Assembly: GCF_051058965.1 (NCBI RefSeq)
Contig: NZ_CP183924.1
Source of the DNA: Corallococcus exiguus
Lineage (GTDB): Bacteria; Myxococcota; Myxococcia; Myxococcales; Myxococcaceae
Reading direction: 5' to 3' (one strand)
Length of the DNA: 64,000 bases
Below the pieces are notes generated by a model, which was not told the origin of the DNA, did no database searches, and saw only the letters and a list, made by a program, of their open reading frames with translations. The position numbers and the translations under genes were made by a program. This document shows positions 1 through 64,000 of the stretch, in pieces (position 1 is the stretch's first letter; each line of letters begins with the position of its first letter).

Positions 1-789
1 GCGAACTCGCCCATCTACGACCGGGCGCGCGCGTACGCCGCCGCCAATCCCAAGCGCGACGGTGGTTCGTGGAACCAGTGGTGCGGTTCGCTGATGGTCC
101 GCTTCGGGCAGCTTCCGGACTCCGCCGTGCGCCCCACCGCCATCGAGGCCTACCGCGCTTCGCGCATCGTCTCCACGGACGCGTCCAAGGCGCTGACCGG
201 GGCCTTCCACTGGTGGGACATCGGCTCCGCGGGCCACGTGGGCGCGGACCTGAACGGCGGCGGCGGCACGGTGTTCATGGCCACGTACAACCTCTCCCAG
301 TCGTGGGGGGATGCGATTGGCGTCAACAGCGTCTCCGGCTACTCGTCGAAGACGGGCGCGCGATACCTGGGCTGGTCCATGGACTACGCGGGCGGGAAGA
401 TCGCCGGCGGCGGCCAGTCTCCGGGCGGCGGTTCGAGCAGCCTGCCGCAGACGACCACCGAGTTCGACGGCATCCCGGGTGAAATCTATTACAAGCGCAT
501 CCAGACGGTGGGCAGGCGCGACTACGGCTACACGGGCCCCATCGACGGCGTAACGGGGCCGAACACGGAGAAGATCCGCGTGCGCATCACCGCGCGCGAA
601 CTGAACCGGCGCGGCGGCCCTCGCACCTCCTCCGAGGACGATGGCATCCCCGGCTCCATCTACTGGACCCGCGTGCAGACGGTGGGCCGGTCCTTTGGCT
701 ACACCGGCCCCATTGACGGCCTCCCCGGCGCGAACACGTACAAGGCCGAGCACATGATCTGCGCGTACGCCGTGAACCGCGCGTTCTGA
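1..789 (+). CDS. 5'-truncated secreted cell-wall hydrolase-like protein (CHAP/NlpC-P60-like Cys/His region followed by two degenerate peptidoglycan-binding-like repeats)
   Basis: The frame is open from nt 1 (ANSPIYDRARAYAAANPKRDGGSWNQWCGSLMVRF...) and reaches the stop at 787-789. GC3 is high. A conserved Cys (WNQWCGSL) and a His (SAGHVGADLNGGGG) are spaced as in a CHAP domain. Two copies of a DGIPGxIYxxRxQTVGRxxGYTGPIDGxxGxNT repeat resemble the GYxGxIDGxxGxxT core of PG_binding_1. Confidence 0.45.
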   Translation, partial: ANSPIYDRARAYAAANPKRDGGSWNQWCGSLMVRFGQLPDSAVRPTAIEAYRASRIVSTDASKALTGAFHWWDIGSAGHVGADLNGGGGTVFMATYNLSQSWGDAIGVNSVSGYSSKTGARYLGWSMDYAGGKIAGGGQSPGGGSSSLPQTTTEFDGIPGEIYYKRIQTVGRRDYGYTGPIDGVTGPNTEKIRVRITARELNRRGGPRTSSEDDGIPGSIYWTRVQTVGRSFGYTGPIDGLPGANTYKAEHMICAYAVNRAF

Positions 790-917
790 TGTCGCCCGGT
801 GCCCCACGGCGCGGTGCGTGATCCGCGCCGTGGAAAGCCTTGCCCCCTCTTCTCCCCGGTCGCCATTCGCGGCGGCCTCGGGGTAGCCTGCGGGCCTCTC
901 CACGGAAGAGGGGGCCC

Positions 918-3143
918 ATGAGAGTCGTGTCGTCCGTCCTGGAATCCGTCACCGTTCACGCCGAGGGCGCGCTGTGCACGCGCGCATTCGTGCTCTCGCC
1001 CGAGGACGGTCGCCTGCCCGGCCAGGTCCGCATCGACGGCCTGCCACTGTCCCTGCGCACGGGTTCGCTGCGCGCCCGGGTGGTGGAGGGGCCGTCGGAC
1101 CTCCTCGTCCGCGACCTCAAGCCCACGTTCGACGTGCGGATGCCGCCGGAGTCGGCGCTGCCCGCGGAGCAGCACGCGCTCGAAGCGGCGGAGGCCATCC
1201 TGGCGGCCGTGCATGGCCGGCTGGAGCGGGTTCGCGCGGAGATCTCGGCGCTGCGCGGGCTGACGCCCACCTGGCCGGCCCCGCGCAAGGGCCACCTCCC
1301 ACGCGAGGCGCCGCTGTCCTCGATGCTGTCCCTCACCGGCTTCGTGGACTCGGAGCTGGCGGAGTTGCAGGCCCAGGAGCTGGACCTGGCGCGCCAGCAC
1401 CGCGACGCCACGAACGAGCTGGAGCTGCGCCGCCGCCGCGTCCAGGAGCTGTCCTCCGCGAAGAGCGTGGACCGGACCCGGCTGTTCCGCGCGGCGCTGC
1501 TGACGCTGTCCGGCCCCATCGCCGCGAACGCGGACGCGCGGCTGGTGCTGGAGTACGCGGTGGCCGGTGCGCGCTGGGTGCCCACCTACGATCTGCGCCT
1601 GCCGCGCACGCTGGAGGAAGGCACGCTGCGCATGCGCGCCGCCGTCGTCCAGCGGACCGGCGAGGACTGGAGCGGTGTGCGGCTAGCGGTCTCCACCGCG
1701 AGCCTGGAGCGGCGCGCGGAGGTGCCGGAGCTGAAGTCGCTGCGCATCGGCCGCAGCCAGCCTGCCCCCGCGCGCTCGGGGTGGCGTGAACCCGCGCCGG
1801 GCCTGGAGGAGCTGTTCGCGGGCTACGACGCCCTGCACGTCGCCCGCCCGGAGCCGGTCCTTCCCAAGCCTCAGCCTCCGCCCGCGCCGATCATGAGTGA
1901 AGGCGCCTACGAGCAGGAGAAGCTCTACAAGGAGTCGGCCTCGTTCGGAGGCGCGCCAGGAGCAGCGCCCAGCATGTCCGCGCCTCCTCCGCCAGCGCCC
2001 ATGGCGCCGGCACCGAAGTCCTCGGGGGCTTTTCTGGGAGCGGTTCGTCCCTCGGCGTCCCGCCGCAACGTCACCGGCGCCATCCCGGCACAGGAAATGC
2101 CCGGGGCCCGCGGCGGTGGCGGCAGCGACCGCATGCGCAGCAAGAAGCGCGCGGTCGAGGAGGACGACCTCGATGGCGCCCCGATGGCGGACATGTCGAT
2201 GGACGAAGAAGAGGGTGGCGCCGACGATGAGCTCCGGAGCGCGGCCGGCCTGGAGCCGGCGGACCGTCTGTTCGACTACGACTCGCTGACGCTGGCCTCC
2301 GCGGCCTCCCAGGCGCAGCGCGGCCGGTTGCGTCCCCGCTCCGCGCTCGTCTCCCAGGCGATGCTGTCCATCACGTCGGTGAACGTGCAGGTGGAGGTGG
2401 TGCGCCTGGAGGCCCAGGCCTTCGTCATCGCCGAGTCCGTGAACAGCGTGGCGCCCCCCACCTGGGCCGTGCCGCCGCACGACTCCGCCCGCCACTTCGA
2501 TGCGCGCTTCGACTCGGACGCCGTCGCGGACGTGCCGTCCGATGGCGCGTGGCACACCGTGCCGATGCTGACGGTGCCCCTGGTGCTCAAGGCCGAATAC
2601 GTGTGCGTGCCCTCCGTGGAGCCGCGGGTCTTCCGCACGGTGCGCATGGACAACGCCTCGCCGCATCCGCTGCTCGCGGGGCCTGTGGACGTGACGCTCG
2701 GCGACGAGTTCCTGATGACGTCGCCCATGCCCACGCTGGGGCCGGGCGAGACGCAGCGGCTGGGCCTGGGCGTGGAGGAAGCGCTCCAGGTGGCGCGCAA
2801 CACCCGCTTCGACGAGGCCACGGGCGGCATGTTCGGCAACAGCACGGTGCTCACGCACCACGTCTCCGTGGAGGTGGCCAACCACCTCTCGCGCGCCGCG
2901 AACATCGCCATCTCCGAGCGGATCAGCGCGGTCCCCGAATCCCAGAAGGACATCAAGGTGGAGGAGGCGGAGGTGGCACCGCCCTGGCAGAAGGCCTCGC
3001 CGCTGCCGGGTGAAGAGGCGGTGGAGGGCGAGCGGGTGTGGCGCGTGAGCGTCCCCGCTGGAGAGAAGCGTTCGATGAAGGCGTCGTGGGTCGTGAAGCT
3101 GCCCGCCAGCAAGATGCTGAACGGCGGGAACCGGAGGACGTGA
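918..3143 (+). CDS. DUF4140/DUF4139 family protein (MuiA mucoidy-inhibitor-like, TIGR02231-like) with an internal Pro/Ala- and acid-rich low-complexity insert
   Basis: The track ORF is 840..3143. The preferred start is ATG at 918 (MRVVSSVLESVTVHAEGAL), preceded by GAAGAGGGGG. The N-terminus is DUF4140-like and the core carries a W-P-Y-D-L-R motif (ARWVPTYDLRLP). It is paralogous to the next gene. GC3 is high throughout. Confidence 0.7.
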   Translation: MRVVSSVLESVTVHAEGALCTRAFVLSPEDGRLPGQVRIDGLPLSLRTGSLRARVVEGPSDLLVRDLKPTFDVRMPPESALPAEQHALEAAEAILAAVHGRLERVRAEISALRGLTPTWPAPRKGHLPREAPLSSMLSLTGFVDSELAELQAQELDLARQHRDATNELELRRRRVQELSSAKSVDRTRLFRAALLTLSGPIAANADARLVLEYAVAGARWVPTYDLRLPRTLEEGTLRMRAAVVQRTGEDWSGVRLAVSTASLERRAEVPELKSLRIGRSQPAPARSGWREPAPGLEELFAGYDALHVARPEPVLPKPQPPPAPIMSEGAYEQEKLYKESASFGGAPGAAPSMSAPPPPAPMAPAPKSSGAFLGAVRPSASRRNVTGAIPAQEMPGARGGGGSDRMRSKKRAVEEDDLDGAPMADMSMDEEEGGADDELRSAAGLEPADRLFDYDSLTLASAASQAQRGRLRPRSALVSQAMLSITSVNVQVEVVRLEAQAFVIAESVNSVAPPTWAVPPHDSARHFDARFDSDAVADVPSDGAWHTVPMLTVPLVLKAEYVCVPSVEPRVFRTVRMDNASPHPLLAGPVDVTLGDEFLMTSPMPTLGPGETQRLGLGVEEALQVARNTRFDEATGGMFGNSTVLTHHVSVEVANHLSRAANIAISERISAVPESQKDIKVEEAEVAPPWQKASPLPGEEAVEGERVWRVSVPAGEKRSMKASWVVKLPASKMLNGGNRRT

Positions 3144-4702
3144 TGCGCACTTCCATTCTGTTGCCCCTGATCAAGGTGACGGTCCTGGAGGACCGGGCGC
3201 TCGTCGAGCGCAGCGGCACGGTGACGCTGCCGCCGGGTCCCTGCCGTCTCGTGGTGGACGGGCTGCCGGCGGTGGCGGTGGACCGCTCGCTCCAGGCGAA
3301 GCTCACCGGCGGCATGGTGACCCAGGCCAGCCTGCGCCGTTCCATGCGCGCGGTGCTGCCCGAAGCCCTGCGCGAGCACCACTCGGAGTTGGCCCGCCGC
3401 GCCTTCGAACGCGAGCAGGTGCTGGCGCGCGCCCAGGCGGAGGTGCGGCGCCTGGAGGCGAAGCACGGCCTGCTGGAGACCGCGCGCCGGGACATCCTCC
3501 GTTCCATCTCCGAGCGCACCGGAGCCGGTGAAGCGGATCCTGCGCGATGGAAGGAACAGCTCGCGACGGTCCGCCAGGAGCAGACCGCGACCGACGATCA
3601 ACTGCGGCAGGCCCGCCGTGAGCTGGGTCGCCTGGAGCGGCAGCACATCCAGGAGTCCCGCGACGTGCTGTCCCGCACGGAGATGCCGGAGCCCAGGCTG
3701 GACGTGCGCGCTGAACTGGACGTGAGCCACGCCGCGGGCGGTGAAGCGACATTGACGCTCAGCTACCTGGTGCCGTGCGCCGCGTGGCGGCCGGCCTACC
3801 GCGCGGTGTTGGGTCTCGCGGATGAGGCGTCCTCGGTGAAGTTGGAGTGCGAAGCCGTGGTCTGGCAGAACACCGGCGAGGCGTGGAAGGACGTGACCCT
3901 GGCCTTCTCCACGGCGCGGCCCACGCTGGGCGCCACGCCGCCCCGGCTCACGGAGGACTGGCTCTTCCTGCGGGAGAAGACGTCGCGCGAGAAGCAGGTG
4001 GTGGACGTCTCCATGCGCGAGGAGTCCCTCCAGGAGACGGGCGAAGCGGGAGCGACGAAGGCGGCGGACGCGCTGCCCGGCATGGACGACGGCGGCGAAG
4101 CGGTGACGCTGTCCGCGCCGCACAAGGCCACGGTGCCGTCGGACGGCGAGGCGCACCGCGTGGCGCTGTTCGCGTTCACGTCGCCGGCCACGTCGGAGCT
4201 GGTGGCCTGCCCGGAGCAGTCACCGCTGGTGCACCGCGTGGCGAAGTTCGACAACACGGGGCCGGCGGTGTTGCTCGCGGGGCCGGTGGACCTGGTGCGC
4301 AACAGCGGCTACGTGGGCCGCGCGCAGCTGAAGTTCGCGGGCCGGGGCGAGCGCGTGAAGCTGGGCTTCGGCAGCGAGGACTCGTTGCGCGTGTCGCGGC
4401 AGGTGGACGTGGGCGAGGAGGTCGCTCGCATCACCGGCCGGCGCACCCGCACGCAGAAGGTGAAGCTGTTCATCTCCAACATGGGCGCGAAGCCCACGGC
4501 GCTCGCGGTGGAGGAGCGCATGCCGGTGTCGGAGGTGGAGGCCGTGGAGGTGGCGCTGCTCAAGGACGCCGCGAAGCCCGCGCCCACGAAGGTGAGCGCC
4601 GAGGGCATCGTGCGCTTCGAATTGAACGTGCCAGCGCGCTCCCGGCAGACGGTGGACTTCGGCTTCACGGTGGCCCGCGCAGCGAAGGTCGCGGGCCTGT
4701 AG
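3143..4702 (+). CDS. DUF4140/DUF4139 family protein (paralog of the upstream gene)
   Basis: ATG at 3143 overlaps the upstream TGA by one nt (gTGATGc). The sequence starts MRTSILLPLIKVTVLEDRALVERSGTV and contains LSYLVPCAAWRPAYRAVL. The domain order matches the upstream paralog. Confidence 0.75.
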   Translation: MRTSILLPLIKVTVLEDRALVERSGTVTLPPGPCRLVVDGLPAVAVDRSLQAKLTGGMVTQASLRRSMRAVLPEALREHHSELARRAFEREQVLARAQAEVRRLEAKHGLLETARRDILRSISERTGAGEADPARWKEQLATVRQEQTATDDQLRQARRELGRLERQHIQESRDVLSRTEMPEPRLDVRAELDVSHAAGGEATLTLSYLVPCAAWRPAYRAVLGLADEASSVKLECEAVVWQNTGEAWKDVTLAFSTARPTLGATPPRLTEDWLFLREKTSREKQVVDVSMREESLQETGEAGATKAADALPGMDDGGEAVTLSAPHKATVPSDGEAHRVALFAFTSPATSELVACPEQSPLVHRVAKFDNTGPAVLLAGPVDLVRNSGYVGRAQLKFAGRGERVKLGFGSEDSLRVSRQVDVGEEVARITGRRTRTQKVKLFISNMGAKPTALAVEERMPVSEVEAVEVALLKDAAKPAPTKVSAEGIVRFELNVPARSRQTVDFGFTVARAAKVAGL

Positions 4703-4716
4703 GGAATCACCACGCC

Positions 4717-5481
4717 ATGCCCTTCGCGACGAAGTCCGGCCGCCGCATCCACTACGAGGTCCAGGGCCACGGCCCTCCCCTGCTGCTCCTGCACGGCCTG
4801 CTCCAGTTGGGCTCGCACTGGTCGCTCAAGGGATACCTGCCAGCGCTGACGGATGCGTACACGGTGGTGACGTTCGACTCGCTGGGGCATGGCCAGAGCG
4901 ACACGCCGCACGACCTGGAGGCCTATGCGCTGAAGCATCGCGTGGAGGACGCGCTGTCGGTGCTCGACACGCTCTCCATCGACCGGGCCCACGCGTGGGG
5001 CTACTCGATGGGAGGCTGGACGGTGTGTGGCCTGGCGTCCTTCGCGCCGGAGCGGCTGGCGTCCTACGTGGTGGGCGGCTGGGATCCGGTGGTGGGCCTG
5101 CCCGTGGCCTACGCGGCCATGGAGAAGCAGCTCAAGCCCGGTACCCGCGTGGACTGGTTCCAGGTGCTCCTGCTGGGAGCACGGCGCGCGCCGGAGCTGG
5201 CGGCGGCCATCGACGCGGGAGACCTGGACGCGCTCCGGCTGTGCATGAAGGCCTGTGAAACGTCGGCGGGCCTGGATGAGGCACTGGAGCAATCCGGCAA
5301 GCCGGGGCTGCTGTACTGCGGCGTGACGGACCCGTACCACGACTCCATGAAGGCCGTAGCGGAGCGGGCCGGCGCGGCGTTCGCGACCATCGAGCACGCC
5401 GACCACGGCGGCGCCTGGGCGAAGGCGCCCAAGGTGCTGCCCCACGTCCTGCCATTCCTCGACTCCGTCTCACGGTCCTGA
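4717..5481 (+). CDS. alpha/beta-fold hydrolase
   Basis: Starts MPFATKSGRRIHYEVQGHGPPLLLLHGL. It has the nucleophile elbow GYSMGG, a C-terminal HADHGG histidine, and the HG oxyanion motif. The stop is 5479-5481. Confidence 0.8.
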   Translation: MPFATKSGRRIHYEVQGHGPPLLLLHGLLQLGSHWSLKGYLPALTDAYTVVTFDSLGHGQSDTPHDLEAYALKHRVEDALSVLDTLSIDRAHAWGYSMGGWTVCGLASFAPERLASYVVGGWDPVVGLPVAYAAMEKQLKPGTRVDWFQVLLLGARRAPELAAAIDAGDLDALRLCMKACETSAGLDEALEQSGKPGLLYCGVTDPYHDSMKAVAERAGAAFATIEHADHGGAWAKAPKVLPHVLPFLDSVSRS

Positions 5482-5991
5482 TCAATTCGCGGATTGGATG
5501 GCGATCACCCGGACGTCGAAGTCCTTGCACCCGGCGTCCTTGCAGATGCCGTTGAGCCACGCTTCGCCCTGGCCGAACATCACGCCGTCGGCGTTGACGA
5601 AGAGGTCCGCGTAGCGCTGCCGGGTGATGACGTTGGCGATGGCCGGCGTGACGATGACGTCGTAGTGCCTCACGAACGCCGCGGCGTCGGGCAGCTTCAC
5701 CTTCCTGCCGCCCACGTTCGCGGTGAAGGGATACGCCACCAGGGCCGCGACCGCCTTCGCGTCGTGCGCGGCCACCGCTTTCTGGAACGCCGCGAAGGCC
5801 TGTTCGTACTTCGCGGGTTCTCCGAGGACGCTCTGGATGCGGGCGTTGACGTCTCCGGTTCCGGCATCCGGCGTACCGGTGACGACATTGGGAGCGACTG
5901 GCGGCGCGGTGGCTGCCGGTGTTTCAGCGCGTTGACAGGGAGCCGCTGACACAAGAACAAGGGCGGCAAGCCGCGTGGGCTTCGTCTGCAT
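5482..5991 (-). CDS. hypothetical secreted protein (signal peptide, possible lipobox)
   Basis: 169 aa. The N-terminus MQTKPTRLAALVLVSAAPC is hydrophobic. GC3 is high. It is convergent with and directly abuts the hydrolase gene. Confidence 0.5.
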   Translation of the reverse strand: MQTKPTRLAALVLVSAAPCQRAETPAATAPPVAPNVVTGTPDAGTGDVNARIQSVLGEPAKYEQAFAAFQKAVAAHDAKAVAALVAYPFTANVGGRKVKLPDAAAFVRHYDVIVTPAIANVITRQRYADLFVNADGVMFGQGEAWLNGICKDAGCKDFDVRVIAIQSAN

Positions 5992-6060
5992 GAGTTCCCC
6001 CCGCCAGGGCAGGCTGCTCGCTCTCCTGGCAAAGACAAACTCTATAGAGCCCGATACGTC

Positions 6061-7221
6061 TCAGCTCACGCCTTGGACCAGCGTCCATAGCTGGCGTCTC
6101 GCGGCCGACTGCGGGACTCGCCGGAATAGTGCATCACGGACAAAGCGCGCGGCTCGATTCTCCCACTGGGCCACACGTCCCACCTGATGTGAGCGCACGA
6201 CCAGCGCGTTGGCACGTTCCACCCGGCGGGATTCGTATGCACGCAGTGCGTCCTCCACGCTGCCCGGCGCCGCGAGACATTCCCCCAGCACCACGCCGTC
6301 CTCGATGGCCTGACAGCCGCCCTGCCCCAGGTTCGGCGTCATGGGATGCGCGGCGTCACCCAACAGCGTCACCCTGCCCCGGCTCCAGCGAGAGACCGGC
6401 GGACGGTCGTGGATGTCCGTGCGCAGGACGCGCTCGGGTGGCGTCGCCGCGAGCAGCTTCGCGATGGGCGCGTGCCATCCGGCGAAGCGCTCCTGGAGGA
6501 CGGCGAGCGTCTGACCCGGCGCATCCTCCGCCCCCGCGGGCGCGTTCAGCGTGGTGTACCAGTACACCTCGCCATGGCCGATGGGCACGATGCCGAAGCG
6601 GGCCCCGGGTCCCCACGTCTCGGTGAACTGGCCCGCCTCCACGAGGTCCGCCCCCGGGCAGACACCGCGCCAGCTGGTGTAGCCGGAGTAGCGCGTCGGC
6701 TGCGCGCCCAGCAGGCCGGTCCGCACGGCGGAGCGCAGGCCATCCGCGCCCACCAGGACGTCGCCGGTGACGGTCTCGCCAGTGGACAGCGTCACCGTCA
6801 CGCGGGCGCCGTCGTCCTCGAAGCGCGTCACGCTGACACCCAGCCGCACGGCCTCCTCCGGGCCCGCGTGGGCGCGAAGGACCGCCTGGAGGCGCGCGCG
6901 GTGCATGGCCACCATCGGGATATCCAACTCCTCCTGGAGCGAGCGCACATCGATGGCGGTGATACGAGCGCCCGTCGAATCGAGGATGAGTGTCCGCTCG
7001 GCTCGCTCGCCCTCCGCGACCACCGCGTCACACAAGCCGATGCGGCGCAGGGCGACCGCGGCGTTCATCTGCACGATGATGCCCGCGCCCACCGGGCGCA
7101 GCGCGTCGGCGCGTTCGAACACCGTGGCGCGAAGGCCCGCGCGCTGGAGGGCACAGGCCAGCGTGAGGCCTCCAATGCCTGCTCCGGCGATGAGGACGTG
7201 GCGGGTGGATGCGGACGTCAT
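6061..7221 (-). CDS. FAD-dependent monooxygenase (UbiH/salicylate-hydroxylase-like)
   Basis: An N-terminal Rossmann motif VLIAGAGIGGLTLACAL, a DG motif GADGLRSAVR, and a C-terminal GDAAH FAD-binding motif. Confidence 0.85.
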   Translation of the reverse strand: MTSASTRHVLIAGAGIGGLTLACALQRAGLRATVFERADALRPVGAGIIVQMNAAVALRRIGLCDAVVAEGERAERTLILDSTGARITAIDVRSLQEELDIPMVAMHRARLQAVLRAHAGPEEAVRLGVSVTRFEDDGARVTVTLSTGETVTGDVLVGADGLRSAVRTGLLGAQPTRYSGYTSWRGVCPGADLVEAGQFTETWGPGARFGIVPIGHGEVYWYTTLNAPAGAEDAPGQTLAVLQERFAGWHAPIAKLLAATPPERVLRTDIHDRPPVSRWSRGRVTLLGDAAHPMTPNLGQGGCQAIEDGVVLGECLAAPGSVEDALRAYESRRVERANALVVRSHQVGRVAQWENRAARFVRDALFRRVPQSAARRQLWTLVQGVS

Positions 7222-7250
7222 GGCGGCCTCCGGTCATGCCGGCGCCGCGG

Positions 7251-8099
7251 TCAACCGAACCAGCGGCCGGCGTCAGGAGCAAAGACTCGCACGCGTTCGA
7301 GCAGCGACGCCGGCAGACGGGCCTGGAGCGTCGCGTGGACCTGCGCGGGGCTGTAAGCCTGACTGAAGTGCATCAGGACCAGGGCCTCGTTCTGGAAGCG
7401 GTCCGCCATGGAGGCGATCTCCTCCAGGTGGATGTGGGCCCGCTCCTGCGCGTCGCGCACGGTGCGCTCCGCGTCGATGAACGTGCATTCGAGGATGAGC
7501 ACGCGGCTGTCGAACAACGACGGCTGGCGCTCCAGCACGTTGGAGAGGGTATCCGTGCAGTAGGCCAGCTCCAGCCGCTCGACTTCATCGAACAGCGGCT
7601 CACCGGCCTGGCGACGGCGGCCAATCTCCGCCGGAGGCAGCTCGCGGAACTCCGGCTTGAGCTTCGCGACGCGGCGGAGGAACTGGTAGCCCAGCGACGG
7701 CACGGGATGGTGCGTGCGAAAGGCACGGACCCACACGTCCTGCTGCACCTTCACGGTGTCACCGGGGCGCAGGGGAACGGTGCGGACCTCCGACTTCATC
7801 CGGTGCAGGCGCCCCAGGGCGGCGAGCGCCTCCTGCACGGGCGCTTCAATCTCCGCCGGCAGATAGACGAACGGCGGCCCCTTGCCCACGAGCGCGCGGA
7901 TGCCCAGCAGCGAGCCCAGCGCGCTCGCATGGTCCGCATGCCCGTGGCTGAGGAAGATGCGGTCCGTGGTGGCGAAGGAGCGGATGGGGATGCCCGCGTC
8001 GAGCAGCACCCCCAACTCCGGCACCAGGAGCGACGTGTACACGCCACCCACGGACACGCCGCGCACGGTATAGGGTCCCGCCTGCACCTCGGTCAGCAT
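7251..8099 (-). CDS. MBL-fold metallo-hydrolase (RNase Z/ElaC-like)
   Basis: A metal-binding HxHxDH motif (LSHGHADHASALG). The track ORF runs to 8165 with a GTG start. An internal ATG giving MLTEVQAGPYTVRG is the more likely start. Confidence 0.75.
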   Translation of the reverse strand: MLTEVQAGPYTVRGVSVGGVYTSLLVPELGVLLDAGIPIRSFATTDRIFLSHGHADHASALGSLLGIRALVGKGPPFVYLPAEIEAPVQEALAALGRLHRMKSEVRTVPLRPGDTVKVQQDVWVRAFRTHHPVPSLGYQFLRRVAKLKPEFRELPPAEIGRRRQAGEPLFDEVERLELAYCTDTLSNVLERQPSLFDSRVLILECTFIDAERTVRDAQERAHIHLEEIASMADRFQNEALVLMHFSQAYSPAQVHATLQARLPASLLERVRVFAPDAGRWFG

Positions 8100-8118
8100 G
8101 CGCGGAAGCCTACGCCGA

Positions 8119-9186
8119 TCAGTTCTTCGCGCGCTCGTACTGGTGCGGCCACAGCACATCCGCACGCAGCTCCTTCGCGGCGCGCAGCGGCCAGTACGGA
8201 TCCCTCAACAGCTCGCGCGCCAGGAAAACGACGTCCGCCTGGCCCGTGGCCAGGATGTGCTCGGCCTGGAACGCGGAGCGGATCATCCCCACCGCGCCCG
8301 TGAGCAAGCCTGTCTCCTTGCGCACCTGCTCCGAAAGCTGCGTCTGGTAGCCCGGCCCCACCGGAATCTTCGCGTACGGCACCACGCCGCCGGACGAGCA
8401 ATCCATCAGGTCCACGCCCTCCTTCGCCACCAGCCGCGCCAGCGCCACGGAGTCCTCCGGCGTCCAGCCGCCCTCCACCCAGTCCGTGGAGGAGATGCGC
8501 ATGAAGAGCGGCAGCGACTCCGGCCACTTCGACCGCACGGCGCGCGTCACCTCCAGCGCGAAGCGCGTCCGGTTCTCGAACGTGCCGCCGTACTTGTCCG
8601 TCCGCTTGTTCGACAGCGGCGACAGGAACTCGTGCAGCAGGTATCCGTGCGCCGCGTGCAGCTCGATGACCTGGAACCCCGCGGCCTTCGCCCGCACCGC
8701 CGCGTCCGCGAACGCCTTCACGATGCGCTGGATGCCCGCCTCGTCCAGCGCGGTGGGCACCGGGTAGCCCTCGTCGAACGCCTCCGTCGTGGGGCCCAGC
8801 ACCTGCCAACCGCCATGCTCCGGATCCACGCGCTTGCCCGCGTCCCACGGACGGGGCGTGGAGGCCTTGCGGCCCGCGTGTGCCAACTGCACGCCGGACG
8901 CGGCGCCGTTCTGGTGCATGAAGCGGTTGATGCGCGCCAGTTGCTCCACGTGCGCGTCCTTCCACAGCCCCAGGTCCTGCGGCGAGATGCGGCCCTCCGG
9001 CTCCACCGCCGTGGCCTCCGTCAGCACCAGGCCCGCGCCCCCCACCGCGCGGCTGCCCAGGTGCACCACGTGCCACTCGTTCGCGAAGCCGTCTTCGCTC
9101 GAGTACTGGCACATGGGCGAGACGACCACGCGGTTGCGCAGGGTGATGTCCCGCAGCTTCAAGGGGGAGAACAGCTTGCTGCTCAT
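8119..9186 (-). CDS. NADH:flavin oxidoreductase, Old Yellow Enzyme family (NamA-like)
   Basis: The OYE signature HAAHGYLLHEFLSP, plus VSPMCQY and the TIM-barrel pattern. Its start overlaps the def stop in an ATGA. Confidence 0.85.
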   Translation of the reverse strand: MSSKLFSPLKLRDITLRNRVVVSPMCQYSSEDGFANEWHVVHLGSRAVGGAGLVLTEATAVEPEGRISPQDLGLWKDAHVEQLARINRFMHQNGAASGVQLAHAGRKASTPRPWDAGKRVDPEHGGWQVLGPTTEAFDEGYPVPTALDEAGIQRIVKAFADAAVRAKAAGFQVIELHAAHGYLLHEFLSPLSNKRTDKYGGTFENRTRFALEVTRAVRSKWPESLPLFMRISSTDWVEGGWTPEDSVALARLVAKEGVDLMDCSSGGVVPYAKIPVGPGYQTQLSEQVRKETGLLTGAVGMIRSAFQAEHILATGQADVVFLARELLRDPYWPLRAAKELRADVLWPHQYERAKN

Positions 9187-9809
9187 GTCGGGTCCTTTCG
9201 GGGAAGCGAAGGGGTCTGCTCTGGCAGCCCCAGCGCCGTGCGCACCTGGGCCGTGCTCTTGCCCAGCCAGTGCCGTCGCTGGTTCTCCTGCGTCGTGAGG
9301 CTGCGCGTCTCCATGCGGTCCACGTAGAGCGTGCCGTCCAGATGATCCAGCTCGTGTTGGATGATGCGCGCGTACCAGCCGCGCGCGGACACCGACACCG
9401 GCCGCCCGTTCTCATCCAGCGCCTCCACCCGCACGCCACGCGCCCGGGCCACCAGCGCCGCGAAGCCGTTCACGCTCAGACAGCCCTCGTGGAACTCCAT
9501 CGGCGTGGGGTCCTCCACCACGAGCTTGGGGTTGATCAGCACGTGGAAGGCCACCGGCGAGCGCTCCCGCAGCGCCAGGTCCGCGGGCGCCGCGCCAGCC
9601 TGGTACTCGGCGCGGTCCTCGATGACCACCAGCCGCAGGCCCACGCCCACCTGGGGTGCCGCGAGCCCCACGCCGGGCGCGTCCCGCATCGTGTCGCGCA
9701 TCAGCTGGATGAGCTGCCGCGTCGCTTCGCTGCCGATTTCTTCCGGGGTCAGCTCCCGCGCGCGCTGGCGCAGCACCGGTTCCCCCGCCTGGACGATCTT
9801 GAGCACCAT
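9183..9809 (-). CDS. def: peptide deformylase
   Basis: All three PDF motifs are present: GVGLAAPQ, EGCLS and HELDH. Confidence 0.9.
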   Translation of the reverse strand: MVLKIVQAGEPVLRQRARELTPEEIGSEATRQLIQLMRDTMRDAPGVGLAAPQVGVGLRLVVIEDRAEYQAGAAPADLALRERSPVAFHVLINPKLVVEDPTPMEFHEGCLSVNGFAALVARARGVRVEALDENGRPVSVSARGWYARIIQHELDHLDGTLYVDRMETRSLTTQENQRRHWLGKSTAQVRTALGLPEQTPSLPRKDPT

Positions 9810-9947
9810 GGTGGCCCCACCGTAACAACCGCTCTCCCGCCGCGCCGCAACGCCGTGGGGCCGGCATGGGCCCGGCCGCCCGGCTCCTCACGAAGCGGGC
9901 GGCCCCTGGCGTGGAGGGGTACCACTGACGGTAGGCTGTGTCGCACC

Positions 9948-10445
9948 ATGGCTCGCCGCAAGAAGGCCGACGAAACCACCGCGCGCGTGCGCAACCTGCT
10001 CGCCCTCGACGCCGCCGGCATCATGCGCCGGCTGGCCGCACGCAAGGAGGACATGTTCCTCCTCTTCTCCCGCCTGCGCAGCCGCGACCCGCTGGTGGAG
10101 ACGGTGGCCTCGCGCTACGCGGACGGCGCCTTCGCCCAGCTCATCCACCTGACCGAACAGGAGCAGGCGGTGGTGGACCACTTCTACGGGCGCCTGGACG
10201 AGCTGCGCTGGTACTTCACCTACACCGAGGACATGCCCGGCACCGCGCACCAGACGTTCAACTCGCTGCACCGCCGCCTGGAGGAGAGCTACCGCCTCTT
10301 CGTGGACACCCTGGGGCTGCCCGTCCAACCTGACGGTGTACGCGTGGTGAACGCGGAGGCCGTGCGCCAGGAAGCCACGGCCTCGGAGGCCACGCCCGTG
10401 GCGCTCGCCCCGCTGCCCCGCCGCCGTCGCGCTCCGCCCGCCTGA
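9948..10445 (+). CDS. hypothetical protein
   Basis: 165 aa from MARRKKADETTARVRNLL. GC3 is high. It sits inside the longer track ORF 9270..10445, whose upstream part is Arg/His-rich junk antisense to def. Confidence 0.45.
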   Translation: MARRKKADETTARVRNLLALDAAGIMRRLAARKEDMFLLFSRLRSRDPLVETVASRYADGAFAQLIHLTEQEQAVVDHFYGRLDELRWYFTYTEDMPGTAHQTFNSLHRRLEESYRLFVDTLGLPVQPDGVRVVNAEAVRQEATASEATPVALAPLPRRRRAPPA

Positions 10446-10448
10446 CGC

Positions 10449-11600
10449 TCAGGCCGCGGAGGCCTCGGCGCGAGCGTCCGCGGCAGACATCCCGGGCGCC
10501 GCGGCCTTCACCAGCCGCTTCATGGACGCCTTGCCCACGACGACGTCCACCATCTTCCGCGCGCGCGTCCAGACGCTCTCCTGCACGTACGGGATGCCGT
10601 ACTTCTCGCAGAGGGCGCGCACGTGCGGCTGCGCCTCGCGGTACTTCAGCATCGGCAGGTCCGGCCAGAGGTGGTGCTCAATCTGGTAGTTCAGCCACAG
10701 GTGCGCGAAGTCGTTGAGGTCGCCGCCCGTGCGGTAGTTCGCGCTGCCCACCACCTGCTGCACCATGCGCTCCGCCTTGTTCGCGGGCGCGGAGTCGAAG
10801 CGGTACAGGTCCTCGCCGGTGTGGTTGGGGCCCACCACGAAGAACGTGTGCAGGTTGGTGACGACGTCCGCCAGCACGGAGTTGCAGAACACGCTGAACG
10901 CCGCCCACGGCCCCACCACCAGGAACGCCGCCGGATACAGCCCGAAGAAGACGGTCGCGTACGGCAGGTAGCAGCGCGTGAAGAGCTCCCACAGCTCCGT
11001 GCGCGTCAGCGCCCCACCCTCGCGGCGGCCCTTGCGGCGCAGCGAGCCCAGCGTCTCCGGCGCGTAGTAGCTCGCGCGCCAGGTGACGGCCAGCAGCGCC
11101 AGCTGCACGTAGCGCAGGGCCAGCGGCCGGCCGGTGTCACGCAGCGAGCCCTCCGCGTTGCGCTCCAGGAGGTCCGGATCCGCGTCCTCGCCGGTGTGCG
11201 AGTGGTGCAGCACGTTGTGCTCGAAGACCCACGCCTCCGGCAGCATCCAGTCCAGCCAGTCCACGAACCGGCGGTTCCCCTTCGCGAAGCCCTTGCTGGT
11301 GCGCGACGCGGGCATGCCCGGCACGCGGTCATAGCCCCGGTGCCCCACGTGGTGCATGAGCAGCCAGCGCGTGGAGCGGCCCAGGCCCAGCGCCACCGCG
11401 GAGAGTGGATTGGGAGCAATCCACGCCGTGGCCATGCCCAGCACTGAAGCCACCTTCCCCCACCGCTCCATCTTCCGCAGGTGCGCCTTGTCCGCTTCAC
11501 CCAGGTTCGCGTCCAGCTGGGCGCGCAGCGCCTTCAGCTCCGCGTAGAAGCCCTCCACGTCCACGGAGGCCAGGTCGAAGTCAGGGGGGGCGCGGGACAT
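10449..11600 (-). CDS. membrane fatty-acid desaturase (front-end type, QxxHH third His box)
   Basis: His boxes HHVGH, HNVLHH and QIEHH, plus several hydrophobic segments. Start chosen at MSRAPPDFDL. The track ORF extends to 11687. Confidence 0.8.
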   Translation of the reverse strand: MSRAPPDFDLASVDVEGFYAELKALRAQLDANLGEADKAHLRKMERWGKVASVLGMATAWIAPNPLSAVALGLGRSTRWLLMHHVGHRGYDRVPGMPASRTSKGFAKGNRRFVDWLDWMLPEAWVFEHNVLHHSHTGEDADPDLLERNAEGSLRDTGRPLALRYVQLALLAVTWRASYYAPETLGSLRRKGRREGGALTRTELWELFTRCYLPYATVFFGLYPAAFLVVGPWAAFSVFCNSVLADVVTNLHTFFVVGPNHTGEDLYRFDSAPANKAERMVQQVVGSANYRTGGDLNDFAHLWLNYQIEHHLWPDLPMLKYREAQPHVRALCEKYGIPYVQESVWTRARKMVDVVVGKASMKRLVKAAAPGMSAADARAEASAA

Positions 11601-11694
11601 GCGAAGGGACTCCTCGAGAGCGGGACGGGGACCACGGCCGATGCGGGCCGCACGGTAGCCTCCGCCAGCGCTCACGCAAAGCGTCACGTCCCGC

Positions 11695-12171
11695 TCACCC
11701 GCTCGCAGGGCGACGGGGCAGCACCAGCTTCGCGATGAGCACCTGCAGCACGTCGCCCTTCTGGTTGCGAGTTTCGCTGCGCACCGTGGCGATGCCCCGG
11801 TCCGGCCGCGTGCGGGAGGGAATGATCTCCAGCACCTCGCTCTCCACCTGGAGGATGTCTCCCGGGCGCGTGGGCCGGGGCCAGCGGATGTCGCCGCCCG
11901 CCCCCACGATGCCTCCCTTGAAGGGCAGACCGCTCTGGACGTTGAGCTTCATGGTGAGCGCCGCCGTGTGCCAGCCGCTCGCCGCCAGCCCTTCGAACAG
12001 CGTGTCCTTCGCCGCGGCGTCGTCCAGATGGAAGCCCTGCGGGTCGAACTCCCTCGCGAAGGCGATGATCTGCGCCGCGTCCAGCGCGTGCGTGTCACTG
12101 AAGAACTTCTGCCCCACGGACAGGTCGTCCAGGAACAACTCCTGGCGCCCGCCCTCTGCCGTCGATGCCAT
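11695..12171 (-). CDS. MaoC-like (R)-specific enoyl-CoA hydratase/dehydratase (hotdog fold)
   Basis: MASTAEGGRQELFLDDLSVGQKF...DPQGFHLD...GIVGAGGD. This has the hotdog-fold, MaoC-dehydratase pattern. It lies upstream of, and co-directional with, the desaturase. Confidence 0.75.
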   Translation of the reverse strand: MASTAEGGRQELFLDDLSVGQKFFSDTHALDAAQIIAFAREFDPQGFHLDDAAAKDTLFEGLAASGWHTAALTMKLNVQSGLPFKGGIVGAGGDIRWPRPTRPGDILQVESEVLEIIPSRTRPDRGIATVRSETRNQKGDVLQVLIAKLVLPRRPASG

Positions 12172-12383
12172 GCCCGCGTCCCTCCGGGACGGATGCCCGC
12201 CCACATTATGAGCATAATCCGTCCATGACCGGGGCGCTCGTCCGGGTGCCACTGTTCTCCAGGTCGCACGGGGGGCCGCCCCTCGGGTCGCTCCGGATGC
12301 CGAACGTTGAACATCGCGCGCCCGCACCGGCGGACACGCGTCGAAACAACCAGTGCCCACGGCCCGTGGAGTATGAGCAGTGC

Positions 12384-13781
12384 GTGCCGCTCTCCTGCTT
12401 TCGCCGTCACCTGTCCGTCCTCGCCTTGGCCCTGACGGGCCTGGCGGCCCCCGTCGCCCACGCCGACGAGGACACGCCCGTGTCCCCCATCGACCGCTCC
12501 CAGGTCGGAGAGGTGACGGTGGAGGGCGCGAACAAGACGACGTCCGGGACGGTGCGCTCGTTCGGACAGGTGGGCGTGGGCGACGAGGTGGACAGCGAGG
12601 AACTGGAGAAGGTGGAGCGGCGCCTGTTGGCCACCGGCCTCTTCCAGGAGGTCCGTGTCGGCACCGAGCCGATGCCCGACGGGCGCGTGCGGCTGGTGCT
12701 GCGGGTGAAGGACAAGGCGTCGTGGGTGGTGGCCCCCACGGTGGCGCTGTCCTCCGCGAACACCGGCGGCGGGCTGCTCTACGCGGAGAACAACCTGGGC
12801 GGCCGCGCGAAGAAGTTCGCCGTCGCGGCGCAGGTGAGCACCGGCGAGAGCGGCCTGTACGTGGGCTTCCTGGATCCGATCCTCTTCGGCCTGCCGCAGC
12901 TCAAGTTCAGCCTGGAGGGACAGCTGAAGAGCGACCGCGTGGACGAGTACAGCATGGACGCCAGTGAGGACGACCCGGAGATCCTCCGGCGGACGCGCTT
13001 CAACTCCGCGTCCATCAGCTCCGAACTGGGCTTCATCCTCTTCGAGCGCGTGCGCGCGGCGGCGAAGTACCGCCTGGCCAGCATCGACGCGAAGACTCCG
13101 GATCCGAAGATGCCGGTGACGGTGCCGCCGTTCTCCACCGGCCCCGCCATGCGAGACACGTCGCTGCGCCTCATGGTGGGCCTGGACTCGCGCCAGACGC
13201 TGCACGCGGTGACGGAGGGGCTCAACCTGGAGGCCTCCTACGAGGTGTCCACCCCGGGCGTGTGGAGCGAGTTCGACTACCGCAAGTTCGGCCTCCTCTA
13301 TCGCCACGGCATCCGCTTCTTCACGGAGAACAACCTGGTGCTGCGCGGGGAGCTGGTGCTGGGCAGGCACCTGCCCTTCCAACAGGAGCTGGTGATGGGC
13401 GGCAACACGCTGCGCGGCTTCCAGTACCGGCAGTTCCGCGGCGACAGCCGGCTCACCTTCACGGCCGAGTACCACTTCCCCCTCTTCAAGGTGCAGTCGC
13501 TGGCCTTCCGGGGCGTGGCCTTCTCCGACACGGGTGCCATCGCGTGGTGGGATGTGCCCGAGGACGGAAACCTGCGCGACGCCAACGGACGCGTCATCCG
13601 CAACTACCTGCGGGAGACGATCACGGGCCAGAACGCCGTCACCGTGGCCCAGGGCGTGGGCGGGGGCCTGCGGCTGTACCTCAACAACGTCGTGCTGCCC
13701 CTGTTGGGCGTGGACGTCGCCTACGCCGTCAACTCCGGCCAGGTGCGCTTCTACCTCGTGGCCGGAGTCACGCCCTCCTGA
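12384..13781 (+). CDS. Omp85/TamA-family (surface antigen D15-like) outer-membrane protein with a single POTRA domain
   Basis: A signal peptide (RRHLSVLALALTGLAAPVAHA), a POTRA-like segment (VTVEGANKTTSGTVRSFGQVGVGDEVDSEELEKVERRLLATGLFQEVRV), and a C-terminal region with alternating hydrophobic beta-strand pattern. The start is uncertain: GTG at 12366 or 12384. Confidence 0.6.
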   Translation: MPLSCFRRHLSVLALALTGLAAPVAHADEDTPVSPIDRSQVGEVTVEGANKTTSGTVRSFGQVGVGDEVDSEELEKVERRLLATGLFQEVRVGTEPMPDGRVRLVLRVKDKASWVVAPTVALSSANTGGGLLYAENNLGGRAKKFAVAAQVSTGESGLYVGFLDPILFGLPQLKFSLEGQLKSDRVDEYSMDASEDDPEILRRTRFNSASISSELGFILFERVRAAAKYRLASIDAKTPDPKMPVTVPPFSTGPAMRDTSLRLMVGLDSRQTLHAVTEGLNLEASYEVSTPGVWSEFDYRKFGLLYRHGIRFFTENNLVLRGELVLGRHLPFQQELVMGGNTLRGFQYRQFRGDSRLTFTAEYHFPLFKVQSLAFRGVAFSDTGAIAWWDVPEDGNLRDANGRVIRNYLRETITGQNAVTVAQGVGGGLRLYLNNVVLPLLGVDVAYAVNSGQVRFYLVAGVTPS

Positions 13782-13790
13782 TGCGGCTTG

Positions 13791-14747
13791 CTAGCCGGCG
13801 CGGGCAGCGTCCGCGTCCGGCTCAGGCTCCGGAGGCGGCACCACGCCGGGCCATGCCTCCGGCGGCAGGTCCAGGCTGAACGGCGGTGACTCGCCGCGCA
13901 CCGTCCACCAGAGCGCCTTGTCCGCGCACAGCGCCTGCGCGATGCGGCCGGACGTCGTGCGGACGCGCTCCACGACGGCCTGGTGCTCCTCGGGCGTCTG
14001 CGCCTCCAGCATCGCGACGACGTTGTCCCAGACGCGCTGCCGCCAGACGATGAGCATCCGCATCACCGCCCGCTCCACCACGGGGCGGCTGAAGGGCACG
14101 CGCAGGAGCAGCCGCGTGGACGCGCACCGGTAGCGCTCCGCGAGCAGGTCCACGCAGTCCGGGATGCACGAGCGGAGGATCTCGTTCACGTGGAAGTAGT
14201 CATGCCGGTAGCGCGCCATCCGGCGTGCATCCGCCGGCGGCGACTGGTGGGCGATGTTGTCGTAGACGACCATTCCCAGGTCGTGGTTGATGTGGGCGCT
14301 CACGCCCAGCAGCGCGTCCTGGTACGGCTGCGTGAGCCCCTGGGCCGGGTAGTGCGTCGCGAAGCGCCACGCCGCGGTGGGCAGCGGCAGGTTCTTCAGC
14401 GAGTCGCGCACCGCGATGAGCGCCTCCTCCGCGAAGCGGCCCGTCAGGTGAGACAGCCACTCGGGTTCGAGGAAGCCGCCCGCGTCATCGCGGCTCAGCA
14501 GGTGGACGACCTTCCGAGTGACGATGGCGTAGATGTCCAGGAAGATGGCGCGTGAGTCATCCCGCGCGTTCAGCCGGCCGAGGATCTTCTCCAGACCCTC
14601 CAGCGCCTCCTCCGCGTTGACCGGATTCCAGAGCACGTCATCCAACCGGATGGGCCCCTGCGCGTCCGGGGCCTTTGTCTCGTGGAGGTGAAGCGACTGG
14701 GAACGCTGCGACCGGTGAGCCGAGGGGGAAGCCGGTGAAACATTCAT
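13791..14747 (-). CDS. hypothetical cytoplasmic protein
   Basis: About 318 aa from MNVSPASPSAHRS. GC3 is high. I recognise no motif. Confidence 0.5.
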   Translation of the reverse strand: MNVSPASPSAHRSQRSQSLHLHETKAPDAQGPIRLDDVLWNPVNAEEALEGLEKILGRLNARDDSRAIFLDIYAIVTRKVVHLLSRDDAGGFLEPEWLSHLTGRFAEEALIAVRDSLKNLPLPTAAWRFATHYPAQGLTQPYQDALLGVSAHINHDLGMVVYDNIAHQSPPADARRMARYRHDYFHVNEILRSCIPDCVDLLAERYRCASTRLLLRVPFSRPVVERAVMRMLIVWRQRVWDNVVAMLEAQTPEEHQAVVERVRTTSGRIAQALCADKALWWTVRGESPPFSLDLPPEAWPGVVPPPEPEPDADAARAG

Positions 14748-14905
14748 GAAATGACGCTCCGCGGGGTGGGGGAACGACTTCACATGAAAGCTTATCTGAA
14801 CCGGTCCCTCGTGTGATGACACCCGCTCAGAAGAAATTCGATGTTTCACGAGGCCCCCCGCGTGTTGACACTCACGCGGGGGCCTTTGTCACATCGATGT
14901 CAAAC

Positions 14906-16159
14906 TCAGGGCGCGGTGCCTTCACTCACGGTGCCGCCCGTCTTGCCCAGGACGTACCTGGCGAGCGCGAGGGCGTTGTTCTCGTCGACGAGGGACTCGT
15001 AGGTGGGCATCTGCGTGCCGGGCTTGAAGGTCTCCGGGTTGCGGATCCACTTCGCCACTTCCTCCGGAGCCTTGCCCTTGGCGCCCTGGAGCTTGGCCTC
15101 GTAGGCCTTGCCGGGGGCGTGGCAGGTCGCGCAGCCCAGCGAGCTGAACATCTTCTCCGGGTCGCTGGAGGGCTCCGCCTTGGGGCGGCCACCGGCGGGC
15201 GGCGGCACGACCTTGTCGTTGGGCTTCATGGAGCGCAGGAAGGTGTAGAGGGCGGAGAGCTCCACGGCGTCCGCGTAGCGGTACTTGGGCATGGGCGCGC
15301 GCAGGATGTAGCCCCCGGGCGTGATGCCCGTGACCATGGCGTGATTGAACTCGTCCAGCGTCCACTTGCCGATGCCGGCCGTCTCGCTGGGGGTGATGTT
15401 GGGCGACAGCAGCTTGCCCTCGCCGCCCAGCGGCACCATGTCGAACTCGAAGCCGCCGCTCAGCAGCGTCTCCGGGTGCTGCATCTTCACCGCGCTGCTC
15501 TCCAGGCCGGGCGAGTGGCAGAAGGTGCAGTCGTAGACGCTGGAGGCCAGGTAGCGGCCGTACTCCACGGAGTCCGCCGCCTTCGCGGGCACGGGCACCG
15601 GCTCCGTGCGGCCCTTGTCGTTGATGCCCATGGCGAACGCGAACGCCATCCGGCCCGGGGGCGTCAGCTCGGAGCGCGGCGGCTGCTGCTTCTCCGGCGC
15701 GAAGTCCGGGTGCCCGGAGCGCATGAAGCCGATGACCGCCGCGATGTCCTTGTCACCCATGTTGGGGAACGGGGGCATGGGGCGGAAGTGGTGGTTCTTG
15801 TCGATGCCGTTGATCACCAGGCGGGCGATCTCCTGGTCCGTCCAGGCGCCCACGCCCTTCTCCATGTCGGAGGTGATGTTCGCCGAGTAGAACGTGCCCA
15901 GTTCGGCCGGGAAGTCGAACATCCGGCCGCCCACGGGCTTGGTGTTGCCTCCGCCCGCGTGACACTCGCCACACACCGCGCGGAACACCTGCTCACCGCG
16001 GGCAATGCCCTCAGGAGAGCTGTCCCGCGTGATGTTGGGCAGCGCGACATAGTCGTACGTCTTGTTGATCTTGTGGGTGGCCACGCCCATGGCGGAACCC
16101 GCGCCAATCAGGACCAGGGCGACCAACGCACCAATGGCGATCAGGATCTTCTTCATCAT
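14906..16159 (-). CDS. membrane-anchored tri-haem c-type cytochrome (alcohol/gluconate-dehydrogenase cytochrome-subunit-like)
   Basis: Three CXXCH motifs: CGECH, CTFCH and CATCH. There is an N-terminal TM helix (MMKKILIAIGALVALVLIGAG), and GGAG lies upstream of the ATG. Confidence 0.8.
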   Translation of the reverse strand: MMKKILIAIGALVALVLIGAGSAMGVATHKINKTYDYVALPNITRDSSPEGIARGEQVFRAVCGECHAGGGNTKPVGGRMFDFPAELGTFYSANITSDMEKGVGAWTDQEIARLVINGIDKNHHFRPMPPFPNMGDKDIAAVIGFMRSGHPDFAPEKQQPPRSELTPPGRMAFAFAMGINDKGRTEPVPVPAKAADSVEYGRYLASSVYDCTFCHSPGLESSAVKMQHPETLLSGGFEFDMVPLGGEGKLLSPNITPSETAGIGKWTLDEFNHAMVTGITPGGYILRAPMPKYRYADAVELSALYTFLRSMKPNDKVVPPPAGGRPKAEPSSDPEKMFSSLGCATCHAPGKAYEAKLQGAKGKAPEEVAKWIRNPETFKPGTQMPTYESLVDENNALALARYVLGKTGGTVSEGTAP

Positions 16160-16259
16160 GGGGAACGCTTCTCCGGATGAACGGGGACGGCACACGGCGC
16201 TCCGTCTGCTCCACGGGGGAGGAGTGGACAGAGCGCCGGTGTTGGGACGGGTGAGGCGG

Positions 16260-17390
16260 CTACTGGCCCGGCAGACAGGTGCTGGGCGGGGGAATCGAAG
16301 GCGTCGTCGAGGGCGTCTTGCTGTACATCTGGAGGCCAGCGAACGTCACGCTGCCCGGGGCCACGGGGAGATCCAGCGGCTGGAGCACCCACGGGCGCCC
16401 TTCCGGGTCGCTGGTGGTGGAGTCCACCGCTTCGTAGTGGACCACCGGCGGCGGCCCCATCGGCGGCAGCGGCAGCGGCGGGTGGACGACAGCGACGACG
16501 CCCAGGGAGCTGTTCGGCGCCGGCGGCCCCGGCGGGATGAAGAAGCCGCGCGTGGACTGGAACGGCGCCAGCGGCGGCGGCAGCGCGCCTGGGGGCGCCC
16601 ACTCGATGTTCAGCACGCGGCCCGCGCTGGCCACCACGGTGGTGTTCGCAGCTGGCACGCGGAAGACGGGGAAGCCCGGCCGGTACAGCCAGAACACCGT
16701 CACGCCGCCGAAGCGGGCCGGGTTGAGCAGGTCCGCCACCGTGGTGAGCGTGCCCTCGGTGGTCAGGTACTTCGCGACCGCCTCCAGGATGCCCTTGTCG
16801 CTCATCTGCAGGGCCTCCAGGCCCACGCAGGCGCTGTGCGCGGGCACCACCGGCCGCACCGTCAGCGTGGGCACGTAGTTGCCCTCCGGCACGGGAGGCA
16901 GCGGCGGCAGCGGCGGCCCCGCAGGGGCATTATTGGCCAGCGTGCCGCTCGGCACCCCTGGCAACGCCGACGACAGCACGAAGAACGGCGCGCCCCGGCG
17001 CGTGGGCACCTTGTCCAGCGTCCAGACGCCATGGGCGTCCGATGCAGCGAACACGCCGCTCTCCGCGAGCACCTGGCCCGTGGCGCTGTCCAGCAGGGTG
17101 ATGGGCGCGTTCTGAACCACCGCGCGCTGCAGGAGCGGGCTGAACTCCGCGTACAGCGGCGGCAGCGGGCACTGCGCGGGCGGCGGCGCGCAGGCCGCCA
17201 GGTTGAAGAAGTAGGCCTCCGGGTCCACGGTGAAGCCGTTCAGCCGGGAGGTGAGGCCCTCCGGCTCGCGGTTCTCATACGTGGGGCGCGGCGTGAAGGT
17301 CGACGCCGAGGGGTTGTTGGAGGATTCCTGGCAGCCGGCGTTCAGCAGGGCCGCGCCGAGGAGCGTTCCGACGAAGAGAGCTCTTTGCAT
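16260..17390 (-). CDS. Pro-rich lipoprotein
   Basis: A lipoprotein signal peptide with lipobox (LLNAGC) and PPLPPLPP tracts. It sits between the two cytochrome genes. Confidence 0.6.
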   Translation of the reverse strand: MQRALFVGTLLGAALLNAGCQESSNNPSASTFTPRPTYENREPEGLTSRLNGFTVDPEAYFFNLAACAPPPAQCPLPPLYAEFSPLLQRAVVQNAPITLLDSATGQVLAESGVFAASDAHGVWTLDKVPTRRGAPFFVLSSALPGVPSGTLANNAPAGPPLPPLPPVPEGNYVPTLTVRPVVPAHSACVGLEALQMSDKGILEAVAKYLTTEGTLTTVADLLNPARFGGVTVFWLYRPGFPVFRVPAANTTVVASAGRVLNIEWAPPGALPPPLAPFQSTRGFFIPPGPPAPNSSLGVVAVVHPPLPLPPMGPPPVVHYEAVDSTTSDPEGRPWVLQPLDLPVAPGSVTFAGLQMYSKTPSTTPSIPPPSTCLPGQ

Positions 17391-17405
17391 GGCGGGTTGC
17401 TTCCC

Positions 17406-19337
17406 CTACTTCGCGGGGAGGATGTGGCTGGCGGGAAGCTGATCGCCGCCGTGACAGGTCTGCGCGCAGTTGCCGAACCGGCTGGGCGTGCCGCGCTGGT
17501 TGAAGGCGATCTGGAAGAACTCGTCCCCGTGCTGGGAGATGTGGCACGAGCCGCACAGCGACAGGCTGGGACGCTCCGTGCTCTTGCGCGTCAGGTGGCA
17601 CACGGTGCAGTCCGCGCGGTTCGCCGGGTACGTGGGCGAGTTCATGTGGATGCGGTGCACCATCTCCTGCGTGCGGCCCACCGTGTCCGTGTCGTAGTGG
17701 TGGCAGACCTTGCAGCTCTCGATGTGGTCCACCGACAGGCCGTGGCGCAGGTTGTCCAGCGACAGCACGCCGCGGTGGCAGAGCTGGCAGTTGCCCACGT
17801 TGCCCGGGTACGTCGTCGACTCGTCCTGGCCCACCTGGAAGAAGAAGGGGTTCAGCTTCGCGACGCGCTCGCCCATGGCTCCACGGTTGAACTTCACCAG
17901 TGCCACGTAGGTGCCCGGCTTCGCGTTCGCGGGCAGCGAGAACGTCTGGCGGGTGGGCCACTTGTAGTCGATGAGGCCCGGCGTCAGCCCCGTGAGCGTG
18001 GCGTCATCCAGCGTCGCGAACGGGAACGGCTTGGCGAAGAACTGGGGCTTGTCGCTGGGGTTGCCCAGGACCTGGAGATCCTGGAGGGGGCCCGCGATGG
18101 CCACGTTGGAGATGGAGTCGTTCTCCGTGACGGACGCGATGACGCCGGGGACGAACGTCACGAGGCCGTTGGACTGGCCGCTGATGATCTCCCGCGCGCT
18201 GGGCAACAGGTCGCGCGAGTGCAGGTGGGCGCCCGCGCTGTCGCGCAGGTCCACGTAGACGCTCACGTCCTCGCCGGGCTTGTAGAAGCTGCCCTCCTTC
18301 GGGGGCGAGAACACCAGCCGCGAGTCCAGGCCCGGGTTGCACTGCACCGGGTTGCCGGCGTCGTCGGTGCAGGTGGACGGGCGATCATCCGGGATGACGT
18401 ACGTGACGGGGAAGAAGAACGGCTTGTCCGGCAGCTGGCTCCAGGTGGCCTTGAGCGCGCCGGGACCGGACAGGCGCGGCACGCGCAGCACCTTGAAGGG
18501 GTTGGTGCTGCCCACCCAGTCCACGCGCGCGATGGTGCGGGTGATGGCGCTCTGGTCCAGACCACCCGCGAAGCCCGTCACGGTGCCCGGGTCCTTGTCG
18601 CCGGGGAAGCGCGGCGGCTTCAGGTTCTCCGACCGCCAGGAGAAGCGGCTGTGGCCGGCGTAGGGCGAGGAGGCCAGCAGCTCCGAGCGCAGATACGTCT
18701 GGCTCGCGCGCGGGGTGCCCGACTCGTCCAGCACCTCCACGGTGATGGTGTCGTCCTTCACCTTCTGCCAGTTCGCGTTGCCGAACTGCACCTCGCGGGT
18801 CCAGCAGTCCTCCACCGCGCCCGCGAGGCTGTAGAAGCTCCACTCGTCCGGGCCCTGGTTGACGTTGGTCCAGTCCAGTCCCGAGAAGACGGACTGGTTC
18901 TTGATCCACGCCAGCGCGGCCGTCTGGTCGTTGGGATTGTTGTGCTGGTTGACCACGGTCTCCGACACGGAGAACTGGTTCAGGAAGTACTGGGTGTCCG
19001 ACAGGATCTGCAGCGTCCCCGTGGGAGGCGACTGCGTCAGCGGGTTCTGCGCGAGCGGCGTGACGCACACGTCCGGGTAGGTCACCGGGAGGTCGTTGTG
19101 CCTCAACGGCACGCCGTTCTTCGCCACCATCTGCCCGTTGGGCAGGAAGGCGCAGCCGTTGATGTACTGGAGGCTCAGCCGGATCGCGCCGGAGTTGAGG
19201 CCCTGGTACGGGTCGAACCGCTTGGCACCGCGGCCTGTGGTGGACCCCTCGTCATCAGTGACCTTGAGGAGGTTGCAGGACAGCAGGGGCACCAGCAGGG
19301 CGCACCACGCGCTCTTCAACAGGATTGAGCGATTCAT
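17406..19337 (-). CDS. lipoprotein with a C-terminal multihaem c-type cytochrome domain (4 CXXCH + 1 CX3CH)
   Basis: The signal peptide and lipobox is MNRSILLKSAWCALLVPLLSC. An N-terminal domain of about 480 aa is of unknown function. The C-terminus carries the haem motifs CQLCH, CKVCH, CTVCH, CGSCH and CAQTCH. Confidence 0.75.
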   Translation of the reverse strand: MNRSILLKSAWCALLVPLLSCNLLKVTDDEGSTTGRGAKRFDPYQGLNSGAIRLSLQYINGCAFLPNGQMVAKNGVPLRHNDLPVTYPDVCVTPLAQNPLTQSPPTGTLQILSDTQYFLNQFSVSETVVNQHNNPNDQTAALAWIKNQSVFSGLDWTNVNQGPDEWSFYSLAGAVEDCWTREVQFGNANWQKVKDDTITVEVLDESGTPRASQTYLRSELLASSPYAGHSRFSWRSENLKPPRFPGDKDPGTVTGFAGGLDQSAITRTIARVDWVGSTNPFKVLRVPRLSGPGALKATWSQLPDKPFFFPVTYVIPDDRPSTCTDDAGNPVQCNPGLDSRLVFSPPKEGSFYKPGEDVSVYVDLRDSAGAHLHSRDLLPSAREIISGQSNGLVTFVPGVIASVTENDSISNVAIAGPLQDLQVLGNPSDKPQFFAKPFPFATLDDATLTGLTPGLIDYKWPTRQTFSLPANAKPGTYVALVKFNRGAMGERVAKLNPFFFQVGQDESTTYPGNVGNCQLCHRGVLSLDNLRHGLSVDHIESCKVCHHYDTDTVGRTQEMVHRIHMNSPTYPANRADCTVCHLTRKSTERPSLSLCGSCHISQHGDEFFQIAFNQRGTPSRFGNCAQTCHGGDQLPASHILPAK

Positions 19338-19571
19338 GGAAGACGAGGCCGGAGGGAGTCGGGGGGAGGAAAAGGAGCAGGTGTCCTCACGCGCGGGCCC
19401 ACGCGACCCACCCTTCCCGACGCCGCCAGCGCTCCGCGACGCGGAGATGGTGAGGCCTGGTAAGGGTTGGGAGGAGAACACCTCATCGGTTCAAACTGAC
19501 CACATTATGAGAGTCCGCGCAATTCGTGGACTTCAGATCGCACAGAGGGAAGCACGCGCCCGCGCGCCGGA

Positions 19572-20498
19572 TCAGAGGCTCAGGCCCGCGGACAGGAGCA
19601 GCGCGAACACCAGCCCGAGCGCGGCAGTCTTCCCCAGGTGTGGGTTGAGCGCGCTGCCGTCCTCGCGCCAGATGGCGCGGATCTGCCGCACCGCGAGCGG
19701 CACGGCGACCAGGGTGAGGAGCCAGGCCCAGCGGTGCTCCGGCAGCACCGCCCAGGCAATCACTGGGAGCACGAACGCGCCCCCTACCGCCAGCGTGTAT
19801 TCCCACTGCCCGAAGCGCTGGCCGAAGCGCACCACCAGCGTGCGCTTGCCGGCGATCACGTCCGTCTTGCGGTCGCGCAGGTTGTTCACCGCGAGGATGC
19901 CCGCGGAGAAGAGCCCCATGGACAGCCCCGCCACCAGCACGGCCGGTGTGACGTGGTGCGTGAGCACCACATAGCTGCCGCTCACCCCCAGCAGCCCGAA
20001 GATGATCAGCACCAGCACGTCCCCCAGGCCCAGGTACCCCAGGGGCACGGGGCCCGCGGAGTAGAAGACCGCGCCCGCCAGGCAGAAGGCGCCGCCCGCG
20101 AACACCGGCCAGCCCTCCGCCTGGGTCAGCAGCAGCAGCGCGAGCGAGGATCCGGTGAACGCCAGCGCCGCGGCCGTCGCCACCTCGCGCGCCGTGAGCC
20201 AGCCCTTCTGCGTGACGCGCGCGGGCCCCAGACGCGCCTCGGTGTCCGCGCCCCGTTCGAAGTCCGCGTAGTCGTTCACCAGGTTGCTGACGATCTGCAT
20301 GAGCACGAAGCCCACCAGGAACGTCAGCGCCGGCGCGAGCCGCCAGTGGCCCTCCGCGTTCGCGAACGCCCAGCCCAGCAGCGTGGGGGCGACGGAGGCG
20401 GTCAGCGTCTTGGGCCGCAGCGCGAGCCACCAGACGCGGGCCAGAGGGGGTCTTGATTCAAGCGCGACACTCGACGACGGGAGACTCGGAGTGGCCAT
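19572..20498 (-). CDS. menA: 1,4-dihydroxy-2-naphthoate octaprenyltransferase (UbiA superfamily)
   Basis: The UbiA prenyltransferase motif NDYADFERGAD, multiple TM helices, and MenA-like length and topology. Confidence 0.8.
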   Translation of the reverse strand: MATPSLPSSSVALESRPPLARVWWLALRPKTLTASVAPTLLGWAFANAEGHWRLAPALTFLVGFVLMQIVSNLVNDYADFERGADTEARLGPARVTQKGWLTAREVATAAALAFTGSSLALLLLTQAEGWPVFAGGAFCLAGAVFYSAGPVPLGYLGLGDVLVLIIFGLLGVSGSYVVLTHHVTPAVLVAGLSMGLFSAGILAVNNLRDRKTDVIAGKRTLVVRFGQRFGQWEYTLAVGGAFVLPVIAWAVLPEHRWAWLLTLVAVPLAVRQIRAIWREDGSALNPHLGKTAALGLVFALLLSAGLSL

Positions 20499-20716
20499 GG
20501 ATATCCGGGGGAGGGCAGCAGGCGCACGGTAAAGCTACAGGCCCGCCGACCGCAAGAGGAGCCAATGCTTCACATCGGTTTTCCTCATGTATCACCTGTC
20601 TACACTCCGGCGGGCGGCTGCGTGACACAAAGCCAGACGCCAGTCCCCTCTCGGGCAAATTCCGGAACAATCAGAAATACAGGCCATCCGTGGCCGCCGG
20701 GTGATAGAAGGCTGCC

Positions 20717-21406
20717 ATGAACTCGACCTCCTTCCCTTCCTCCCCTTCCCTTTCGCGCCGGAGCGCCGTGACGCTGCTGGGCGCGTTCGTGCTCGCGCTC
20801 GCCGGGTGTCATCCGGTGCTCTCCATCGAGGATGCGCGCTCGCGCTCCAACGGTTCGGAGGTGGTGGTGGAGGGCGCGGTGACCGTGGCGCCCGGCACGT
20901 TCTCCTCCGCCCTGGGCGATGAGGGCTTCGCCATCCAGGACGACACCGGCGGCATCTACGTCAAGCTGGAGGAGAAGCTGTCCTTCGGGCTGGGGGCCCG
21001 CGTGCGCGTCTCCGGCACTCTGGACGAGCAGAACATGCTGCGCATCCTCAAGAGCGTGCCCGAGGACGTGGACCTGAAGTCGGGCACGGAGCAGGTGTCG
21101 CCCAAGGAAGTGACCACCGGCGGCGTGAACGAGTCCGTGGAGGGCCAGCTCATCCGCGCGAGCGGCGCCATCACCCAGGCTTTCCAGGACGACTCGCCCT
21201 ACGGCTACAAGCTCTACATCGACGACGGCACCGGCGAGGTGCAGGTGTTCGTCCACGTCTCCGCCGGCTTCGACAAGACCGCGCTCCAGGCCCTCACCGT
21301 GGGACAGCGCATCGCCGTGGTGGGGCTGGCCGCGCAGTATGAGACGACCTACGAGGTGGCGCCCCGCATGCCGGGCGACCTCTCGGTGCAGAGTGCCGCG
21401 CCCTGA
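20717..21406 (+). CDS. lipoprotein (unknown function)
   Basis: Lipobox LALAGC after a signal peptide. 229 aa. GC3 is high. Confidence 0.6.
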   Translation: MNSTSFPSSPSLSRRSAVTLLGAFVLALAGCHPVLSIEDARSRSNGSEVVVEGAVTVAPGTFSSALGDEGFAIQDDTGGIYVKLEEKLSFGLGARVRVSGTLDEQNMLRILKSVPEDVDLKSGTEQVSPKEVTTGGVNESVEGQLIRASGAITQAFQDDSPYGYKLYIDDGTGEVQVFVHVSAGFDKTALQALTVGQRIAVVGLAAQYETTYEVAPRMPGDLSVQSAAP

Positions 21407-21615
21407 CAGCAGCCAGGCGCCCCTGGGTATGTAGCACCCCAGACGCCAGACGCAGGGTCCGCGGGCCGTTGGCTTTCGTGCAGGGCTCCACATGTGTGCC
21501 TGGGGGCGGATGCACGAAAGCCAACGTGCGCCTGACAAGGGGACAGGCGGGCAGGTTCCAAGCGTACGCGCAGTGCCAATCCATCCGAGTCCCTGGCGGA
21601 CGAACGAGGGCTGGC

Positions 21616-24066
21616 ATGGACGGACTTCGAGGAACAGCAGCGGTCTTGCTTGCGTGCGCGGGCCTGTGGGCCCCGGGCACCGCGTGGGCACAGGCGCCCG
21701 ACGAGGACGACTCCGGCGACGTGATGTCGGAGGAGAAGCTGGAGGCCCTGCTCGACACGCCGACGGCGCAGCCCTCGCAGGACGAGGTGACGGCGGAGGC
21801 CTTCGGGCCGGAGCGGCTTTCGACCTACTTCGCGGAAGGCCTGCTGGCGAAGGCGAAGGCGGAGTTCGACCGCGGCCGGTACAAGTCCGCGCGGGCGCTG
21901 CTCGCGACGGAGTCTCCCCCTTCCCTCCCCGGCCGCTTCCTCCAGGCGCAGAGCGCGTTCCTCGCGCGGGACTTCACGACCGCCGCCGCGGAGTTCACCG
22001 CGCTCGCGGAGGACTACGTCCCGCTGCGCGACCACTGCCTGATGAAGGCCGCGCAGTCGCACGAACGGCTGCGCAAGCCGCTGCGCGCGGCGGAGCAGTA
22101 TGGCCTGGTGAGCCCGGGCTCACCGCTCTACCCGGAGGCCCGCTTCACCATGGCGCGCGTGCTCAAGCGCCAGCTGAAGATCCCCGAGGCGCTGGCCGCG
22201 CTCCAGGAGTTCATCGACAGCCGGCAGGCTCGCGGGCCGGACGCGCTGCGGATGAAGGCGCTGCTCGCGTACTGCGACCTGGCGCGCGCGGCGGGGCAGT
22301 ACAACGCCGAGCACCGCGCGCTGCTGGAGGTCTGGGCCACCGCACCCCTGTCGCCGGAGGCGGATCGCGCGAAGGCCCTGCTGCGCGACCTGCCCCTGCC
22401 CATGAAGTGGCGCGTGCGCCGCGCGGAGGCGCTGGTGGAGCTGCACCAGAACGTCCCGGCCATGAACATGCTGGCCCGCTCGGGGCCTCGCACGGAGCTC
22501 CCGGACGAGCTGGCCTGCCGCGCCCAGCTCACCCTGGGCCGCGCCCTGCGCAAGGAGCGTCAGCACCGCCGCGCCATCCAGGTGCTGGAGCCGGTGGCGC
22601 GCGAGTGCCAGTCGCCGGAGCAGCGGCCGCAGGCGCTCTACCTGCTCGCCTATTCGCAGTCCGTGGTGCAGCCCGAAGCGGCGGTGGAGACGTACGCCAC
22701 GCTGGCGCGGGACTACCCGGAGCACGGCTACGCGGACGACGCGCTGTTCTTCGAGGCCTGGACGCAGCAGCGCCTGGGCCGCGCGGACGAGGCGCTGGAG
22801 AACTACGAGGCGCTCGCGAAGCGCTACCCCGCCGGCAACTTCGCCGCCGAGGCCCTCTTCCGAGCCTTCTGGCTGCACCAGCGCAAGGGCGAGACGCAGC
22901 AGGGCCTGGCGTCGCTGATGTCGGTGGAGCAGCTGCCGGAGGCCGCGCGCACCGACGACGCCCTCTGGCGCGCGCGCTACTGGCAGGCGCGAGTCCAGGA
23001 GAACGCTGGCGCGCTGGACCCGGCGCTCGCGCGCTACGAGCTCATCGCCACCGAGCGGCCCACGGCCTGGTACGGGCTGCTGTCCCGCACGCGGCTGGCG
23101 CAGCACGCACCGGAGCGGCTGGCGCGGTTGACGGAAACCGCCGCGCAACCGGCCGTGGCGAAGACCTTGAACACCGCCGCGCCGGCCAACGACGAGGTCT
23201 GGCCCCTGCCCCCGGGCCCGCTCCAGAAGGATGCGCGCTTCGCGGCGGGCGTGGAGCTCTTGCGCCTGGGACAGCCGGGCGTGGTGGAGGAGCTGCTCGC
23301 GGTGGACACGCGCGGCCTGGCGGAAGCGCCCGCGCGGCTGCTCTACCAGACCATGCGCCGCACCGGCCGCGGCCGGGCCACGCGGCAGGTGGCCCGCGTG
23401 ACGCTGCGCCAGGAGGCGGCCGGGCCGCTCAGCGCCGCGTCCCGTCCGGTGTGGGAGGCGACGTGGCCGCTCGCGTTCCGGCCGCTCATCCAGAGCTATT
23501 CGAAGGCCGCTCGCGTGGACCCCGACCTCCTGCAGGGCCTCATCCGCGAGGAGAGCCGGTTCAACCCGCGCGCGCGTTCGTCCACCGGCGCGCTGGGGCT
23601 CGCGCAGCTCATGCCCACGACGGCGCAGGCGGTGGCGGACTCGCTCAAGCTGGCGTCGTTCGAGATGTCGTCGCTGCTCCAGCCCGCGCCGAACATCCGG
23701 CTGGGGGCGGCGTACCTGGGCTCGCTGCTCAAGCACTTCGACGGCAACCCCGCCTACGCGGTGGCCGCCTACAACGCAGGCCCCAATGCGGTGGAGCGCT
23801 GGCGCAAGGCCCTGCCCCAGGCGGAGCTGGACGAGTGGGTGGAGCACATCGCCTTCGACGAGACCCGCGACTACGTGAAGCGCGTGCTCAGCAGCTACAG
23901 CGCCTACAAGCTGCTCTACGCCAACGAAGTCCCCGCCTCCTTCGCGCCGGCCCGCAAGGCGCCGCTGGAGGCCGCGCGCACGCCCACGGTGAGCCCTGCG
24001 TCGGGTGTGGGCGGCAGCGGCCGGAATGCGGCGACGCCCACCTCCTCCGTCTCCGGGAGACGCTAG
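21616..24066 (+). CDS. soluble lytic murein transglycosylase (Slt70-like: TPR/superhelical N-domain + SLT catalytic domain)
   Basis: A signal peptide (MDGLRGTAAVLLACAGLWAPGTAWAQ) and the SLT motifs EESRFNP, LGLAQLMPTTA and AYNAGPNAV. Confidence 0.8.
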   Translation: MDGLRGTAAVLLACAGLWAPGTAWAQAPDEDDSGDVMSEEKLEALLDTPTAQPSQDEVTAEAFGPERLSTYFAEGLLAKAKAEFDRGRYKSARALLATESPPSLPGRFLQAQSAFLARDFTTAAAEFTALAEDYVPLRDHCLMKAAQSHERLRKPLRAAEQYGLVSPGSPLYPEARFTMARVLKRQLKIPEALAALQEFIDSRQARGPDALRMKALLAYCDLARAAGQYNAEHRALLEVWATAPLSPEADRAKALLRDLPLPMKWRVRRAEALVELHQNVPAMNMLARSGPRTELPDELACRAQLTLGRALRKERQHRRAIQVLEPVARECQSPEQRPQALYLLAYSQSVVQPEAAVETYATLARDYPEHGYADDALFFEAWTQQRLGRADEALENYEALAKRYPAGNFAAEALFRAFWLHQRKGETQQGLASLMSVEQLPEAARTDDALWRARYWQARVQENAGALDPALARYELIATERPTAWYGLLSRTRLAQHAPERLARLTETAAQPAVAKTLNTAAPANDEVWPLPPGPLQKDARFAAGVELLRLGQPGVVEELLAVDTRGLAEAPARLLYQTMRRTGRGRATRQVARVTLRQEAAGPLSAASRPVWEATWPLAFRPLIQSYSKAARVDPDLLQGLIREESRFNPRARSSTGALGLAQLMPTTAQAVADSLKLASFEMSSLLQPAPNIRLGAAYLGSLLKHFDGNPAYAVAAYNAGPNAVERWRKALPQAELDEWVEHIAFDETRDYVKRVLSSYSAYKLLYANEVPASFAPARKAPLEAARTPTVSPASGVGGSGRNAATPTSSVSGRR

Positions 24067-24072
24067 GCGGCA

Positions 24073-24100
24073 CGCCGGACGGGGCCGTGTTCCCGTCCGG
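24073..24100. terminator. GC-rich hairpin between convergent genes (putative bidirectional intrinsic terminator, no U-tract)
   Basis: A perfect 10-bp stem, gccggacggg / cccgtccggc, with an 8-nt loop. It lies between the slt stop (24066) and the stop of the convergent lipoprotein gene (24122). Confidence 0.4.
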
Positions 24101-24121
24101 CGCTTGGACCGCGGGTTCGCG

Positions 24122-24937
24122 CTACTTCACGCCCGTGGGCTGGGTGATGGACTCGGAGCGGATGGTGTACTCGCCAGCGATGGCGTTCGTGTCGATGCCC
24201 GTGAAGTGACGGTACGGGTACGCGCCATCCGCGACGGTCTCGATGAACTCCACCGAGTCACCGGTGACGGACTTGCCGTTGATGTCCACGGTGAAGGTGT
24301 TCTTCTCCGAGTCCAGGCGCCACACGCACGCGCCCACGTTCGTCTCCGCGGAGCCGGTGGACAGCCCGTCGATGTCGAAGTCGTTCAGGAAGTGGTGGTT
24401 CATCTCCGCCCAGCGGAGGAAGTCCCGCCAGTTGGTGAAGGTGATCATCAGCCCGGCCGGCTGGGGGCTGGAGCCCTGGAGCACGCCGCCCCGGTAGATG
24501 TTCATCCGGTACGCGGAGCCGCCCGGCGAGCCCGTGAACGTGGGCAGGATGTTGACCGTGTTCGCCTCGCGGCCCGGCGTCACCTTCAGCGTGCTGACGA
24601 CCTGATCGCCATCGCGCGCGGACAGCTGGTAGCCACCCTGCGCCCCCAGACGCGTCGCCACGCGCTGCTCCCACTTCACGGCCTGCGTGAAGCTGCTGGA
24701 GACGCCGTCCTTCTGGGTCGTGAGGTTGGACACCGCCAGCCCGTCAGCGACGGCATCCACCTTCGCGCGGCCCAGCGCGCAGCTGGTGATGCCTTCGAAC
24801 TTCTTCACGCACTGGGACGCCGCGGCTTCCTGCGCGTTCAGGGAACCGGAGGCCTGGCCGTCATCGGCACCGCCCGCGCAACCCGTGATGCTCAGCAGCA
24901 TGGAAGCCAGCAGGGAACCCGTGATCTTCAGATGCAT
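24122..24937 (-). CDS. lipoprotein (unknown function)
   Basis: Signal peptide with lipobox LSITGC. 271 aa. Confidence 0.6.
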   Translation of the reverse strand: MHLKITGSLLASMLLSITGCAGGADDGQASGSLNAQEAAASQCVKKFEGITSCALGRAKVDAVADGLAVSNLTTQKDGVSSSFTQAVKWEQRVATRLGAQGGYQLSARDGDQVVSTLKVTPGREANTVNILPTFTGSPGGSAYRMNIYRGGVLQGSSPQPAGLMITFTNWRDFLRWAEMNHHFLNDFDIDGLSTGSAETNVGACVWRLDSEKNTFTVDINGKSVTGDSVEFIETVADGAYPYRHFTGIDTNAIAGEYTIRSESITQPTGVK

Positions 24938-25117
24938 CCGTTACCTCATGGTGTGGGGTGTACTGCCCGCTGCCCCACTGCACCCCTCACGCCAACACCT
25001 GGAGCCCGTCTGTTTCACTCGTGTCATTCATTGATTGAGAAAACGGAGTAGCGGCGGATGTCACATGAAACACGCGATTTGTAGCAGGTCCGGTCTCACC
25101 CGGAGCCTCAGGACCCC

Positions 25118-25149
25118 TTACTCGCGGGCGGGGTCCTGAAACGGGGATT
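25118..25149. other. perfect 10-bp stem / 12-nt loop hairpin in a divergent intergenic region
   Basis: tcaggacccc ttactcgcgggc ggggtcctga. It lies between the divergent genes at 24937 (-) and 25255 (+). Confidence 0.3.
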
Positions 25150-25254
25150 CAAGGGATGAGCCGGACGCGGGCGGAACTTTGCCGTGGCGCACAACTCCCC
25201 AGGGGGTTCGGCGGATAATCTGGGGAGCGCTGTTCCTCCCCCGGACTCCCCACC

Positions 25255-26688
25255 ATGGCCTCGAAGATCAACGACAGCTCGCGTCCCCTCACCTCCGTCT
25301 CGCGGCTGTCCTCGCAGGACGCCCGGACGACGGATGCGAAGTCCCGGAACCGCCCTCTCGCATTCAAGGACGGCTTCGAGTCCTCCGGCAGCACGCGCCC
25401 CGCGCCCGGCCAGCTGCCGCGGCTGCCCGCGCCGCCTCCGATCCTGGGGCTGCCCGCGCCCACCACCCCGACGCCCGCGCCGACGACGCCGGTGCCTCCG
25501 GAGGCGCCCACCGAGCCGCCCGTTTCGGTCGACTCGGATCCGATGACGCACCTCGAGTACCTGGCCTCGGACGCGCTGCAGGGACGTGACAGCCCCTCCG
25601 CGGGCCTGGATGCCGCTTCCGTCTACGTGCAGGCCCACGCGGAGAAGTACGGGCTCGTGGGGCCCAACATCAACAACCCGGAGAACCCCTTCCAGCAGAA
25701 GTTCAACGTCTACTCGTGGCTGGGCGCGGAAAAGGCGGGCGAGACGGCGGGCGCGGCGCACGCAGGGCATGCCGAGCACAAACAGTTCGGCCACACGATG
25801 TTCCAGGAAGGCTTCTACCTGGACGAGAAGATGCCCAAGGACACGCTGAAGAAGCTCAACCAGCAGTACGAGCAGACGATGAAGGCGGCGGGCCAGTCGG
25901 TGGTGCCGGCGCGCGCGGGCAAGCAGCGCAGCGTGGAGGAGCTCAAGCAGGTGGCCGCCGCCACGGGCCAGGCGGTGAACACCATGGCCATGCTGCCCGG
26001 CACCGGCCCCCACAAGGACGAGGTCATCGTGGTGATGGCCCACCTGGACCACGTGGGCGTGGACCGCAAGGGCAACCCGTACAACGGCGCGGACGACAAC
26101 GCGTCCGGCAGCGCGGTGCTGATGGCGGCGGTGCCGGAGCTGGCGGAGGCCGCGAAGAACGGCAAGCTGGACCGCTCCGTGCTCTTCATCTGGACGGGCG
26201 CGGAGGAGAAGGGCCTGGTGGGCTCGCAGTACTTCGTGGACCACCCCATCCCCGGCCTGGAGCTGAAGAACATCGCCGGCGTCATCAACACGGACATGGT
26301 GGGCCGCTGGGATGATCAGCGCCTGTCCGTGGTGGACACCAACACCAAGGGCCAGCCCAACTACTTCCGTGACGTGGTGGACCAGGCGAACCAGCAGCTG
26401 GCGGATCCGTTCGACCGCATCAACCGCGACATCAACGTCTACCGCGACCGGCAGGACGGCGCGTCCTTCGGGCGCAAGGGCGAGGACGTCCTCTTCCTCT
26501 TCGAGGGCCTGTCCAACCCCGAGGGCGGCGGCGACCTCATCCCGGAGTACCACCGGCAGGATGACGACATCGACAAGATCATCGAGGACAACGGCGGCAA
26601 CAAGCCCCGCCGCGTGAAGGACCTGCTCCTCAACGTCATCAACATCGCGGCGAACCGCACGACGGAGCCGCAGCAGCAGCCGAAGTAG
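25255..26688 (+). CDS. M28-family zinc peptidase (aminopeptidase-like) with a Pro-rich N-terminal extension
   Basis: M28 metal ligand motifs HLDHVG and GADDNASG, plus NTDMVG. The first 95 aa or so are Pro/Thr-rich with no classical signal peptide. Confidence 0.8.
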   Translation: MASKINDSSRPLTSVSRLSSQDARTTDAKSRNRPLAFKDGFESSGSTRPAPGQLPRLPAPPPILGLPAPTTPTPAPTTPVPPEAPTEPPVSVDSDPMTHLEYLASDALQGRDSPSAGLDAASVYVQAHAEKYGLVGPNINNPENPFQQKFNVYSWLGAEKAGETAGAAHAGHAEHKQFGHTMFQEGFYLDEKMPKDTLKKLNQQYEQTMKAAGQSVVPARAGKQRSVEELKQVAAATGQAVNTMAMLPGTGPHKDEVIVVMAHLDHVGVDRKGNPYNGADDNASGSAVLMAAVPELAEAAKNGKLDRSVLFIWTGAEEKGLVGSQYFVDHPIPGLELKNIAGVINTDMVGRWDDQRLSVVDTNTKGQPNYFRDVVDQANQQLADPFDRINRDINVYRDRQDGASFGRKGEDVLFLFEGLSNPEGGGDLIPEYHRQDDDIDKIIEDNGGNKPRRVKDLLLNVINIAANRTTEPQQQPK

Positions 26689-26704
26689 CTGACCGCGGCA
26701 CCCT

Positions 26705-26729
26705 CCGCCGGAAGGAGCACTTCCGGCGG
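26705..26729. terminator. hairpin terminator downstream of the M28 peptidase gene
   Basis: A perfect 10-bp stem, ccgccggaag / cttccggcgg, with a 5-nt loop, 17 nt after the stop. Confidence 0.45.
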
Positions 26730-26805
26730 GAGCATCCAGCGGGGACAGCGGGACCGCTAGGACGTGTCCGCAAATAGTTCGAGTGGAGCCGGGTGTTAGG
26801 AGGGC

Positions 26806-27264
26806 ATGAGCCGAGGAGAGCTGACGGACGCCCAATGGGAGCGGCTGGCAGGACTGCTGCCGCCCCAGAAACCCGCGCGGGGCCGACCGAACAAGGACCA
26901 CCGCGAAGTGCTCGACGGAATCCTCTGGGTGCTGCGCACCGGAGCGCCCTGGCGCGACGTGCCTCGGGAGCAGTTCGGCAGTTGGAAGACGCTCAGCAGC
27001 CGATTCTACCGCTGGCAGGAGGCAGGCATCTGGGCGCGGGTGCTGCGGCAGTTGCAGGCCGAAGCGCACGAGGATGAGCACCTGGACTGGACGCTGCACT
27101 TCCTGGACGCCAGCGTCATCCGCGCCCACCAGCACGCAGCCGGCGCACGCGGCACGCCGGTAAAAGGGGGGAGGCTGAAGCGCTGGGTCGCAGCCAGGGA
27201 GGCTTCTCGACCAAGCTGCATGTCCGGGCGGAGGGCCAGGGGCGGCCGCTCGTCTTCGAGCTGA
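26806..27264 (+). CDS. IS5-family transposase OrfA (N-terminal part)
   Basis: MSRGELTDAQWERLAGLLPPQKPARGRPNKDHREVLDGILWVLRTGAPWRDVP matches the conserved IS5 N-terminal region. DASVIRAHQHAAGA is also present. Confidence 0.75.
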   Translation: MSRGELTDAQWERLAGLLPPQKPARGRPNKDHREVLDGILWVLRTGAPWRDVPREQFGSWKTLSSRFYRWQEAGIWARVLRQLQAEAHEDEHLDWTLHFLDASVIRAHQHAAGARGTPVKGGRLKRWVAAREASRPSCMSGRRARGGRSSSS

Positions 27265-27626
27265 CGGCAGGCCAACGCCATGAGACGCAGGCCTTCAAGG
27301 CGCTGATGGCGGGTGGCAGCGTGCCGCGCGCGCACTCACCGGGGGCGCCACGCCGCTTGCCCGACGCCCTCGCGGCGGACAAAGGCTACAGCTACCCCAG
27401 CCTCCGCGCCTGGTGCCGCGAACATGGGGTGCACGCCATCATCCCCACTCGCTCGGACCAGCCCCGGCAGCGCACCTTCCGGCGCGCGGCCTACCGCAAA
27501 CGCTGCCGGGTGGAGTGTCTCTTCAATCGCTTGAAGCAGAACCGGCGGGTGGCGACGCGCTATGAGAAGCGCGCCGCCAACTACCTGGCGATGGTCCATA
27601 TCGCCTCCATCCGCCTCTGGCTCTAA
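27171..27626 (+). CDS. IS5-family transposase OrfB segment (in -1 frame relative to orfA; OrfAB fusion expected by frameshifting at aaaagggggg, 27162-27171)
   Basis: The -1 frame reads EAEALGRSQGGFSTKLHVRAEGQGRPLVFELTAGQRHE...DKGYSYPSLRAWCREHGVHAIIPTRSDQ...RYEKRAANYLAMVHIASIRLWL. These are the IS5 DDE C-terminal motifs. The fused product would be about 274 aa. Confidence 0.65.
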   Translation, partial: EAEALGRSQGGFSTKLHVRAEGQGRPLVFELTAGQRHETQAFKALMAGGSVPRAHSPGAPRRLPDALAADKGYSYPSLRAWCREHGVHAIIPTRSDQPRQRTFRRAAYRKRCRVECLFNRLKQNRRVATRYEKRAANYLAMVHIASIRLWL

Positions 27627-27640
27627 TTTGCGGACACGCC

Positions 27641-28525
27641 CTAGGCGGCCAGCTTCTCCCCGCTGCCTTCCACGGGCCTGCCGGAGAGCGCGGCGACCTC
27701 GTGCTCGCTCAGCACGAGCTTCTCTTCAGAGCCGCTCCAGACGAACGGGATGCCCGGCTGGCGGTACAGGTTCGCGGGGATCTCCTGCGCCAGCTGCGCG
27801 TGCAGCTCCGGCAGCTTGGACCAGTGCAGACCGTGCCGCGTGTGATGCGCGGTGTGGTAGCCCAGGTTGCCCGTCATCAGGTTGTAGCCCTTGTGGAGGA
27901 TGTTGTACGAGGCCTCCGAGTGGTTGGCCGTCTCCAGGCCCACGTGGTGGAAGTACGTGGCCCAGGTCGTCACGTAGAGCGACGCCATCATGGGCAAGAG
28001 GAACACGAAGAGCGCGTTGTAGGGGTTCACCCAGAACAGGCCCGCCAGCAGCACCACCTGGAGCGCGGCCATCCACACGAACACGCGCAGCGCCTTGGGG
28101 TGATGCTTCTTCCCCACGTGGAACGCGCGCGAGTACGCGGTCAGCGCCGTGCTCAGCGAGTACTCCACCTCCCCCATCGTCGAGCCGTCATCCCGCTTCC
28201 AGCGCGACTCGTCCTGCGTCTGGTCCAGGTAGTTCTTGTGGTGGCCCAGCACGTGGTGGAGGAACCACGCCTGCGACGTCACGCCCGTCTGGAAGCCGAA
28301 GACGATCTCCAACAGGCGGTTGGGCAGCGCGTGCTTGAAGAAGGACAGGTGCTGGTGGTGGTGATTCCACGAGCAGATCCATCCCTTGGGGATGATGCCC
28401 AGCCCGAACCACAGCACCGGCACCCACCAACTGCGCGCCGTGAGGAACACCGTCAGGTCGAGCGCGAACACGCCAAGGAACATCAGGACCGGGATGCGAT
28501 CTTCAGGGTGCCGGAACAGGGTCAT
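27641..28525 (-). CDS. membrane fatty-acid desaturase / hydroxylase-family protein (three His boxes)
   Basis: His boxes HHHQH, HHVLGHH and HTAHHTRH, with TM segments. The start is MTLFRHPEDRIPVLMF. The stop codon TAG (27641-27643) lies inside the IS target duplication. Confidence 0.75.
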   Translation of the reverse strand: MTLFRHPEDRIPVLMFLGVFALDLTVFLTARSWWVPVLWFGLGIIPKGWICSWNHHHQHLSFFKHALPNRLLEIVFGFQTGVTSQAWFLHHVLGHHKNYLDQTQDESRWKRDDGSTMGEVEYSLSTALTAYSRAFHVGKKHHPKALRVFVWMAALQVVLLAGLFWVNPYNALFVFLLPMMASLYVTTWATYFHHVGLETANHSEASYNILHKGYNLMTGNLGYHTAHHTRHGLHWSKLPELHAQLAQEIPANLYRQPGIPFVWSGSEEKLVLSEHEVAALSGRPVEGSGEKLAA

Positions 28526-28681
28526 GGGCTTCCGAGACAAGTGGGCCGGGGAAAAAATGCCGCTTTTCCAACTGTAGGCTGCATTCCCCACCCCGAACAG
28601 CCCGCCCTTGTCCGCCTGCACGTTCCACACTGGCGGTAAACCACGTAGTCACGTTGAACTTGTATTTCCACATTTCCAAGA

Positions 28682-28702
28682 ATCACAGTCCTGCTTTGTG
28701 AT
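28682..28702. promoter_or_regulatory. imperfect palindrome ATCACAG-N7-TTGTGAT in an AT-richer divergent promoter region
   Basis: It sits in the 218-bp region between the divergent desaturase-like and HO-like genes. Six of seven positions form an inverted repeat. Confidence 0.25.
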
Positions 28703-28743
28703 AAACGCCGACCCAGCCCTTTTGGACCACCCTGGAGGCGGCA

Positions 28744-29406
28744 ATGCGGAACCAGACCATCGAGGCGGCACTGGCGAAGAATCCCCACCGTGAACAGCTG
28801 ATCAAGCACCGGTTCTTCGAGGTGGTGGACGAGAAGGCCTTCAGCCGCGACCAGGCGGAGCTGGTGCTGGGTCAGTGGTGGCACCCCCTGCACTATTTCC
28901 CCACCTTCCTGGGCAAGCTGATCGCCGTCTGCCCGCAGATGGAGATGAAGACGGCGGTGACGCACATCCTCAACCAGGAGGTGGGCGAGGGAGACCCGGC
29001 GCGCGCGCACGAGCGCTTCTTCATCCAGACGATGACGGACGCGGGCTTCACCCAGGCGGGCGTGTCCGAGGCGGACATGACGCCCGCGACGCGCCGGCTC
29101 ATCGACGGGTACCAGCGCTCCACGGACAGCCACCTCACCGGCCTGGGCTTCCTCTACGGCACGGAGGTGGCGGACCTCACCATGGTGGCCAAGCTGGGCA
29201 AGCTGGTGCGCCGCACCACGGGCCTCAAGTCCCTGCCCTGGGTGGACATCCACGTGAAGCAGGAGCCGGACCACGTGGAGACGGCCGGCCACACGATGGG
29301 GCTCGCGTACACGGACGAGGAGCTGGCCACCATCACCCGCGGCGCCGAGGAGATGTGGCAGCTGTGGGTGGGTTTCTTCGAGGAGCTGCGCAACCGCGTC
29401 GTCTGA
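28744..29406 (+). CDS. haem-oxygenase-like / TenA-PqqC-fold (iron-containing redox enzyme family) protein
   Basis: 220 aa, all-helical by composition. WWHPLHYFPTFL and EVGEG...HERFF segments are typical of the HO-like fold. The assignment is by fold family only. Confidence 0.55.
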   Translation: MRNQTIEAALAKNPHREQLIKHRFFEVVDEKAFSRDQAELVLGQWWHPLHYFPTFLGKLIAVCPQMEMKTAVTHILNQEVGEGDPARAHERFFIQTMTDAGFTQAGVSEADMTPATRRLIDGYQRSTDSHLTGLGFLYGTEVADLTMVAKLGKLVRRTTGLKSLPWVDIHVKQEPDHVETAGHTMGLAYTDEELATITRGAEEMWQLWVGFFEELRNRVV

Positions 29407-29488
29407 GCGGCCGCCTGCGTCAAGCGCCAACCCCTTGGAATCCGTGCGTTTTCACACGGAACACTGGCGAATCTCTCCAGGTAGGGTA

Positions 29489-29515
29489 GTCACTCCCGCG
29501 TCACGGGAGTGTCAC
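29489..29515. promoter_or_regulatory. near-perfect palindrome / hairpin between the HO-like gene and the DUF47-pitA operon
   Basis: gtcactcccg cgtca cgggagtg(t)cac. It could be a terminator for the upstream gene or an operator for the phosphate-transport operon. Confidence 0.25.
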
Positions 29516-29584
29516 CCCCTAGAGGCGCCACCACCCTCCCGCGGCTGACAGCTCCTGTCCCTCCAGGCGCCGAGGGAGATCCCC

Positions 29585-30211
29585 ATGCTCGAAAAGCTGA
29601 TGCCGAAGTCGGACGAGTTCTTCGACGACTTCGACGCGCAATGCGCCAGAACTGTCGAGGGAGCAAAGCTCCTACACGAGCTCCTGAGCGACTTCCGGGA
29701 CGTGCCCACGCGCGTCCAGGCCCTCAAGGACGTGGAGCACAAGGGCGACGAGGTCACCCACACGGCCTTCAACCGCCTCCACCAGCAGTTCATCACCCCG
29801 TTCGACCGGGGGCAGATCCACACGCTGCTGTCGCGCATCGACGACGTGCTGGACCTGACCAACGCGGCGGCGGCGCGCCTGCTGTACTACGAGATCGAAT
29901 CCACCCGGGCGGATGCCACGGAGCTGGCGCGGCTGCTGGTGCTCTCCACGCTGAAGGTGCAGGAGGTCGTCGCGGCGCTGCGGCTCATCAAGAAGCCGGA
30001 GCAGATCCTCGCGGGCTGCAAGGAGATCAAGCACCTGGAGTCCCAGGCGGACGAGGCGCTGCGCGCGGGCATGGGCCGGCTGTTCAAGAGCGGCGTGGAT
30101 ACCCTGACCATCATCAAGTGGAAGGAGATCTACGACCTCATCGAGACGGCCACGGACAAGTGCCAGGGCGTGGCCAACGTCATCGAGGGCGTCGTGCTGG
30201 AGCACAGCTGA
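29585..30211 (+). CDS. DUF47 (PhoU-like, Pit accessory) protein
   Basis: A helical protein of 208 aa, placed 1 nt upstream of pitA, which is the conserved gene order. It starts MLEKLMPKSDEFFDDFDAQ. Confidence 0.8.
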   Translation: MLEKLMPKSDEFFDDFDAQCARTVEGAKLLHELLSDFRDVPTRVQALKDVEHKGDEVTHTAFNRLHQQFITPFDRGQIHTLLSRIDDVLDLTNAAAARLLYYEIESTRADATELARLLVLSTLKVQEVVAALRLIKKPEQILAGCKEIKHLESQADEALRAGMGRLFKSGVDTLTIIKWKEIYDLIETATDKCQGVANVIEGVVLEHS

Positions 30212-30212
30212 G

Positions 30213-31238
30213 ATGCTGCTCGCAGCGGTCGTCGCCATCGTCATCGTCGCGCTCATCTTCGACTTCATCAACGGCTTCCACGACGCGGCGAACTCCATCG
30301 CCACCGTGGTGTCCACGCGCGTGCTGTCGCCGAACCTGGCTGTCGCCTGGGCCGCGTTCTTCAACTTCATCGCGGCCTTCGCGGGCGGCGTGCACGTGGC
30401 CAACACCATGGGCAAGGGCATCATCAACTTCGAGATGCTCCGCGCCGCCGGCCCCGCCGCGGTGCTGATGGTCATCTTCTCGTCGCTGATGGGCGCCATC
30501 GTCTGGAACCTGCTCACCTGGTGGTGGGGGCTGCCCTCGTCCTCCTCGCACGCGCTGGCGGGCGGGATGATTGGCGCCACCCTGCCCGTGCTGGGCTTCG
30601 AGGGCCTGGTGGGCAGCGGCATCGCGCGCATCGCGGCCTTCATCGTGCTGTCGCCGCTCATCGGCATGACGCTGGGCATCGGGATGATGCTGGCCAGCAC
30701 CTGGGCGGTGCACCGTCAGACGCCGCTGCGCGTGGACACCTGGTTCCGCCGGCTGCAGCTGGTGTCGTCCGCCATCTTCTCCTTCAGCCACGGCACCAAC
30801 GACGCGCAGAAGGTCATGGGCATCATCGCGGTGGTGCTCTTCGGCACCATCTGGCGCGACCGCCCGTTCCACATCGACTGGTGGATGATCATCTCCTGCC
30901 ACGCCGCCATCGCGATGGGCACGTTCTTCGGCGGCTGGCGCATCATCCGCACCATGGGCCACAGCCTCACGAAGCTGGCGCCCATTGGCGGCTTCAGCGC
31001 GGAGACGGGCGGCGGCGTCACCATCATCGCGCTGGCGGAGCTGGGCATCCCCGTCTCCACCACGCACACCATCACCGGCGCCATCGTCGGCGTGGGGTCC
31101 ACGCGCGGCTGGCGGGCCGTGAAGTGGGGCACCGCCGGCCGCATCATCTGGGCGTGGGTGTTCACCATCCCCGCGGCCGCGCTGGTGTCCGTCATCGTCT
31201 ACGGAATCACGCTGGCCGTGGTTCGGATGGTGGGCTGA
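30213..31238 (+). CDS. pitA: inorganic phosphate transporter, PiT family
   Basis: The PHO4 signature GFHDAANSIAT appears once and the second repeat (GTNDAQK) is also present. There are about 10 TM helices. Confidence 0.85.
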   Translation: MLLAAVVAIVIVALIFDFINGFHDAANSIATVVSTRVLSPNLAVAWAAFFNFIAAFAGGVHVANTMGKGIINFEMLRAAGPAAVLMVIFSSLMGAIVWNLLTWWWGLPSSSSHALAGGMIGATLPVLGFEGLVGSGIARIAAFIVLSPLIGMTLGIGMMLASTWAVHRQTPLRVDTWFRRLQLVSSAIFSFSHGTNDAQKVMGIIAVVLFGTIWRDRPFHIDWWMIISCHAAIAMGTFFGGWRIIRTMGHSLTKLAPIGGFSAETGGGVTIIALAELGIPVSTTHTITGAIVGVGSTRGWRAVKWGTAGRIIWAWVFTIPAAALVSVIVYGITLAVVRMVG

Positions 31239-31292
31239 AGAAAGCCCGGGCGCGGGGGAGCAGTCCCCCGCGCCACCTGCTGCTGCCCTGCC

Positions 31293-33080
31293 CTACTGCA
31301 CGACCCGGACGTTGAGGGACGACGACGGTCCACCCACGGCCGGCGGCACCCAGGGCACCACCTTCTTGTTCTGCCACTGGACCAGCTTCAGCGACGGGTC
31401 CTCCAGCGGCACATCGAAGGTGTAGGAGATGCGCGTGGGTCCTTCCGCGTCCGCCTCCTCGATGCGCACCATCATGCCCTTCATGTCGAACTCGTCGCCC
31501 TTGTGCACCGGGTGGCGCGCGGCGCGGTGGATGCGCTCCTCCACGGAGTCCAGGAAGTGGCCACCCTTGGTGAGCTCCAGCTCCACCGAGTTGGGGCCGG
31601 TGCGCGTCACCTTCTGCTCATAGAGCGAATAGGACAGCACCCACCAGGCCTTCGGCAGCGGATTGCCCGAGGACCACCAGCGCACGGAGCCGTAGATGCC
31701 GATGATGCCGTTGGGGGCGTTGAGCACCACCACGCGCTGATTGGAGAGCTTCGTCTGGTCAAACGCCTCCTCGTAGCGCGCCTGCACGCGCCCCATGAGC
31801 GCGTCCGCCTGGGAGTACTGCTCCATGGTCTGCCACCAGAGGTACGGCGAGCCCACGACGTGGATGAGGGCCATCACCGCCGCGCCGGCCAGCACCGCGC
31901 CCGCGCGCAACGTCTTCGCCCGCCCCTTCCACGCGTGGCGCAGCACCACGGCCAGTCCCACCGCCATGCCCAGGCTGGGCACGATGAGCGTGCGCGAGCC
32001 GGCGAAGGCGGAGTTGGACATCCACGTGGCCACGAACGCGCCCGTCAGCATCCAGCCCACCGTGCGGCGCTCCGCGGCCTCCAGCCGGGGCCACACGCCC
32101 CACACCAGCAGCGCGAACAGCGTGAAACCCACCGCGCCCAGGAGGGTGAAGAGGGGCACCAGGGACTGGTCGAAGATGAAGTCCGGAGGCGCGTTCAGCG
32201 TCAGGCCCGCGATGGCGGCCGGGACGCGCCCGAGCATCGCCTGGAACCACGCCACGGGCGTGCCCAGGGCGTCCAGGTACATGTCCGAGCCGCCCGCGCC
32301 GTAGCCCATGGCCCGGTACGCCGCGAAGTAGATGGCCATCAGCACGCCGAAGGGGATGAGCCCCTTGAGCTTGTCCTTCGCCTGCCCCGGGCCGGAGAAG
32401 GCCTCGTAGGCCAGCACGTACGGGCTGAGGATGACCATCGTCTCGCCGCACAGGAGCGCCAGCGCGAAGGACACCAGCGCGCCCACCAGGGTGCTCGTGC
32501 GCTTCTCCTCCCGCCACTTCACGTGGAGGAAGATGCCGAGGACGCCGAAGAGCAGCGACATCACCACGCTGCGGTAGGACAGCCAGCCCAGCACCGCCGC
32601 GTGCGAGCCCCAGATGGCGAAGAGGAACATCGCCACGCCCGCCACCGCCGTGGGCAGCACGCGCTTGAGCAGCACGCCCGCCAACACCACCAGGCCCACG
32701 TACCAGAGCAACGAGTGGAACTGGTAGGCCACCGCCACGCGGTTGTAGAGCACGTGGTCCAGTCCGTAGAGCAGGCTGCCCAGGGGCCGGAAGAACGCGA
32801 CGCGCACGGTGGGCTCCACCCACCACGGGAAGACGCCCACCTGCGCCAGGTGCAGCGTGTGCTCCGGGATGCCCGTGGCCGTGCGGTACACGTCCAGGGG
32901 CGTGTTCCCCAGCGGCGCGGGCGGCGGAATGTTGTCCCAGACGCCCAGCCAGATGAAGTCATCCGGCATGAATCCCGAGCGCAACGCGAGCGCGCCCAGC
33001 GCCACCGCGAACACGATGGAAATCCAGAAGTAACGCTTAAACGGCCAACCCGGGGCGGCTGGCGAAGGAGAAGTATCCAT
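31293..33080 (-). CDS. polytopic integral membrane protein (unknown function; possibly a membrane glycosyltransferase-like protein)
   Basis: 595 aa with at least 12 hydrophobic helices in the first 430 aa and a C-terminal soluble domain. GC3 is high. Confidence 0.55.
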   Translation of the reverse strand: MDTSPSPAAPGWPFKRYFWISIVFAVALGALALRSGFMPDDFIWLGVWDNIPPPAPLGNTPLDVYRTATGIPEHTLHLAQVGVFPWWVEPTVRVAFFRPLGSLLYGLDHVLYNRVAVAYQFHSLLWYVGLVVLAGVLLKRVLPTAVAGVAMFLFAIWGSHAAVLGWLSYRSVVMSLLFGVLGIFLHVKWREEKRTSTLVGALVSFALALLCGETMVILSPYVLAYEAFSGPGQAKDKLKGLIPFGVLMAIYFAAYRAMGYGAGGSDMYLDALGTPVAWFQAMLGRVPAAIAGLTLNAPPDFIFDQSLVPLFTLLGAVGFTLFALLVWGVWPRLEAAERRTVGWMLTGAFVATWMSNSAFAGSRTLIVPSLGMAVGLAVVLRHAWKGRAKTLRAGAVLAGAAVMALIHVVGSPYLWWQTMEQYSQADALMGRVQARYEEAFDQTKLSNQRVVVLNAPNGIIGIYGSVRWWSSGNPLPKAWWVLSYSLYEQKVTRTGPNSVELELTKGGHFLDSVEERIHRAARHPVHKGDEFDMKGMMVRIEEADAEGPTRISYTFDVPLEDPSLKLVQWQNKKVVPWVPPAVGGPSSSLNVRVVQ

Positions 33081-33301
33081 GTTTCAAAGATCTATCAGCA
33101 CGGCCCCCACACGAGATAGGTCCTCCTGGGTCGTCCGCTGCCACCGGAAACACGCGGAGTGCGGCGCGTGCGATGGAGATCCTTTGCCACCGCCCGGACT
33201 CCGGGTGATCCTCCGCCGACGAAGGGGGACGCGGTCCGGCAGGTGAAAACACGAATGCGAGCGCGCCTCGTTTCGTCCGCGCCGCCGCCGGGCCCGCACG
33301 C

Positions 33302-34717
33302 ATGCGCATCGCCATCATCGCCACGTACACCCATCCGACCCGGCTGCGAATCAAGGAACCCTCCATCATGCAGTCCTCCGTGCCGGAGCTCATCGCGGGC
33401 CTGTGCCCGGAGCACGCGGAGGTGGAGATCTTCAACGAGAAGGAGGCGGAGCTGCCGTTGGACCGGCACTGGGACCTCGTCTTCTTCTCGTACCTGCACT
33501 CGTACTACGAGCACACCAAGGTCCTCTCCACCCTCTTCCGTCAGCGCGGCATGACGACGGTGGCGGGAGGCCGGCACGCGGGCCACTTCCCCGACGACGC
33601 GGCGAAGTACTTCGACGCGGTCATCACCGGGGAGCCGGAGTCCAACGTGCCCGCGCTCATCGCGGACTTCGAGAAGGGCGAGCTGAAGCCCCGCTACAGC
33701 CTGCCGTCACAGGGCGCCGCCGCCATCCGGCCGTACCGCTACGAGCTCATCGACTTCAAGCACAACAAGGTGCGCCTGCCGGGCATCGAGGCGTCCCGCG
33801 GCTGCCCCTTCACGTGCAACTTCTGCGTGCTCACCGGCCACGAGCGCTACCGCTTCCGTCCCATCCCGGAGGTCATCGACGAAATCCAGACGCGCATGCG
33901 CTGGAACCCGAACTTCCTGGGGCTGATGGGGGACGCGTTCGTCTTCCTGGACAACAACCTGGGCGGCTCGCCCAAGTACCTGCGCGCGCTGTGTGAAGCG
34001 CTCATCCCGTTGAAGAAGACGTGGGGCTGCGCGCTCACCTTCAACGTGCTGAAGGACGACTCGCTGGTGAAGCTGATGGCGAAGGCGGGCTGCCGCTACG
34101 TCTACACCGGCCTGGAGTCGCTCAACCCGGAGTCGCTCAAGGCGATGAACAAGGGCCAGAACAAGCTGTCGGAGGTGGACGCCGTCATCCGCCGCGTCTT
34201 CTCCGCCGGCATCCTGCTGTCCTTCGGGCTCATCGTCGGCTCGGACGGCGACACCAACGAGTACCTGCACCGGCTGCCGGACTACCTGGCGGACCTGAAG
34301 TACTTCTCCGTCACGTTCCTGGGCATCGTGTGCCCGTATCCGGAGACGCCCTTCTTCCGCGAGCTCAAGGCCGAGGACCGGCTGCTGCCCGGCACCACCA
34401 GCCGCGACTACGACGGCTACACGCTGTGCCACCGGCCCAAGCAGATGCACGCGTCGGAGGTGGTGGAGCACTTCCAGCGGCTGTGCCACACGCTGGGCAG
34501 CCTGCCCAACATCGCGCGGCACTACGCGTCCAAGCTGATGATGAGCGACCTGCCCCGCTACAAGCAGACCATCCTCTTCTCCGGGCCGGAGATCGTCAGC
34601 ATCCGCAACCCGGTGAAGAACAAGGAGCGCCGCTACATCGCGGGACTGGACGCCATCGAGGCGTGGGACGCGGAGCGGATGCCCGCGCTGGGCCTCACGC
34701 CGCAGGTCCTGACCTGA
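33302..34717 (+). CDS. B12-binding radical SAM protein (class B rSAM)
   Basis: An N-terminal cobalamin-binding-like Rossmann segment, then the rSAM cluster motif CPFTCNFC (CxxxCxxC). Confidence 0.85.
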   Translation: MRIAIIATYTHPTRLRIKEPSIMQSSVPELIAGLCPEHAEVEIFNEKEAELPLDRHWDLVFFSYLHSYYEHTKVLSTLFRQRGMTTVAGGRHAGHFPDDAAKYFDAVITGEPESNVPALIADFEKGELKPRYSLPSQGAAAIRPYRYELIDFKHNKVRLPGIEASRGCPFTCNFCVLTGHERYRFRPIPEVIDEIQTRMRWNPNFLGLMGDAFVFLDNNLGGSPKYLRALCEALIPLKKTWGCALTFNVLKDDSLVKLMAKAGCRYVYTGLESLNPESLKAMNKGQNKLSEVDAVIRRVFSAGILLSFGLIVGSDGDTNEYLHRLPDYLADLKYFSVTFLGIVCPYPETPFFRELKAEDRLLPGTTSRDYDGYTLCHRPKQMHASEVVEHFQRLCHTLGSLPNIARHYASKLMMSDLPRYKQTILFSGPEIVSIRNPVKNKERRYIAGLDAIEAWDAERMPALGLTPQVLT

Positions 34718-35525
34718 TCCGGGACGGCAGGCGCACGTCCCACGCCAGCCCCAGGACCTGGAGCGCTCGGATGAAGAGCCAACCCGGGTCCCACTGCCAC
34801 CACACCCAACCGTGCCGCGCGGACGCGGGGAAGGCGTGGTGGTTGTTGTGCCAGCCCTCGCCCAGCGCGAGCACGCTCACCCACCACACGTTGCGGCTGT
34901 GGTCGCGCGTGTCGTGGACGCGCTTGCCGAACGCCGCGTGGCACACGGAGTTCACCGCGTAGGTGCTCTGCATCCAGCACACCACGGGCAGGAAGAAGTA
35001 CGCGGGCACCGTGCGCCAGCCGAACGTCAGCCCCACGAAGAGCACCCCCAGCACCTGCGGCGCGATGCGGTAGCGCAAGAGCCAGTGGTAGTAGCCGTCG
35101 TCCGCCATGTCGCGGCACCAGGTGCGCCAGCCGTCCTCTTCCGTGGAGGACTCGTTGAGGATCCACCCCATGTGCGCGTACCAGAAGCCGCGCAGCGGCG
35201 AGTGCACGTCCCCGTCCACGTCCGCCTTCGCGTGGTGCAGCCGGTGGTTCGCGGCCCACAGGAGCGGACTGCCCTGCGCGGTGAGCATGGCCACCGACAC
35301 CAGCGCGTACTCCACCCAGCGGGGGCACGCGAAGGCGCGGTGGCACAGGAGCCGGTGCAGCCCCACCGTCGTGCCCAGACCAATGGACACGTACACGGCC
35401 AGCGCCACCGGCAGCGCGTACGGCGGCCAGGGCAGGAAGAACGCCAGCGCGGCCAGCCCGTGGACCACGAGCATGTAGATGACGATGACGGGACTGAGCT
35501 GGAAGCGGAGCGGCGCGGTGATCAT
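34695..35525 (-). CDS. acyl-CoA (stearoyl-CoA-type) fatty-acid desaturase
   Basis: His boxes HRLLCH, HRLHH and HNNHHAFP, with four TM helices. Its 3' end overlaps the rSAM gene by 23 nt in convergent orientation. Confidence 0.85.
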   Translation of the reverse strand: MITAPLRFQLSPVIVIYMLVVHGLAALAFFLPWPPYALPVALAVYVSIGLGTTVGLHRLLCHRAFACPRWVEYALVSVAMLTAQGSPLLWAANHRLHHAKADVDGDVHSPLRGFWYAHMGWILNESSTEEDGWRTWCRDMADDGYYHWLLRYRIAPQVLGVLFVGLTFGWRTVPAYFFLPVVCWMQSTYAVNSVCHAAFGKRVHDTRDHSRNVWWVSVLALGEGWHNNHHAFPASARHGWVWWQWDPGWLFIRALQVLGLAWDVRLPSRIRSGPAA

Positions 35526-35619
35526 GGCCCGGTGCGTGAGGTCGAAGGAGAAGCACGCAGTCTAGGGGCCCCGCCTGACGGGACAAGGAATGCGTCAGGC
35601 GCGTCACATCACGCGAGCG

Positions 35620-38600
35620 TCACGGGACCTTGAGGCCTGGGGAGCAACGAGCGCCTCCACCGGCGGGGCCTGGAGGGTGGGTGGCCTGGAAGCGGTCCAT
35701 GCGGCGCAGCTCCGCGCGGGCCTCCACCTCCGTGAAGATGGCGCGCGCTCGGGCGAGGAAGTCCTCGCGCCGGTTCGGCAGCGCCACCGCCGCGTCGAAG
35801 TAGGCCACGCCCGTCTCCCAGCGGTTGGGGCTCTTCTCCAGGACGGCGATGGCCTCCAGGAACACGGGCTCCGCGGCCTTGGGTCCCTTGCGCAGGGCCA
35901 GCGAGCGCGCTGTCACGCGCAGCGCCGGACCCTTCAGGTACGGATAGAGCCTCGCGATGACGCGCGCCTTGAGGCAGGACAGCCGCACGACCTTCAGCAG
36001 CTTCTTGCGCGGCACCACCGTGGCGCCCTCCTCCAGCGCGAAGAGGGCCGCCTCCGCCGCGTCCACCAGCCCCACCTGGAGGAAGGGCACCAGCACCTGA
36101 TAGCTCCAGATGCTCTCGAAGCATCGCACCGCGACGAGCGCCGCCTCCTCCACCTGGTGCTCGCGCACCGTGACGTTGGCCAGGTGGTTGAGGCTGGCGC
36201 ACTGGTTGGCCAGGTCCGCCACCTCTTCGCTGATGCGCAGGCCCTGCTCCAGCTCCGCGCACAATTCGCCCACGTCACCTTCGCCCAACAGGTAGCGGCA
36301 CATGGGCGCCCACGAGTGCGCCCAGCCCTGGTGCATCAGCGCGTTGAGCTCCACGCCAATGGTCCCCATCTGCTCGTAGAGCGCCACCGCCGTGCGGAAG
36401 CGCGAGTGGAGGAACTCGCCCGTGGCCTGCATCATCAGCGACGTCTGGCGCTCCCAGCGCTCGCCCACCTGGCGCAGCGTGGAGACGGCCTCCTCCTGGA
36501 ATTCGCGCGCTCGCTCCAGCTCGTTGGCGAAGAAGGCCTGGATGCCCAGGCGGCTGAGCGCGAGCCCCTCCGCCACCGGGTCCTTGGAGCGGCGCGCGTA
36601 CTCCAGCGCCTTCTCACAGTGGTAGCGCGAGCGCTTGAGCAGCCCCGCTCCGAACAAGAGCGTGCCGTAGTAACCGCGCGCCATGCTCATGGCGTAGTCG
36701 TTGCGCGAGCGCTCCGCCATGTTGGTGGACACCAGCGTCGCCCAGGTGAGCTTGGTGATGTCCGCGAAGTAGTAGATGCGGATGAGAGAGTTGAGCGTGG
36801 ACAGCTGCTGCAGGTAGTTGCCCAGCCTCGCCGCCGGCAGCGGACGCAAGATGAAGGGCAGCAGCGTCGCGAGCCCCCGGAGCACCAGGTTCGCCAGCGT
36901 GCGCAGGCCCAGCGCGGCCAGGCTCCCGGGGAGGCTGCGGCCCCTCAGCACCAGCGACTTCTCCAGGTGCTGCGTGGCGAGCGCGGACTCGCCCTTCTCC
37001 TGGTGCGCGCGGCCCAGGCCCAGGTGCAGCTCCGCCTGGCGAGGGGGCTCCTCCTCGTCCACCAGGCACTGCTCGAACATCAGGATGGCGTTGGCGTAGT
37101 GGCCTGCCTGGAGCAGCGTCTCCGCCAGCTCCTGCATCACCCGGCGCGTCTGGAGCAGCGTCACCTCCGGGTCCACCGGAACGACGGTGCCCAGCAGCTC
37201 CAGGCCCCGGTTGTAGTGGTAGAGCGCGTCGTCGTTCGCGTATTGCGCCCGCGCGCTGCGGGCCGCCATCAGCGTGTACGCCAGGCCCTTGTCCTCCACG
37301 TTGCCCGCGAGGAAGTGGAACGCGAGCAGACCCGCGGAGGCCGCGAGGTTGTCGTTGGCGCGGGCCTCCAGGTAGCGCGCGAGCCGGCGGTGCAGGTCCT
37401 CACGCGCGGACACCAGCAGCGTGTTGTAGGCCACGTCGCGGATGACGATGTGCTTGAAGAGGCAGGTGTACGGCTCCTCCGTCTCCAGCAGGATGAGGCC
37501 CAGGCGCTGGAGCGTGTCCATGGCCTCGCGCAGCACGCCGTGGCCCAGGGTGGGCACCAGCGCCGCCACCGCGTCCAGCGTGAAGATGCGCCCGATGACG
37601 GACGCCACCTTCACCACCAGCTTCTCCGTCTCGCTGAGCAGGTCGATGCGCGACAGCACCACGTCCTGGATGGAGTCCGGCAGCAGCAGGTCCTGGAGGC
37701 CGCGCTTCAGCTCCATCCGCTGCGATCCGGGCTCCACCGGTCCCAGGTAGCCCTGCTCCGCCAGGCCCTCCACGATGGATTCGATGAAGAACGGGTTGCC
37801 CTGCACCTTCGCGAGTAGCCGGTCCTCCAGCGCGACGTCCGGCGGCGACAGGCGCAGGTGCAAGCGCAGGAGCGCCCGCGTGTCCTCTTCGTCCAGGCTC
37901 GTCAGGTCCACCGGGACGAACTCCGGCAGGTCGCGCAGCCCGCGGAGCTGGTCGCCCGGGCGCATCGTCGCCAGCACCATGATGCGGTGCGAGCCCACGC
38001 GCACCGCCAGGTACTGGAGCAGATCCAACGAGATGTAGTCCGCCCAGTGCAGGTCCTCGAAGAAGAGCAGCAGCGGCTGCGCGCGGCTGAGCTTTTCCAG
38101 GAGCTGGAAGACGATCTGGAACACCTTCTGCTGCTTGCGCCGCGCGTCCATCCCCGCCGTGGCGGACGTCTCCTCCAGCGACATGCCGAGGATGCCCGCG
38201 ACCACGGGAATCCACTCCGGCCCCACGTCCTCCAGGCCGTCCAGCCCCTGCCGCAGGCGCGTGAGCTGCGCCTCGGTGTCGTCCGAGTCGTGCAGACCGA
38301 AGGCCTGGAGCAGCACCTCCTTCCAGGGGAAGAAGGGGGTGAAGGCTTCGTAGGAGTAGCAGACGCCGTACAGCGCCCGGGCGCCGCCCTCCTCCGCGTC
38401 CTCCAGCACGCGCGCGCCCAGCCGCGACTTGCCGATGCCCGCCTCGCCGGACACCACGCTCACGCGGCCCTGGCCGGCGAAGGCCGCGTTGAGCGACGCG
38501 TGCAGCACGTTGAGCTCGCGGCTGCGGCCGATGATGTCGCCCCGGCCCTTGATGAAGAGGCTGCGGCGCGTCTCCCCCAAGAGCCGGTATACCGGCACCG

Positions 38601-39237
38601 AACGCGAGACGCCCTTGAGCTTCGCGTCCTCCACGAACTCCGTGGCGAAGCCGCCCTGCTGCGAGCGCGCCTGGGTGTTGGCGCACAGGTGCACGCCGTC
38701 CTGGTGTCCGCCGTGCGTCATCAGGCGCGCGGCCATGTTCACGACCTCGCCCAGCGCCGAGTAGCCCTTGCGCGTGGGCGAGCCCATGTCCCCGCAGTAG
38801 GCGTGGCCGGTGGCGATGCCGATCTGCAGCTCATCCAGGAAGGGGAACTGCGCCCGGGCCTTGAGCAGCTTGCAGGCCAGCCGGCACGCCAGCACCTCCT
38901 TGTTCTGCTGGGCGGTGGGCGCGCCGAACAGGACGTAGAGCACGTTGCCCTTGTCCGTGAAGTCCGTCATCAGCAACACGCCGCCGTGGTGGGCGGACTC
39001 GCGCTGGACGTATTCGTAGTAGGCGTTGAGGTCGTGGGTGAACGCGTCCGGATCCGTGTCCGCCCGCGCGTGGGTGAAGCGCACGAAGAAGCAGGTGACG
39101 TCGCGGAAGTCGCCCGCGAACTCCTGGTGCGCGGTGGTGATCTTCGTGAAGAGCACCGGGTGCAGGAGCAGCGCGCACCGGCCCACCAGCTCCGCCCCAC
39201 CCGTGGGCGCGGGCAGCGGGCGCTTCACCGACTCCAC
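35620..39237 (-). CDS. adenylate/guanylate cyclase (CHD) domain - P-loop NTPase - TPR signalling protein (downstream portion of a frame-disrupted two-CHD gene)
   Basis: A CHD domain (FAGDFRDVTCFFVRFT...HGGVLLMTDFTDKGNVLYVLFGAP...GEVVNMAARL), a Walker A motif GEAGIGKSRL, and a long TPR/helical C-terminus. The ORF opens with GTG at 39237. Confidence 0.7.
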   Translation of the reverse strand: MESVKRPLPAPTGGAELVGRCALLLHPVLFTKITTAHQEFAGDFRDVTCFFVRFTHARADTDPDAFTHDLNAYYEYVQRESAHHGGVLLMTDFTDKGNVLYVLFGAPTAQQNKEVLACRLACKLLKARAQFPFLDELQIGIATGHAYCGDMGSPTRKGYSALGEVVNMAARLMTHGGHQDGVHLCANTQARSQQGGFATEFVEDAKLKGVSRSVPVYRLLGETRRSLFIKGRGDIIGRSRELNVLHASLNAAFAGQGRVSVVSGEAGIGKSRLGARVLEDAEEGGARALYGVCYSYEAFTPFFPWKEVLLQAFGLHDSDDTEAQLTRLRQGLDGLEDVGPEWIPVVAGILGMSLEETSATAGMDARRKQQKVFQIVFQLLEKLSRAQPLLLFFEDLHWADYISLDLLQYLAVRVGSHRIMVLATMRPGDQLRGLRDLPEFVPVDLTSLDEEDTRALLRLHLRLSPPDVALEDRLLAKVQGNPFFIESIVEGLAEQGYLGPVEPGSQRMELKRGLQDLLLPDSIQDVVLSRIDLLSETEKLVVKVASVIGRIFTLDAVAALVPTLGHGVLREAMDTLQRLGLILLETEEPYTCLFKHIVIRDVAYNTLLVSAREDLHRRLARYLEARANDNLAASAGLLAFHFLAGNVEDKGLAYTLMAARSARAQYANDDALYHYNRGLELLGTVVPVDPEVTLLQTRRVMQELAETLLQAGHYANAILMFEQCLVDEEEPPRQAELHLGLGRAHQEKGESALATQHLEKSLVLRGRSLPGSLAALGLRTLANLVLRGLATLLPFILRPLPAARLGNYLQQLSTLNSLIRIYYFADITKLTWATLVSTNMAERSRNDYAMSMARGYYGTLLFGAGLLKRSRYHCEKALEYARRSKDPVAEGLALSRLGIQAFFANELERAREFQEEAVSTLRQVGERWERQTSLMMQATGEFLHSRFRTAVALYEQMGTIGVELNALMHQGWAHSWAPMCRYLLGEGDVGELCAELEQGLRISEEVADLANQCASLNHLANVTVREHQVEEAALVAVRCFESIWSYQVLVPFLQVGLVDAAEAALFALEEGATVVPRKKLLKVVRLSCLKARVIARLYPYLKGPALRVTARSLALRKGPKAAEPVFLEAIAVLEKSPNRWETGVAYFDAAVALPNRREDFLARARAIFTEVEARAELRRMDRFQATHPPGPAGGGARCSPGLKVP

Positions 39238-39337
39238 CGGCGCGTCGAGCGCCAGCCGGTGGTTGCCGCCCTCGCGTGGATCGCCCCTGCGCGCGGACTC
39301 CGGCAGCGCCGCCCAGGCGCGCGGGCTGAGGACGATC

Positions 39338-39907
39338 CGACACCGTGGCCTGCTTCTCCGCGCCCACCGCCTGCGCCAGCGGCTCTCCCACGAGCGCCGG
39401 GTGCATCCACAGGCCGGTGGTGCCCATCACGATGCGGGTGGCCTCACCAAAGCCGATGCCGATGCGCGACGACACGCCGAAGCGCTGGCCCAACAGCTCC
39501 AGCCGGGCGAAGCGCGCGAGCCTGCGCTGCACGCCCAGCGCGCACACCGCCGCTCGCTGCACGACGTCCGCGTCCGCTTCCTCGGGCGCGGACTCGAAGC
39601 ACGCGAGGATGGAGTCGCCGGCGAACTGGTAGATGTCCCCGCCGTGGTCGCGGACGACGTCGATCATCTCCGTGTAGTAGTTCGTCAGCAGGCGCTGGAG
39701 CGCGTCGATGCCGCGAGGGCCCGCGCCGCTCAGCCCCACCACGATGGGCGTGAAGCCCGCGATGTCCAGCAGCAGGATGGCGCCCCGCACGCCCTCCACC
39801 CGGGGCAGCGCGTCCGCATCCTGGCTCCCAAGCCGCGCGAGGATGGCCGCCGGCATGTACGGGGCCAGCATCGCGACAGCGGGATCAATGGGCTGCGTGG
39901 AGGGCAT
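39338..39907 (-). CDS. N-terminal CHD (class III cyclase) segment, frame-disrupted relative to the downstream ORF
   Basis: ILLLDIAGFTP...HGGDIYQFAGDSILACF...IGIGFGEATRIVMG is a complete cyclase homology domain. The track ORF continues to 38831, but past about 39335 its GC3 drops and the residues become Gly/Ala/Arg junk. The +1 frame, that of the downstream ORF, becomes coding there. Confidence 0.55.
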
Positions 39908-39925
39908 CCTTAAGGGGCTTTCCGC

Positions 39926-40327
39926 TCAGGACAGGTTGGCGAAGCGCAGGTACAGGGCGCCCAGGCACATGGCGCCGTAGAGGGGGATTTCCGCCGTCTC
40001 CGGCCAGGGCTGCTGCTTGCGCACCGCGCCCCAGACGTGCACCGCCGTCATCAGTCCACCGATGAGGCCGATGAGCTCGAAGATGACCAGGTGGCTCTTG
40101 GGGTCCGGGATGAACTGCACCACCGCGATGATGACGGACAGCGCCAGGCCGCCCAGGCAACGCGCGAAGTAGACCGTCAAGTCGTTGTTGCCCGTGGGCA
40201 GCTCCCACCCGAACCAACGCGCCCAACGCAGCGGGATGAACAGCAACGGCAACGCGTAGACGACCAGGAAGACCGAGGTGGAGACCGCGAGGAACCAGCT
40301 GGCCAACGGATAGTCGGGGTTGATCAT
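39926..40327 (-). CDS. small integral membrane protein (4 TM), unknown function
   Basis: 133 aa from MINPDYPLASWFLAVSTSVFLVVYALPLLF. The track ORF extends to 40372. Confidence 0.5.
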   Translation of the reverse strand: MINPDYPLASWFLAVSTSVFLVVYALPLLFIPLRWARWFGWELPTGNNDLTVYFARCLGGLALSVIIAVVQFIPDPKSHLVIFELIGLIGGLMTAVHVWGAVRKQQPWPETAEIPLYGAMCLGALYLRFANLS

Positions 40328-40461
40328 GATGGCGGACGTGATGGGTGACGGACGTGCACGCGCGGTGCACACCCCTCCCCACGACGTCCATCCTAGAATC
40401 TTTTGCCACCCCGTGGGGCGGCTTCCCCTTCACCAAGGCCCTGCTTGAGCCCGCCTGCCGC

Positions 40462-40992
40462 CTAGCGGGTGGCGGCCAGGAGGAACTCGGCCACCCGCTC
40501 CAGGGAGGTGGTGCGCTCGGCCTCCACCGGGAAGCGCCGGAACAGCTCCGGTGGCCCGTGCAGGATGAGCGGCTTGCCATAGCGCAAGGCCAGGACGGCC
40601 TCCGCCGCGGTGCCGGCGCCCCCGGGCAGCGCGACCAGGGCATGCGGCGTCAGCACGTTGATGTGGTTGCGGCTCATGGGGTCCGTGCCCTGCTCCCCGC
40701 TGAGCGGCAGGTGGGTGTAGATGGGGATTTCGATGTCCGTGTTCGGGTAGCCGGCCCGGGGCTGGTAACGGCCGTCCGCGCCCACGGTGCCGGGGATGAT
40801 GCCGATGGCCGCCCCCCGCCGCCCCTCCACCTGGACGAAGGCCCCCGCCGCCACGCTCATGACGCCGCCACCCGCGCCGGTGAGCAGGTCGAACCCGGCC
40901 TCCGCAATCCACCGCGCCAGGGGGACGACCCACTCGTCGTGGGAGTGCGCCCCGGAGCCGAACACTCCGATGATGCGGCGGTGTCTGCGCAT
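40462..40992 (-). CDS. TIGR00725-family / LOG-like (SLOG superfamily) Rossmann-fold protein
   Basis: IGVFGSGA...PGG...GTAAE is the LOG/SLOG pattern. 176 aa. Confidence 0.7.
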   Translation of the reverse strand: MRRHRRIIGVFGSGAHSHDEWVVPLARWIAEAGFDLLTGAGGGVMSVAAGAFVQVEGRRGAAIGIIPGTVGADGRYQPRAGYPNTDIEIPIYTHLPLSGEQGTDPMSRNHINVLTPHALVALPGGAGTAAEAVLALRYGKPLILHGPPELFRRFPVEAERTTSLERVAEFLLAATR

Positions 40993-41234
40993 GACTGCGT
41001 CCTCCCCGAAAAACTGGAACTACGTGAGCCCCTGTTCCATGCGAATCCCCGGCCAACGCCGCAAGGGCTCACGGACCGGCGTGCGTCCTGATTCCCGTCC
41101 ACCCGTGGAAGGTGCGTGGCGCGAGCGTCGGCCAGCCGTCGCTTCCCTCCTCCCGGAGCGCCAGACGTTCCCGCACGACCCGTGATGTCGGACCCCTCCT
41201 CTACCTTCCTCGCAGGTGAGCAAGGAGGCTGCCC

Positions 41235-41540
41235 ATGTTCGACGCCTGTGGAGGTTGTGAGCGCCGTGGCACCGCCGGAGAGGTGTTCGACTGGTGCGCG
41301 CACTGCGAATTGTCCCTGTGTCCCGAGTGCCTCGTGCGCGGCTGCTGCGGCAGCGCACCCGCGGACTCCGGGCGGGGCGCCCCCAAGGAGCTGCCCGACC
41401 CGCCACCTCCCGAGCGCGAAGTCCTCCCGGAGGACTTCGGGGGCCGGTGCTGCACGCATGCCCGCGCGGTGGCCTGCTCCTGCGCCTTCCACTGGGTCTG
41501 CACGCGCCACGGCGACCTGCACGTGGGCACCCACGACTGA
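41235..41540 (+). CDS. small cysteine-rich protein (13 Cys in 101 aa; putative zinc-ribbon / treble-clef metal-binding protein)
   Basis: A strong SD, AAGGAGG, lies 7 nt upstream of the ATG. GC3 is very high. The cysteine pattern is CGGC...CAHCELSLCPECLVRGCC...CC...CSC...C. Confidence 0.6.
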   Translation: MFDACGGCERRGTAGEVFDWCAHCELSLCPECLVRGCCGSAPADSGRGAPKELPDPPPPEREVLPEDFGGRCCTHARAVACSCAFHWVCTRHGDLHVGTHD

Positions 41541-41627
41541 GGGCGTTGACACACGGGCGGCCTGTCCACGAGGTTTCCGCCTTCTTTCAGGCATTCCCGC
41601 CCGGACACAGCACGGAGCACGAACACC

Positions 41628-42020
41628 ATGGGTCTCGCCGAACGGTCGGAGATGGCCGCGTTCAAGAACGACACCTTCGCCTCGAAGGTGGCGGAGCTGA
41701 AGGGGGCCGCGGCGGGCGCGGACATCCAGGTGACGCTGGACGAGGCGAGCTTCACCACCGTGGCCGCCATCCAGATGCTCTCCAACGGCGTCTTCGACCG
41801 GCTCATCGACGACATGAAGTCCGTCTGTAGCGACGCCATCGGAAAGCAGGCCGTCCGGGAAGGCATCCAGACGTTGCACATCGTCCACACGGACGCGCCG
41901 GGATTCACGCTGGACCTGACGGACGGCACGCTCACCCTGCGCGCGAAGGTGGACGGCTCGCTCGGCGAGGACCTGCCGGGCTACGGCACGTACCGGGCCT
42001 TCCTGCTGAAGAAGCTGTAG
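41628..42020 (+). CDS. hypothetical protein
   Basis: 130 aa. GC3 is high and GGAG lies upstream. I recognise no motif. Confidence 0.5.
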   Translation: MGLAERSEMAAFKNDTFASKVAELKGAAAGADIQVTLDEASFTTVAAIQMLSNGVFDRLIDDMKSVCSDAIGKQAVREGIQTLHIVHTDAPGFTLDLTDGTLTLRAKVDGSLGEDLPGYGTYRAFLLKKL

Positions 42021-42093
42021 GCCCCGCACGGCCTCACCGACCGGAGGGCCGCTTTGTCAGCGGTGTCCTCCGGCACGGGACATTCCGTCCGGC

Positions 42094-45000
42094 TCAGGGC
42101 ACGTCCAGCACGACGCCCTGCCCCGGAACGGCCATCACCCAGCGGACGACGTCGGGCTTGCCGCCGCAGGTGACGCGCACCTCGAACTCGCGCCCCGCGG
42201 GCATCTGGTTGGACAGGGGCGTCTGGCCCTCCAGCACCTGCGAGCCCAGCGCCACGCGGCAGCCCTGGGCACCGGTGATGCTGAGCATGCCCCGGGCCTC
42301 CGCCTGGGGCGGGGCGTCCGCGAGCGTGCGCAGGTCGATGTGCTCCGACCTCGGCACCTTGCCGAAGCGGTGCAGCTTGCCGTCCACGGCCGTGGAGATG
42401 AGCCAGCCGGCGTTGCCTTCGGGCAGGCCCTGGCTCGCATCCAGCAGGACGCCGGACACGTAGACGCGCTCACCCTCCTGGGCGTTGCGCACCTCCACGC
42501 CGCCCTTGGGCAGCAGGAACACCAGCGCGAGCCCCGCGAGCACCAGGCCCACACCGCCCACGATGAGCCCCTTGCGCTGACCGGGCGTCAGTCCCTTCCC
42601 CGTCGCTTCGGCGCCGGGCACCGGAGCCGTGGGGGAGACCGCGTGGACGGGGGCCGGCGGCGCGGCCACGGGAGCCGCCGGAGGCCGCGCGGGCGGGGCC
42701 ACGGGGGCGGACACCGGCGGAGCATGCGGGGCAGCCACGTGCGGCGGCGGCGCGGCCACGGGGTGGTGTCCCCCATAGGCCGCGTGGGAGCCGGTCGGCG
42801 GCGGCGCATGGTGCCCCAGCGGCGGCGGCGGGGCGCTTCCCTGCTGCGCGTGGGCGGCCCCGTATTGCGCGTGGGTGCCCCCATGCGACGGGGGCGCTGC
42901 CACGGGGTGCGGCTGCGGAGCCGCGGTCAGCGGGGCGACAGAGGGCACCGCCACCGACGGACGCGCGGGCGCCTGCGGCGGAGGCCCCACGCGCGTGGGC
43001 ACGTTGGCGGACGCCGCGGGGCGCACCGCGGTGGGCGGCGGCATCGGCGACGTGGGCGGAGGCGCGGCCGGGCGCGACGGACGGGGCGCGGCGGCCACGG
43101 GCGGTGCAACCGGAGGCGCGGAGGCCATGGGCGGCCCGTTGACGGAAACGACCTCGGTGCCCCGCTCGGCGGGCTCCGGCGGGGAAGCCACCGGGGGCGG
43201 CTCCATCCGGGGCATGCTGCCGGAACCGCCGCGCACGGGCGGACGGGACAGGTCCGACGGGGCCCGCATGTCGCTGCCCGAGCCCGTGCTCACGTTGCGC
43301 GAGTGCGAGCCCGTGCCCGGCATCAGCGCCCGGGGGTTGGAGCCCGTCCCCGGGCCGGCGATGGACGACGGCGCGTACTCGGAGAGCCGGTCGCCCAGCG
43401 TCTCCTTGAAGAACTGCGCCACCGACGCGGGCGACGAGGACAGCCGGTGGTGCGTGATGACGGCTTCAATCTCCTCGCGCATCGCCGCCGCGGAGGGCGT
43501 GCGCCGCGCCGGGTCCTTCACCAGCGCGCGCAGGATGAGGTCCGACACGTCCTGCGGGATGTGGGGCCGCAGCTGCGAGGGCACCGGCGCGGGCTCGCGC
43601 ACGATGGCCGCGAGCGTGGCCGCGTCATGGTCCCGGCGGAACGGCAGCTGGCCGGTGAGCAGTTCGAAGAGCACCACGCCCAGCGCGAACACGTCGTTGC
43701 GCCAGTCCAGCGGGCGGCCGCTGGCGGCCTCCGGGGAGAGGTACGAAATCTTCCCCTTGATGACGCCCGCCTGCGTGTGCTCCTCGCCCTGCACCTTGGC
43801 GATGCCGAAGTCCGACAGCTTGATGGCGCCGTCCAGCGACACCAGCACGTTGTGGGGGCTGACGTCGCGGTGCACCACCGGGTGCGCCGTGCCGGAAGGG
43901 TCCACGTAGCTGTGCGCGTAGTGCAGGCCCGCGGCGACCTCCGCCACGATGCGCAGCGCGTGCTCCAGCGGCAGCGCCATGCCCTTGCGGCGCAGCTCCG
44001 TGAGCAGGCGCTTCAGGTCCGGGCCGCGCACGTACTCCATCAGGATGTACGCCACGCCGTCCGTCACGCCCACGTCGAAGGTCTGCACGACGTTGGGGTG
44101 CGTGAGGCGCGCGTTGGCGCGGGCCTCCGCGAAGAGCATGTCGACGAACTCAGGATTCTCAGCGAACTGCGCGAGAATCTTCTTCATCACCACGAACTTC
44201 TCGAAGCCCTTCACGCCCTGCTGCTTGGCGAGAAACACTTCCGCCATGCCGCCCTGCCCCAGCCGGCGGATGATCTGCAGCCGCGCGCCGCTGGTGTGCG
44301 TGTCCGTGGCTGACGAGCCCCGGGCGCCGGGGTCCGTGTTGGTGGAGCCGAAGAGGTACTGACTGAGCGCGCGCTGCTCCAGCGCCTCGATGTCCTCCAG
44401 CGGCTTGTCGGTGAGCGGCGTGCGCGCGAGCAGCCCCTGGAACTGCGCGAGCGCCGGAGCCCGGGAGCTGCCGCCGCAGACGGGGCACACGCGCTCCATG
44501 GTGCCCTTGGCGCGCAGCACCTCCAGGTACTCGGAGGTCTGGATGCGCTGGTGGGTGACCTGGCCGCAGTTGCGGCAGTCACACGGCAGCCACAGCGTGG
44601 CCAGCTTCGCGGGCAGCGTCTTGGTGGACTTCGCCAGCACGGCCAGCAGCGGCGGCGGCACGCGGCAGAGCACCACCTGGGCGCCCTGCGCGGCCACCTC
44701 CAGCACCTGTTCGATGCGCGGCAGCGCTTCCTGCTCCACCACGCTCACGTGGCAGCAGTCGAACGCGACGCGCCCCTCCAGGCCGGACGCCAGCCGGCGC
44801 ACGTTGAGGTCGCCCTTGAGCGTACTGGCCAGGGTGATGAAGGTGATGTCGTCCTGGACGATCTTCAGGTGCGACGAGAGCTCGGACGGCTCCGACGGGA
44901 TGCCGGAGCGCAGGTAGCGCAGCACCGCGGGATCCACCGCGGAGAACTGCTGGCGGCGCGCGAAGTCGAAGAACTCCGTGGGCTCGTCCGCGAACTCCAG

Positions 45001-45438
45001 CGGCTGGGAGCACACCGGGCACTGGTGCGGCGGGGCCCCGCCCTGCTCCAGCACCTTCGCCTCCTCCACCAGGCGGACCAGCCGCAGCCGGTCCTCCTTG
45101 CAGAAGCGGCACGTGTACGGCGCCAACAGCGAGAGCACGCGCGCGACGCCCGCGAAGCCCTCCACCATGTTGAGCTGATCCACCACCACCGGCGGCGCGT
45201 TGACGACGTACAGCCCCGACACGCCCTGCGGCGGGTGGCCGGCGAACTCGATCCACCGGCGCACGCCGAAGGAGCTGATCCGCTCCACCAGGCCCAGGTC
45301 CACCACCACCAGGCCCTGGATGCCCTTGGAGGCTGGCGTGAGGGGGAAGGTTTCGTCGATCACCCCGGCCACGCGCACGTGGGTCAGACTGCCCACGCGC
45401 AGGGAGGTGATGCTGGCATTGGAAGTTTGGCTCTCCAC
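42094..45438 (-). CDS. membrane Ser/Thr protein kinase with two N-terminal STAS (anti-sigma-antagonist-like) domains, each followed by a CxxC...CxxC zinc ribbon, and a C-terminal periplasmic domain
   Basis: Hanks motifs: GQGGMAEVFLAK, VVMKKI, HRDVSPHNVLV, DFG and SYLSPE. STAS1 is SLTHVRVAGVIDETF...VVDLGLVERISSFGV, followed by CRFC...CPVC. STAS2 is followed by CDCRNCG...CPVCG. After the kinase come a Pro/Ala-rich linker, a TM helix (LIVGGVGLVLAGLALVFLL) and a periplasmic domain of about 170 aa. The preferred start is GTG at 45438, with GAGGG upstream. The track ORF runs to 45519. Confidence 0.8.
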   Translation of the reverse strand: MESQTSNASITSLRVGSLTHVRVAGVIDETFPLTPASKGIQGLVVVDLGLVERISSFGVRRWIEFAGHPPQGVSGLYVVNAPPVVVDQLNMVEGFAGVARVLSLLAPYTCRFCKEDRLRLVRLVEEAKVLEQGGAPPHQCPVCSQPLEFADEPTEFFDFARRQQFSAVDPAVLRYLRSGIPSEPSELSSHLKIVQDDITFITLASTLKGDLNVRRLASGLEGRVAFDCCHVSVVEQEALPRIEQVLEVAAQGAQVVLCRVPPPLLAVLAKSTKTLPAKLATLWLPCDCRNCGQVTHQRIQTSEYLEVLRAKGTMERVCPVCGGSSRAPALAQFQGLLARTPLTDKPLEDIEALEQRALSQYLFGSTNTDPGARGSSATDTHTSGARLQIIRRLGQGGMAEVFLAKQQGVKGFEKFVVMKKILAQFAENPEFVDMLFAEARANARLTHPNVVQTFDVGVTDGVAYILMEYVRGPDLKRLLTELRRKGMALPLEHALRIVAEVAAGLHYAHSYVDPSGTAHPVVHRDVSPHNVLVSLDGAIKLSDFGIAKVQGEEHTQAGVIKGKISYLSPEAASGRPLDWRNDVFALGVVLFELLTGQLPFRRDHDAATLAAIVREPAPVPSQLRPHIPQDVSDLILRALVKDPARRTPSAAAMREEIEAVITHHRLSSSPASVAQFFKETLGDRLSEYAPSSIAGPGTGSNPRALMPGTGSHSRNVSTGSGSDMRAPSDLSRPPVRGGSGSMPRMEPPPVASPPEPAERGTEVVSVNGPPMASAPPVAPPVAAAPRPSRPAAPPPTSPMPPPTAVRPAASANVPTRVGPPPQAPARPSVAVPSVAPLTAAPQPHPVAAPPSHGGTHAQYGAAHAQQGSAPPPPLGHHAPPPTGSHAAYGGHHPVAAPPPHVAAPHAPPVSAPVAPPARPPAAPVAAPPAPVHAVSPTAPVPGAEATGKGLTPGQRKGLIVGGVGLVLAGLALVFLLPKGGVEVRNAQEGERVYVSGVLLDASQGLPEGNAGWLISTAVDGKLHRFGKVPRSEHIDLRTLADAPPQAEARGMLSITGAQGCRVALGSQVLEGQTPLSNQMPAGREFEVRVTCGGKPDVVRWVMAVPGQGVVLDVP

Positions 45439-45442
45439 CCGC

Positions 45443-46285
45443 CTACCCTCGTTCCAGACTGAACAGCAGCGACTTGGGCTGCGCGGCCCGGCGGCGACCG
45501 TCGCCCAGGTCCACTCCACAGGCGAACTGTGTGCGCTTTCCCGGAGTCACCCGCACCGCCACTGCGTCGCTGTGCTCCAGGATGCGCCGCAGACCCAGGC
45601 CCGCGCCACCACCCGAAGCATCTACCTGCGCCTTCTCACCCCAGGCCTTCACCACCCGCACCAACGGTGACACCGACAGGCGGCCGAAGCGGTCCGTCGC
45701 CTCCAGCCACGCCCTGCCGTCCGCCACCGCCCACGACACCAGGCAGCGGTCTTCATCCGCCACCGCCTGCACCTGGCCGCGCCGGTGGGCGTACTTCGGC
45801 TCGCCGCTTCCGTCCACTGGCGCGTCGAGCAGCGCGTTCACGCCAATCTCATGGACGACATCCGCCACCCGGCTGGCCGCGCCCTTGGAGCCGCCAGCCT
45901 GGAGGACGGCCTCGGCCGCGCGCTCGCCCACGGCCGTCACCTCCGCCACGCTGCCCAGCCACGCCACGGACGTGGCTGCCTCCTTGGGGATCATGGGCTC
46001 GCCGCGCAACAGCGCGCTCAACAGCCGCGCCTCCCAGGCGGACGGCTGGCCGCCCTCACGGGTGGCCAGCAGCAGCGCCGGGGGACGGCGTTCCAGGAGC
46101 GCGGCGTGGGCGGGAGTGAACCGCCCGTCGAACAGCACCAGCTGCGGCGCCGCGTCGTCACCGCGCCCCAACAACAGGCCGTCCCGGGCCAGCACTCCGG
46201 AGGCCTTCTCCAGCGCCTCCGGCGTGAGCGTCGTGTCCGGCGTCAACTTCAGGGGAGCATCCTTCACGGCGGCGACGGTATCCAA
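45443..46285 (-). CDS. GHKL-ATPase (HATPase_c) protein, RsbW/SpoIIAB-like anti-sigma-factor kinase candidate
   Basis: An N-box-like HEIGVNAL and a G2-box GGGAGLGL. It lies 4 nt upstream of the STAS-kinase gene and 8 nt downstream of the TonB-dependent receptor gene. Confidence 0.55.
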   Translation of the reverse strand: MDTVAAVKDAPLKLTPDTTLTPEALEKASGVLARDGLLLGRGDDAAPQLVLFDGRFTPAHAALLERRPPALLLATREGGQPSAWEARLLSALLRGEPMIPKEAATSVAWLGSVAEVTAVGERAAEAVLQAGGSKGAASRVADVVHEIGVNALLDAPVDGSGEPKYAHRRGQVQAVADEDRCLVSWAVADGRAWLEATDRFGRLSVSPLVRVVKAWGEKAQVDASGGGAGLGLRRILEHSDAVAVRVTPGKRTQFACGVDLGDGRRRAAQPKSLLFSLERG

Positions 46286-46293
46286 ACAGCGCC

Positions 46294-48813
46294 CTAATAA
46301 TGGAGTCGAACTTCTGTGAAGACGCCCAGCGGCGGTGCGGGGAAGCCGTGGGACTCCTCGTACTTCGCGTTGAAGAGGTTCGTGCCCAACAGTGACACCG
46401 CCACGCGCTCGTGGACGTTGAAGCCCACGCGCGCGGTCGCGGTGATGTAGCTGGGCAGCTTCACGCGGGTGGTGGTGCCGGCGTTCTCGTCCACCACGAA
46501 GCCCGGATCATACCGGGCGCCCACGAACAGGCCGTAGAGCTCCACGAAGGCGAACTTGCCGATGTTGGTGCGGCCGCGCAGGTAGACGCGGTGGCTGGGC
46601 GCGTAGTCCAGCGGGTAGCCGGATCCGCCGCCCACCGGCAGCGCCTGGGCGTCCAGGAACTGGTAGGCCACGTCAAAGGACGAGTTGAGGGACGGCACCT
46701 GCGCCGCCGCTTCCGCCTCGAAGCCCGCCACGCGCGCGTCGCCCAGGTTCTTGAACTGGGACGTGGAGCCGAAGAGGAGCTCCTGATTGATGAAGTTGCG
46801 GGCGCGGTTGTAGAAGCCCGTGCCCGTCAGGCGCACCCTGCGGTCCAGCGGCCAGAAGTCCACCGCCGCCTCCACCGTGTCCAGCGTCTCCGCGCGCAGG
46901 GACGGGTTGCCCAGGAGCGTCGCGGCGTACATCTGCTGGTTGATGGCCAGCTCCGCCAGCGTGGGCGCGCGGAAGGCGCGGCCGTAGTTGGTGCGCAGCG
47001 TGAGCAGCTCCGGGATGGCGTGGAACACGACGCTGGCGCGCGGGGACACCTGATCCGTCTTCGCCTCCCAGACCTTGGAGGGGATCTGGTAGTTGTCGTA
47101 GCGAGCGCCCGCGCCCACCACCAGCCGGTCCGTGATGCGGTACTCCGCGTCCACGAAGCCGCCCAGGATGGTCTGCTTCGTGTCGTCCAGGGTCAGGCCG
47201 GGCAGGATGTTCTGGTTGTTCACCTGGTCGGCCTTCACGTCGCCGCCGACGGTGACGGAGAGCTTGTCCAGGGAGAACAGCGCGCGCGCCTCACCGCCCA
47301 GGCGGCTGCGCTTGCCCAGCGTGTCCTCCAGGGCGCCGGTGATTTCATTCTCCAGCGTCACGTTGCGGCGCTTGAAGAAGGCGTAGGCCTGGGCGAACAC
47401 GCGCACGTTGTCCGTCACCTGCTGATCCAGCTGCAGGGCGGTGTTCAGGTTCTGGACGTGCTCGTTGTCCTGCGCGGTGTAGTGGCAGCGGCCGCAGTTG
47501 CCCACGGTGGAGATGTTCTGACCACCGGGCCGGCCGATGTTGCCGTCCGTGAAGTCCGCGTCCAGCGCGAGAGGACCCACGCGGACCTTGCCGTTCACCT
47601 GGTGGACCAGCGAGTCCTCGTTGGTGTCCGTCTGGTTCAGCTGCGGGTTGTTGAAGAGCTGCGGGCCGTCCGAGCCGAAGCCGTAGTAGCCGAGCAGCGC
47701 CTCCACCGGGCCGCCGCGGCCGGCGACGTTGGTCTGCAGGCGCCAGGTCTTGTCCTGGCCCGCGAGGATGCGCGCGTCGGCGCCCACGTTCTGGCCCTTG
47801 GCGATGAGGTCCGCGGGCTGGCGCTCGATGATGTTGATGACGCCGCTGAAGGCGTTGGAGCCGTAGAGCGACGAGCCCGGGCCGCGGATGACTTCCACCT
47901 GCTTCAGGTTGGTGAGCGGCGTCGTCTCATCCGCGTAGAACTGGCCCGTCCAGGGGTCCGTCAGCGGACGGCCGTCCTTGAGGAGCAGGAGGCGGTTGGA
48001 CAGGTAGTTGGAGCCCAGGCCGCGCGCGCTCACCGCCGCCTTGCGCATGGAGCCCCGGCGGCACTCCATGCCGGGGAAGTACTGGATGGCCTCGCAGAGC
48101 GAGAACTGGCCGGTGCCCTCCAGTTCCTCCGCGGGGATCCACGACACCGTGAGGGGCACGTCGGAGATGCGCTGGCTGCGCTTGGACGCCGTGGTGACGA
48201 CGGCCTCGCTCAGCGCCCTGTTGATGTTCTGCTCCAGGTCGTCGCCACCGCCCAGGTCCGGGCCGTCCAGGCCGGAGAGGCTGGAGGGCGGCGGCAGCGC
48301 GCGGTCGGAGGTGGGCTCCGTGAAGGGCGCGCGGTCCGGGACGTTGTCCGCCGTGCGCGGCTGTGACGACGGGAGCACCGCGCCGGCACCCAGCGTGGGC
48401 GCGGGCGGCGGGTTGGACGGGATGTCCGAAGTCAGCGGCCCGTCATACGGCGACGGCGAGGCCACGGGCAGCGGATCCGAAACGGACGGGCCAGGGCCGG
48501 CCACGGGGGCGAGCGGCGCGGGCGGCGGCTCGGTGGCGAGCGCCGGCGGCTGCGCGGCGGGCTCGTCCCCGGGAATGGGCTCCACGTCCGTCGGCGGGGG
48601 CTGCGCCTTCGCGCCCCGGCGCGTCTTCGCCGTGCGCGGAGGCTTCGCGCCGGGCGTGGCGGCCTTGGCACCCGGCGTGGTCGCCGCGCGCTTGCGGGGG
48701 GCCTTGGTCCGCGTCTTGGGGGCGGGCTCCTGGGCCTCCTGGGCCTGGGCCGTCTCCACCGCGAAGAGGGACAGGGCGCAAACCACCAGGGTCAGGCACG
48801 CGCGCGCGCCCAT
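46294..48813 (-). CDS. TonB-dependent outer-membrane receptor with a long Pro/Ala/Lys-rich N-terminal extension
   Basis: A signal peptide (MGARACLTLVVCALSLFAVETAQA), about 170 aa of low-complexity extension, a plug domain (VVTTA, IRGPGSSLYGSNAFSGVINI), and a barrel ending in the aromatic ...EVRLHY. An internal CGRCH motif is present. Confidence 0.85.
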   Translation of the reverse strand: MGARACLTLVVCALSLFAVETAQAQEAQEPAPKTRTKAPRKRAATTPGAKAATPGAKPPRTAKTRRGAKAQPPPTDVEPIPGDEPAAQPPALATEPPPAPLAPVAGPGPSVSDPLPVASPSPYDGPLTSDIPSNPPPAPTLGAGAVLPSSQPRTADNVPDRAPFTEPTSDRALPPPSSLSGLDGPDLGGGDDLEQNINRALSEAVVTTASKRSQRISDVPLTVSWIPAEELEGTGQFSLCEAIQYFPGMECRRGSMRKAAVSARGLGSNYLSNRLLLLKDGRPLTDPWTGQFYADETTPLTNLKQVEVIRGPGSSLYGSNAFSGVINIIERQPADLIAKGQNVGADARILAGQDKTWRLQTNVAGRGGPVEALLGYYGFGSDGPQLFNNPQLNQTDTNEDSLVHQVNGKVRVGPLALDADFTDGNIGRPGGQNISTVGNCGRCHYTAQDNEHVQNLNTALQLDQQVTDNVRVFAQAYAFFKRRNVTLENEITGALEDTLGKRSRLGGEARALFSLDKLSVTVGGDVKADQVNNQNILPGLTLDDTKQTILGGFVDAEYRITDRLVVGAGARYDNYQIPSKVWEAKTDQVSPRASVVFHAIPELLTLRTNYGRAFRAPTLAELAINQQMYAATLLGNPSLRAETLDTVEAAVDFWPLDRRVRLTGTGFYNRARNFINQELLFGSTSQFKNLGDARVAGFEAEAAAQVPSLNSSFDVAYQFLDAQALPVGGGSGYPLDYAPSHRVYLRGRTNIGKFAFVELYGLFVGARYDPGFVVDENAGTTTRVKLPSYITATARVGFNVHERVAVSLLGTNLFNAKYEESHGFPAPPLGVFTEVRLHY

Positions 48814-49109
48814 CCGACCGGCAAACCCCTTCACCGCGTTGGTGCGCGATCCACCGTACTCAGTCGAGTCCATCGTTCTCAATTCCACGAGGGGAAGCAG
48901 GGGGTATCCGCGGTTCTAGCGCCAGGAACCAGAGCCGGTGCGGCTGGCAATTGTTCTCAGGGATGAGTTTCCACCCCTGAACGGTGGCGTTCCGCTCGAC
49001 TTCTCAAATTACCGCAATAACTCGCCTTAGGCCAAGTCATGGCTGTCGATCGCGGTGAAACACGCGCACGGCGGTGGAAACCCCGTGCGCGGATCAGCTC
49101 ACGGCGCAA

Positions 49110-50036
49110 TCAGTCATCCGGCTGTTCGGCGGAGACGGCCAGGTCGTCCACGAACGGCGGGAGGGCGGGACCCAGCGACTCGGATTGGACGAGCACGGGC
49201 GTCTCCACCCGCAGGTCGGGAGAGTCCGCGAGGACGGGCTGACGGCGCGGGGGGCCCTGGGTGACGAGCTTGCGGAAGTCCTCGAACTCGCGGCCCTGGA
49301 TGCGGGCGAAGGCGTCGAACGGGGCGACCGCACCCACGGAGGACAGGGACTGGGACAACGCGTCTCCCCCGCCCTTCAGGTCCACCAGCACGGCGCCCGG
49401 CACCCGGCTGCTCTTGAAGAGCACCCGCATGTCCTTGGGCACGTGCGCCACCGGAACGAGCGCGGCCTCCGCGCCCTTGGCCTCCAGCATCTTCACCGCC
49501 GACTCCACGTTGGGCACCGGCACCAGCTTGAAGTGCTTCTGGGCATCCAGGTCGCCGCCCAGCACGACGTGGGAGACGAACTTCGGATCCGCGGAGCCCG
49601 CGCCCTTGACCAGCGCCATGCGCTTGCCGGCGAGGTCCTTCACGGTGCCCTTCTGGAGGGAGATGATGGCCCAGCGCTGCTGCGTCTCACCGGCGCGCGG
49701 CGCGTACGCCACCGGCTCCGCCTTGGAGCCCAGCTGCACCGCGGCCCAGCCGTCCACCACGGCGAAGTCGATCTGCCCCTCCCCCACTGCCTTGGAGAAG
49801 TCCTCGTAGCGGCCAAAGCTCTTGGCGCCAACGGGGCGGCCCAGGCTGGCCTCCAGCTTCTGGGCGAGCGCCTCCGCGTACTGGAAGCGCTCCTGACCGT
49901 CCGACAGCGTCGTGGCGAGGAACACGCCCAGCGTGGCCTTTTTCGGCGCGGCGGACGCGGGGCTGGCAACGGAAACGGCGAACAGCACGGCGGCGAGCAG
50001 GAGGCTCCCCCGCGCGACAAGGGATGGCGTCTTCAC
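49110..50036 (-). CDS. periplasmic substrate-binding protein, PhnD/SsuA-like (phosphonate-type ABC SBP fold)
   Basis: A signal peptide (MKTPSLVARGSLLLAAVLFAVSVASPASA) and a two-lobe SBP-like composition. It overlaps the upstream TPR gene by 4 nt (ATGA). Confidence 0.6.
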   Translation of the reverse strand: MKTPSLVARGSLLLAAVLFAVSVASPASAAPKKATLGVFLATTLSDGQERFQYAEALAQKLEASLGRPVGAKSFGRYEDFSKAVGEGQIDFAVVDGWAAVQLGSKAEPVAYAPRAGETQQRWAIISLQKGTVKDLAGKRMALVKGAGSADPKFVSHVVLGGDLDAQKHFKLVPVPNVESAVKMLEAKGAEAALVPVAHVPKDMRVLFKSSRVPGAVLVDLKGGGDALSQSLSSVGAVAPFDAFARIQGREFEDFRKLVTQGPPRRQPVLADSPDLRVETPVLVQSESLGPALPPFVDDLAVSAEQPDD

Positions 50037-52558
50037 GGCGTCTCCTCCGCGACCCCGGTGGCCGGCGTGACGCCCTGCGCGTCACCCAGTCCATAGAGGC
50101 CCTGCAGGCGGTCCTTCCATTCCCGCACCTGGGCAGCGCGGGGGCCCGCGCCAGCGGCCAGGTAGCGGCGCCAGGCGTCCACGGCCTCGGCGGGTTCATG
50201 CCGTCGCTCCTGCGCGTCGATGCCCAGGTTGAGCGAGGCGACAGGTACGGCGGTCTCCAGGCGCTTCCACGTCGCGAGCGCCGAAGCGCTGTCGCCCTGG
50301 CGCCACCCCACGCACGCCAGGTTGTGCTGCACCAGCGCGTCGTCGGGCGTCGCGGCGAGCGCGGCCTTCAGCGCCTTCTCCGACGCCTTCATGTTGCCAG
50401 AGGCGTACGCGAGCGCCGCCTCACGCCGCAGCAGCGCGCCGGTGAGGTTGCCCATCCACTTCGGCTGCCCGGGCATGGGCTTCTTCTGCGCGGCGGTGAG
50501 CAGCTTGCGCGAGGGCGCGACCTTGCCCTGACGGTAGAGCACCCACGCGTCCGCGAGCGCGCGCGTGTTGGGCCACGACCATTCCGGCGCGGGCGTGAGG
50601 GAGCGCTTGAGGCCCGCGGTGGCCTCCGCGAACTTCCCTTCTTCCGCGCGCGTGAGCGCCCGGGCGAAGGCGGCCAGCTTCGCCACGTCCGCGCGCTTGC
50701 CGGTGCCCAGGCGGTCCACCGCGTCCAGGTCCCGGTTCGCCGCGGCGGCGTCGCCCGTCTCCAGCTTCGCCAGGGCCCGGCGCACCAGCACGCGAGGCAG
50801 GTTCGCCTCCGCCACCTTCGCGGCCGTCTTGGAGGGCCCCGCGTCCGTCAGCCGCTGCACGGCGGCGTCCACCTGGCCCAGCTCCACTTCCGCGAGCGCG
50901 GCGCCCGCGGACGCTTCCGCGCGCTGATCCGGCTCCTGCGTGGCCTCACCAGACTGGGTGAACGCGGCGAGCGCGGCCTGCGCATCGCCACCGCCCAGCC
51001 GGGCGTAGCCGAGCAACAGGTGCTCGCGCCAGGTCGCGCCCGGCAGCGTCACCGCGCCCTCCATCACCTTGCGGGCCTCCGCGAACTGGTGGCTGTCCAG
51101 GAGCGCCGCGCCCAGCCGGCGGGCCATGGGCACGGAGCGGTCCAGGTCATACGCGCGGCGCAGGTCACGCACGGCGTCTTCCAGGCGCTGGGTGCCGGCG
51201 CGATCTCTCGCGCGGTGGGCCAGGGCCCGGGCCAGCCACTGCTTCGCGCCGGGGTGGTTGGGTTCCACCTGGAGCGCGCTGCCGTAGTCCTCGATGGCCT
51301 GATCCCACTGGCCGGTGGCGAAGTGATCCGCGCCCAGCAGCACGTGGCCCAGCGCCTGGCGCGGGGCCATCTCCACCACGCGCCGGTGCACCTCCACCGC
51401 GCGCTGGTAGCGGCCGGCGCGGCGGTTGACGGAGCCCAGCGTCGCCCACAGCTCCAGGCTGCCGCCGCCCGACTTCACGGCGGACTCCAGGAACTGGATG
51501 GCCTCCTCGTGGCGCGCCTGCGCCTGGAGCGCCTTGCCCACGGCGATCTGTCCCAGGAGCAGGCCCGGCTGCAGCTCCAGCACCTTGCGGAACTCCGCTT
51601 CCGCCTGCGCGGGCTGCTTCTGCGCGAGCCGCACGTCACCCATCAAGAGGTGCGCGGCGGGCGTGGAGCCCAGCTTCATCAGGGCGGTGGCCTGCAGGTC
51701 CGCGCGCGGCACGTCGCCCGCGGCCAGGTACAGGCGCGCGAGGCGCTCCTTCGGCTCCGCCACCTGCGGGAACTTCGTCACCAGCCGCTCCAGGAGCGCG
51801 CGGGACTCCGGCACGTGGCCTTCCATCTCCAGCACGGCCGCGAGGCCGATCTGCGCCGTCGCGGACTCGGCCCGCCCGGCCTGCGCCTTCTCGAACGAGG
51901 CGCGCGCGGCGACAGCGTCCCGGCGGATGAGATGCGCCTTGCCCAGCAGCTCGTGGATCTGGAAGTCGTTGCCCGCGAGCTTCTCCGGGCGCAGCGTCAG
52001 GTAGCGCTGCAGCCGCGTCACGGCGCGGTTCCCGTCCTGGACGTACAGGTAATAGCTGGCCAGGTAGTAGTGGACGATGAGGTGGTCCGGCTGATCCGCG
52101 GCGGCCACCTGCTCCAGCACCGGCACCGCCTCCTGGAAGCGGCGCAGCTTGAAGTACGCGGTGCCCAGCGGGTACGCGAGCGACAGCTCCTGCGGGTTCT
52201 GCGCGAACACCGGCGCAAGGCGCGTCACCGTTCGCTGGAAGTCCTGGAGCGCGTTGGCGGCGCTGCCCAGGCCCGCGGCGGCGAACACGGACTGGGGCTC
52301 CTGCGTGAGCGCCTGCTCGAAGAGCTGGAGCGCCTTCTTGAACTTCTCCTCCGCCTCCTTCTTGTCACCCTTGGAGGCGGCGGCGTTGGCGGACACGAGG
52401 GCCTGCTCGCCCTGCTCCGTCATGCGCTGCGCCTCGGTGGCGGGCGGCGGGCGGAACTGGGCGAGCGCCGCCGGCGGACCGGACAGGGTGGCCAGCAGGG
52501 CGAGCGCGGTGGAGACGCGGCGCGGGGAACGAAGGAATGGGCGCATGCGATTCGTCAA
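50033..52558 (-). CDS. secreted tetratricopeptide-repeat protein (about 20 TPR units)
   Basis: A signal peptide followed by many W/Y-L-G-A-Y TPR-like repeats. Its start ATG overlaps the upstream PP2C stop (ATGA). Confidence 0.75.
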   Translation of the reverse strand: MTNRMRPFLRSPRRVSTALALLATLSGPPAALAQFRPPPATEAQRMTEQGEQALVSANAAASKGDKKEAEEKFKKALQLFEQALTQEPQSVFAAAGLGSAANALQDFQRTVTRLAPVFAQNPQELSLAYPLGTAYFKLRRFQEAVPVLEQVAAADQPDHLIVHYYLASYYLYVQDGNRAVTRLQRYLTLRPEKLAGNDFQIHELLGKAHLIRRDAVAARASFEKAQAGRAESATAQIGLAAVLEMEGHVPESRALLERLVTKFPQVAEPKERLARLYLAAGDVPRADLQATALMKLGSTPAAHLLMGDVRLAQKQPAQAEAEFRKVLELQPGLLLGQIAVGKALQAQARHEEAIQFLESAVKSGGGSLELWATLGSVNRRAGRYQRAVEVHRRVVEMAPRQALGHVLLGADHFATGQWDQAIEDYGSALQVEPNHPGAKQWLARALAHRARDRAGTQRLEDAVRDLRRAYDLDRSVPMARRLGAALLDSHQFAEARKVMEGAVTLPGATWREHLLLGYARLGGGDAQAALAAFTQSGEATQEPDQRAEASAGAALAEVELGQVDAAVQRLTDAGPSKTAAKVAEANLPRVLVRRALAKLETGDAAAANRDLDAVDRLGTGKRADVAKLAAFARALTRAEEGKFAEATAGLKRSLTPAPEWSWPNTRALADAWVLYRQGKVAPSRKLLTAAQKKPMPGQPKWMGNLTGALLRREAALAYASGNMKASEKALKAALAATPDDALVQHNLACVGWRQGDSASALATWKRLETAVPVASLNLGIDAQERRHEPAEAVDAWRRYLAAGAGPRAAQVREWKDRLQGLYGLGDAQGVTPATGVAEETP

Positions 52559-54147
52559 GGCGAGGGGGCGGGGCTGAATTCGGCGACGATGACGGTGATG
52601 TCGTCGCGCTGGGGCTGGCCGGCGCTGTACGCGCGCACGTCCGCGAGGAGCGCGTCGCGAAGGGCGTCGGCGGGGAGGTGGGCGTGGGTCTGGAGCGCGG
52701 CGGCCAGCCGCTGCGTGCCGTAGAGCCGGTTGGCACCGTCGCGCGCCTCGGTGAGGCCGTCCGTGTACCAGACGACGATGTCACCGGGGCTCAGCTGCGC
52801 CTGGCGCGACGTGAACTGCGACGCCACGTTCGCGCCCAGCAGCGGACCGCGCGCCGGCAGCGACGAAATCTGCCGCGTGTTCCGGTTGTAGACGGCCGCC
52901 GCCGGGTGGGCGCCCGCCGCGTAGTCAATCTGGCCGCTGTACACGTCGATGACCGCGAGCGCGCTGGACATCTGGTGCTCGCCGCGGCCCACGTTGGCCA
53001 GCGTCACGTTGAGCGCGGTGATCAGCATCTGCGCGTGCACCTGCGACGGCTCACGCAGCGTCATGGCGGAGGCGAAGCCGCTGGTGGCGCTGGTGGCGAC
53101 CAGCGACGTGGACAGGCCGTGGCCCGTCACGTCTCCGATGCCAATCACCACGCGCCGGTCGTCCAGCGCGGCGCGGAACCACCAGTCGCCGCCGCACGCG
53201 TCCGCGGGCACCACCAGCCCGGCCAGCCGCAGCGGGCCCACCGTCACGGCCTCGCGGCCCGGCAGGAGCGTCTCCTGCACCGTGCGCGCGAGCGACACCT
53301 CGCGCTCCAGCTGCGCCTTGGCGCGCACGTCCTCCAGCAGGACCTTGATGCGCTCCGCCATGTGGTTGAACACCACGCCCAGCGTCGTCACCTCGCGGCC
53401 CGCGCCCGGCGCAGTGCCCGCGCGAGCGCCCAGGTCACCGGCGGCCAGCTGCATCACGCGGTGGGTGAGCACGCCCAGCGGCTTGGTGATGCGGCGGCTC
53501 TGGAAGGCGGCCAGCACGCCGGCCAGGACGACGAAGCCCACGCCCAGCCCGACAATGCGCAGCGTGTTGGCGCGCACCGCGGCGCGGTTGGTCTCCTCCA
53601 ACTCATGCAGCTGCTTCTGCAGGTCCTCCAGCGAGTAGCTGATGACGACCACGCCCTTGCCGGCCTGCGAGCCGTAGTCGAGCGGCTCCTGGAACTCGAA
53701 GACGGGCTGGCCCTGGAAGAAGGCGCTGGCCCAGCGGCGCTCCGCGGTGCGGCCTCCGGAGGACTCGCCCAGCTTGGCGGACGGGTCGCTGTCCGCGACG
53801 AGCTGCCCGTCCGCGTCGAACATCTGCACGCGCAGGATGTTTCGGTTGTCCGCGATGATGGAGCGCGCCACTTCCGTGAGGAACGCGTAGTTGTTGTCGC
53901 GCAGGCTGGTGGCGGAGGTGAGCGCCAGCGTGTGGCTCACCGTCTGGCCCAGTTCGCGCGCCTGGGACTGGAGCCGCTGCGTGAAGCGGTCCGACGTCGC
54001 GGTGAGCTGCGCCTCCGTCGTCTTCGCGGACAGCGCGGCCAGCAGGCCCACGATCACGATGACCAGCGCGCCCGTGGTGAGCAGCAGCAGCTGATCCAAC
54101 CGGAGCCCGCGGATGGCCGCCACGTTGGGCAGCTCTCCGGCCTCCAT
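52555..54147 (-). CDS. membrane sensor Ser/Thr phosphatase: periplasmic sensor domain - HAMP - PP2C (SpoIIE/RsbU family)
   Basis: TM1 (LLLLTTGALVIVIVGLLAAL), a periplasmic region of about 150 aa, TM2, HAMP (ITKPLGVLTHRVMQLAAGDL), and the PP2C motifs IGDVTGHG and DGLTE. Confidence 0.8.
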   Translation of the reverse strand: MEAGELPNVAAIRGLRLDQLLLLTTGALVIVIVGLLAALSAKTTEAQLTATSDRFTQRLQSQARELGQTVSHTLALTSATSLRDNNYAFLTEVARSIIADNRNILRVQMFDADGQLVADSDPSAKLGESSGGRTAERRWASAFFQGQPVFEFQEPLDYGSQAGKGVVVISYSLEDLQKQLHELEETNRAAVRANTLRIVGLGVGFVVLAGVLAAFQSRRITKPLGVLTHRVMQLAAGDLGARAGTAPGAGREVTTLGVVFNHMAERIKVLLEDVRAKAQLEREVSLARTVQETLLPGREAVTVGPLRLAGLVVPADACGGDWWFRAALDDRRVVIGIGDVTGHGLSTSLVATSATSGFASAMTLREPSQVHAQMLITALNVTLANVGRGEHQMSSALAVIDVYSGQIDYAAGAHPAAAVYNRNTRQISSLPARGPLLGANVASQFTSRQAQLSPGDIVVWYTDGLTEARDGANRLYGTQRLAAALQTHAHLPADALRDALLADVRAYSAGQPQRDDITVIVAEFSPAPSP

Positions 54148-54699
54148 GGGCGCGATGACCGTGCTCGTGGGCTCCGTCGCCGGCAGCCCCACCGAGCCCG
54201 TCAGCCGGGTGGCCGTGTTCTCCCCACGCAGCCCGGTGAGCTCCCGGGAATGGGTGCCGGTGTACTCCGGTGGAGGAGGCGGGGTGCCGGGCGCCGCATC
54301 GGATGCATCAGGTGATTCGGGCACGGGATCGAGGCGCGGGTTCGTACGGGACAAAGGCACACCTGGGGGAGCCCGCGTCGGAGAACGCGGTCGGGGCGGG
54401 GCGGACTGTATCTCACTTCCTGATTGACGCGAGGAGTCCACCTGTCGGGCTATTCCTCGCGGTCGCCCCCTCACCCGCCCCCCCAACGGCCGTGCGATCA
54501 GCCCGGACCGGGAGCGTCCAACCGCCTCCTGGAAGCAGCACGTCACGAGGGCATGGATGAGTTCCGCTCATTGCCGCGTCGCGCCACCCGGGGGCAGAAA
54601 GGTGCTGGCGAACACCCGTGACATCAGGGTCCTTGAGTCGGGAGGCCGCGTTCGGAGTATAGGGGCGTCCCTTTCTTTCCCCTTCGAGGTCGTCCGCCC

Positions 54700-55707
54700 G
54701 TGTCTCGGCCCCGGTTGATCAAAGAGAACTCCGCGCCGCTCTCCCTGCCCCGAGAGCAGCTCATTCGCATCCATGACCTGATGGTGAAGGCGCGCGTCCT
54801 GGAGGAGCGCCTGATCCAGATGTACAAGCAGGGCCACGGCTACTTCTGGATCGGCGGCCCCGGTGAGGAGGCGTTCAACGTCCCCCTGGGCATGCTGATG
54901 AAGGTCGGCGAGGGCCCGGCCTACGACTACCTGCACGCGCACTACCGTCAGTCCGCGACGCTGCTCGCCATGGGCGAGGAGCCCATCGGGGCGCTGCGGC
55001 AGATGAAGAACACGGCCACGGACCCCTACTCCGGCGGCCGCAACTTCGCGGGCCACTTCAGCCGGCGCTCGAAGAACATCGCGCCCGTCACCTCCCCCAT
55101 CGAGGTGCAGTACGCCGTCGCGCCGGGCACGGCCATGGCCCAGAAGCGCCACGGCGGCGACGGCATCACCATCGTCACCGGCGGCGACGCGGGCACGGCC
55201 GAGGGCGATTTCGCCAGCTGCCTCATCTGGAGCAGCCGTCCGGCCAACCCGCTGCCCATCCTGATCATCGTCACCAACAACAAGTGGGGCATCAGCACCA
55301 CTTCGGACGGCCAGCACGGCGAGACGAACATCAGCGACCGCGCGCGCGCCTTCAACATCCAGGCGAAGACCATCAACGGCAATGATCCGGTGGAGTCCTA
55401 CCAGGAGATCCAGGCCGCGATGGAGTACGTGCGCAAGGAGCGCAAGCCCTTCTTCATCGAGGCTCGCGTGTCCCGCCTGTACGGGCACTCGTCCGCGTCC
55501 GGCGCCAACTTCGTGAACGAGGAGCAGGACTGCCTGCGCCTGTTCGAGGCGCGGCTGGAGCAGGAAGGCGTCCTCAACCGCGAGCAGATGGACGAGGCGC
55601 GCACCCGGTATTCAGAGGAGCTGGCCGCCGCCGCGCGCACCGTGCGCGACGAGCCGCAGCCCTCTGGCGACTCCATCTGGGAACACATCTACGCGGAGAA
55701 GAAATAA
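54700..55707 (+). CDS. 2-oxo-acid dehydrogenase E1 component alpha subunit (TPP-dependent)
   Basis: The TPP-binding GDG-X(~28)-N motif (TGGDAGTAEGDF...VTNNKWGIS). The start is GTG at 54700 and is uncertain. Confidence 0.85.
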   Translation: MSRPRLIKENSAPLSLPREQLIRIHDLMVKARVLEERLIQMYKQGHGYFWIGGPGEEAFNVPLGMLMKVGEGPAYDYLHAHYRQSATLLAMGEEPIGALRQMKNTATDPYSGGRNFAGHFSRRSKNIAPVTSPIEVQYAVAPGTAMAQKRHGGDGITIVTGGDAGTAEGDFASCLIWSSRPANPLPILIIVTNNKWGISTTSDGQHGETNISDRARAFNIQAKTINGNDPVESYQEIQAAMEYVRKERKPFFIEARVSRLYGHSSASGANFVNEEQDCLRLFEARLEQEGVLNREQMDEARTRYSEELAAAARTVRDEPQPSGDSIWEHIYAEKK

Positions 55708-55709
55708 CC

Positions 55710-56765
55710 ATGGCGAACATGGCACAGGCCATCCGCATGGCCCTGCACTACGCGGAAGAGAACCTGGGCGTCACCGACATCTTCGGCGAGGACGTGGGTG
55801 CCCCGCTGGGCGGCGTCTTCACCTGCACGCAGGGCCTGAAGACGGCGTGGAACAGCCCCCTGGACGAGCGCGGCATCATCGGCGCGGCCATGGGCCTGGC
55901 GATGGCGGGCCACCGCCCCGTCGCGGAGATCCAGTTCTGCGACTACATCTACAACACCATCGACCTGCTCAAGCTCGTGGGCAACACGCACTGGTCCACG
56001 AACGGTGACTGGTCCGTGCCCATGGTGGTGCGCACGCCCGTGGGCAGCGGCATCCGCGGGTCGCTGTACCACTCGCATTCCTTCGACGCGACGATGACGC
56101 ACATCCCCGGCTGGAAGGTCGTCATGCCCTCCACGCCACTGGACGCGTACGGCCTGCTCATCTCCGCGTGCCAGGAGCCCAACCCCGTCATGTTCCTGGA
56201 GCCCAAGGCGCTCCTGCGCGTGAAGGGCGACGAGCGCATCCCCGGCGAGCCCGACGACGACCGCGCGCTGTCGAAGATGATCGACGCGCCCCTGGGTGAC
56301 CGCTCGCAGTGGAAGCCCCAGTGGCCCCTGGTGGAGGCGTTCGCCATCCCCATTGGCAAGGGCAAGCTCGTGCGCGAGGGCACCCAGGCCACGGTCATCA
56401 GCTACGGCCGCACCATGCCCCTGTGCATCAAGGCCGCCGCCCAGTTGGAAGAAGAGGGCCTGAGCGTGGAGGTCATCGACCTGCGCTCGCTCTGGCCGTA
56501 CGACTGGGAGATGATCAAGGCCTCCGTCCAGAAGACGGGCCGCGTGCTCTTCGTCAACGAGGACACGGAGGTCACCAACTTCGGCGAGCACCTGGTCCGG
56601 CGCACCGTGGAGGAGCTGTTCTACTCGCTGCTCGCGCCGCCCCGGCTGGTCGCCGGCAAGTTCGTCCCGGGCATCGGCCTGGCGGACGCGCTGGAGATGG
56701 CGTCCGTGCCGCAGCAGAACGACGTCACCACCGCCCTGCGCAACCTCTGCCGCGAGCAGCCGTAG
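55710..56765 (+). CDS. 2-oxo-acid dehydrogenase E1 component beta subunit (transketolase-like)
   Basis: Transketolase pyrimidine-binding and C-terminal domains. It lies 2 nt after the E1 alpha stop. Confidence 0.9.
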   Translation: MANMAQAIRMALHYAEENLGVTDIFGEDVGAPLGGVFTCTQGLKTAWNSPLDERGIIGAAMGLAMAGHRPVAEIQFCDYIYNTIDLLKLVGNTHWSTNGDWSVPMVVRTPVGSGIRGSLYHSHSFDATMTHIPGWKVVMPSTPLDAYGLLISACQEPNPVMFLEPKALLRVKGDERIPGEPDDDRALSKMIDAPLGDRSQWKPQWPLVEAFAIPIGKGKLVREGTQATVISYGRTMPLCIKAAAQLEEEGLSVEVIDLRSLWPYDWEMIKASVQKTGRVLFVNEDTEVTNFGEHLVRRTVEELFYSLLAPPRLVAGKFVPGIGLADALEMASVPQQNDVTTALRNLCREQP

Positions 56766-56806
56766 GCGCTGGCCCGGGTTTCCGCCTACACCGCAGAAAG
56801 ACATCC

Positions 56807-56839
56807 GGGCCGCCGTTCCTCTTTGGAGGCCGGCGGCCC
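56807..56839. terminator. hairpin downstream of the E1 beta gene
   Basis: A 9-bp GC stem, gggccgccg / cggcggccc, with a 15-nt loop. Confidence 0.3.
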
Positions 56840-56882
56840 AGTCGTTAGAATCCCAACTTCCGTGTCCCAGCCCATCGTCCGC

Positions 56883-57356
56883 ACCATGACCCCCGCCCCA
56901 GACGCCAACGCCTTCCGCATCCGCCGCGCGCGTCGCGGTGACGCCGAGGTCATGGCCCAGCTGCTGCGCGAGCTGGGCTACCCCCAGGGCACCGATCAGC
57001 AGACGGTGCACTGGGTCATCAGCCATCCGGAGATTGAAATCTTCGTCGCGGGAGACCCCCAGGACCGCGCGGTGGGAATGGTGTCCTTCTCCCACCGGCC
57101 GCAGCTGCGGCTGCGCGGGCGGGTGGCCACCGTGGACGAGCTGGTGGTGTCCGAAGGCTGGCGCCGCCGGGGCGTGGGCCGCGCGCTGCTCGCGCAGGTG
57201 GCCCAACGGGGCAAGGTGCTGAGCGTGAAGCAGTTGCAGCTCATCGCCCCCATCAACGTCACCGAGGAGACGCGCGCCTTCTACCGGGCGTGCGGCTACG
57301 TGGAAGGTGACTCCGGGGTGTTCCGCCACGCGGAGTACGAGCAGCCCCAGCGGTAG
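56883..57356 (+). CDS. GNAT-family N-acetyltransferase
   Basis: The acetyl-CoA-binding motif VSEGWRRRGVGRALL. Start chosen at MTPAPDANAFRIRRA. Confidence 0.7.
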   Translation, partial: TMTPAPDANAFRIRRARRGDAEVMAQLLRELGYPQGTDQQTVHWVISHPEIEIFVAGDPQDRAVGMVSFSHRPQLRLRGRVATVDELVVSEGWRRRGVGRALLAQVAQRGKVLSVKQLQLIAPINVTEETRAFYRACGYVEGDSGVFRHAEYEQPQR

Positions 57357-57415
57357 CGGGAAGCGTCCGCGAGGGCCCGGCGTCCTGGCCGGGCTCCTTC
57401 GCGGAGTGAAGCGTT

Positions 57416-57772
57416 TCAGCGCTTGAAGCTCGCGATGACGCGGCGCAGGCGCTCGTGGTCCTCTTCGCTCACGTCGATGAAGCGCACGCCGATGGCCTCC
57501 GCCTCGTCGCGCACCCATGCGACGACGGCGGTGAGGTGGAAGTCCTCCCCGTCGATGACCATGGCCAGCCGCACCTGCGCGCCCACGTCGTAGGACTTGC
57601 GCGTGCGCAGGCACAGACCGCCAGCGGACACATTCAGGGAGTAGGCCCGCAGCGCGCGCGCCGCGTCCTCCATCTGCTCGAAGCGCACTTCGAACCGCGC
57701 CGCCACGCGCTCCTCGGCGCGACGGTTCATGTACGGGTCTGGCTCCACCGGCCCATCCAACTTCGTGTTCAT
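57416..57772 (-). CDS. PilZ-domain (c-di-GMP-binding) protein
   Basis: RRAEERV (the RxxxR motif) and NVSAGG (the D/NxSxGG motif). Start chosen at MNTKLDGPV. Confidence 0.65.
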   Translation of the reverse strand: MNTKLDGPVEPDPYMNRRAEERVAARFEVRFEQMEDAARALRAYSLNVSAGGLCLRTRKSYDVGAQVRLAMVIDGEDFHLTAVVAWVRDEAEAIGVRFIDVSEEDHERLRRVIASFKR

Positions 57773-57899
57773 GCGCACCCTGACCCCCTCGGTTCTCGGA
57801 CCGGAAGTGTCGGCTGGTTTCCAGGCCCGGTTCAAGGGCCCACGGACTACGGAATGGCTCGTGTAAGTCCCAGGCTACTTCGAAGCCAGGAGTTTCCGG

Positions 57900-58793
57900 A
57901 TGAGTGCACGTCTCGTGTTGTTGGGTGGAGCCCTGATGTTGGGGCTGTGGGTGGCGGGCTGCGATGACGGAGAAACTGTCCGCCCGCCAACGGATGGGGG
58001 CACGTCCCTGGATTCCGGGACCGATGGCGGAGATTCCGGGACTGTCGATGCTGGCGATGGCGGCGGCGGTGGAGGCTCCGACTTCGCGTGCAACGTGGCG
58101 AAGCAGGAGGGCTGTGCCGCGGGCCAGAGCTGTCTCTACTCGGACCTGGCGGATGGCGGCACGGGCAGTCAGTGCTTCGCGGCCGCGTGCGACGTGGTTC
58201 GCCAGGACTGTCCGTCCGGACAGCGGTGCACCTACGTGGGAACGGACGGAGGCACCACCGCGCGCCAGTGCGTCGCCGCGGGCACCTCCACGGAGGGCGC
58301 GCCGTGCACGCTGGCCGAGTCGCCTCCGGGCCAGACGTATGACACGTGCGCCGCGGGCCTGTACTGCAAGGACGAGTCGCAGGACGACGGCGGCACGGGC
58401 TTCTTCTGCCGCAAGCTGTGCCACGCGCCGTCCGACTGTGGCTCCGGCGAGTGCAACACCGTGCTGCGGCTGAACGGCACGCGAGAGCTGCCGCTGGTGT
58501 GTGGCCCCGCGTCCGCGCGGTGCGATCCGTTCGCGCAAGACTGCGAGAGCCCGCTGGCCTGCTACCCGGCCGCCAACGGCGCGGTGTGCGCGGGCCAGGG
58601 TTCGCTGCCGGAAGGCGCCGCGTGCGAGTTCAGCAACCAGTGTTCACAAAGCAGCACCTGCGTGATGACCGGCGGCAGCGGCACATGCCGGACGCTGTGC
58701 CGCCTGCCCGCGGGCTCACCGGGGTGTGCGAACGGCGCGACCTGCCGGGCCATCAACAACAACAACGGCGACGTGGGGGCCTGCGTCCCGTAG
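57900..58793 (+). CDS. cysteine-rich repeat lipoprotein (secreted, Gly/Asp/Cys-rich modules)
   Basis: Lipobox LWVAGC, then repeated C-x-x-G-x-x-C and DCxSG modules. There are about 40 Cys. Confidence 0.65.
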   Translation: MSARLVLLGGALMLGLWVAGCDDGETVRPPTDGGTSLDSGTDGGDSGTVDAGDGGGGGGSDFACNVAKQEGCAAGQSCLYSDLADGGTGSQCFAAACDVVRQDCPSGQRCTYVGTDGGTTARQCVAAGTSTEGAPCTLAESPPGQTYDTCAAGLYCKDESQDDGGTGFFCRKLCHAPSDCGSGECNTVLRLNGTRELPLVCGPASARCDPFAQDCESPLACYPAANGAVCAGQGSLPEGAACEFSNQCSQSSTCVMTGGSGTCRTLCRLPAGSPGCANGATCRAINNNNGDVGACVP

Positions 58794-59009
58794 GCAGCGG
58801 ATTGCCCACGGAAGGAAGCGTCCCCACCCGGGGTGGCGAGCGCGCGGGTCCGCCAGGGGCCCGGCCCGCCACCTCGTGGGGGAAGTCCTGCGCCGTCCGT
58901 GCCCGGCTGTTGGAAGTTCACGGTCCGTGGCGATTGGCTCGCGCCATGAATCCCCGGGTCGCCACGCGGGCACATCGTGCACATTGTCTTGCGCCGGGAG
59001 GTCGTGGGC

Positions 59010-60287
59010 ATGGGTCTGAGGATGGCGCTGCGCTGGGGGTGTTTCGGTGCCCTGAGCGTGCTGGTGGGGTGTGGAGGCATGGATGACGGCCGCTCGCCCG
59101 AGGAGTCCTCCGGGCCGGGCCGCACGGACGCGGAAGTGAACGCGCCCGCCGCCACGGAGTCCGTGGAGGCCGCCCCCACGCTGACGCTGCACGACGGACA
59201 CCAGGTGCAGGCCACTCCGCCCGTGGCGCCCCTGCCCACGCAGTTCCAGCCCGCCTTCCATCAGTCGCTGCGCGAATCCGTCTCCGTGGGGAGCTTCACC
59301 ACGTACCGGATCAAGGTGCCCCTGGGGCGCGCGGGCAGCCGCGTGCGCGTCACCTTCCGCTCCGGCGACGGCAGCCTGACGCTGCAGCGGGCCACGGTGG
59401 CGAAGGCCGGCGCCAATGGCGCGCTGGGCTCCGCGCCGGTGGCGCTCACCTTCGGCGGACAAGCGGGCTTCACCACGGGCACGCGCACGCTGGTGACGTC
59501 GGATCCCATCGCCTTCCCGGTGGGCTTCCGAGACGAGGTGGCCATCTCCTTCGAGGTGAAGGGCGCGCTGGGCAAGAGCCGCATCCAGGCGTTCCCGGAC
59601 AGCTGGATGAGGACCGGCGCCTTCGCGACGACGCAGGGCGCGCTGGGCGGCCAGACCTGGGAGTACGCCACGGGCGTTGCGACGGTGGACGTGGAAGGAG
59701 CGCCGGGCCGGGCCTTCGTCGCCATTGGAGACAGCATCACCGAGGGCTACACGGGCACGTGGAACGACACGCGCAACGCGTGGCCGTCCCGGGTGGAGAA
59801 GCAGCTCGGGGTGCCGGTGGTGAACTCGGGCGCGTCCGGGCAGGGCTTCTGGGACGCGACCCTCCAGCTGCCGCAAGAGGTGCTCTCCCTGCAGGGCGTC
59901 ACCGACTGCGTCGTCCTGCTGGGCGTCAACGACCTGGCCGCGGAGGGCATGACGGTGCCGAAGCTGCAGCAGCGCATGACGCAGCTGCTGGATCAGCTCC
60001 AGCCCATGTGCAAGCTGTGGGTCAGCACGCTGCTGCCCAAGGAGAAGATGGGCGCGGACGGCGGTGACTTCGAGCTGATGAAGGCCCAGCGCCACGAGTT
60101 CAACGCGTGGCTGCGCTCCCTGACGCGCGCGCAGATCATCGACCTGGAGGCCGTGACGCGGCAACCGGGCAACGTGGACCTCTTCATCGACGGACTGGAG
60201 GTGGACGGCATCCACCCGTCCGTGGAAGGCCACCGGGTCATGGCGGACGAGGCGGCGCGGACCCTCAAGGCGAAGGGCGGTCTGTAG
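59010..60287 (+). CDS. SGNH/GDSL-family hydrolase lipoprotein
   Basis: Lipobox LVGCG, SGNH block I AIGDSITEG, and block V DGIHPS. Confidence 0.8.
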   Translation: MGLRMALRWGCFGALSVLVGCGGMDDGRSPEESSGPGRTDAEVNAPAATESVEAAPTLTLHDGHQVQATPPVAPLPTQFQPAFHQSLRESVSVGSFTTYRIKVPLGRAGSRVRVTFRSGDGSLTLQRATVAKAGANGALGSAPVALTFGGQAGFTTGTRTLVTSDPIAFPVGFRDEVAISFEVKGALGKSRIQAFPDSWMRTGAFATTQGALGGQTWEYATGVATVDVEGAPGRAFVAIGDSITEGYTGTWNDTRNAWPSRVEKQLGVPVVNSGASGQGFWDATLQLPQEVLSLQGVTDCVVLLGVNDLAAEGMTVPKLQQRMTQLLDQLQPMCKLWVSTLLPKEKMGADGGDFELMKAQRHEFNAWLRSLTRAQIIDLEAVTRQPGNVDLFIDGLEVDGIHPSVEGHRVMADEAARTLKAKGGL

Positions 60288-60387
60288 CGCCTGCCCGGCT
60301 GGAAACCGCACGGAGGATTTGAATAGGTTCGCGGCCGTTGCGTCCAGGCGGTGTTCCCGTCTTTCACAACTCCCGGAGCTTTCCCCC

Positions 60388-60741
60388 ATGCGCGCCCTTC
60401 CCACCGCCCTCGTCGTCGCCTGCCTCGCCCTGCCCTCGCTCGCCCACGCGGCGTCGCTGCGGTGTGGCAACAAGCTCGTGTCGGAGGGGGCGTCGCAGGC
60501 GGACGCGGTGGCGAAGTGCGGCCAGCCCGTGTCGACCGAGACCAAGCGCGAGCGCGTGACCAACAAGTCCCGGGAAGGCAGGCGGGACGGGTCGCGCCGC
60601 GGGGATTCCTCCACGGAGTTCTCGACCTCGACCTCCGTGGAGGAGTGGACCTACAACTTCGGGCCCAACCGGCTGTTGCAGGTGGCCATCTTCCGCGACG
60701 GCCTGCTGGTGGACGTGCGCAGCGGCGGCTACGGCTACTGA
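60388..60741 (+). CDS. DUF2845-family small secreted protein (copy 1)
   Basis: A signal peptide (MRALPTALVVACLALPSLAHA) and the conserved LRCGNKLVSEGASQ...EEWTYNFGPNRL...IFRDGLLVDVRSGGYGY. Confidence 0.65.
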   Translation: MRALPTALVVACLALPSLAHAASLRCGNKLVSEGASQADAVAKCGQPVSTETKRERVTNKSREGRRDGSRRGDSSTEFSTSTSVEEWTYNFGPNRLLQVAIFRDGLLVDVRSGGYGY

Positions 60742-60840
60742 GTCCAGCGCCGCGCGATCGGGTCTTGGCGGTTGAATAGCTTCGGGTCCGCCACGTCCAG
60801 GCCGTGTTCCCTGCCTTTTCTCATCCTCGGAGCGTCCCCC

Positions 60841-61194
60841 ATGCGCGCCCTTCCCGCCGCCCTCGTCGTCGCCGGCCTCGCCCTGCCCTCCCTCGTCCAC
60901 GCGTCCGCGCTGCGCTGTGACAACAAGATCGTGTCGGAAGGAGCTTCGCAGTTGGACGCGCTGGCCAAGTGTGGGCAGCCCGCGACGAAGCAGAGCAGGA
61001 CGGAGTACGTGACCCACAAGGTCAAGGAAGGGGCGCGGGGTGAGACGCGCTACGGGGAGTCCTCCACGGAGGTCACGACCTCCACGACCGTGGAGGAGTG
61101 GACCTACAACTTCGGGCCCCACCGGTTGATACAGGTGGCCATCTTCCGTGACGGCCGGCTGGTGGACGTGCGCAGCGGTTCCTACGGCTACTGA
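60841..61194 (+). CDS. DUF2845-family small secreted protein (copy 2)
   Basis: About 75 % identical to copy 1 and 453 bp downstream. The upstream 70 bp is also duplicated. Confidence 0.65.
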   Translation: MRALPAALVVAGLALPSLVHASALRCDNKIVSEGASQLDALAKCGQPATKQSRTEYVTHKVKEGARGETRYGESSTEVTTSTTVEEWTYNFGPHRLIQVAIFRDGRLVDVRSGSYGY

Positions 61195-63098
61195 GGCCCC
61201 AGGTACTGCTCCAGTTGTTGGCGCATGATCTCCGGCCGCCGGATCAGCGCTGACCGGAAGAACAGGAGGTTCTCGCGCCAGCCCTCCATGGAGGCCGGCT
61301 GGCTCCAGCGCGCCACCTGGTCGGGCATCTCCAGCTCGAGCGCCTCCGCCGCCGCGTCCAGGGCCGCCGTCACCCGCTCCTCGGCGAAGGTGTGCTCGAT
61401 GTGCCAGAGGAAGCGCTCGATGAAGCGGGCCTTGAACTCCGGCGACTGGAGCAGGCCCCTCAAGAGCAGCGTGGACCAGGCCCCCGCATCCGACGTCTCG
61501 TCCAACACGCGCCCCAGGCTGTCGTGGTCCGGACCGTGGAACAGGGCGGCGTCCAGGTCGTACACGAGCCAGCGCCAACGGCCGTCGTGTCCAAGGGCCG
61601 CGCCCGGCTCCAGCTTCTTCGTGCGCAGCCGCCAGAACTTCACGTTGTTCTGCGGCCAGTCCGAGTTGCCCAGGTAGAGCTGCGCGACCTGGTATTCGAT
61701 GAAGTCCTCCACGTCCATCCGCGCGCGCACCCAGGCGGAGTGCTCCGGCACCGACAGGTCGTGCGTCGCCACGTAGTCGATGAGCTCCTGATAGGGCTGC
61801 TCGTCTCCCTCCTCCCCCACGTCCAGGACCCCGGCGTTCTCCAGGATGACCGCCTTCTTCCGGTCCACGCCGTAGTGTGACGCCAGGTAGTACTCGTCCA
61901 GGCGCTCGCGCAGCTCGTGCAGGCCCCAGTACTCGCCATTGAGGAACACGAGCGTGGGACGGCAGGCCTGGATCGCGAGCCGCGTCTCGGCCAGCAGGCC
62001 CTGAAGCATGCAGTCACGCAGCTTGGTGACGCCCTGGTCCTGTCCGGACGTGCGCGCGATCAGCCGGGTGAACTCCGTCACCGGGGAGCCGGGGAACACC
62101 GGCCCCGCGAACGTCTTCGGGCCATAGTCCTCCTTCGCGTACAGCCGCAGGCTCTTCTGCGGAAACGCCGCGCTGCCAGAACCGTGGATGCGCACGCCCG
62201 CGTCCTGGGCGAACACGCGCTGGCCGGAGGTTTCGAACCACTCCACGTGGACGGGGCGCTCCCACTCCTTGCCGTTCTGCATGTAGTTGGCCGCGAGCGG
62301 ATCATCAGGCCGGGCCTCGGCGGCGAGGCCGGGGACGTAGATGCCCGTCTCCGGGTCGAAGAAGTTCGCCGCGTCGGTGACGAGCGACAGCACCGGCAGC
62401 GTGTACGGCGCCCGGCCAATGACGAACGTGCGCGTGCGGACCGGGCCCACCGGCTCCGCGCCCGCGAACTGCCGGTAGCGCACCACCGCGACCTGGGGCG
62501 GCTCCTCCAGCGGCGCGACCCACCGCAGGACTTCCGGGGCATCCAGCGGCGTCGTGGGAACGAAGGACCACCGCGCCGGAGGCGTGGAGCGCGCCAGCAG
62601 CGCGATGGGGGCCGTGTAGCGCGACGACTCGGGCGTGGGCGTGGAGCCGTCCCGCGTGAAGTACGTCCGCAACCCCTGGGCCGTGGGCAACGCCAGCAGC
62701 GTCTCCGGTTGATAGAGCCCGGGCCGTGCGTCGAACGTCAGGTGCTGGAAGTCGACGCGGGCCCGCGCCTCGGCCCCCTGCCTGTCGCGCGCCACCACCT
62801 CCAGCGACAGCGCGCGCCGGCCCGGCCACCAGGGCAGGCTCCAACGGCCACTGTCGATGTCGGCATGGCCCAGGAAGCGCCCGTCCTCGTACACCTGCAC
62901 CCGTGACGGCCCGGCGTCGCTCGCCACCGCGCCGAACAGCCGGTGCGTGTCCGGTTCGTGCCCGTCGATGGTGACGCGAGGCCCGGAGGGCGGTGGAAGC
63001 TCGGCCTCATTCAGCCGCCGCTCGGGGGCGGGCTCACAGCCGGCCCCGGCGAGGAGGAGGAGACCCAGGACGAAGGACGCGAAGTGACGGAGACGCAT
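61188..63098 (-). CDS. CotH-kinase-family lipoprotein
   Basis: Lipobox LLLAGAGC, a CotH-like core (FLNGEYWGLHELRE...DDPLAANYMQNGKEWERPV), and about 630 aa, typical for the family. Its 3' end overlaps DUF2845 copy 2 by 7 nt in convergent orientation. Confidence 0.7.
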   Translation of the reverse strand: MRLRHFASFVLGLLLLAGAGCEPAPERRLNEAELPPPSGPRVTIDGHEPDTHRLFGAVASDAGPSRVQVYEDGRFLGHADIDSGRWSLPWWPGRRALSLEVVARDRQGAEARARVDFQHLTFDARPGLYQPETLLALPTAQGLRTYFTRDGSTPTPESSRYTAPIALLARSTPPARWSFVPTTPLDAPEVLRWVAPLEEPPQVAVVRYRQFAGAEPVGPVRTRTFVIGRAPYTLPVLSLVTDAANFFDPETGIYVPGLAAEARPDDPLAANYMQNGKEWERPVHVEWFETSGQRVFAQDAGVRIHGSGSAAFPQKSLRLYAKEDYGPKTFAGPVFPGSPVTEFTRLIARTSGQDQGVTKLRDCMLQGLLAETRLAIQACRPTLVFLNGEYWGLHELRERLDEYYLASHYGVDRKKAVILENAGVLDVGEEGDEQPYQELIDYVATHDLSVPEHSAWVRARMDVEDFIEYQVAQLYLGNSDWPQNNVKFWRLRTKKLEPGAALGHDGRWRWLVYDLDAALFHGPDHDSLGRVLDETSDAGAWSTLLLRGLLQSPEFKARFIERFLWHIEHTFAEERVTAALDAAAEALELEMPDQVARWSQPASMEGWRENLLFFRSALIRRPEIMRQQLEQYLGPQ

Positions 63099-63175
63099 GA
63101 GGGCCTCCGTCCTGTAGCAGACAATGCTTTGACCTCACACCGCCCTATGACACAGCGCGGCGGGAGCCCCCACCC

Positions 63176-63898
63176 TCAAGCGGGGGGCGCGGTGGCTTCG
63201 AGCAGGCCGTGCTTCTGGAGGAGCGCGGCCAGCGCGGGCGGCGCGAGCATCCAGTCCTCGCGCGTGGGCACCCAGCGCACGGGGGCTCCGGCGGCGGCGA
63301 GCCGCGCGTTCACCTCCGCGATCATCGGGGCGAAGGTGGGCTGGGGCACGTCCCAGCTCCCCACGCCGGCCTGGACCTCCACGGCGCCGGGCTCCACGCG
63401 CACCGCGGGCTGGCCCTGCACCGGCTGGATGACGAACCCCGGCAGGTACGGCTGCATGGCGGCGGACAGGCGCTCCAGCAGCGTCGGGTCCTCGAAGGGG
63501 TGGGCGCCCTCCAGGTCGAAGAAGGTGGGCAGCTGCGCCTGGAGCTCGTCGCGCAGCGGGTTGTCCTTGCTGTCGCGCCAGGCGTGCTCGGCCAGGACGC
63601 GGGCCTCGTGGGGGATGCGGATCTCCCAGCGCTCCAGCAGCGCGAGCAGCTCCGCCACGCGCTCCACCTCCTCCCAGGGCGGCTCCACGCGCGTGAGCCA
63701 GGACACCTCCGACACCGTCTCCCCCCGGCGAAGGCCCGTCACCCGGTCCCCCTTGCGCAGCTGGAAGGGCGGAGCCTGGGTGAACTCCGGATCCGGATAG
63801 AGGGCGGTGTGCAGCAACCCCGTCCCCTCTTCCGGGCGCACGCGCGCGAAGCCGTGCTTGGGGTTGATCTCCTCCACGACGAACGTGTCCTGGGCCAT
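63176..63898 (-). CDS. hypothetical protein
   Basis: 240 aa. GC3 is high and it starts MAQDTFVVEEINPKHGF. Confidence 0.5.
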   Translation of the reverse strand: MAQDTFVVEEINPKHGFARVRPEEGTGLLHTALYPDPEFTQAPPFQLRKGDRVTGLRRGETVSEVSWLTRVEPPWEEVERVAELLALLERWEIRIPHEARVLAEHAWRDSKDNPLRDELQAQLPTFFDLEGAHPFEDPTLLERLSAAMQPYLPGFVIQPVQGQPAVRVEPGAVEVQAGVGSWDVPQPTFAPMIAEVNARLAAAGAPVRWVPTREDWMLAPPALAALLQKHGLLEATAPPA

Positions 63899-63911
63899 GG
63901 TCTCTTCTCTA

Positions 63912-64000
63912 ACCGGTGTTCCGCATGCCCGCAGCGATGCCGTTGAGCGCCAGGAGGAGCGGCCGGTCGCACTCCGCGTCCCCGTCCCGCTTGCGCTTGA
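63912..64000 (-). CDS. 3' end of a gene continuing beyond the window (C-terminus ...DAECDRPLLLALNGIAAGMRNTG*)
   Basis: The frame is open to the window edge. The stop (cta on the plus strand) is at about 63909-63911. This is only a short fragment. Confidence 0.25.

Follow-up and report, generated by a model that had tools for sequence, protein, structure and literature searches.

Here we describe a six-gene cluster of Corallococcus exiguus, encoded on the minus strand of a 64,000-nucleotide stretch of DNA (hereafter the window), that appears to use the parts of a sigma-type partner switch to control a eukaryote-like membrane kinase. We lean, at slightly better than even confidence, towards a partner-switching-type phospho-switch in which the STAS domain is built into the effector, and in which that effector is a Hanks-type Ser/Thr kinase and not a sigma factor. 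Its input is probably a signal passed on by a receptor in the outer membrane and a binding protein in the periplasm. The cluster comprises the following genes, delimited by open reading frames (ORFs) and GC3:

52555..54147, minus strand: HAMP-PP2C sensor phosphatase
50033..52558, minus strand: secreted multi-TPR protein, ~840 amino acids (aa)
49110..50036, minus strand: PhnD-like protein
46294..48888, minus strand: TonB-dependent receptor (ORF; 46294..48873 from the conserved ATG)
45443..46285, minus strand: 280-aa GHKL protein
42094..45438, minus strand: STAS-kinase, 1,114 aa

All six co-directional ORFs proposed by a reading of the letters alone (the sequence-only reading) were recovered, with coding-type GC3 values of 0.87–0.96; an in-frame upstream extension of the phosphatase ORF to 54546 was rejected as coding because its GC3 is only 0.74. 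The neighbours on either side, at 41550..42020 and at 54637..55707 (an E1 dehydrogenase gene), both lie on the plus strand, and the cluster is therefore a bounded block. Its junctions are as tight as first described, although not in their letters: where ATGA had been claimed twice, the phosphatase and TPR genes share a TTGA overlap (or are separated by 8 nt if the TPR protein starts at the ATG at 52546) and the TPR and PhnD genes a GTGA overlap. A gap of 221 nt, or 236 nt up to the conserved receptor ATG (48873), follows the PhnD gene; the GHKL gene begins 8 nt (TTG start) or 26 nt (GTG start) after the receptor gene, and 4 nt separate it from the kinase gene.

This gene order is kept across myxobacterial relatives; a lack of such conservation would have counted against the sequence-only reading. 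Among species-representative loci with full flanks, 28 of 31 are colinear for all six genes, spanning at least seven genera. Every locus where this was scored (40/40) has the STAS-kinase gene directly after the GHKL gene, and 48 of 53 loci have the receptor gene ahead of the GHKL gene, making the receptor a frequent but dispensable member. More divergent relatives have swapped the sensor or the binding protein, or dropped the receptor.

The first component, an orthologue of MXAN_4562, has the layout of a membrane-spanning sensor phosphatase:

54034..54090, minus strand: first transmembrane segment (TM1; hydropathy scan, aa 20–38)
53563..54033, minus strand: periplasmic Cache-like domain, ~155 aa (weak dCache/sCache matches in Pfam)
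53506..53562, minus strand: second transmembrane segment (TM2; hydropathy scan, aa 196–214)
53347..53499, minus strand: HAMP domain (Pfam HAMP, 3e-9)
52576..53163, minus strand: SpoIIE-type PP2C domain (Pfam SpoIIE PF07228, 3e-39)

With 135 bits against a cut-off of 25, PF07228 identifies it as an enzyme of the SpoIIE/RsbU type. Its top NCBIfam match is SiaA (NF038263, 2e-25), at 89 bits against a cut-off of 700. In Myxococcus xanthus, MXAN_4562 is reported to be the sole SpoIIE-type phosphatase (PMC2887360).

At the other end of the cluster, the kinase, presumably the orthologue of MXAN_4557, joins a duplicated N-terminal module to a kinase domain and an external C-terminus:

45109..45417, minus strand: STAS1, with the invariant Ser56 at 45271..45273 (AF2 and Foldseek)
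45010..45111, minus strand: first Cys4 ribbon
44569..44871, minus strand: STAS2
44476..44577, minus strand: second Cys4 ribbon
43480..44277, minus strand: Hanks-type kinase domain (Pfam Pkinase, 1e-41)
42589..43221, minus strand: Pro/Ala-rich linker
42511..42567, minus strand: single transmembrane segment (aa 958–976)
42097..42510, minus strand: external C-terminal domain, 138 aa

A transmembrane scan thus bore out the topology first suggested, namely two segments around a periplasmic domain in the phosphatase and an external C-terminus in the kinase. By Pfam, STAS_2 reaches only 18.8 bits in the C. exiguus kinase, under its cut-off of 29.2, while Pfam STAS matches are on record for three orthologues (P0122, P0124 and P0126). 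An AF2 model of the N-terminus, of moderate confidence (pLDDT 77, from an alignment of 17 sequences), finds its best Foldseek matches in SpoIIAA, 4hyl (a Haliangium antagonist), RsbV and RsfB, at E-values of 1.6e-3 and above, and the two STAS-ribbon halves align in register (E 2e-5). With moderate confidence, then, the kinase N-terminus is predicted to fold as STAS. The serine of ISSFG, singled out earlier as a candidate phosphorylation site, holds up well: Ser56, in the motif R-I-S-S56-F-G-V-R-x-W, is equivalent to SpoIIAA Ser58. In the kinase domain, K419, D525, N530 and D543 are invariant; the catalytic loop reads HRDVSPHN, with Ser in place of the usual Lys in 53 of 53 orthologues, so the kinase chemistry may be atypical. 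Fusion of STAS to eukaryote-like kinases received a passing mention for Sorangium in 2010 (PMC2887360).

Between receptor and kinase lies the gene of a 280-aa cytoplasmic protein, the orthologue of MXAN_4558, to which we assign two domains:

45950..46258, minus strand: N-terminal flavodoxin/receiver-like alpha/beta domain
45446..45949, minus strand: C-terminal SpoIIAB/RsbW-like GHKL domain (predicted structure)

Neither Pfam nor NCBIfam returned a HATPase_c or GHKL match for this protein, a search of its family profile against PDB sequences found nothing, and HATPase_c_2 matched weakly in only 3 of 36 distant family members; the GHKL assignment consequently rests on predicted structure. On that basis the protein is placed in the SpoIIAB/RsbW subgroup of the GHKL fold, with an N-box and a G2 box for ATP binding; the N-box Glu/Asn and the G2 box are kept in all sampled members of the family. 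The profile checks foreseen in the sequence-only reading thus gave a divided answer. Pfam confirmed SpoIIE, HAMP, Phosphonate-bd, Plug/barrel and Pkinase, and missed HATPase_c and, at its cut-off, STAS_2. Such misses had been named as grounds for giving the reading up, yet structure-based tests find both domains. The partner-switch triad it proposed likewise stands in its composition and adjacency, since a SpoIIE-type PP2C, a SpoIIAB/RsbW-like GHKL protein and a Hanks-kinase-fused STAS are neighbours in many genera, whereas the GHKL and STAS calls failed by Pfam and NCBIfam and needed structure prediction.

From the gene content, predicted folds, conserved motifs and conserved adjacency we infer a phospho-switch and a periplasmic relay, a scheme in which all contacts between the proteins are putative, as are the phosphorylation, the sense of the regulation and the ligand. 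The 280-aa protein would bind STAS1, the N-terminal domain of the membrane kinase, and phosphorylate Ser56, and the HAMP-SpoIIE phosphatase would strip this phosphate. The phospho-state of STAS1, and hence GHKL binding, would determine how active the adjacent kinase domain is or which partners it has, such that the switch would gate kinase activity.

The same genes could instead encode a classical antagonism between a PP2C phosphatase and a Hanks kinase, acting on the activation loop or on kinase substrates, with STAS and the 280-aa protein, then a pseudo-kinase, as non-catalytic scaffolds. PP2C enzymes that oppose Hanks kinases are common and have been discussed for myxobacteria (PMC2887360), and kinase activity of the 280-aa protein is not assured, given that its G1 box is degenerate (D-x-F-G instead of D-x-G-x-G) and no HMM scores it as an ATPase. 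Moreover, two relatives have a Metallophos phosphoesterase gene upstream, with no SpoIIE gene detected within the available 3–5 kb. We nevertheless hold this reading to be distinctly unlikely, as the known substrates of SpoIIE/RsbU-type phosphatases are STAS proteins, as the putative general-base Glu, the Mg-binding Asn and the ATP-lid/G2 motif GGGAGLG are invariant even at 17–30% identity, and as Ser at the phospho-acceptor position is invariant in STAS1 (53 of 53 orthologues) and lost from STAS2.

We consider it very unlikely that this is a true partner switch whose target, such as a sigma factor or another enzyme, is encoded elsewhere and sequestered by the 280-aa protein, with the STAS-kinase serving as a membrane-tethered antagonist that releases it. 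This reading would suit the predicted fold, which is nearest to the anti-sigma factors SpoIIAB, UsfX and RsbW, the extra N-terminal alpha/beta domain, which has no assigned partner, and a cluster that encodes no target. The STAS-kinase, however, is the sole invariant neighbour of the 280-aa family in the clade, and the neighbours of distant family members are SpoIIE phosphatases or Hanks kinases rather than sigma factors. Conservation within the locus is also highest in the kinase domain, with 87–92% identity between loci against 52–57% for the GHKL protein.

The remaining three genes supply the envelope side. The TPR protein matches twenty TPR-type Pfam families between aa ~60 and 750; its N-terminus is short and signal-peptide-like, and a hydropathy scan flagged no hydrophobic segment there, while such an N-terminal segment is present in both the PhnD-like protein and the receptor. 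For the PhnD-like protein, only the broad Phosphonate-bd domain passes in Pfam (7e-11, 42 bits against a cut-off of 27). Identity with PhnD of a phosphonate ABC transporter was rejected: the equivalog TIGR03431 (NCBIfam) reaches 23 bits against a cut-off of 261, and no ABC permease or ATPase genes occur in the cluster or its flanks. By sequence it is an orphan periplasmic binding protein of the PhnD family, with a conserved C-terminal tail of ~55 aa that ends in an invariant PDD in the alignment. The receptor, an orthologue of MXAN_4559 (a protein found in outer-membrane and vesicle proteomes), consists of a signal peptide, a Pro/Ala/Lys-rich extension, a conserved APFxxPxxxRxLPP motif, a TonB-box-like EAVVTTA, a plug (2.5e-18 in Pfam) and a 22-strand-type barrel (3e-44); alignments support the ATG at 48873 as its start. 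The extension described earlier is indeed present in the C. exiguus protein, and it is variable and of low complexity, shrinking to about 40–60 aa in Archangium.

On the relay we propose, a ligand would be carried over the outer membrane by the receptor and captured by the PhnD-family protein, perhaps held by the large TPR protein, possibly through the acidic C-terminal tail of the binding protein. Once loaded, the binding protein would dock either on the phosphatase, at its Cache-like domain, or on the kinase, at its external C-terminus, and HAMP would relay the docking signal to the PP2C domain.

A 15-locus alignment of the gap between the PhnD and receptor genes revealed a block conserved across genera:

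49003..49037, minus strand: promoter-like block ACTTGGCC-N18-TAATTT

A scan of this gap with the sigma-70 consensus found no site and Rfam no RNA family. In one relative (L058) the phosphatase, TPR and PhnD genes are divergent from the receptor, GHKL and kinase genes. The conserved block and these divergent halves suggest two transcription units, not one, and place in doubt the earlier claim that the receptor shares a unit with the whole partner-switching module. Both also fit two systems lying side by side, an uptake set of TPR protein, PhnD-like protein and receptor and a signalling set of phosphatase, GHKL protein and STAS-kinase, linked by shared regulation or chance retention. Five related loci lack the receptor, TPR and PhnD genes, with the phosphatase, GHKL and kinase genes standing alone in L056, and the receptor's TonB box and plug are of the ordinary kind, Pfam having found no STN signalling domain in it. 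Such a juxtaposition is rather unlikely in our judgement, because the two sets are interleaved at close quarters and colinear in nearly all loci counted above, and because an inner-membrane transporter for the binding protein is absent from the cluster and its surroundings. Variant loci argue in the same direction by placing a non-homologous binding protein beside the signalling genes: in L049 and L053, without PhnD or receptor, an SBP_bac_8 protein is encoded between another SpoIIE sensor and the GHKL-kinase pair, and in L047, where no sensor was identified, directly upstream of that pair.

The proposed switch can be compared with several known systems. Its SpoIIE-type PPM phosphatase and its small GHKL serine kinase, of the SpoIIAB/RsbW subgroup, have counterparts in SpoIIE/SpoIIAA/SpoIIAB and RsbU/RsbV/RsbW of Bacillus, and so does its STAS domain, in which, as in SpoIIAA and RsbV, a Ser opens the first long helix. 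Unlike in the Bacillus modules, STAS does not occur as a free single-domain protein: two copies, each with a Cys4 zinc ribbon, are fused to a Hanks kinase, and the GHKL protein, with its additional alpha/beta domain, has diverged beyond the reach of HATPase_c_2. Neither a free small STAS gene nor a sigma factor gene was found in the cluster or its flanks, the latter as the sequence-only reading had stated.

Outputs other than sigma factors are already known for partner switches, in SiaABCD and in the STAS-glycosyltransferase All4160. In SiaABCD of Pseudomonas aeruginosa, a diguanylate cyclase is controlled via the free STAS protein SiaC, whereas the output here would be a Hanks kinase in cis; identity with that system was rejected on the SiaA equivalog score and the lack of a GGDEF gene in the cluster. 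We know of no receptor, binding-protein or TPR genes in the Sia operon. A parallel for STAS in cis is HenR/All4160/Alr3423 of Anabaena, where genetic and in vitro work supports a SpoIIE phosphatase and a serine kinase as the regulators of All4160 (bioRxiv 10.64898/2026.04.08.717354). There, too, STAS lies N-terminal to the enzyme, with a partner-switch-type serine kinase to phosphorylate it and a SpoIIE-type phosphatase on which it depends, and the switch works directly on the enzyme. The Anabaena enzyme is a sugar transferase and not a protein kinase, its phosphatase is receiver-controlled where ours is a periplasmic sensor, and its genes are scattered over the genome without envelope components.

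Precedents also exist for the input. AioX, a PhnD-family protein, passes its signal to the sensor kinase AioS, and in the Pah system the 22-strand outer-membrane receptor PahS delivers its ligand to the binding protein PahP, by which the inner-membrane sensor PahK is then activated. As in AioX–AioS and XAC2383–XAC2382, the orphan PhnD-family protein is encoded by a membrane sensor and not by an ABC transporter, although PahP and XAC2383 are likened to it by description, not by sequence; all three systems use histidine kinases or a diguanylate cyclase as sensors, in contrast to the PP2C phosphatase and Hanks kinase of C. exiguus. The receptor resembles FecA of FecA/FecR/FecI in having an N-terminal extension before the TonB box and in being encoded with a signalling pathway, and differs in that the extension is not an STN domain. 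A FecA-type transducer was rejected on this ground and because neither anti-sigma nor ECF sigma genes lie in or beside the cluster.

The family of the 280-aa protein is unannotated and comprises about 2,500 clusters; all its taxonomically sampled branches are Myxococcota, with SpoIIE phosphatases and Hanks kinases as recurrent neighbours. A search of one literature library found no paper on MXAN_4557 or MXAN_4558. Among more distant members, the neighbour is a SpoIIE phosphatase in Chondromyces, and in Kofleriaceae it is a Hanks kinase whose STAS match is weak. In a distant Myxococcales MAG, a member (E 8e-32) is the divergent neighbour of a STAS-Zn-STAS-Zn-kinase whose STAS region is 27% identical to that of the C. 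exiguus protein. We tentatively raise the possibility, about which we have more doubt than confidence, that the family is a large and so far overlooked class of partner-switch serine kinases, found mostly or only in Myxococcota, with STAS targets inside Hanks-type kinases and perhaps giant FIST proteins, and that in the Myxococcaceae the switch is the cytoplasmic end of a sigma-independent surface-signalling route. If true, this would bring together two Ser/Thr phosphorylation systems usually regarded as separate, and the Myxococcaceae route would run from a TonB-dependent receptor through a TPR-held PhnD-family protein, a HAMP-PP2C phosphatase and phospho-STAS to a Hanks kinase.

The locus comprises six minus-strand genes bounded on both sides by plus-strand genes, and third-position G+C is of coding type (0.87–0.96) in all six ORFs, within a window of ~70% G+C. 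From the 5′ to the 3′ end of the locus, the features are:

54637..55707, plus strand, flanking E1 dehydrogenase gene
52555..54147, minus strand, HAMP-PP2C phosphatase (M. xanthus orthologue MXAN_4562)
50033..52558, minus strand, TPR protein
49110..50036, minus strand, PhnD-like binding protein
46294..48888, minus strand, TonB-dependent receptor (M. xanthus orthologue MXAN_4559)
45443..46285, minus strand, 280-aa protein (M. xanthus orthologue MXAN_4558)
42094..45438, minus strand, 1114-aa kinase
41550..42020, plus strand, flanking gene, function not assigned

The tight spacing described in the sequence-only reading holds, with junctions in gene order of TTGA (or an 8-nt gap), GTGA, 221 nt, 8 nt and 4 nt, although the ATG it placed in both overlaps is replaced by TTG and GTG starts. 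Further neighbours on the minus strand encode an adenylate/guanylate cyclase–AAA_16–TPR protein of ~1,200 aa (35620..39237), a SLOG/LOG-like protein (40462..41019) and a PilZ-domain protein (57416..57874).

Scanning one genome per species with the family of the 280-aa protein yielded 61 loci, those named all belonging to Myxococcaceae/Archangiaceae (Corallococcus, Myxococcus, Pyxidicoccus, Citreicoccus, Archangium, Vitiosangium and Hyalangium). Gene order is kept in relatives: the six genes are colinear in 28 of the 31 loci having enough flank, the STAS-kinase lies directly 3′ of the 280-aa gene in every case (40/40) and the receptor directly 5′ of it in 48 of 53. One variant (L056) contains only HAMP-PP2C, the 280-aa GHKL protein and the kinase, and another (L047) an SBP_bac_8 binding protein, GHKL protein and kinase. 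In two more (L049, 4553-8740; L053, 4306-8529) the sensor is a ~1,400-aa HAMP-HisKA-HATPase_c-4×receiver-SpoIIE hybrid with SpoIIE at its C terminus, followed by an SBP_bac_8 binding protein instead of PhnD and then by the GHKL-kinase pair. Two Myxococcaceae MAGs carry the gene of a calcineurin-like Metallophos phosphoesterase at the position that the SpoIIE gene has in other loci, upstream of receptor-GHKL-kinase in one (L050:2921-3772) and of GHKL-kinase in the other (L054:4802-5638); no SpoIIE gene was detected within the available 3–5 kb of upstream flank in either, and the Metallophos enzyme may have taken the place of the SpoIIE phosphatase without being homologous to it. In a nanopore assembly (L062) the kinase is frameshifted and the upstream gene uninformative. 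Judging from the variant loci, the constant core consists of the GHKL protein and the STAS-kinase; a phosphatase linked to a sensor usually goes with it, as does a binding protein of the periplasm, and the receptor is a frequent accessory. Six colinear genes of Myxococcus type (PP2C 78% and kinase domain 89% identity) were also found in L032 (BNCN01000007.1, 'Comamonas sp. KCTC 72670'), an assembly that is probably mislabelled or contaminated.

Pfam recovered SpoIIE and HAMP in the PP2C protein, many TPR families, Phosphonate-bd, Plug and barrel, and Pkinase, all above curated cut-offs, as had been proposed for these proteins. The 280-aa protein, 96% identical to a Corallococcus protein, had zero matches in Pfam, NCBIfam, phmmer and PDB sequences, the expected HATPase_c domain included, and a 34-sequence family profile searched against the PDB was likewise empty. 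Pfam thus misses the GHKL and STAS domains, which bear the interpretation, and both were therefore examined by structure. Foldseek placed the SpoIIAB, UsfX, SiaB, RsbW and Rv1364c RsbW-domain group at the top ranks for the 280-aa protein, and structure comparison scored 12.2 with SpoIIAB, 11.0 with UsfX, 10.2 with SiaB, 10.0 with RsbW, 9.2 with the RsbW domain of Rv1364c and ≤ 6.3 with histidine-kinase ATP-binding domains. The predicted fold is thus nearest the SpoIIAB/UsfX/SiaB/RsbW proteins, in favour of the original RsbW-like call.

Three motifs of this protein, E146-x-x-x-N150, D198-x-F-G and G-G-G-A-G-L-G, show no variation in the family down to members of 17–30% identity; they include the N box and G2 box of GHKL ATPases and an atypical G1 box (D198-x-F-G). 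Weighed against the atypical box on one side and the invariant motifs on the other, the alternative that the GHKL protein is a non-catalytic scaffold while the PP2C targets the kinase activation loop appears distinctly unlikely. An alternating beta/alpha domain spans residues 10–112, and 1 of 36 distant relatives has a Response_reg match. The beta3 acceptor Asp of a canonical receiver domain is not conserved in distant members, and we therefore term this domain receiver-like only.

The STAS domains posited at the kinase N terminus fell short in Pfam (STAS_2, 18.8 bits, under the cut-off of 29.2) but find support in the predicted structure (pLDDT 77), which matches SpoIIAA, a Haliangium anti-sigma antagonist, RsbV and RsfB (probability 1.0, target-normalised TM 0.59–0.68), and in precomputed Pfam STAS matches on three kinase orthologues. 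STAS plus Cys4 ribbon occurs twice in tandem in this region, and the two halves align in register (E = 2e-5). Across 53 orthologues taken from genomes, all eight Cys of the ribbons, the R-I-S-S56-F-G-V-R-x-W motif of the first STAS domain (STAS1) and kinase-domain K419, D525, N530 and D543 are invariant. The first long helix of STAS1 begins with Ser56, at what we take to be the position of Ser58 in an alignment to the SpoIIAA sequence; STAS2 has no Ser at the equivalent position. The catalytic loop HRDVSPHN (43852..43875, kinase aa 523–530), present in 53/53 orthologues, carries Ser in place of the HRDxKxxN Lys with the remaining catalytic residues intact, and given this substitution the chemistry or substrate preference of the kinase may be atypical. 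Its topology is as originally described, with one TM segment after a Pro/Ala-rich linker and then an external C-terminal domain of 138 aa.

The best-supported reading of the locus, and one that we consider somewhat probable, is a phospho-switch of the partner-switch type that controls the Hanks kinase in cis. The GHKL protein would place a phosphate on Ser56 of STAS1, the HAMP-SpoIIE phosphatase, governed by a periplasmic signal from the binding protein, would undo this phosphorylation, and kinase output would be set by the state of STAS1. Non-sigma outputs of partner switching are already known from SiaABCD and from Anabaena All4160. In the latter, the closest experimentally supported analogue, a serine kinase phosphorylates a STAS domain that lies N-terminal to a sugar transferase, and the protein depends on the SpoIIE-type phosphatase HenR (bioRxiv 10.64898/2026.04.08.717354).

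On the input side, the phosphatase has the anticipated topology, two TM segments flanking an external domain of ~155 aa that matches Cache models weakly. For the PhnD-like protein only the broad Phosphonate-bd model passed (PhnD equivalog, 23 bits vs a cut-off of 261), and no ABC permease or ATPase genes were found within the cluster or its flanks. The Phosphonate-bd family includes signalling partners of membrane sensors, such as AioX with AioS and, reportedly, XAC2383 with XAC2382; PahS/PahP/PahK form a relay from outer-membrane receptor to binding protein to inner-membrane sensor. A sterol-transport reading, with a BstB/BstC-like pair of PhnD and TPR proteins, was considered but not adopted: BstB scored only 20.6 bits vs a cut-off of 350 and BstC is of TatT type, unlike the long array of the TPR protein.

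The TPR gene is the immediate upstream neighbour of the PhnD-like gene, whose product has a conserved C-terminal tail (49110..49280, ~55 aa) outside the binding-protein fold that ends in an invariant (E/D)(Q/T)PDD-COOH. Binding of an acidic C terminus in the TPR groove is a known TPR mode and, by analogy only, we suggest that the PDD tail could be a docking peptide for the TPR protein. The receptor carries a normal plug and, as a TonB-box-like element, EAVVTTA; Pfam found no STN domain in it. Its Pro/Ala/Lys-rich extension shrinks from ~170 aa to ~40–60 aa in Archangium and is therefore not taken as a conserved signalling domain; length differs between genera, and the sole conserved part is a short APFxxPxxxRxLPP motif. 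MXAN_4559 occurs in outer-membrane and vesicle proteomes, and the gene is therefore expressed.

A single transcription unit, as first proposed, is not established. Cross-genus alignment of the PhnD/receptor gap revealed a promoter-like block, ACTTGGCC-N18-TAATTT (49037..49003, minus strand), common to Corallococcus, Myxococcus, Pyxidicoccus and Hyalangium, the Archangium sequence differing there; the context GAGAACGATG around the ATG at 48873 is also conserved across genera, and this ATG is probably the true receptor start. A scan found no strict sigma-70 consensus site in the gap, Rfam matched nothing in 41000..56000 at E ≤ 1, which speaks against a riboswitch before the receptor gene, and terminator-like sites were no commoner than chance. 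In one locus (L058), PP2C-TPR-PhnD lies on the strand opposite to receptor-GHKL-kinase. Because of the conserved gap elements and the L058 arrangement, the evidence points to two units, PP2C-TPR-PhnD and receptor-GHKL-kinase, with read-through possible. Such a division would also suit two unrelated systems adjoining each other, which we regard as unlikely in view of the colinearity among relatives.

Searching a profile of the GHKL family against 1.84 billion cluster representatives returned 2,496 members at E ≤ 1e-3 and 1,526 at E ≤ 1e-10, a large family unrecognised by current domain libraries. Taxonomy was sampled for one distant branch only, which holds Chondromyces, Kofleriaceae, Haliangium and unclassified Myxococcota, every member being annotated as hypothetical, with two MAG labels outside Myxococcota. 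Gene neighbourhoods of distant members echo the locus. In Chondromyces crocatus (L067), a family member is followed by a SpoIIE phosphatase and then by a giant FIST×3 protein (9265-14993), and in a Kofleriaceae MAG (L068) a FIST×3 protein (1-4065) precedes a Hanks kinase with a weak STAS_2 match and a family member; each giant protein has three FIST N/C domain pairs. On soil metagenome contigs a Hanks kinase gene overlaps a family member, and in a Myxococcales MAG a family member (E = 8e-32) stands beside, and is transcribed divergently from, a STAS-Zn-STAS-Zn-kinase whose STAS region is only 27% identical to that of the kinase in the window. That the two genes stay neighbours despite such divergence and rearrangement argues, more strongly than any other computational evidence, for joint action of the GHKL protein and the STAS-kinase. 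Set beside this adjacency and the Chondromyces arrangement, a true partner switch whose target is unlinked seems very unlikely.

Myxobacteria have about a hundred eukaryote-like kinases, most of them, to our knowledge, without a known input. STAS domains fused to such kinases were remarked in Sorangium in a 2010 survey, which also credits M. xanthus with a single SpoIIE-type phosphatase, MXAN_4562 (PMC2887360). With subscription journals outside the search, we found no paper on MXAN_4557 or MXAN_4558, none tying the MXAN_4562 phosphatase to a STAS-kinase and none putting a TonB-dependent receptor with a partner-switch module, a pairing already thought to be undescribed. A genome-mining table predicts a 'lantipeptide' cluster at MXAN_4545–MXAN_4561, an interval overlapping the orthologous locus (PMC4902038); this prediction may partly be a kinase-domain artefact, since the kinase domain has sub-threshold NCBIfam matches to class III/IV lanthionine synthetases.

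The proposed cis-acting phospho-switch offers a testable input path for one eukaryote-like kinase of M. xanthus, a model organism (locus MXAN_4557–4562). If true, it would identify by default the substrate of what is reported as the organism's only SpoIIE-type phosphatase, extend partner switching beyond sigma factors, cyclases and glycosyltransferases directly to a Hanks kinase, bring in a TonB-dependent receptor as an input of partner switches, and provide a first clue to the function of the GHKL family with its ~2,500 clusters.

Follow-up and report, generated by a model that had tools for sequence, protein, structure and literature searches.

STAS-based switches described to date

The closest described counterparts of the locus analysed here are the SpoIIAA–SpoIIAB–SpoIIE and RsbV–RsbW–RsbU modules of Bacillus, which have in common with it a STAS serine at the N-terminus of helix α2, an adjacent gene for a small GHKL serine kinase of the SpoIIAB/RsbW structural subfamily and a clustered SpoIIE/PP2C phosphatase. 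In contrast to these modules, the Corallococcus STAS domain is doubled, capped by Cys4 ribbons and built into a Hanks kinase, the GHKL protein has an extra N-terminal α/β domain of ~110 aa and escapes Pfam, the cluster is without a sigma factor, and the Asp of the D-S-x-G motif is a Ser or Thr. Sigma-less partner switches exist, among them SiaABCD; in the P. aeruginosa SiaA/B/C/D system SiaC stands alone, and the diguanylate cyclase that serves as output is bound rather than fused. Kinase, phosphatase and STAS domains are mutually fused in M. tuberculosis Rv1364c, a single PAS–RsbU–RsbW–RsbV polypeptide, whereas in Corallococcus it is a different, Hanks-type kinase that is joined to the STAS domains, with the GHKL protein and the PP2C phosphatase encoded by separate genes. 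Two further systems are analogies. Mycobacterial PknG (rubredoxin–kinase–TPR), in which the rubredoxin domain gates the kinase, likewise has a Cys4 element N-terminal to a Hanks domain but is without STAS, and the M. tuberculosis Hanks kinase PknD is reported to act on Rv0516c (Greenstein et al. 2007, cited in PMC2877116), a case of Hanks kinase/STAS cross-talk in which the STAS substrate is a separate protein.

In the Anabaena system of All4160 (a STAS–glycosyltransferase), HenR and Alr3423, PP2C and GHKL-type kinases set the STAS switch without a sigma factor (PMC13555669). As in Corallococcus, where control of the kinase by STAS is proposed, the regulated enzyme and the STAS domain form a single polypeptide, but the output is a glycosyltransferase, there is one STAS domain and no zinc ribbon, and the genes do not lie in one operon. 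In a 2010 survey of the myxobacterial phosphatome, STAS (COG1366)–ELK fusions were described in Sorangium cellulosum (PMC2887360), which are likewise myxobacterial proteins that combine an anti-anti-sigma-like domain with a eukaryotic-like kinase. Neither the doubled unit of STAS domain and zinc ribbon nor the cryptic GHKL gene and the cluster set out below figure in that survey, which found few phosphatase partners and low kinase/phosphatase co-organisation, and singled out mxan4562, the sole SpoIIE-like phosphatase of M. xanthus (PMC2887360).

Overall organisation of the STAS-fused kinase

In the 64,000-nucleotide stretch of Corallococcus exiguus DNA analysed here (the window), a STAS-fused Hanks kinase of 1114 aa is encoded on the minus strand (45438→42094), with a GTG start at 45438 and the stop codon at 42094–42096. 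The reading frame begins VESQTSNASITSLRV, in agreement with the GTG start given by an earlier sequence-only reading, and an identical 1114-aa product with an identical start is deposited for Corallococcus exiguus under WP_434300280.1, annotated 'protein kinase domain-containing protein'. A start at 45519, which gives the longest ORF, is disfavoured by a 77-nt overlap with the upstream gene. The codon GC3 of the kinase gene is 0.94. The strand was absent from the earlier reading, and the ORF lies on the minus strand. The layout which that reading had proposed, (STAS + four-Cys ribbon)×2 followed by a Hanks kinase, a Pro-rich linker, a transmembrane helix and a periplasmic domain, can be traced along the protein with each part located, and the motifs that it had named are all in place: ISSFG at aa 54–58, DCCHV at 227–231, CRFC at 110, CPVC at 140, CDCRNC at 286–291 and CPVC at 318.

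The tandem STAS–ribbon module

An AlphaFold model of aa 1–370 (pLDDT 81) contains two β-β-β-α-β-α-β units, each closed by a β-hairpin ribbon, with a loop in place of the α1 helix of the reference β-β-α-β-α-β-α-β fold. The best Foldseek matches in the PDB are anti-sigma antagonists and SLC26 STAS domains (4hyl, SpoIIAA 1tid/1th8, RsbV 6m36, RsbS 6jhk and 3ny7; prob 0.99–1.0, TMt 0.6–0.67), and a STAS1 profile aligned with PDB STAS domains retrieves 4hyl (E=3.4e-5), prestin (2.9e-4), TM1442 (4.7e-3) and SpoIIAA (0.015). The sequence-only reading had set a fold check beforehand for its assignment of the N-terminal modules to STAS, and the AlphaFold model, Foldseek and the STAS1 profile all favour it. 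By Pfam the query alone scores below the gathering cut-offs, with STAS_2 at 22.6 bits (E=1.2e-4, aa 42–90; cut-off 29.2) and STAS at 14.3 bits (E=0.035, aa 222–270; cut-off 22.6), and the STAS domains are therefore divergent. Other family members exceed the gathering score: STAS is matched in P0046 (27.7 bits), P0053 (26.2) and P0017 (24.7), and STAS_2 in P0132 (32.1), where the match falls on module 2.

STAS1, placed at aa 5–109 (45112..45426, minus strand) by the model, Foldseek and the profile, carries the conserved motif R-I-[S/T]-S-F-G-V-R-x-W. In the profile alignments [T/S]55-S56-F57-G58 falls on D-S-x-G, the Ser and Gly being retained; S55-S56-F57-G58 aligns with D-S-A-G of TM1442 and S-S-A-G of 4hyl, and prestin has DSVG. 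The column of S56 holds a Ser in 144 of 154 family rows, and S56, G58 and W62 are each at least 93% conserved among the rows with a residue at that column. The modelled helix 56–67 starts at S56, which puts the Ser56 codon (45271..45273, minus strand) at the N-terminus of helix α2. The proposal that the Ser of ISSFG is a candidate phospho-acceptor is thus borne out as a prediction, by the alignment of S56 with the Ser of D-S-x-G. Nevertheless, the conserved Ser56 could be a mere helix N-cap, because STAS domains not known to be phosphorylated, such as prestin with its DSVG, share the conserved Ser.

STAS2 occupies aa 186–285 (44584..44883, minus strand) according to hhalign, Pfam and the homolog P0132. 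Aligned with each other by hhalign, modules 1 and 2 give Prob 99.7% and E=6.9e-26, and on this comparison the two STAS–ribbon modules are homologous repeats. The alignment pairs ISSFG with VEQEA (aa 234–238) and DCCHV with DLGLV (aa 47–51), so that DCCHV is not, as had been suggested, the equivalent of ISSFG; the accompanying suggestion that STAS2 is probably non-phosphorylatable stands on different grounds, since the acceptor position is Gln236, without Ser or Thr.

The four-Cys ribbons reported after each STAS domain, CRFC/CPVC and CDCRNC/CPVC, were all found, and metal binding by them is predicted. Putative zinc ribbon 1 (aa 110–150; 44989..45111, minus strand) comprises C110, C113, C140 and C143, which lie on β-hairpin knuckles in the model and are ~99% conserved across the family alignment; Pfam ribbon and rubredoxin matches to it are weak and sub-threshold. 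Putative zinc ribbon 2 (aa 286–327; 44458..44583, minus strand), recognised by motif and family conservation, comprises C288, C291, C318 and C321, and conservation does not extend to C286, the first Cys of CDCRNC. Four or more CxxC motifs, the knuckles often reading CxxCG, are present in 112 of 125 long family members (90%), and 25–34 aa separate the first two.

The double module matched 3,744 cluster representatives and is described by no model in Pfam or NCBIfam; its relatives in the genome scan are almost all from Myxococcota. The architecture, which had been called unusual, is so only in a relative sense and is not rare, given this spread and the Sorangium STAS–kinase fusions noted in 2010 (PMC2887360). 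Its fusion partners are Hanks kinases, GAF-cyclases, FIST and PDZ proteins. At least 58 of the best 148 family members have a kinase and STAS covalently joined, in either order, and many members have the module without a Hanks domain, the ribbons being equally conserved in those without a kinase.

The kinase domain, linker and C-terminus

The Hanks-type Ser/Thr kinase domain spans aa 384–671 (43426..44289, minus strand) by Pkinase, NCBIfam kinase models and a survey of its motifs. The Pfam Pkinase match (aa 388–653, E=1.2e-41) scores 143 bits against a cut-off of 31.7, and GQGGMAEV, K418, E437, HRD514, N519, DFG and SPE can all be read from the sequence. The catalytic-loop Lys is replaced by Ser in HRDVSPHN, a substitution conserved in the kinase subfamily, and kinases fused to the module share the unusual loop HRD[VI][ST]PxN; with Ser at this position, an output activity of the Hanks domain is a prediction from its motifs.

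The kinase domain is followed by a Pro/Ala-rich low-complexity linker at aa 675–950 (42589..43416, minus strand), whose length differs between orthologs. Its 276 aa (P 25%, A 18%, S 9%, G 9%, H 4.7%) bear out the earlier description as Pro/Ala-rich and about 250 aa long, but not as His-rich. A hydropathy scan places a single transmembrane helix, preceded by basic residues, at approximately aa 955–977 (42508..42576, minus strand), and the remaining 137 aa (978–1114; 42097..42507, minus strand) form a putative extracytoplasmic, PEGA-like domain. PEGA (PF08308) was matched in 9 of 20 orthologous C-termini (best E=1.2e-5), and Pfam gave no PEGA match in the C-terminal 150 aa of the query itself.

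The upstream GHKL gene and the conserved cluster

The gene immediately upstream (45443..46285, minus strand; M. xanthus ortholog MXAN_4558) encodes a 280-aa protein with an N-terminal α/β domain and a SpoIIAB/RsbW-type Ser-kinase domain. Its stop lies 4 nt from the start of the STAS-kinase, and the M. xanthus pair overlaps by 4 nt. The closest structures to its model (pLDDT 90, pTM 0.89) are exclusively STAS-phosphorylating kinases, SiaB–SiaC being among the matches, and the ATP-binding motifs E146-x3-N150, D198-x2-G201 and GGGAGLG (225–231) are invariant in 35 homologs, with the spacing of E146/N150 equal to that of E46/N50 in SpoIIAB. The protein has no significant sequence match to HATPase_c_2, to which one of the 35 homologs was matched (E=0.009), and hhalign with one approximate SpoIIAB sequence gave no match. 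The upstream gene is a GHKL gene of the SpoIIAB/RsbW structural subfamily encoded alongside a STAS protein, and, as judged from the model, its family exemplifies a kinase class that is invisible to Pfam and NCBIfam and clear at the level of the fold.

Further upstream, all on the minus strand, are the genes for a TonB-dependent receptor (46294..48888, start codon uncertain; plug and β-barrel domains, signal peptide, synteny; MXAN_4559), a PhnD-like periplasmic solute-binding protein (49110..50036; PF12974 E=6.8e-11, signal peptide, synteny including the Polyangiaceae locus L076), an 841-aa periplasmic TPR protein (50033..52558; TPR families, signal peptide, synteny) and a membrane sensor phosphatase with two transmembrane helices, a periplasmic Cache-like region, HAMP and SpoIIE/PP2C (52555..54546; M. 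xanthus ortholog MXAN_4562). The phosphatase is identified by SpoIIE PF07228 (E=5.3e-39), HAMP (E=4.8e-9), the TM scan and synteny, and its true start is probably internal to the given interval. The gene order HAMP–SpoIIE/PP2C, TPR, PhnD-like, TonB-dependent receptor, GHKL and, last, STAS-kinase is conserved together with the strand, and PP2C–TPR–PhnD–GHKL–kinase is kept as far as a Polyangiaceae MAG (L076). GHKL adjoins the kinase in all Cystobacterineae ortholog loci with upstream sequence, second paralogous copies excepted. Among 16 loci of Kofleriaceae, Polyangia and related Myxococcota MAGs that carry homologs of 26–33% identity, 14 have a GHKL homolog, or two, no more than a few kb away. 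As MXAN_4562 is the sole SpoIIE-like phosphatase of M. xanthus (PMC2887360), the STAS-kinase cluster would, if a STAS substrate exists, be an obvious place to look for it. The six conserved genes of the cluster include no sigma factor and no other recognised 'third partner', hence the label 'partner-switching-like'. The adjoining SpoIIAB-like gene and the clustered SpoIIE phosphatase, the strongest context of the kinase, were missing from the sequence-only reading.

A possible mechanism and its alternatives

The folds, motifs, internal duplication, family size and gene linkage demonstrated here are those of a possible variant of the known systems, in which a sigma-less partner-switching phospho-switch on STAS1 controls the Hanks kinase, a proposal to which we assign about even chances; the phosphorylation of Ser56, the enzyme responsible and the effect on the Hanks kinase are what we infer. 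The STAS-kinase would be an inner-membrane Hanks kinase regulated by its cytoplasmic N-terminus of tandem STAS domains and ribbons, its gene closing a conserved envelope-spanning cluster. The GHKL protein would bind STAS1 and then phosphorylate Ser56, a periplasmic cue would cause the membrane PP2C to strip off the phosphate, and the phospho-state of STAS1, and hence GHKL binding, would toggle the attached kinase on or off. The acceptor-less STAS2 might act as a constitutive docking or dimerisation partner, and the zinc ribbons as structural braces in place of the usual C-terminal STAS helix. More tentatively, (STAS–Cys4 ribbon)×2 may be an uncurated, widespread input module that places Hanks kinases, and in paralogs perhaps cyclases, FIST and PDZ proteins, under direct gating by a SpoIIAB-type GHKL kinase and a SpoIIE-type phosphatase, as a sigma-free switch.

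Alternatively, the modules may not be phospho-switches but domains for protein interaction, oligomerisation or small-ligand input, as in SLC26/SulP STAS or MlaB, with the Ser capping a helix and GHKL being only a partner or ATPase, or acting on another substrate. The identical module and Ser motif occur in FIST proteins, and paralogs, GAF-cyclase members and PDZ members that have no adjacent GHKL gene keep the motif to an equal degree, so that Ser conservation does not track GHKL linkage; moreover, the STAS domain of prestin matches the motif no less well than the anti-sigma antagonists, and the sub-threshold Pfam scores agree with divergent domains. This reading nevertheless appears rather unlikely, as the GHKL linkage is conserved over deep Myxococcota lineages with a SpoIIE-type phosphatase in the cluster, and the GHKL protein retains all ATP-binding and catalytic motifs and has STAS-phosphorylating kinases exclusively as its closest structures.

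An improbable alternative is that the Hanks domain phosphorylates its own STAS, either in cis or, in a dimer, in trans, and that the state of STAS captures or releases GHKL, whose target would lie elsewhere. The action of PknD on Rv0516c would be a precedent, and the covalent link of kinase and STAS in at least 58 of the best 148 family members and the shared loop, suggestive of co-evolution of kinase and module, fit this arrangement; however, the SpoIIAB-type kinase next door, with all its motifs intact, would in that case be superfluous, many members have the module without a Hanks domain, and the PknD site on Rv0516c is reportedly Thr2, not the canonical STAS Ser. Were the Cys4 ribbons the true sensors, redox- or metal-responsive and rubredoxin-like, they would gate the kinase with STAS as a scaffold only. 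Their nearly invariant, often CxxCG knuckles, the position of ribbon 2 ~60 aa ahead of the kinase domain, the weak rubredoxin-like Pfam matches and the analogy with PknG are consistent with such a role, but the ribbons are just as conserved in members without a kinase, Cys4 ribbons are most often purely structural, and the conserved linkage of GHKL and PP2C is left unexplained, which makes ribbon sensing decidedly improbable. Ribbon sensing and the phospho-switch on STAS1 are compatible rather than exclusive.

Implications for myxobacterial signalling

Hanks kinases number about a hundred or more in myxobacteria, and hardly any has a known input signal or mode of regulation. If the phospho-switch on STAS1 is true, MXAN_4557 and its orthologs would have a concrete wiring, in which a sensor PP2C and a cryptic GHKL kinase act on a single Ser, and MXAN_4562, the sole SpoIIE-type phosphatase of M. 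xanthus, would have a likely substrate. At the level of the family, a new domain definition would annotate thousands of proteins now listed as generic 'serine/threonine kinase' or hypothetical. The locus would then represent a partner-switching module with another protein kinase, not a sigma factor, as its output. On the more tentative reading of the doubled module as a general input, the switch would link the 'bacterial' and the 'eukaryotic-like' systems of Ser/Thr phosphorylation, and in M. xanthus the MXAN_4557–4562 cluster would gain a function, probably to sense a ligand that is periplasmic or TonB-imported.

Architecture of the STAS-fused kinase

The kinase gene lies on the minus strand (45438→42094) and encodes a 1114-residue protein with the N-terminus VESQTSNASITSLRV. 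The G+C content of the window is 68–76%. The GC3 of the gene is 0.94 and its codon-position pattern is typical of a real gene; a plus-strand reading of 42094–45438 was rejected since it yields no sensible protein. An identical protein with the same start, WP_434300280.1, is annotated in Corallococcus exiguus as a "protein kinase domain-containing protein". The motifs named in the sequence-only reading are all found in the protein, namely ISSFG at residues 54–58, DCCHV at 227–231 and CxxC at 110, 140, 288 and 318; the observation as such is confirmed and its interpretation supported, with one register error in the second STAS domain.

The Hanks kinase domain is the sole confident Pfam assignment in the protein (Pkinase, residues 388–653, E = 1.2e-41), as the STAS and zinc-ribbon matches of the query are all sub-threshold, and NCBIfam likewise returns kinase models only. 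The catalytic loop at residues 512–519 (window 43851–43874, minus) reads HRDVSPHN, with the Lys of the canonical HRDxKxxN replaced by Ser. Nearly all kinases fused to the duplicated STAS–ribbon module share the Lys to Ser/Thr exchange, which occurs in approximately 100 of them against just two with HRDLKPEN, and the output activity of the Hanks domain is therefore a predicted one.

The kinase domain is followed by a 276-residue linker (residues 675–950) composed of 25% Pro, 18% Ala and 4.7% His, and then by a single hydrophobic helix at approximately residues 955–977, with basic residues before it and 137 residues after. The linker is variable in length, and orthologs range from 1045 to 1164 residues. 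Many Corallococcus and Myxococcus draft assemblies break off within this linker, some 750–850 codons into the orthologous gene (loci L003–L012, L015, L020, L026, L034 and L039, among others), which accounts for the many "partial" kinases in databases. For the 137 C-terminal residues of the query (window 42097–42507, minus) Pfam gives no match and a PDB sequence search with the domain profile returned noise, while PEGA matches are found in 9 of 20 orthologous C-termini (best E = 1.2e-5). Two Cys residues of this periplasmic domain, C1060 and C1091, are invariant, which suggests a disulfide between them, and a WVMAVPGQ motif is also conserved. The domain is limited to the Cystobacterineae orthologs.

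Structure of the N-terminal modules

An AlphaFold model of residues 1–370, built from a 12-sequence alignment (mean pLDDT 81), contains two β-β-β-α-β-α-β units, each leading into a CxxC-bearing β-hairpin element. The best small-domain matches in the PDB are anti-sigma-factor antagonists and SLC26 STAS domains, with Foldseek retrieving 4hyl, SpoIIAA (1tid, 1th8 and 1auz), RsbV (6m36), RsbS (6jhk) and YchM (3ny7) at probabilities of 0.99–1.0 and target-normalised TM-scores of 0.6–0.67. The STAS folds proposed earlier are in agreement with both the model and these matches. A profile of STAS1 alone (34 sequences) likewise finds solved STAS domains, with E-values of 3.4e-5 for 4hyl, 2.9e-4 for prestin, 4.7e-3 for TM1442 and 0.015 for SpoIIAA, and several homologs pass the Pfam STAS gathering score on one or the other module. 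Profile–profile alignment of the two modules (97 sequences each) spans 107 columns with a probability of 99.7% and E = 6.9e-26, so the two halves represent a true duplication. Among 233 aligned module copies, conservation of all four ribbon 1 cysteines is about 99%, and at least four CxxC motifs occur in 90% of the long family members, the first pair 25–34 residues apart; C286 is not conserved. Together, the model and the profiles identify the N-terminal modules as predicted STAS domains, each followed by a putative zinc ribbon.

The candidate phospho-acceptor of STAS1 is Ser56. In HMMER alignments, [T/S]55-S56-F57-G58 lies over D-S-A-G in TM1442, S-S-A-G in 4hyl and D-S-V-G in prestin, in line with the earlier pairing of ISSFG with DSSG, of which the exact register is SSFG on DSSG. 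Helix α2 starts at residue 56 in the model, and across the family position 55 is Thr or Ser, position 56 is Ser in 144 of 154 rows and position 58 is Gly in 155 of 156. DCCHV had been taken as the STAS2 equivalent of ISSFG, which proved mis-registered, as the profile–profile alignment of the modules pairs it with DLGLV of STAS1. The actual counterpart is VEQEA (234–238), with Gln236 at the acceptor position, where the family consensus has no conserved Ser. That STAS2 is probably non-phosphorylatable still holds, on the grounds of Gln236 and not of DCCHV.

Distribution of the double module

A first word-indexed homolog search gave 16 matches and missed close orthologs, so that an exhaustive profile search over 1.84 billion cluster representatives and a genome scan were needed. 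The exhaustive search found 3,744 proteins at E ≤ 1e-3, 2,444 at ≤ 1e-10 and 427 at ≤ 1e-30. Among the best 148 of the family, the module precedes a Hanks kinase in 49 and follows it in 9, and 67 lack a kinase, as do a further 23 that are short or fragmentary; other partners of the module are GAF with adenylate/guanylate cyclase, PDZ and FIST_N/FIST_C. The search counts and varied partner domains show that the architecture, initially described as unusual, is a widespread if uncurated module and not a one-off. STAS–kinase fusions had already been remarked on in Sorangium in 2010 (PMC2887360). Chimeric gene calls underlie two of the database entries. In P0007 the GHKL gene is read through into the kinase N-terminus, and in P0005 STAS1–ribbon 1 is joined to an unrelated STAS–cNMP-binding sequence; both are likely frameshift or assembly artefacts.

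Nearly all genome-scan matches are labelled Myxococcota. The kinase N-termini are 94–97% identical in other Corallococcus species, and orthologs at 50–97% identity occur in Corallococcus, Myxococcus, Pyxidicoccus, Archangium, Hyalangium and Cystobacter. Homologs at 26–33% identity are found in Kofleriaceae, Polyangia and other Myxococcota MAGs; these distant proteins (L065–L080) of about 780–910 residues keep the (STAS–ribbon)×2–kinase–linker order, end in a C-terminal membrane anchor and lack the periplasmic domain. Several of them are encoded between two GHKL paralogs, one per side.

The upstream GHKL protein

The gene preceding the kinase (45443–46285, minus) encodes a 280-residue protein, and its stop codon lies 4 nt ahead of the kinase GTG; in M. 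xanthus DK1622, where the counterpart is MXAN_4558, there is a 4-nt overlap between the pair. The protein has no Pfam match even at E ≤ 10, searches of PDB sequences with phmmer and hmmsearch yielded noise only, and hhalign of its profile with a single SpoIIAB and a single CheY sequence found no match. It was identified by structure comparison alone. Its model (35 homologs, pLDDT 90, pTM 0.89) has SpoIIAB as the top Foldseek match (E = 2.3e-6, target-normalised TM-scores of 0.71–0.75), followed by RsbW, UsfX and SiaB, and E146-x3-N150, D198-x2-G201 and G225-GGAGLG-231, corresponding to the N, G1 and G2 boxes, are invariant in the alignment. With its motifs complete, the protein thus belongs to the SpoIIAB-type GHKL structural subfamily, the known substrates of which are STAS domains. 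A GHKL kinase that escapes sequence libraries is found beside the STAS-kinase. Residues 1–110 form an extra N-terminal α/β domain (β-α-β-β-α-β-α-β, pLDDT >90), in which G54, R76, W84 and E85 are conserved; it has no confident match by structure or sequence, with Foldseek alignments to LvrC and LvrB giving a hint of a possible receiver-like fold.

Conservation of the gene cluster

The genes from 54546 to 42094 are all on the minus strand, separated by few-nucleotide overlaps or gaps with one exception of approximately 220 nt. The first (52555–54546) encodes two TM helices, a periplasmic Cache-like region, HAMP and a SpoIIE/PP2C phosphatase domain (E = 5.3e-39), and is followed by genes for an 841-residue TPR protein and a PhnD-like solute-binding protein, both with signal peptides, a TonB-dependent receptor (46294–48888), the GHKL protein and, last, the STAS-fused kinase (42094–45438). 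The receptor has about 240 residues before the Plug domain, with a Lys/Pro/Ala/Thr-rich stretch (…APKTRTKAPRKRAATTPGAKAATPGAKPPRTAKTR…) past the signal peptide, and no STN signalling domain was detected in it.

Linkage was surveyed in 84 loci by tblastn and a GHKL-family HMM on six-frame translations. Every Cystobacterineae ortholog locus whose upstream sequence extends far enough has the full PP2C–TPR–PhnD–TonB-dependent receptor–GHKL–kinase order, and a Polyangiaceae MAG (L076) has PP2C–TPR–PhnD–GHKL–kinase. Among the 16 most distant loci, 14 have one or two GHKL homologs within a few kb. No GHKL gene adjoins the paralogous second copies of Archangium, Cystobacter and Vitiosangium, nor two family members that lack a kinase, the GAF-cyclase at L083 and the PDZ protein at L084. 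The genes downstream of the kinase, all on the minus strand, encode a SLOG cluster-4 protein (40462–40992), a 148-residue ORF (39926–40372) and a 1205-residue adenylate/guanylate cyclase–AAA_16–TPR protein (35620–39237). Corallococcus and Hyalangium keep them in synteny, but M. xanthus has lanthionine-dehydratase-like genes in their place, and they therefore probably lie outside the conserved unit.

In DK1622 the phosphatase corresponds to mxan4562. According to the phosphatome survey, M. xanthus has no other SpoIIE-like phosphatase, and the orthologs of mxan4562 are sce8427 and adeh0917 (PMC2887360). For MXAN_4556–4562, the literature found consists of OMV/porin lists (4559), the phosphatome survey (4562) and a single mention of MXAN_4561 in a review on antibiotics from predatory bacteria; no paper was found on MXAN_4557 or MXAN_4558.

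Discussion

The STAS-kinase, the GHKL protein and the PP2C phosphatase are best read as a partner-switching-like phospho-switch. The GHKL kinase is predicted to bind STAS1 and phosphorylate Ser56, which the HAMP-PP2C phosphatase would reverse on a periplasmic signal plausibly tied to the TonB-dependent receptor, the binding protein and the TPR protein, and the state of STAS1 would in turn control the predicted activity of the fused Hanks kinase. A STAS domain fused to the enzyme it regulates has a precedent in All4160/HenR (PMC13555669). SiaABCD is a precedent for a switch that operates without a sigma factor.

The phospho-switch has its weak points. The Ser is conserved also where the GHKL gene is unlinked, as well as in STAS domains not known to be phosphorylated, prestin among them, and the STAS–ribbon unit might instead bind partners or ligands without being phosphorylated. 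A correlation between loss of the Ser motif and absence of the GHKL gene was considered and rejected, as paralogs without an adjacent GHKL gene keep the motif. The lack of a gene for a third partner in the cluster and the Ser in place of the catalytic-loop Lys are further weak points. The Hanks domain might instead autophosphorylate, with its own STAS as the target, for which PknD, reportedly acting on Rv0516c, would be the model, or the ribbons might serve as redox or metal sensors, as modelled on PknG.

The phospho-switch remains the best-supported reading, and the cluster is a variation on the partner-switching gene set, in which two STAS copies, each ending in a zinc ribbon, share one polypeptide with a Hanks kinase. 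For the study of bacterial signalling it provides a directly testable regulatory circuit that links a conserved kinase of myxobacteria with the one phosphatase of SpoIIE type in M. xanthus.
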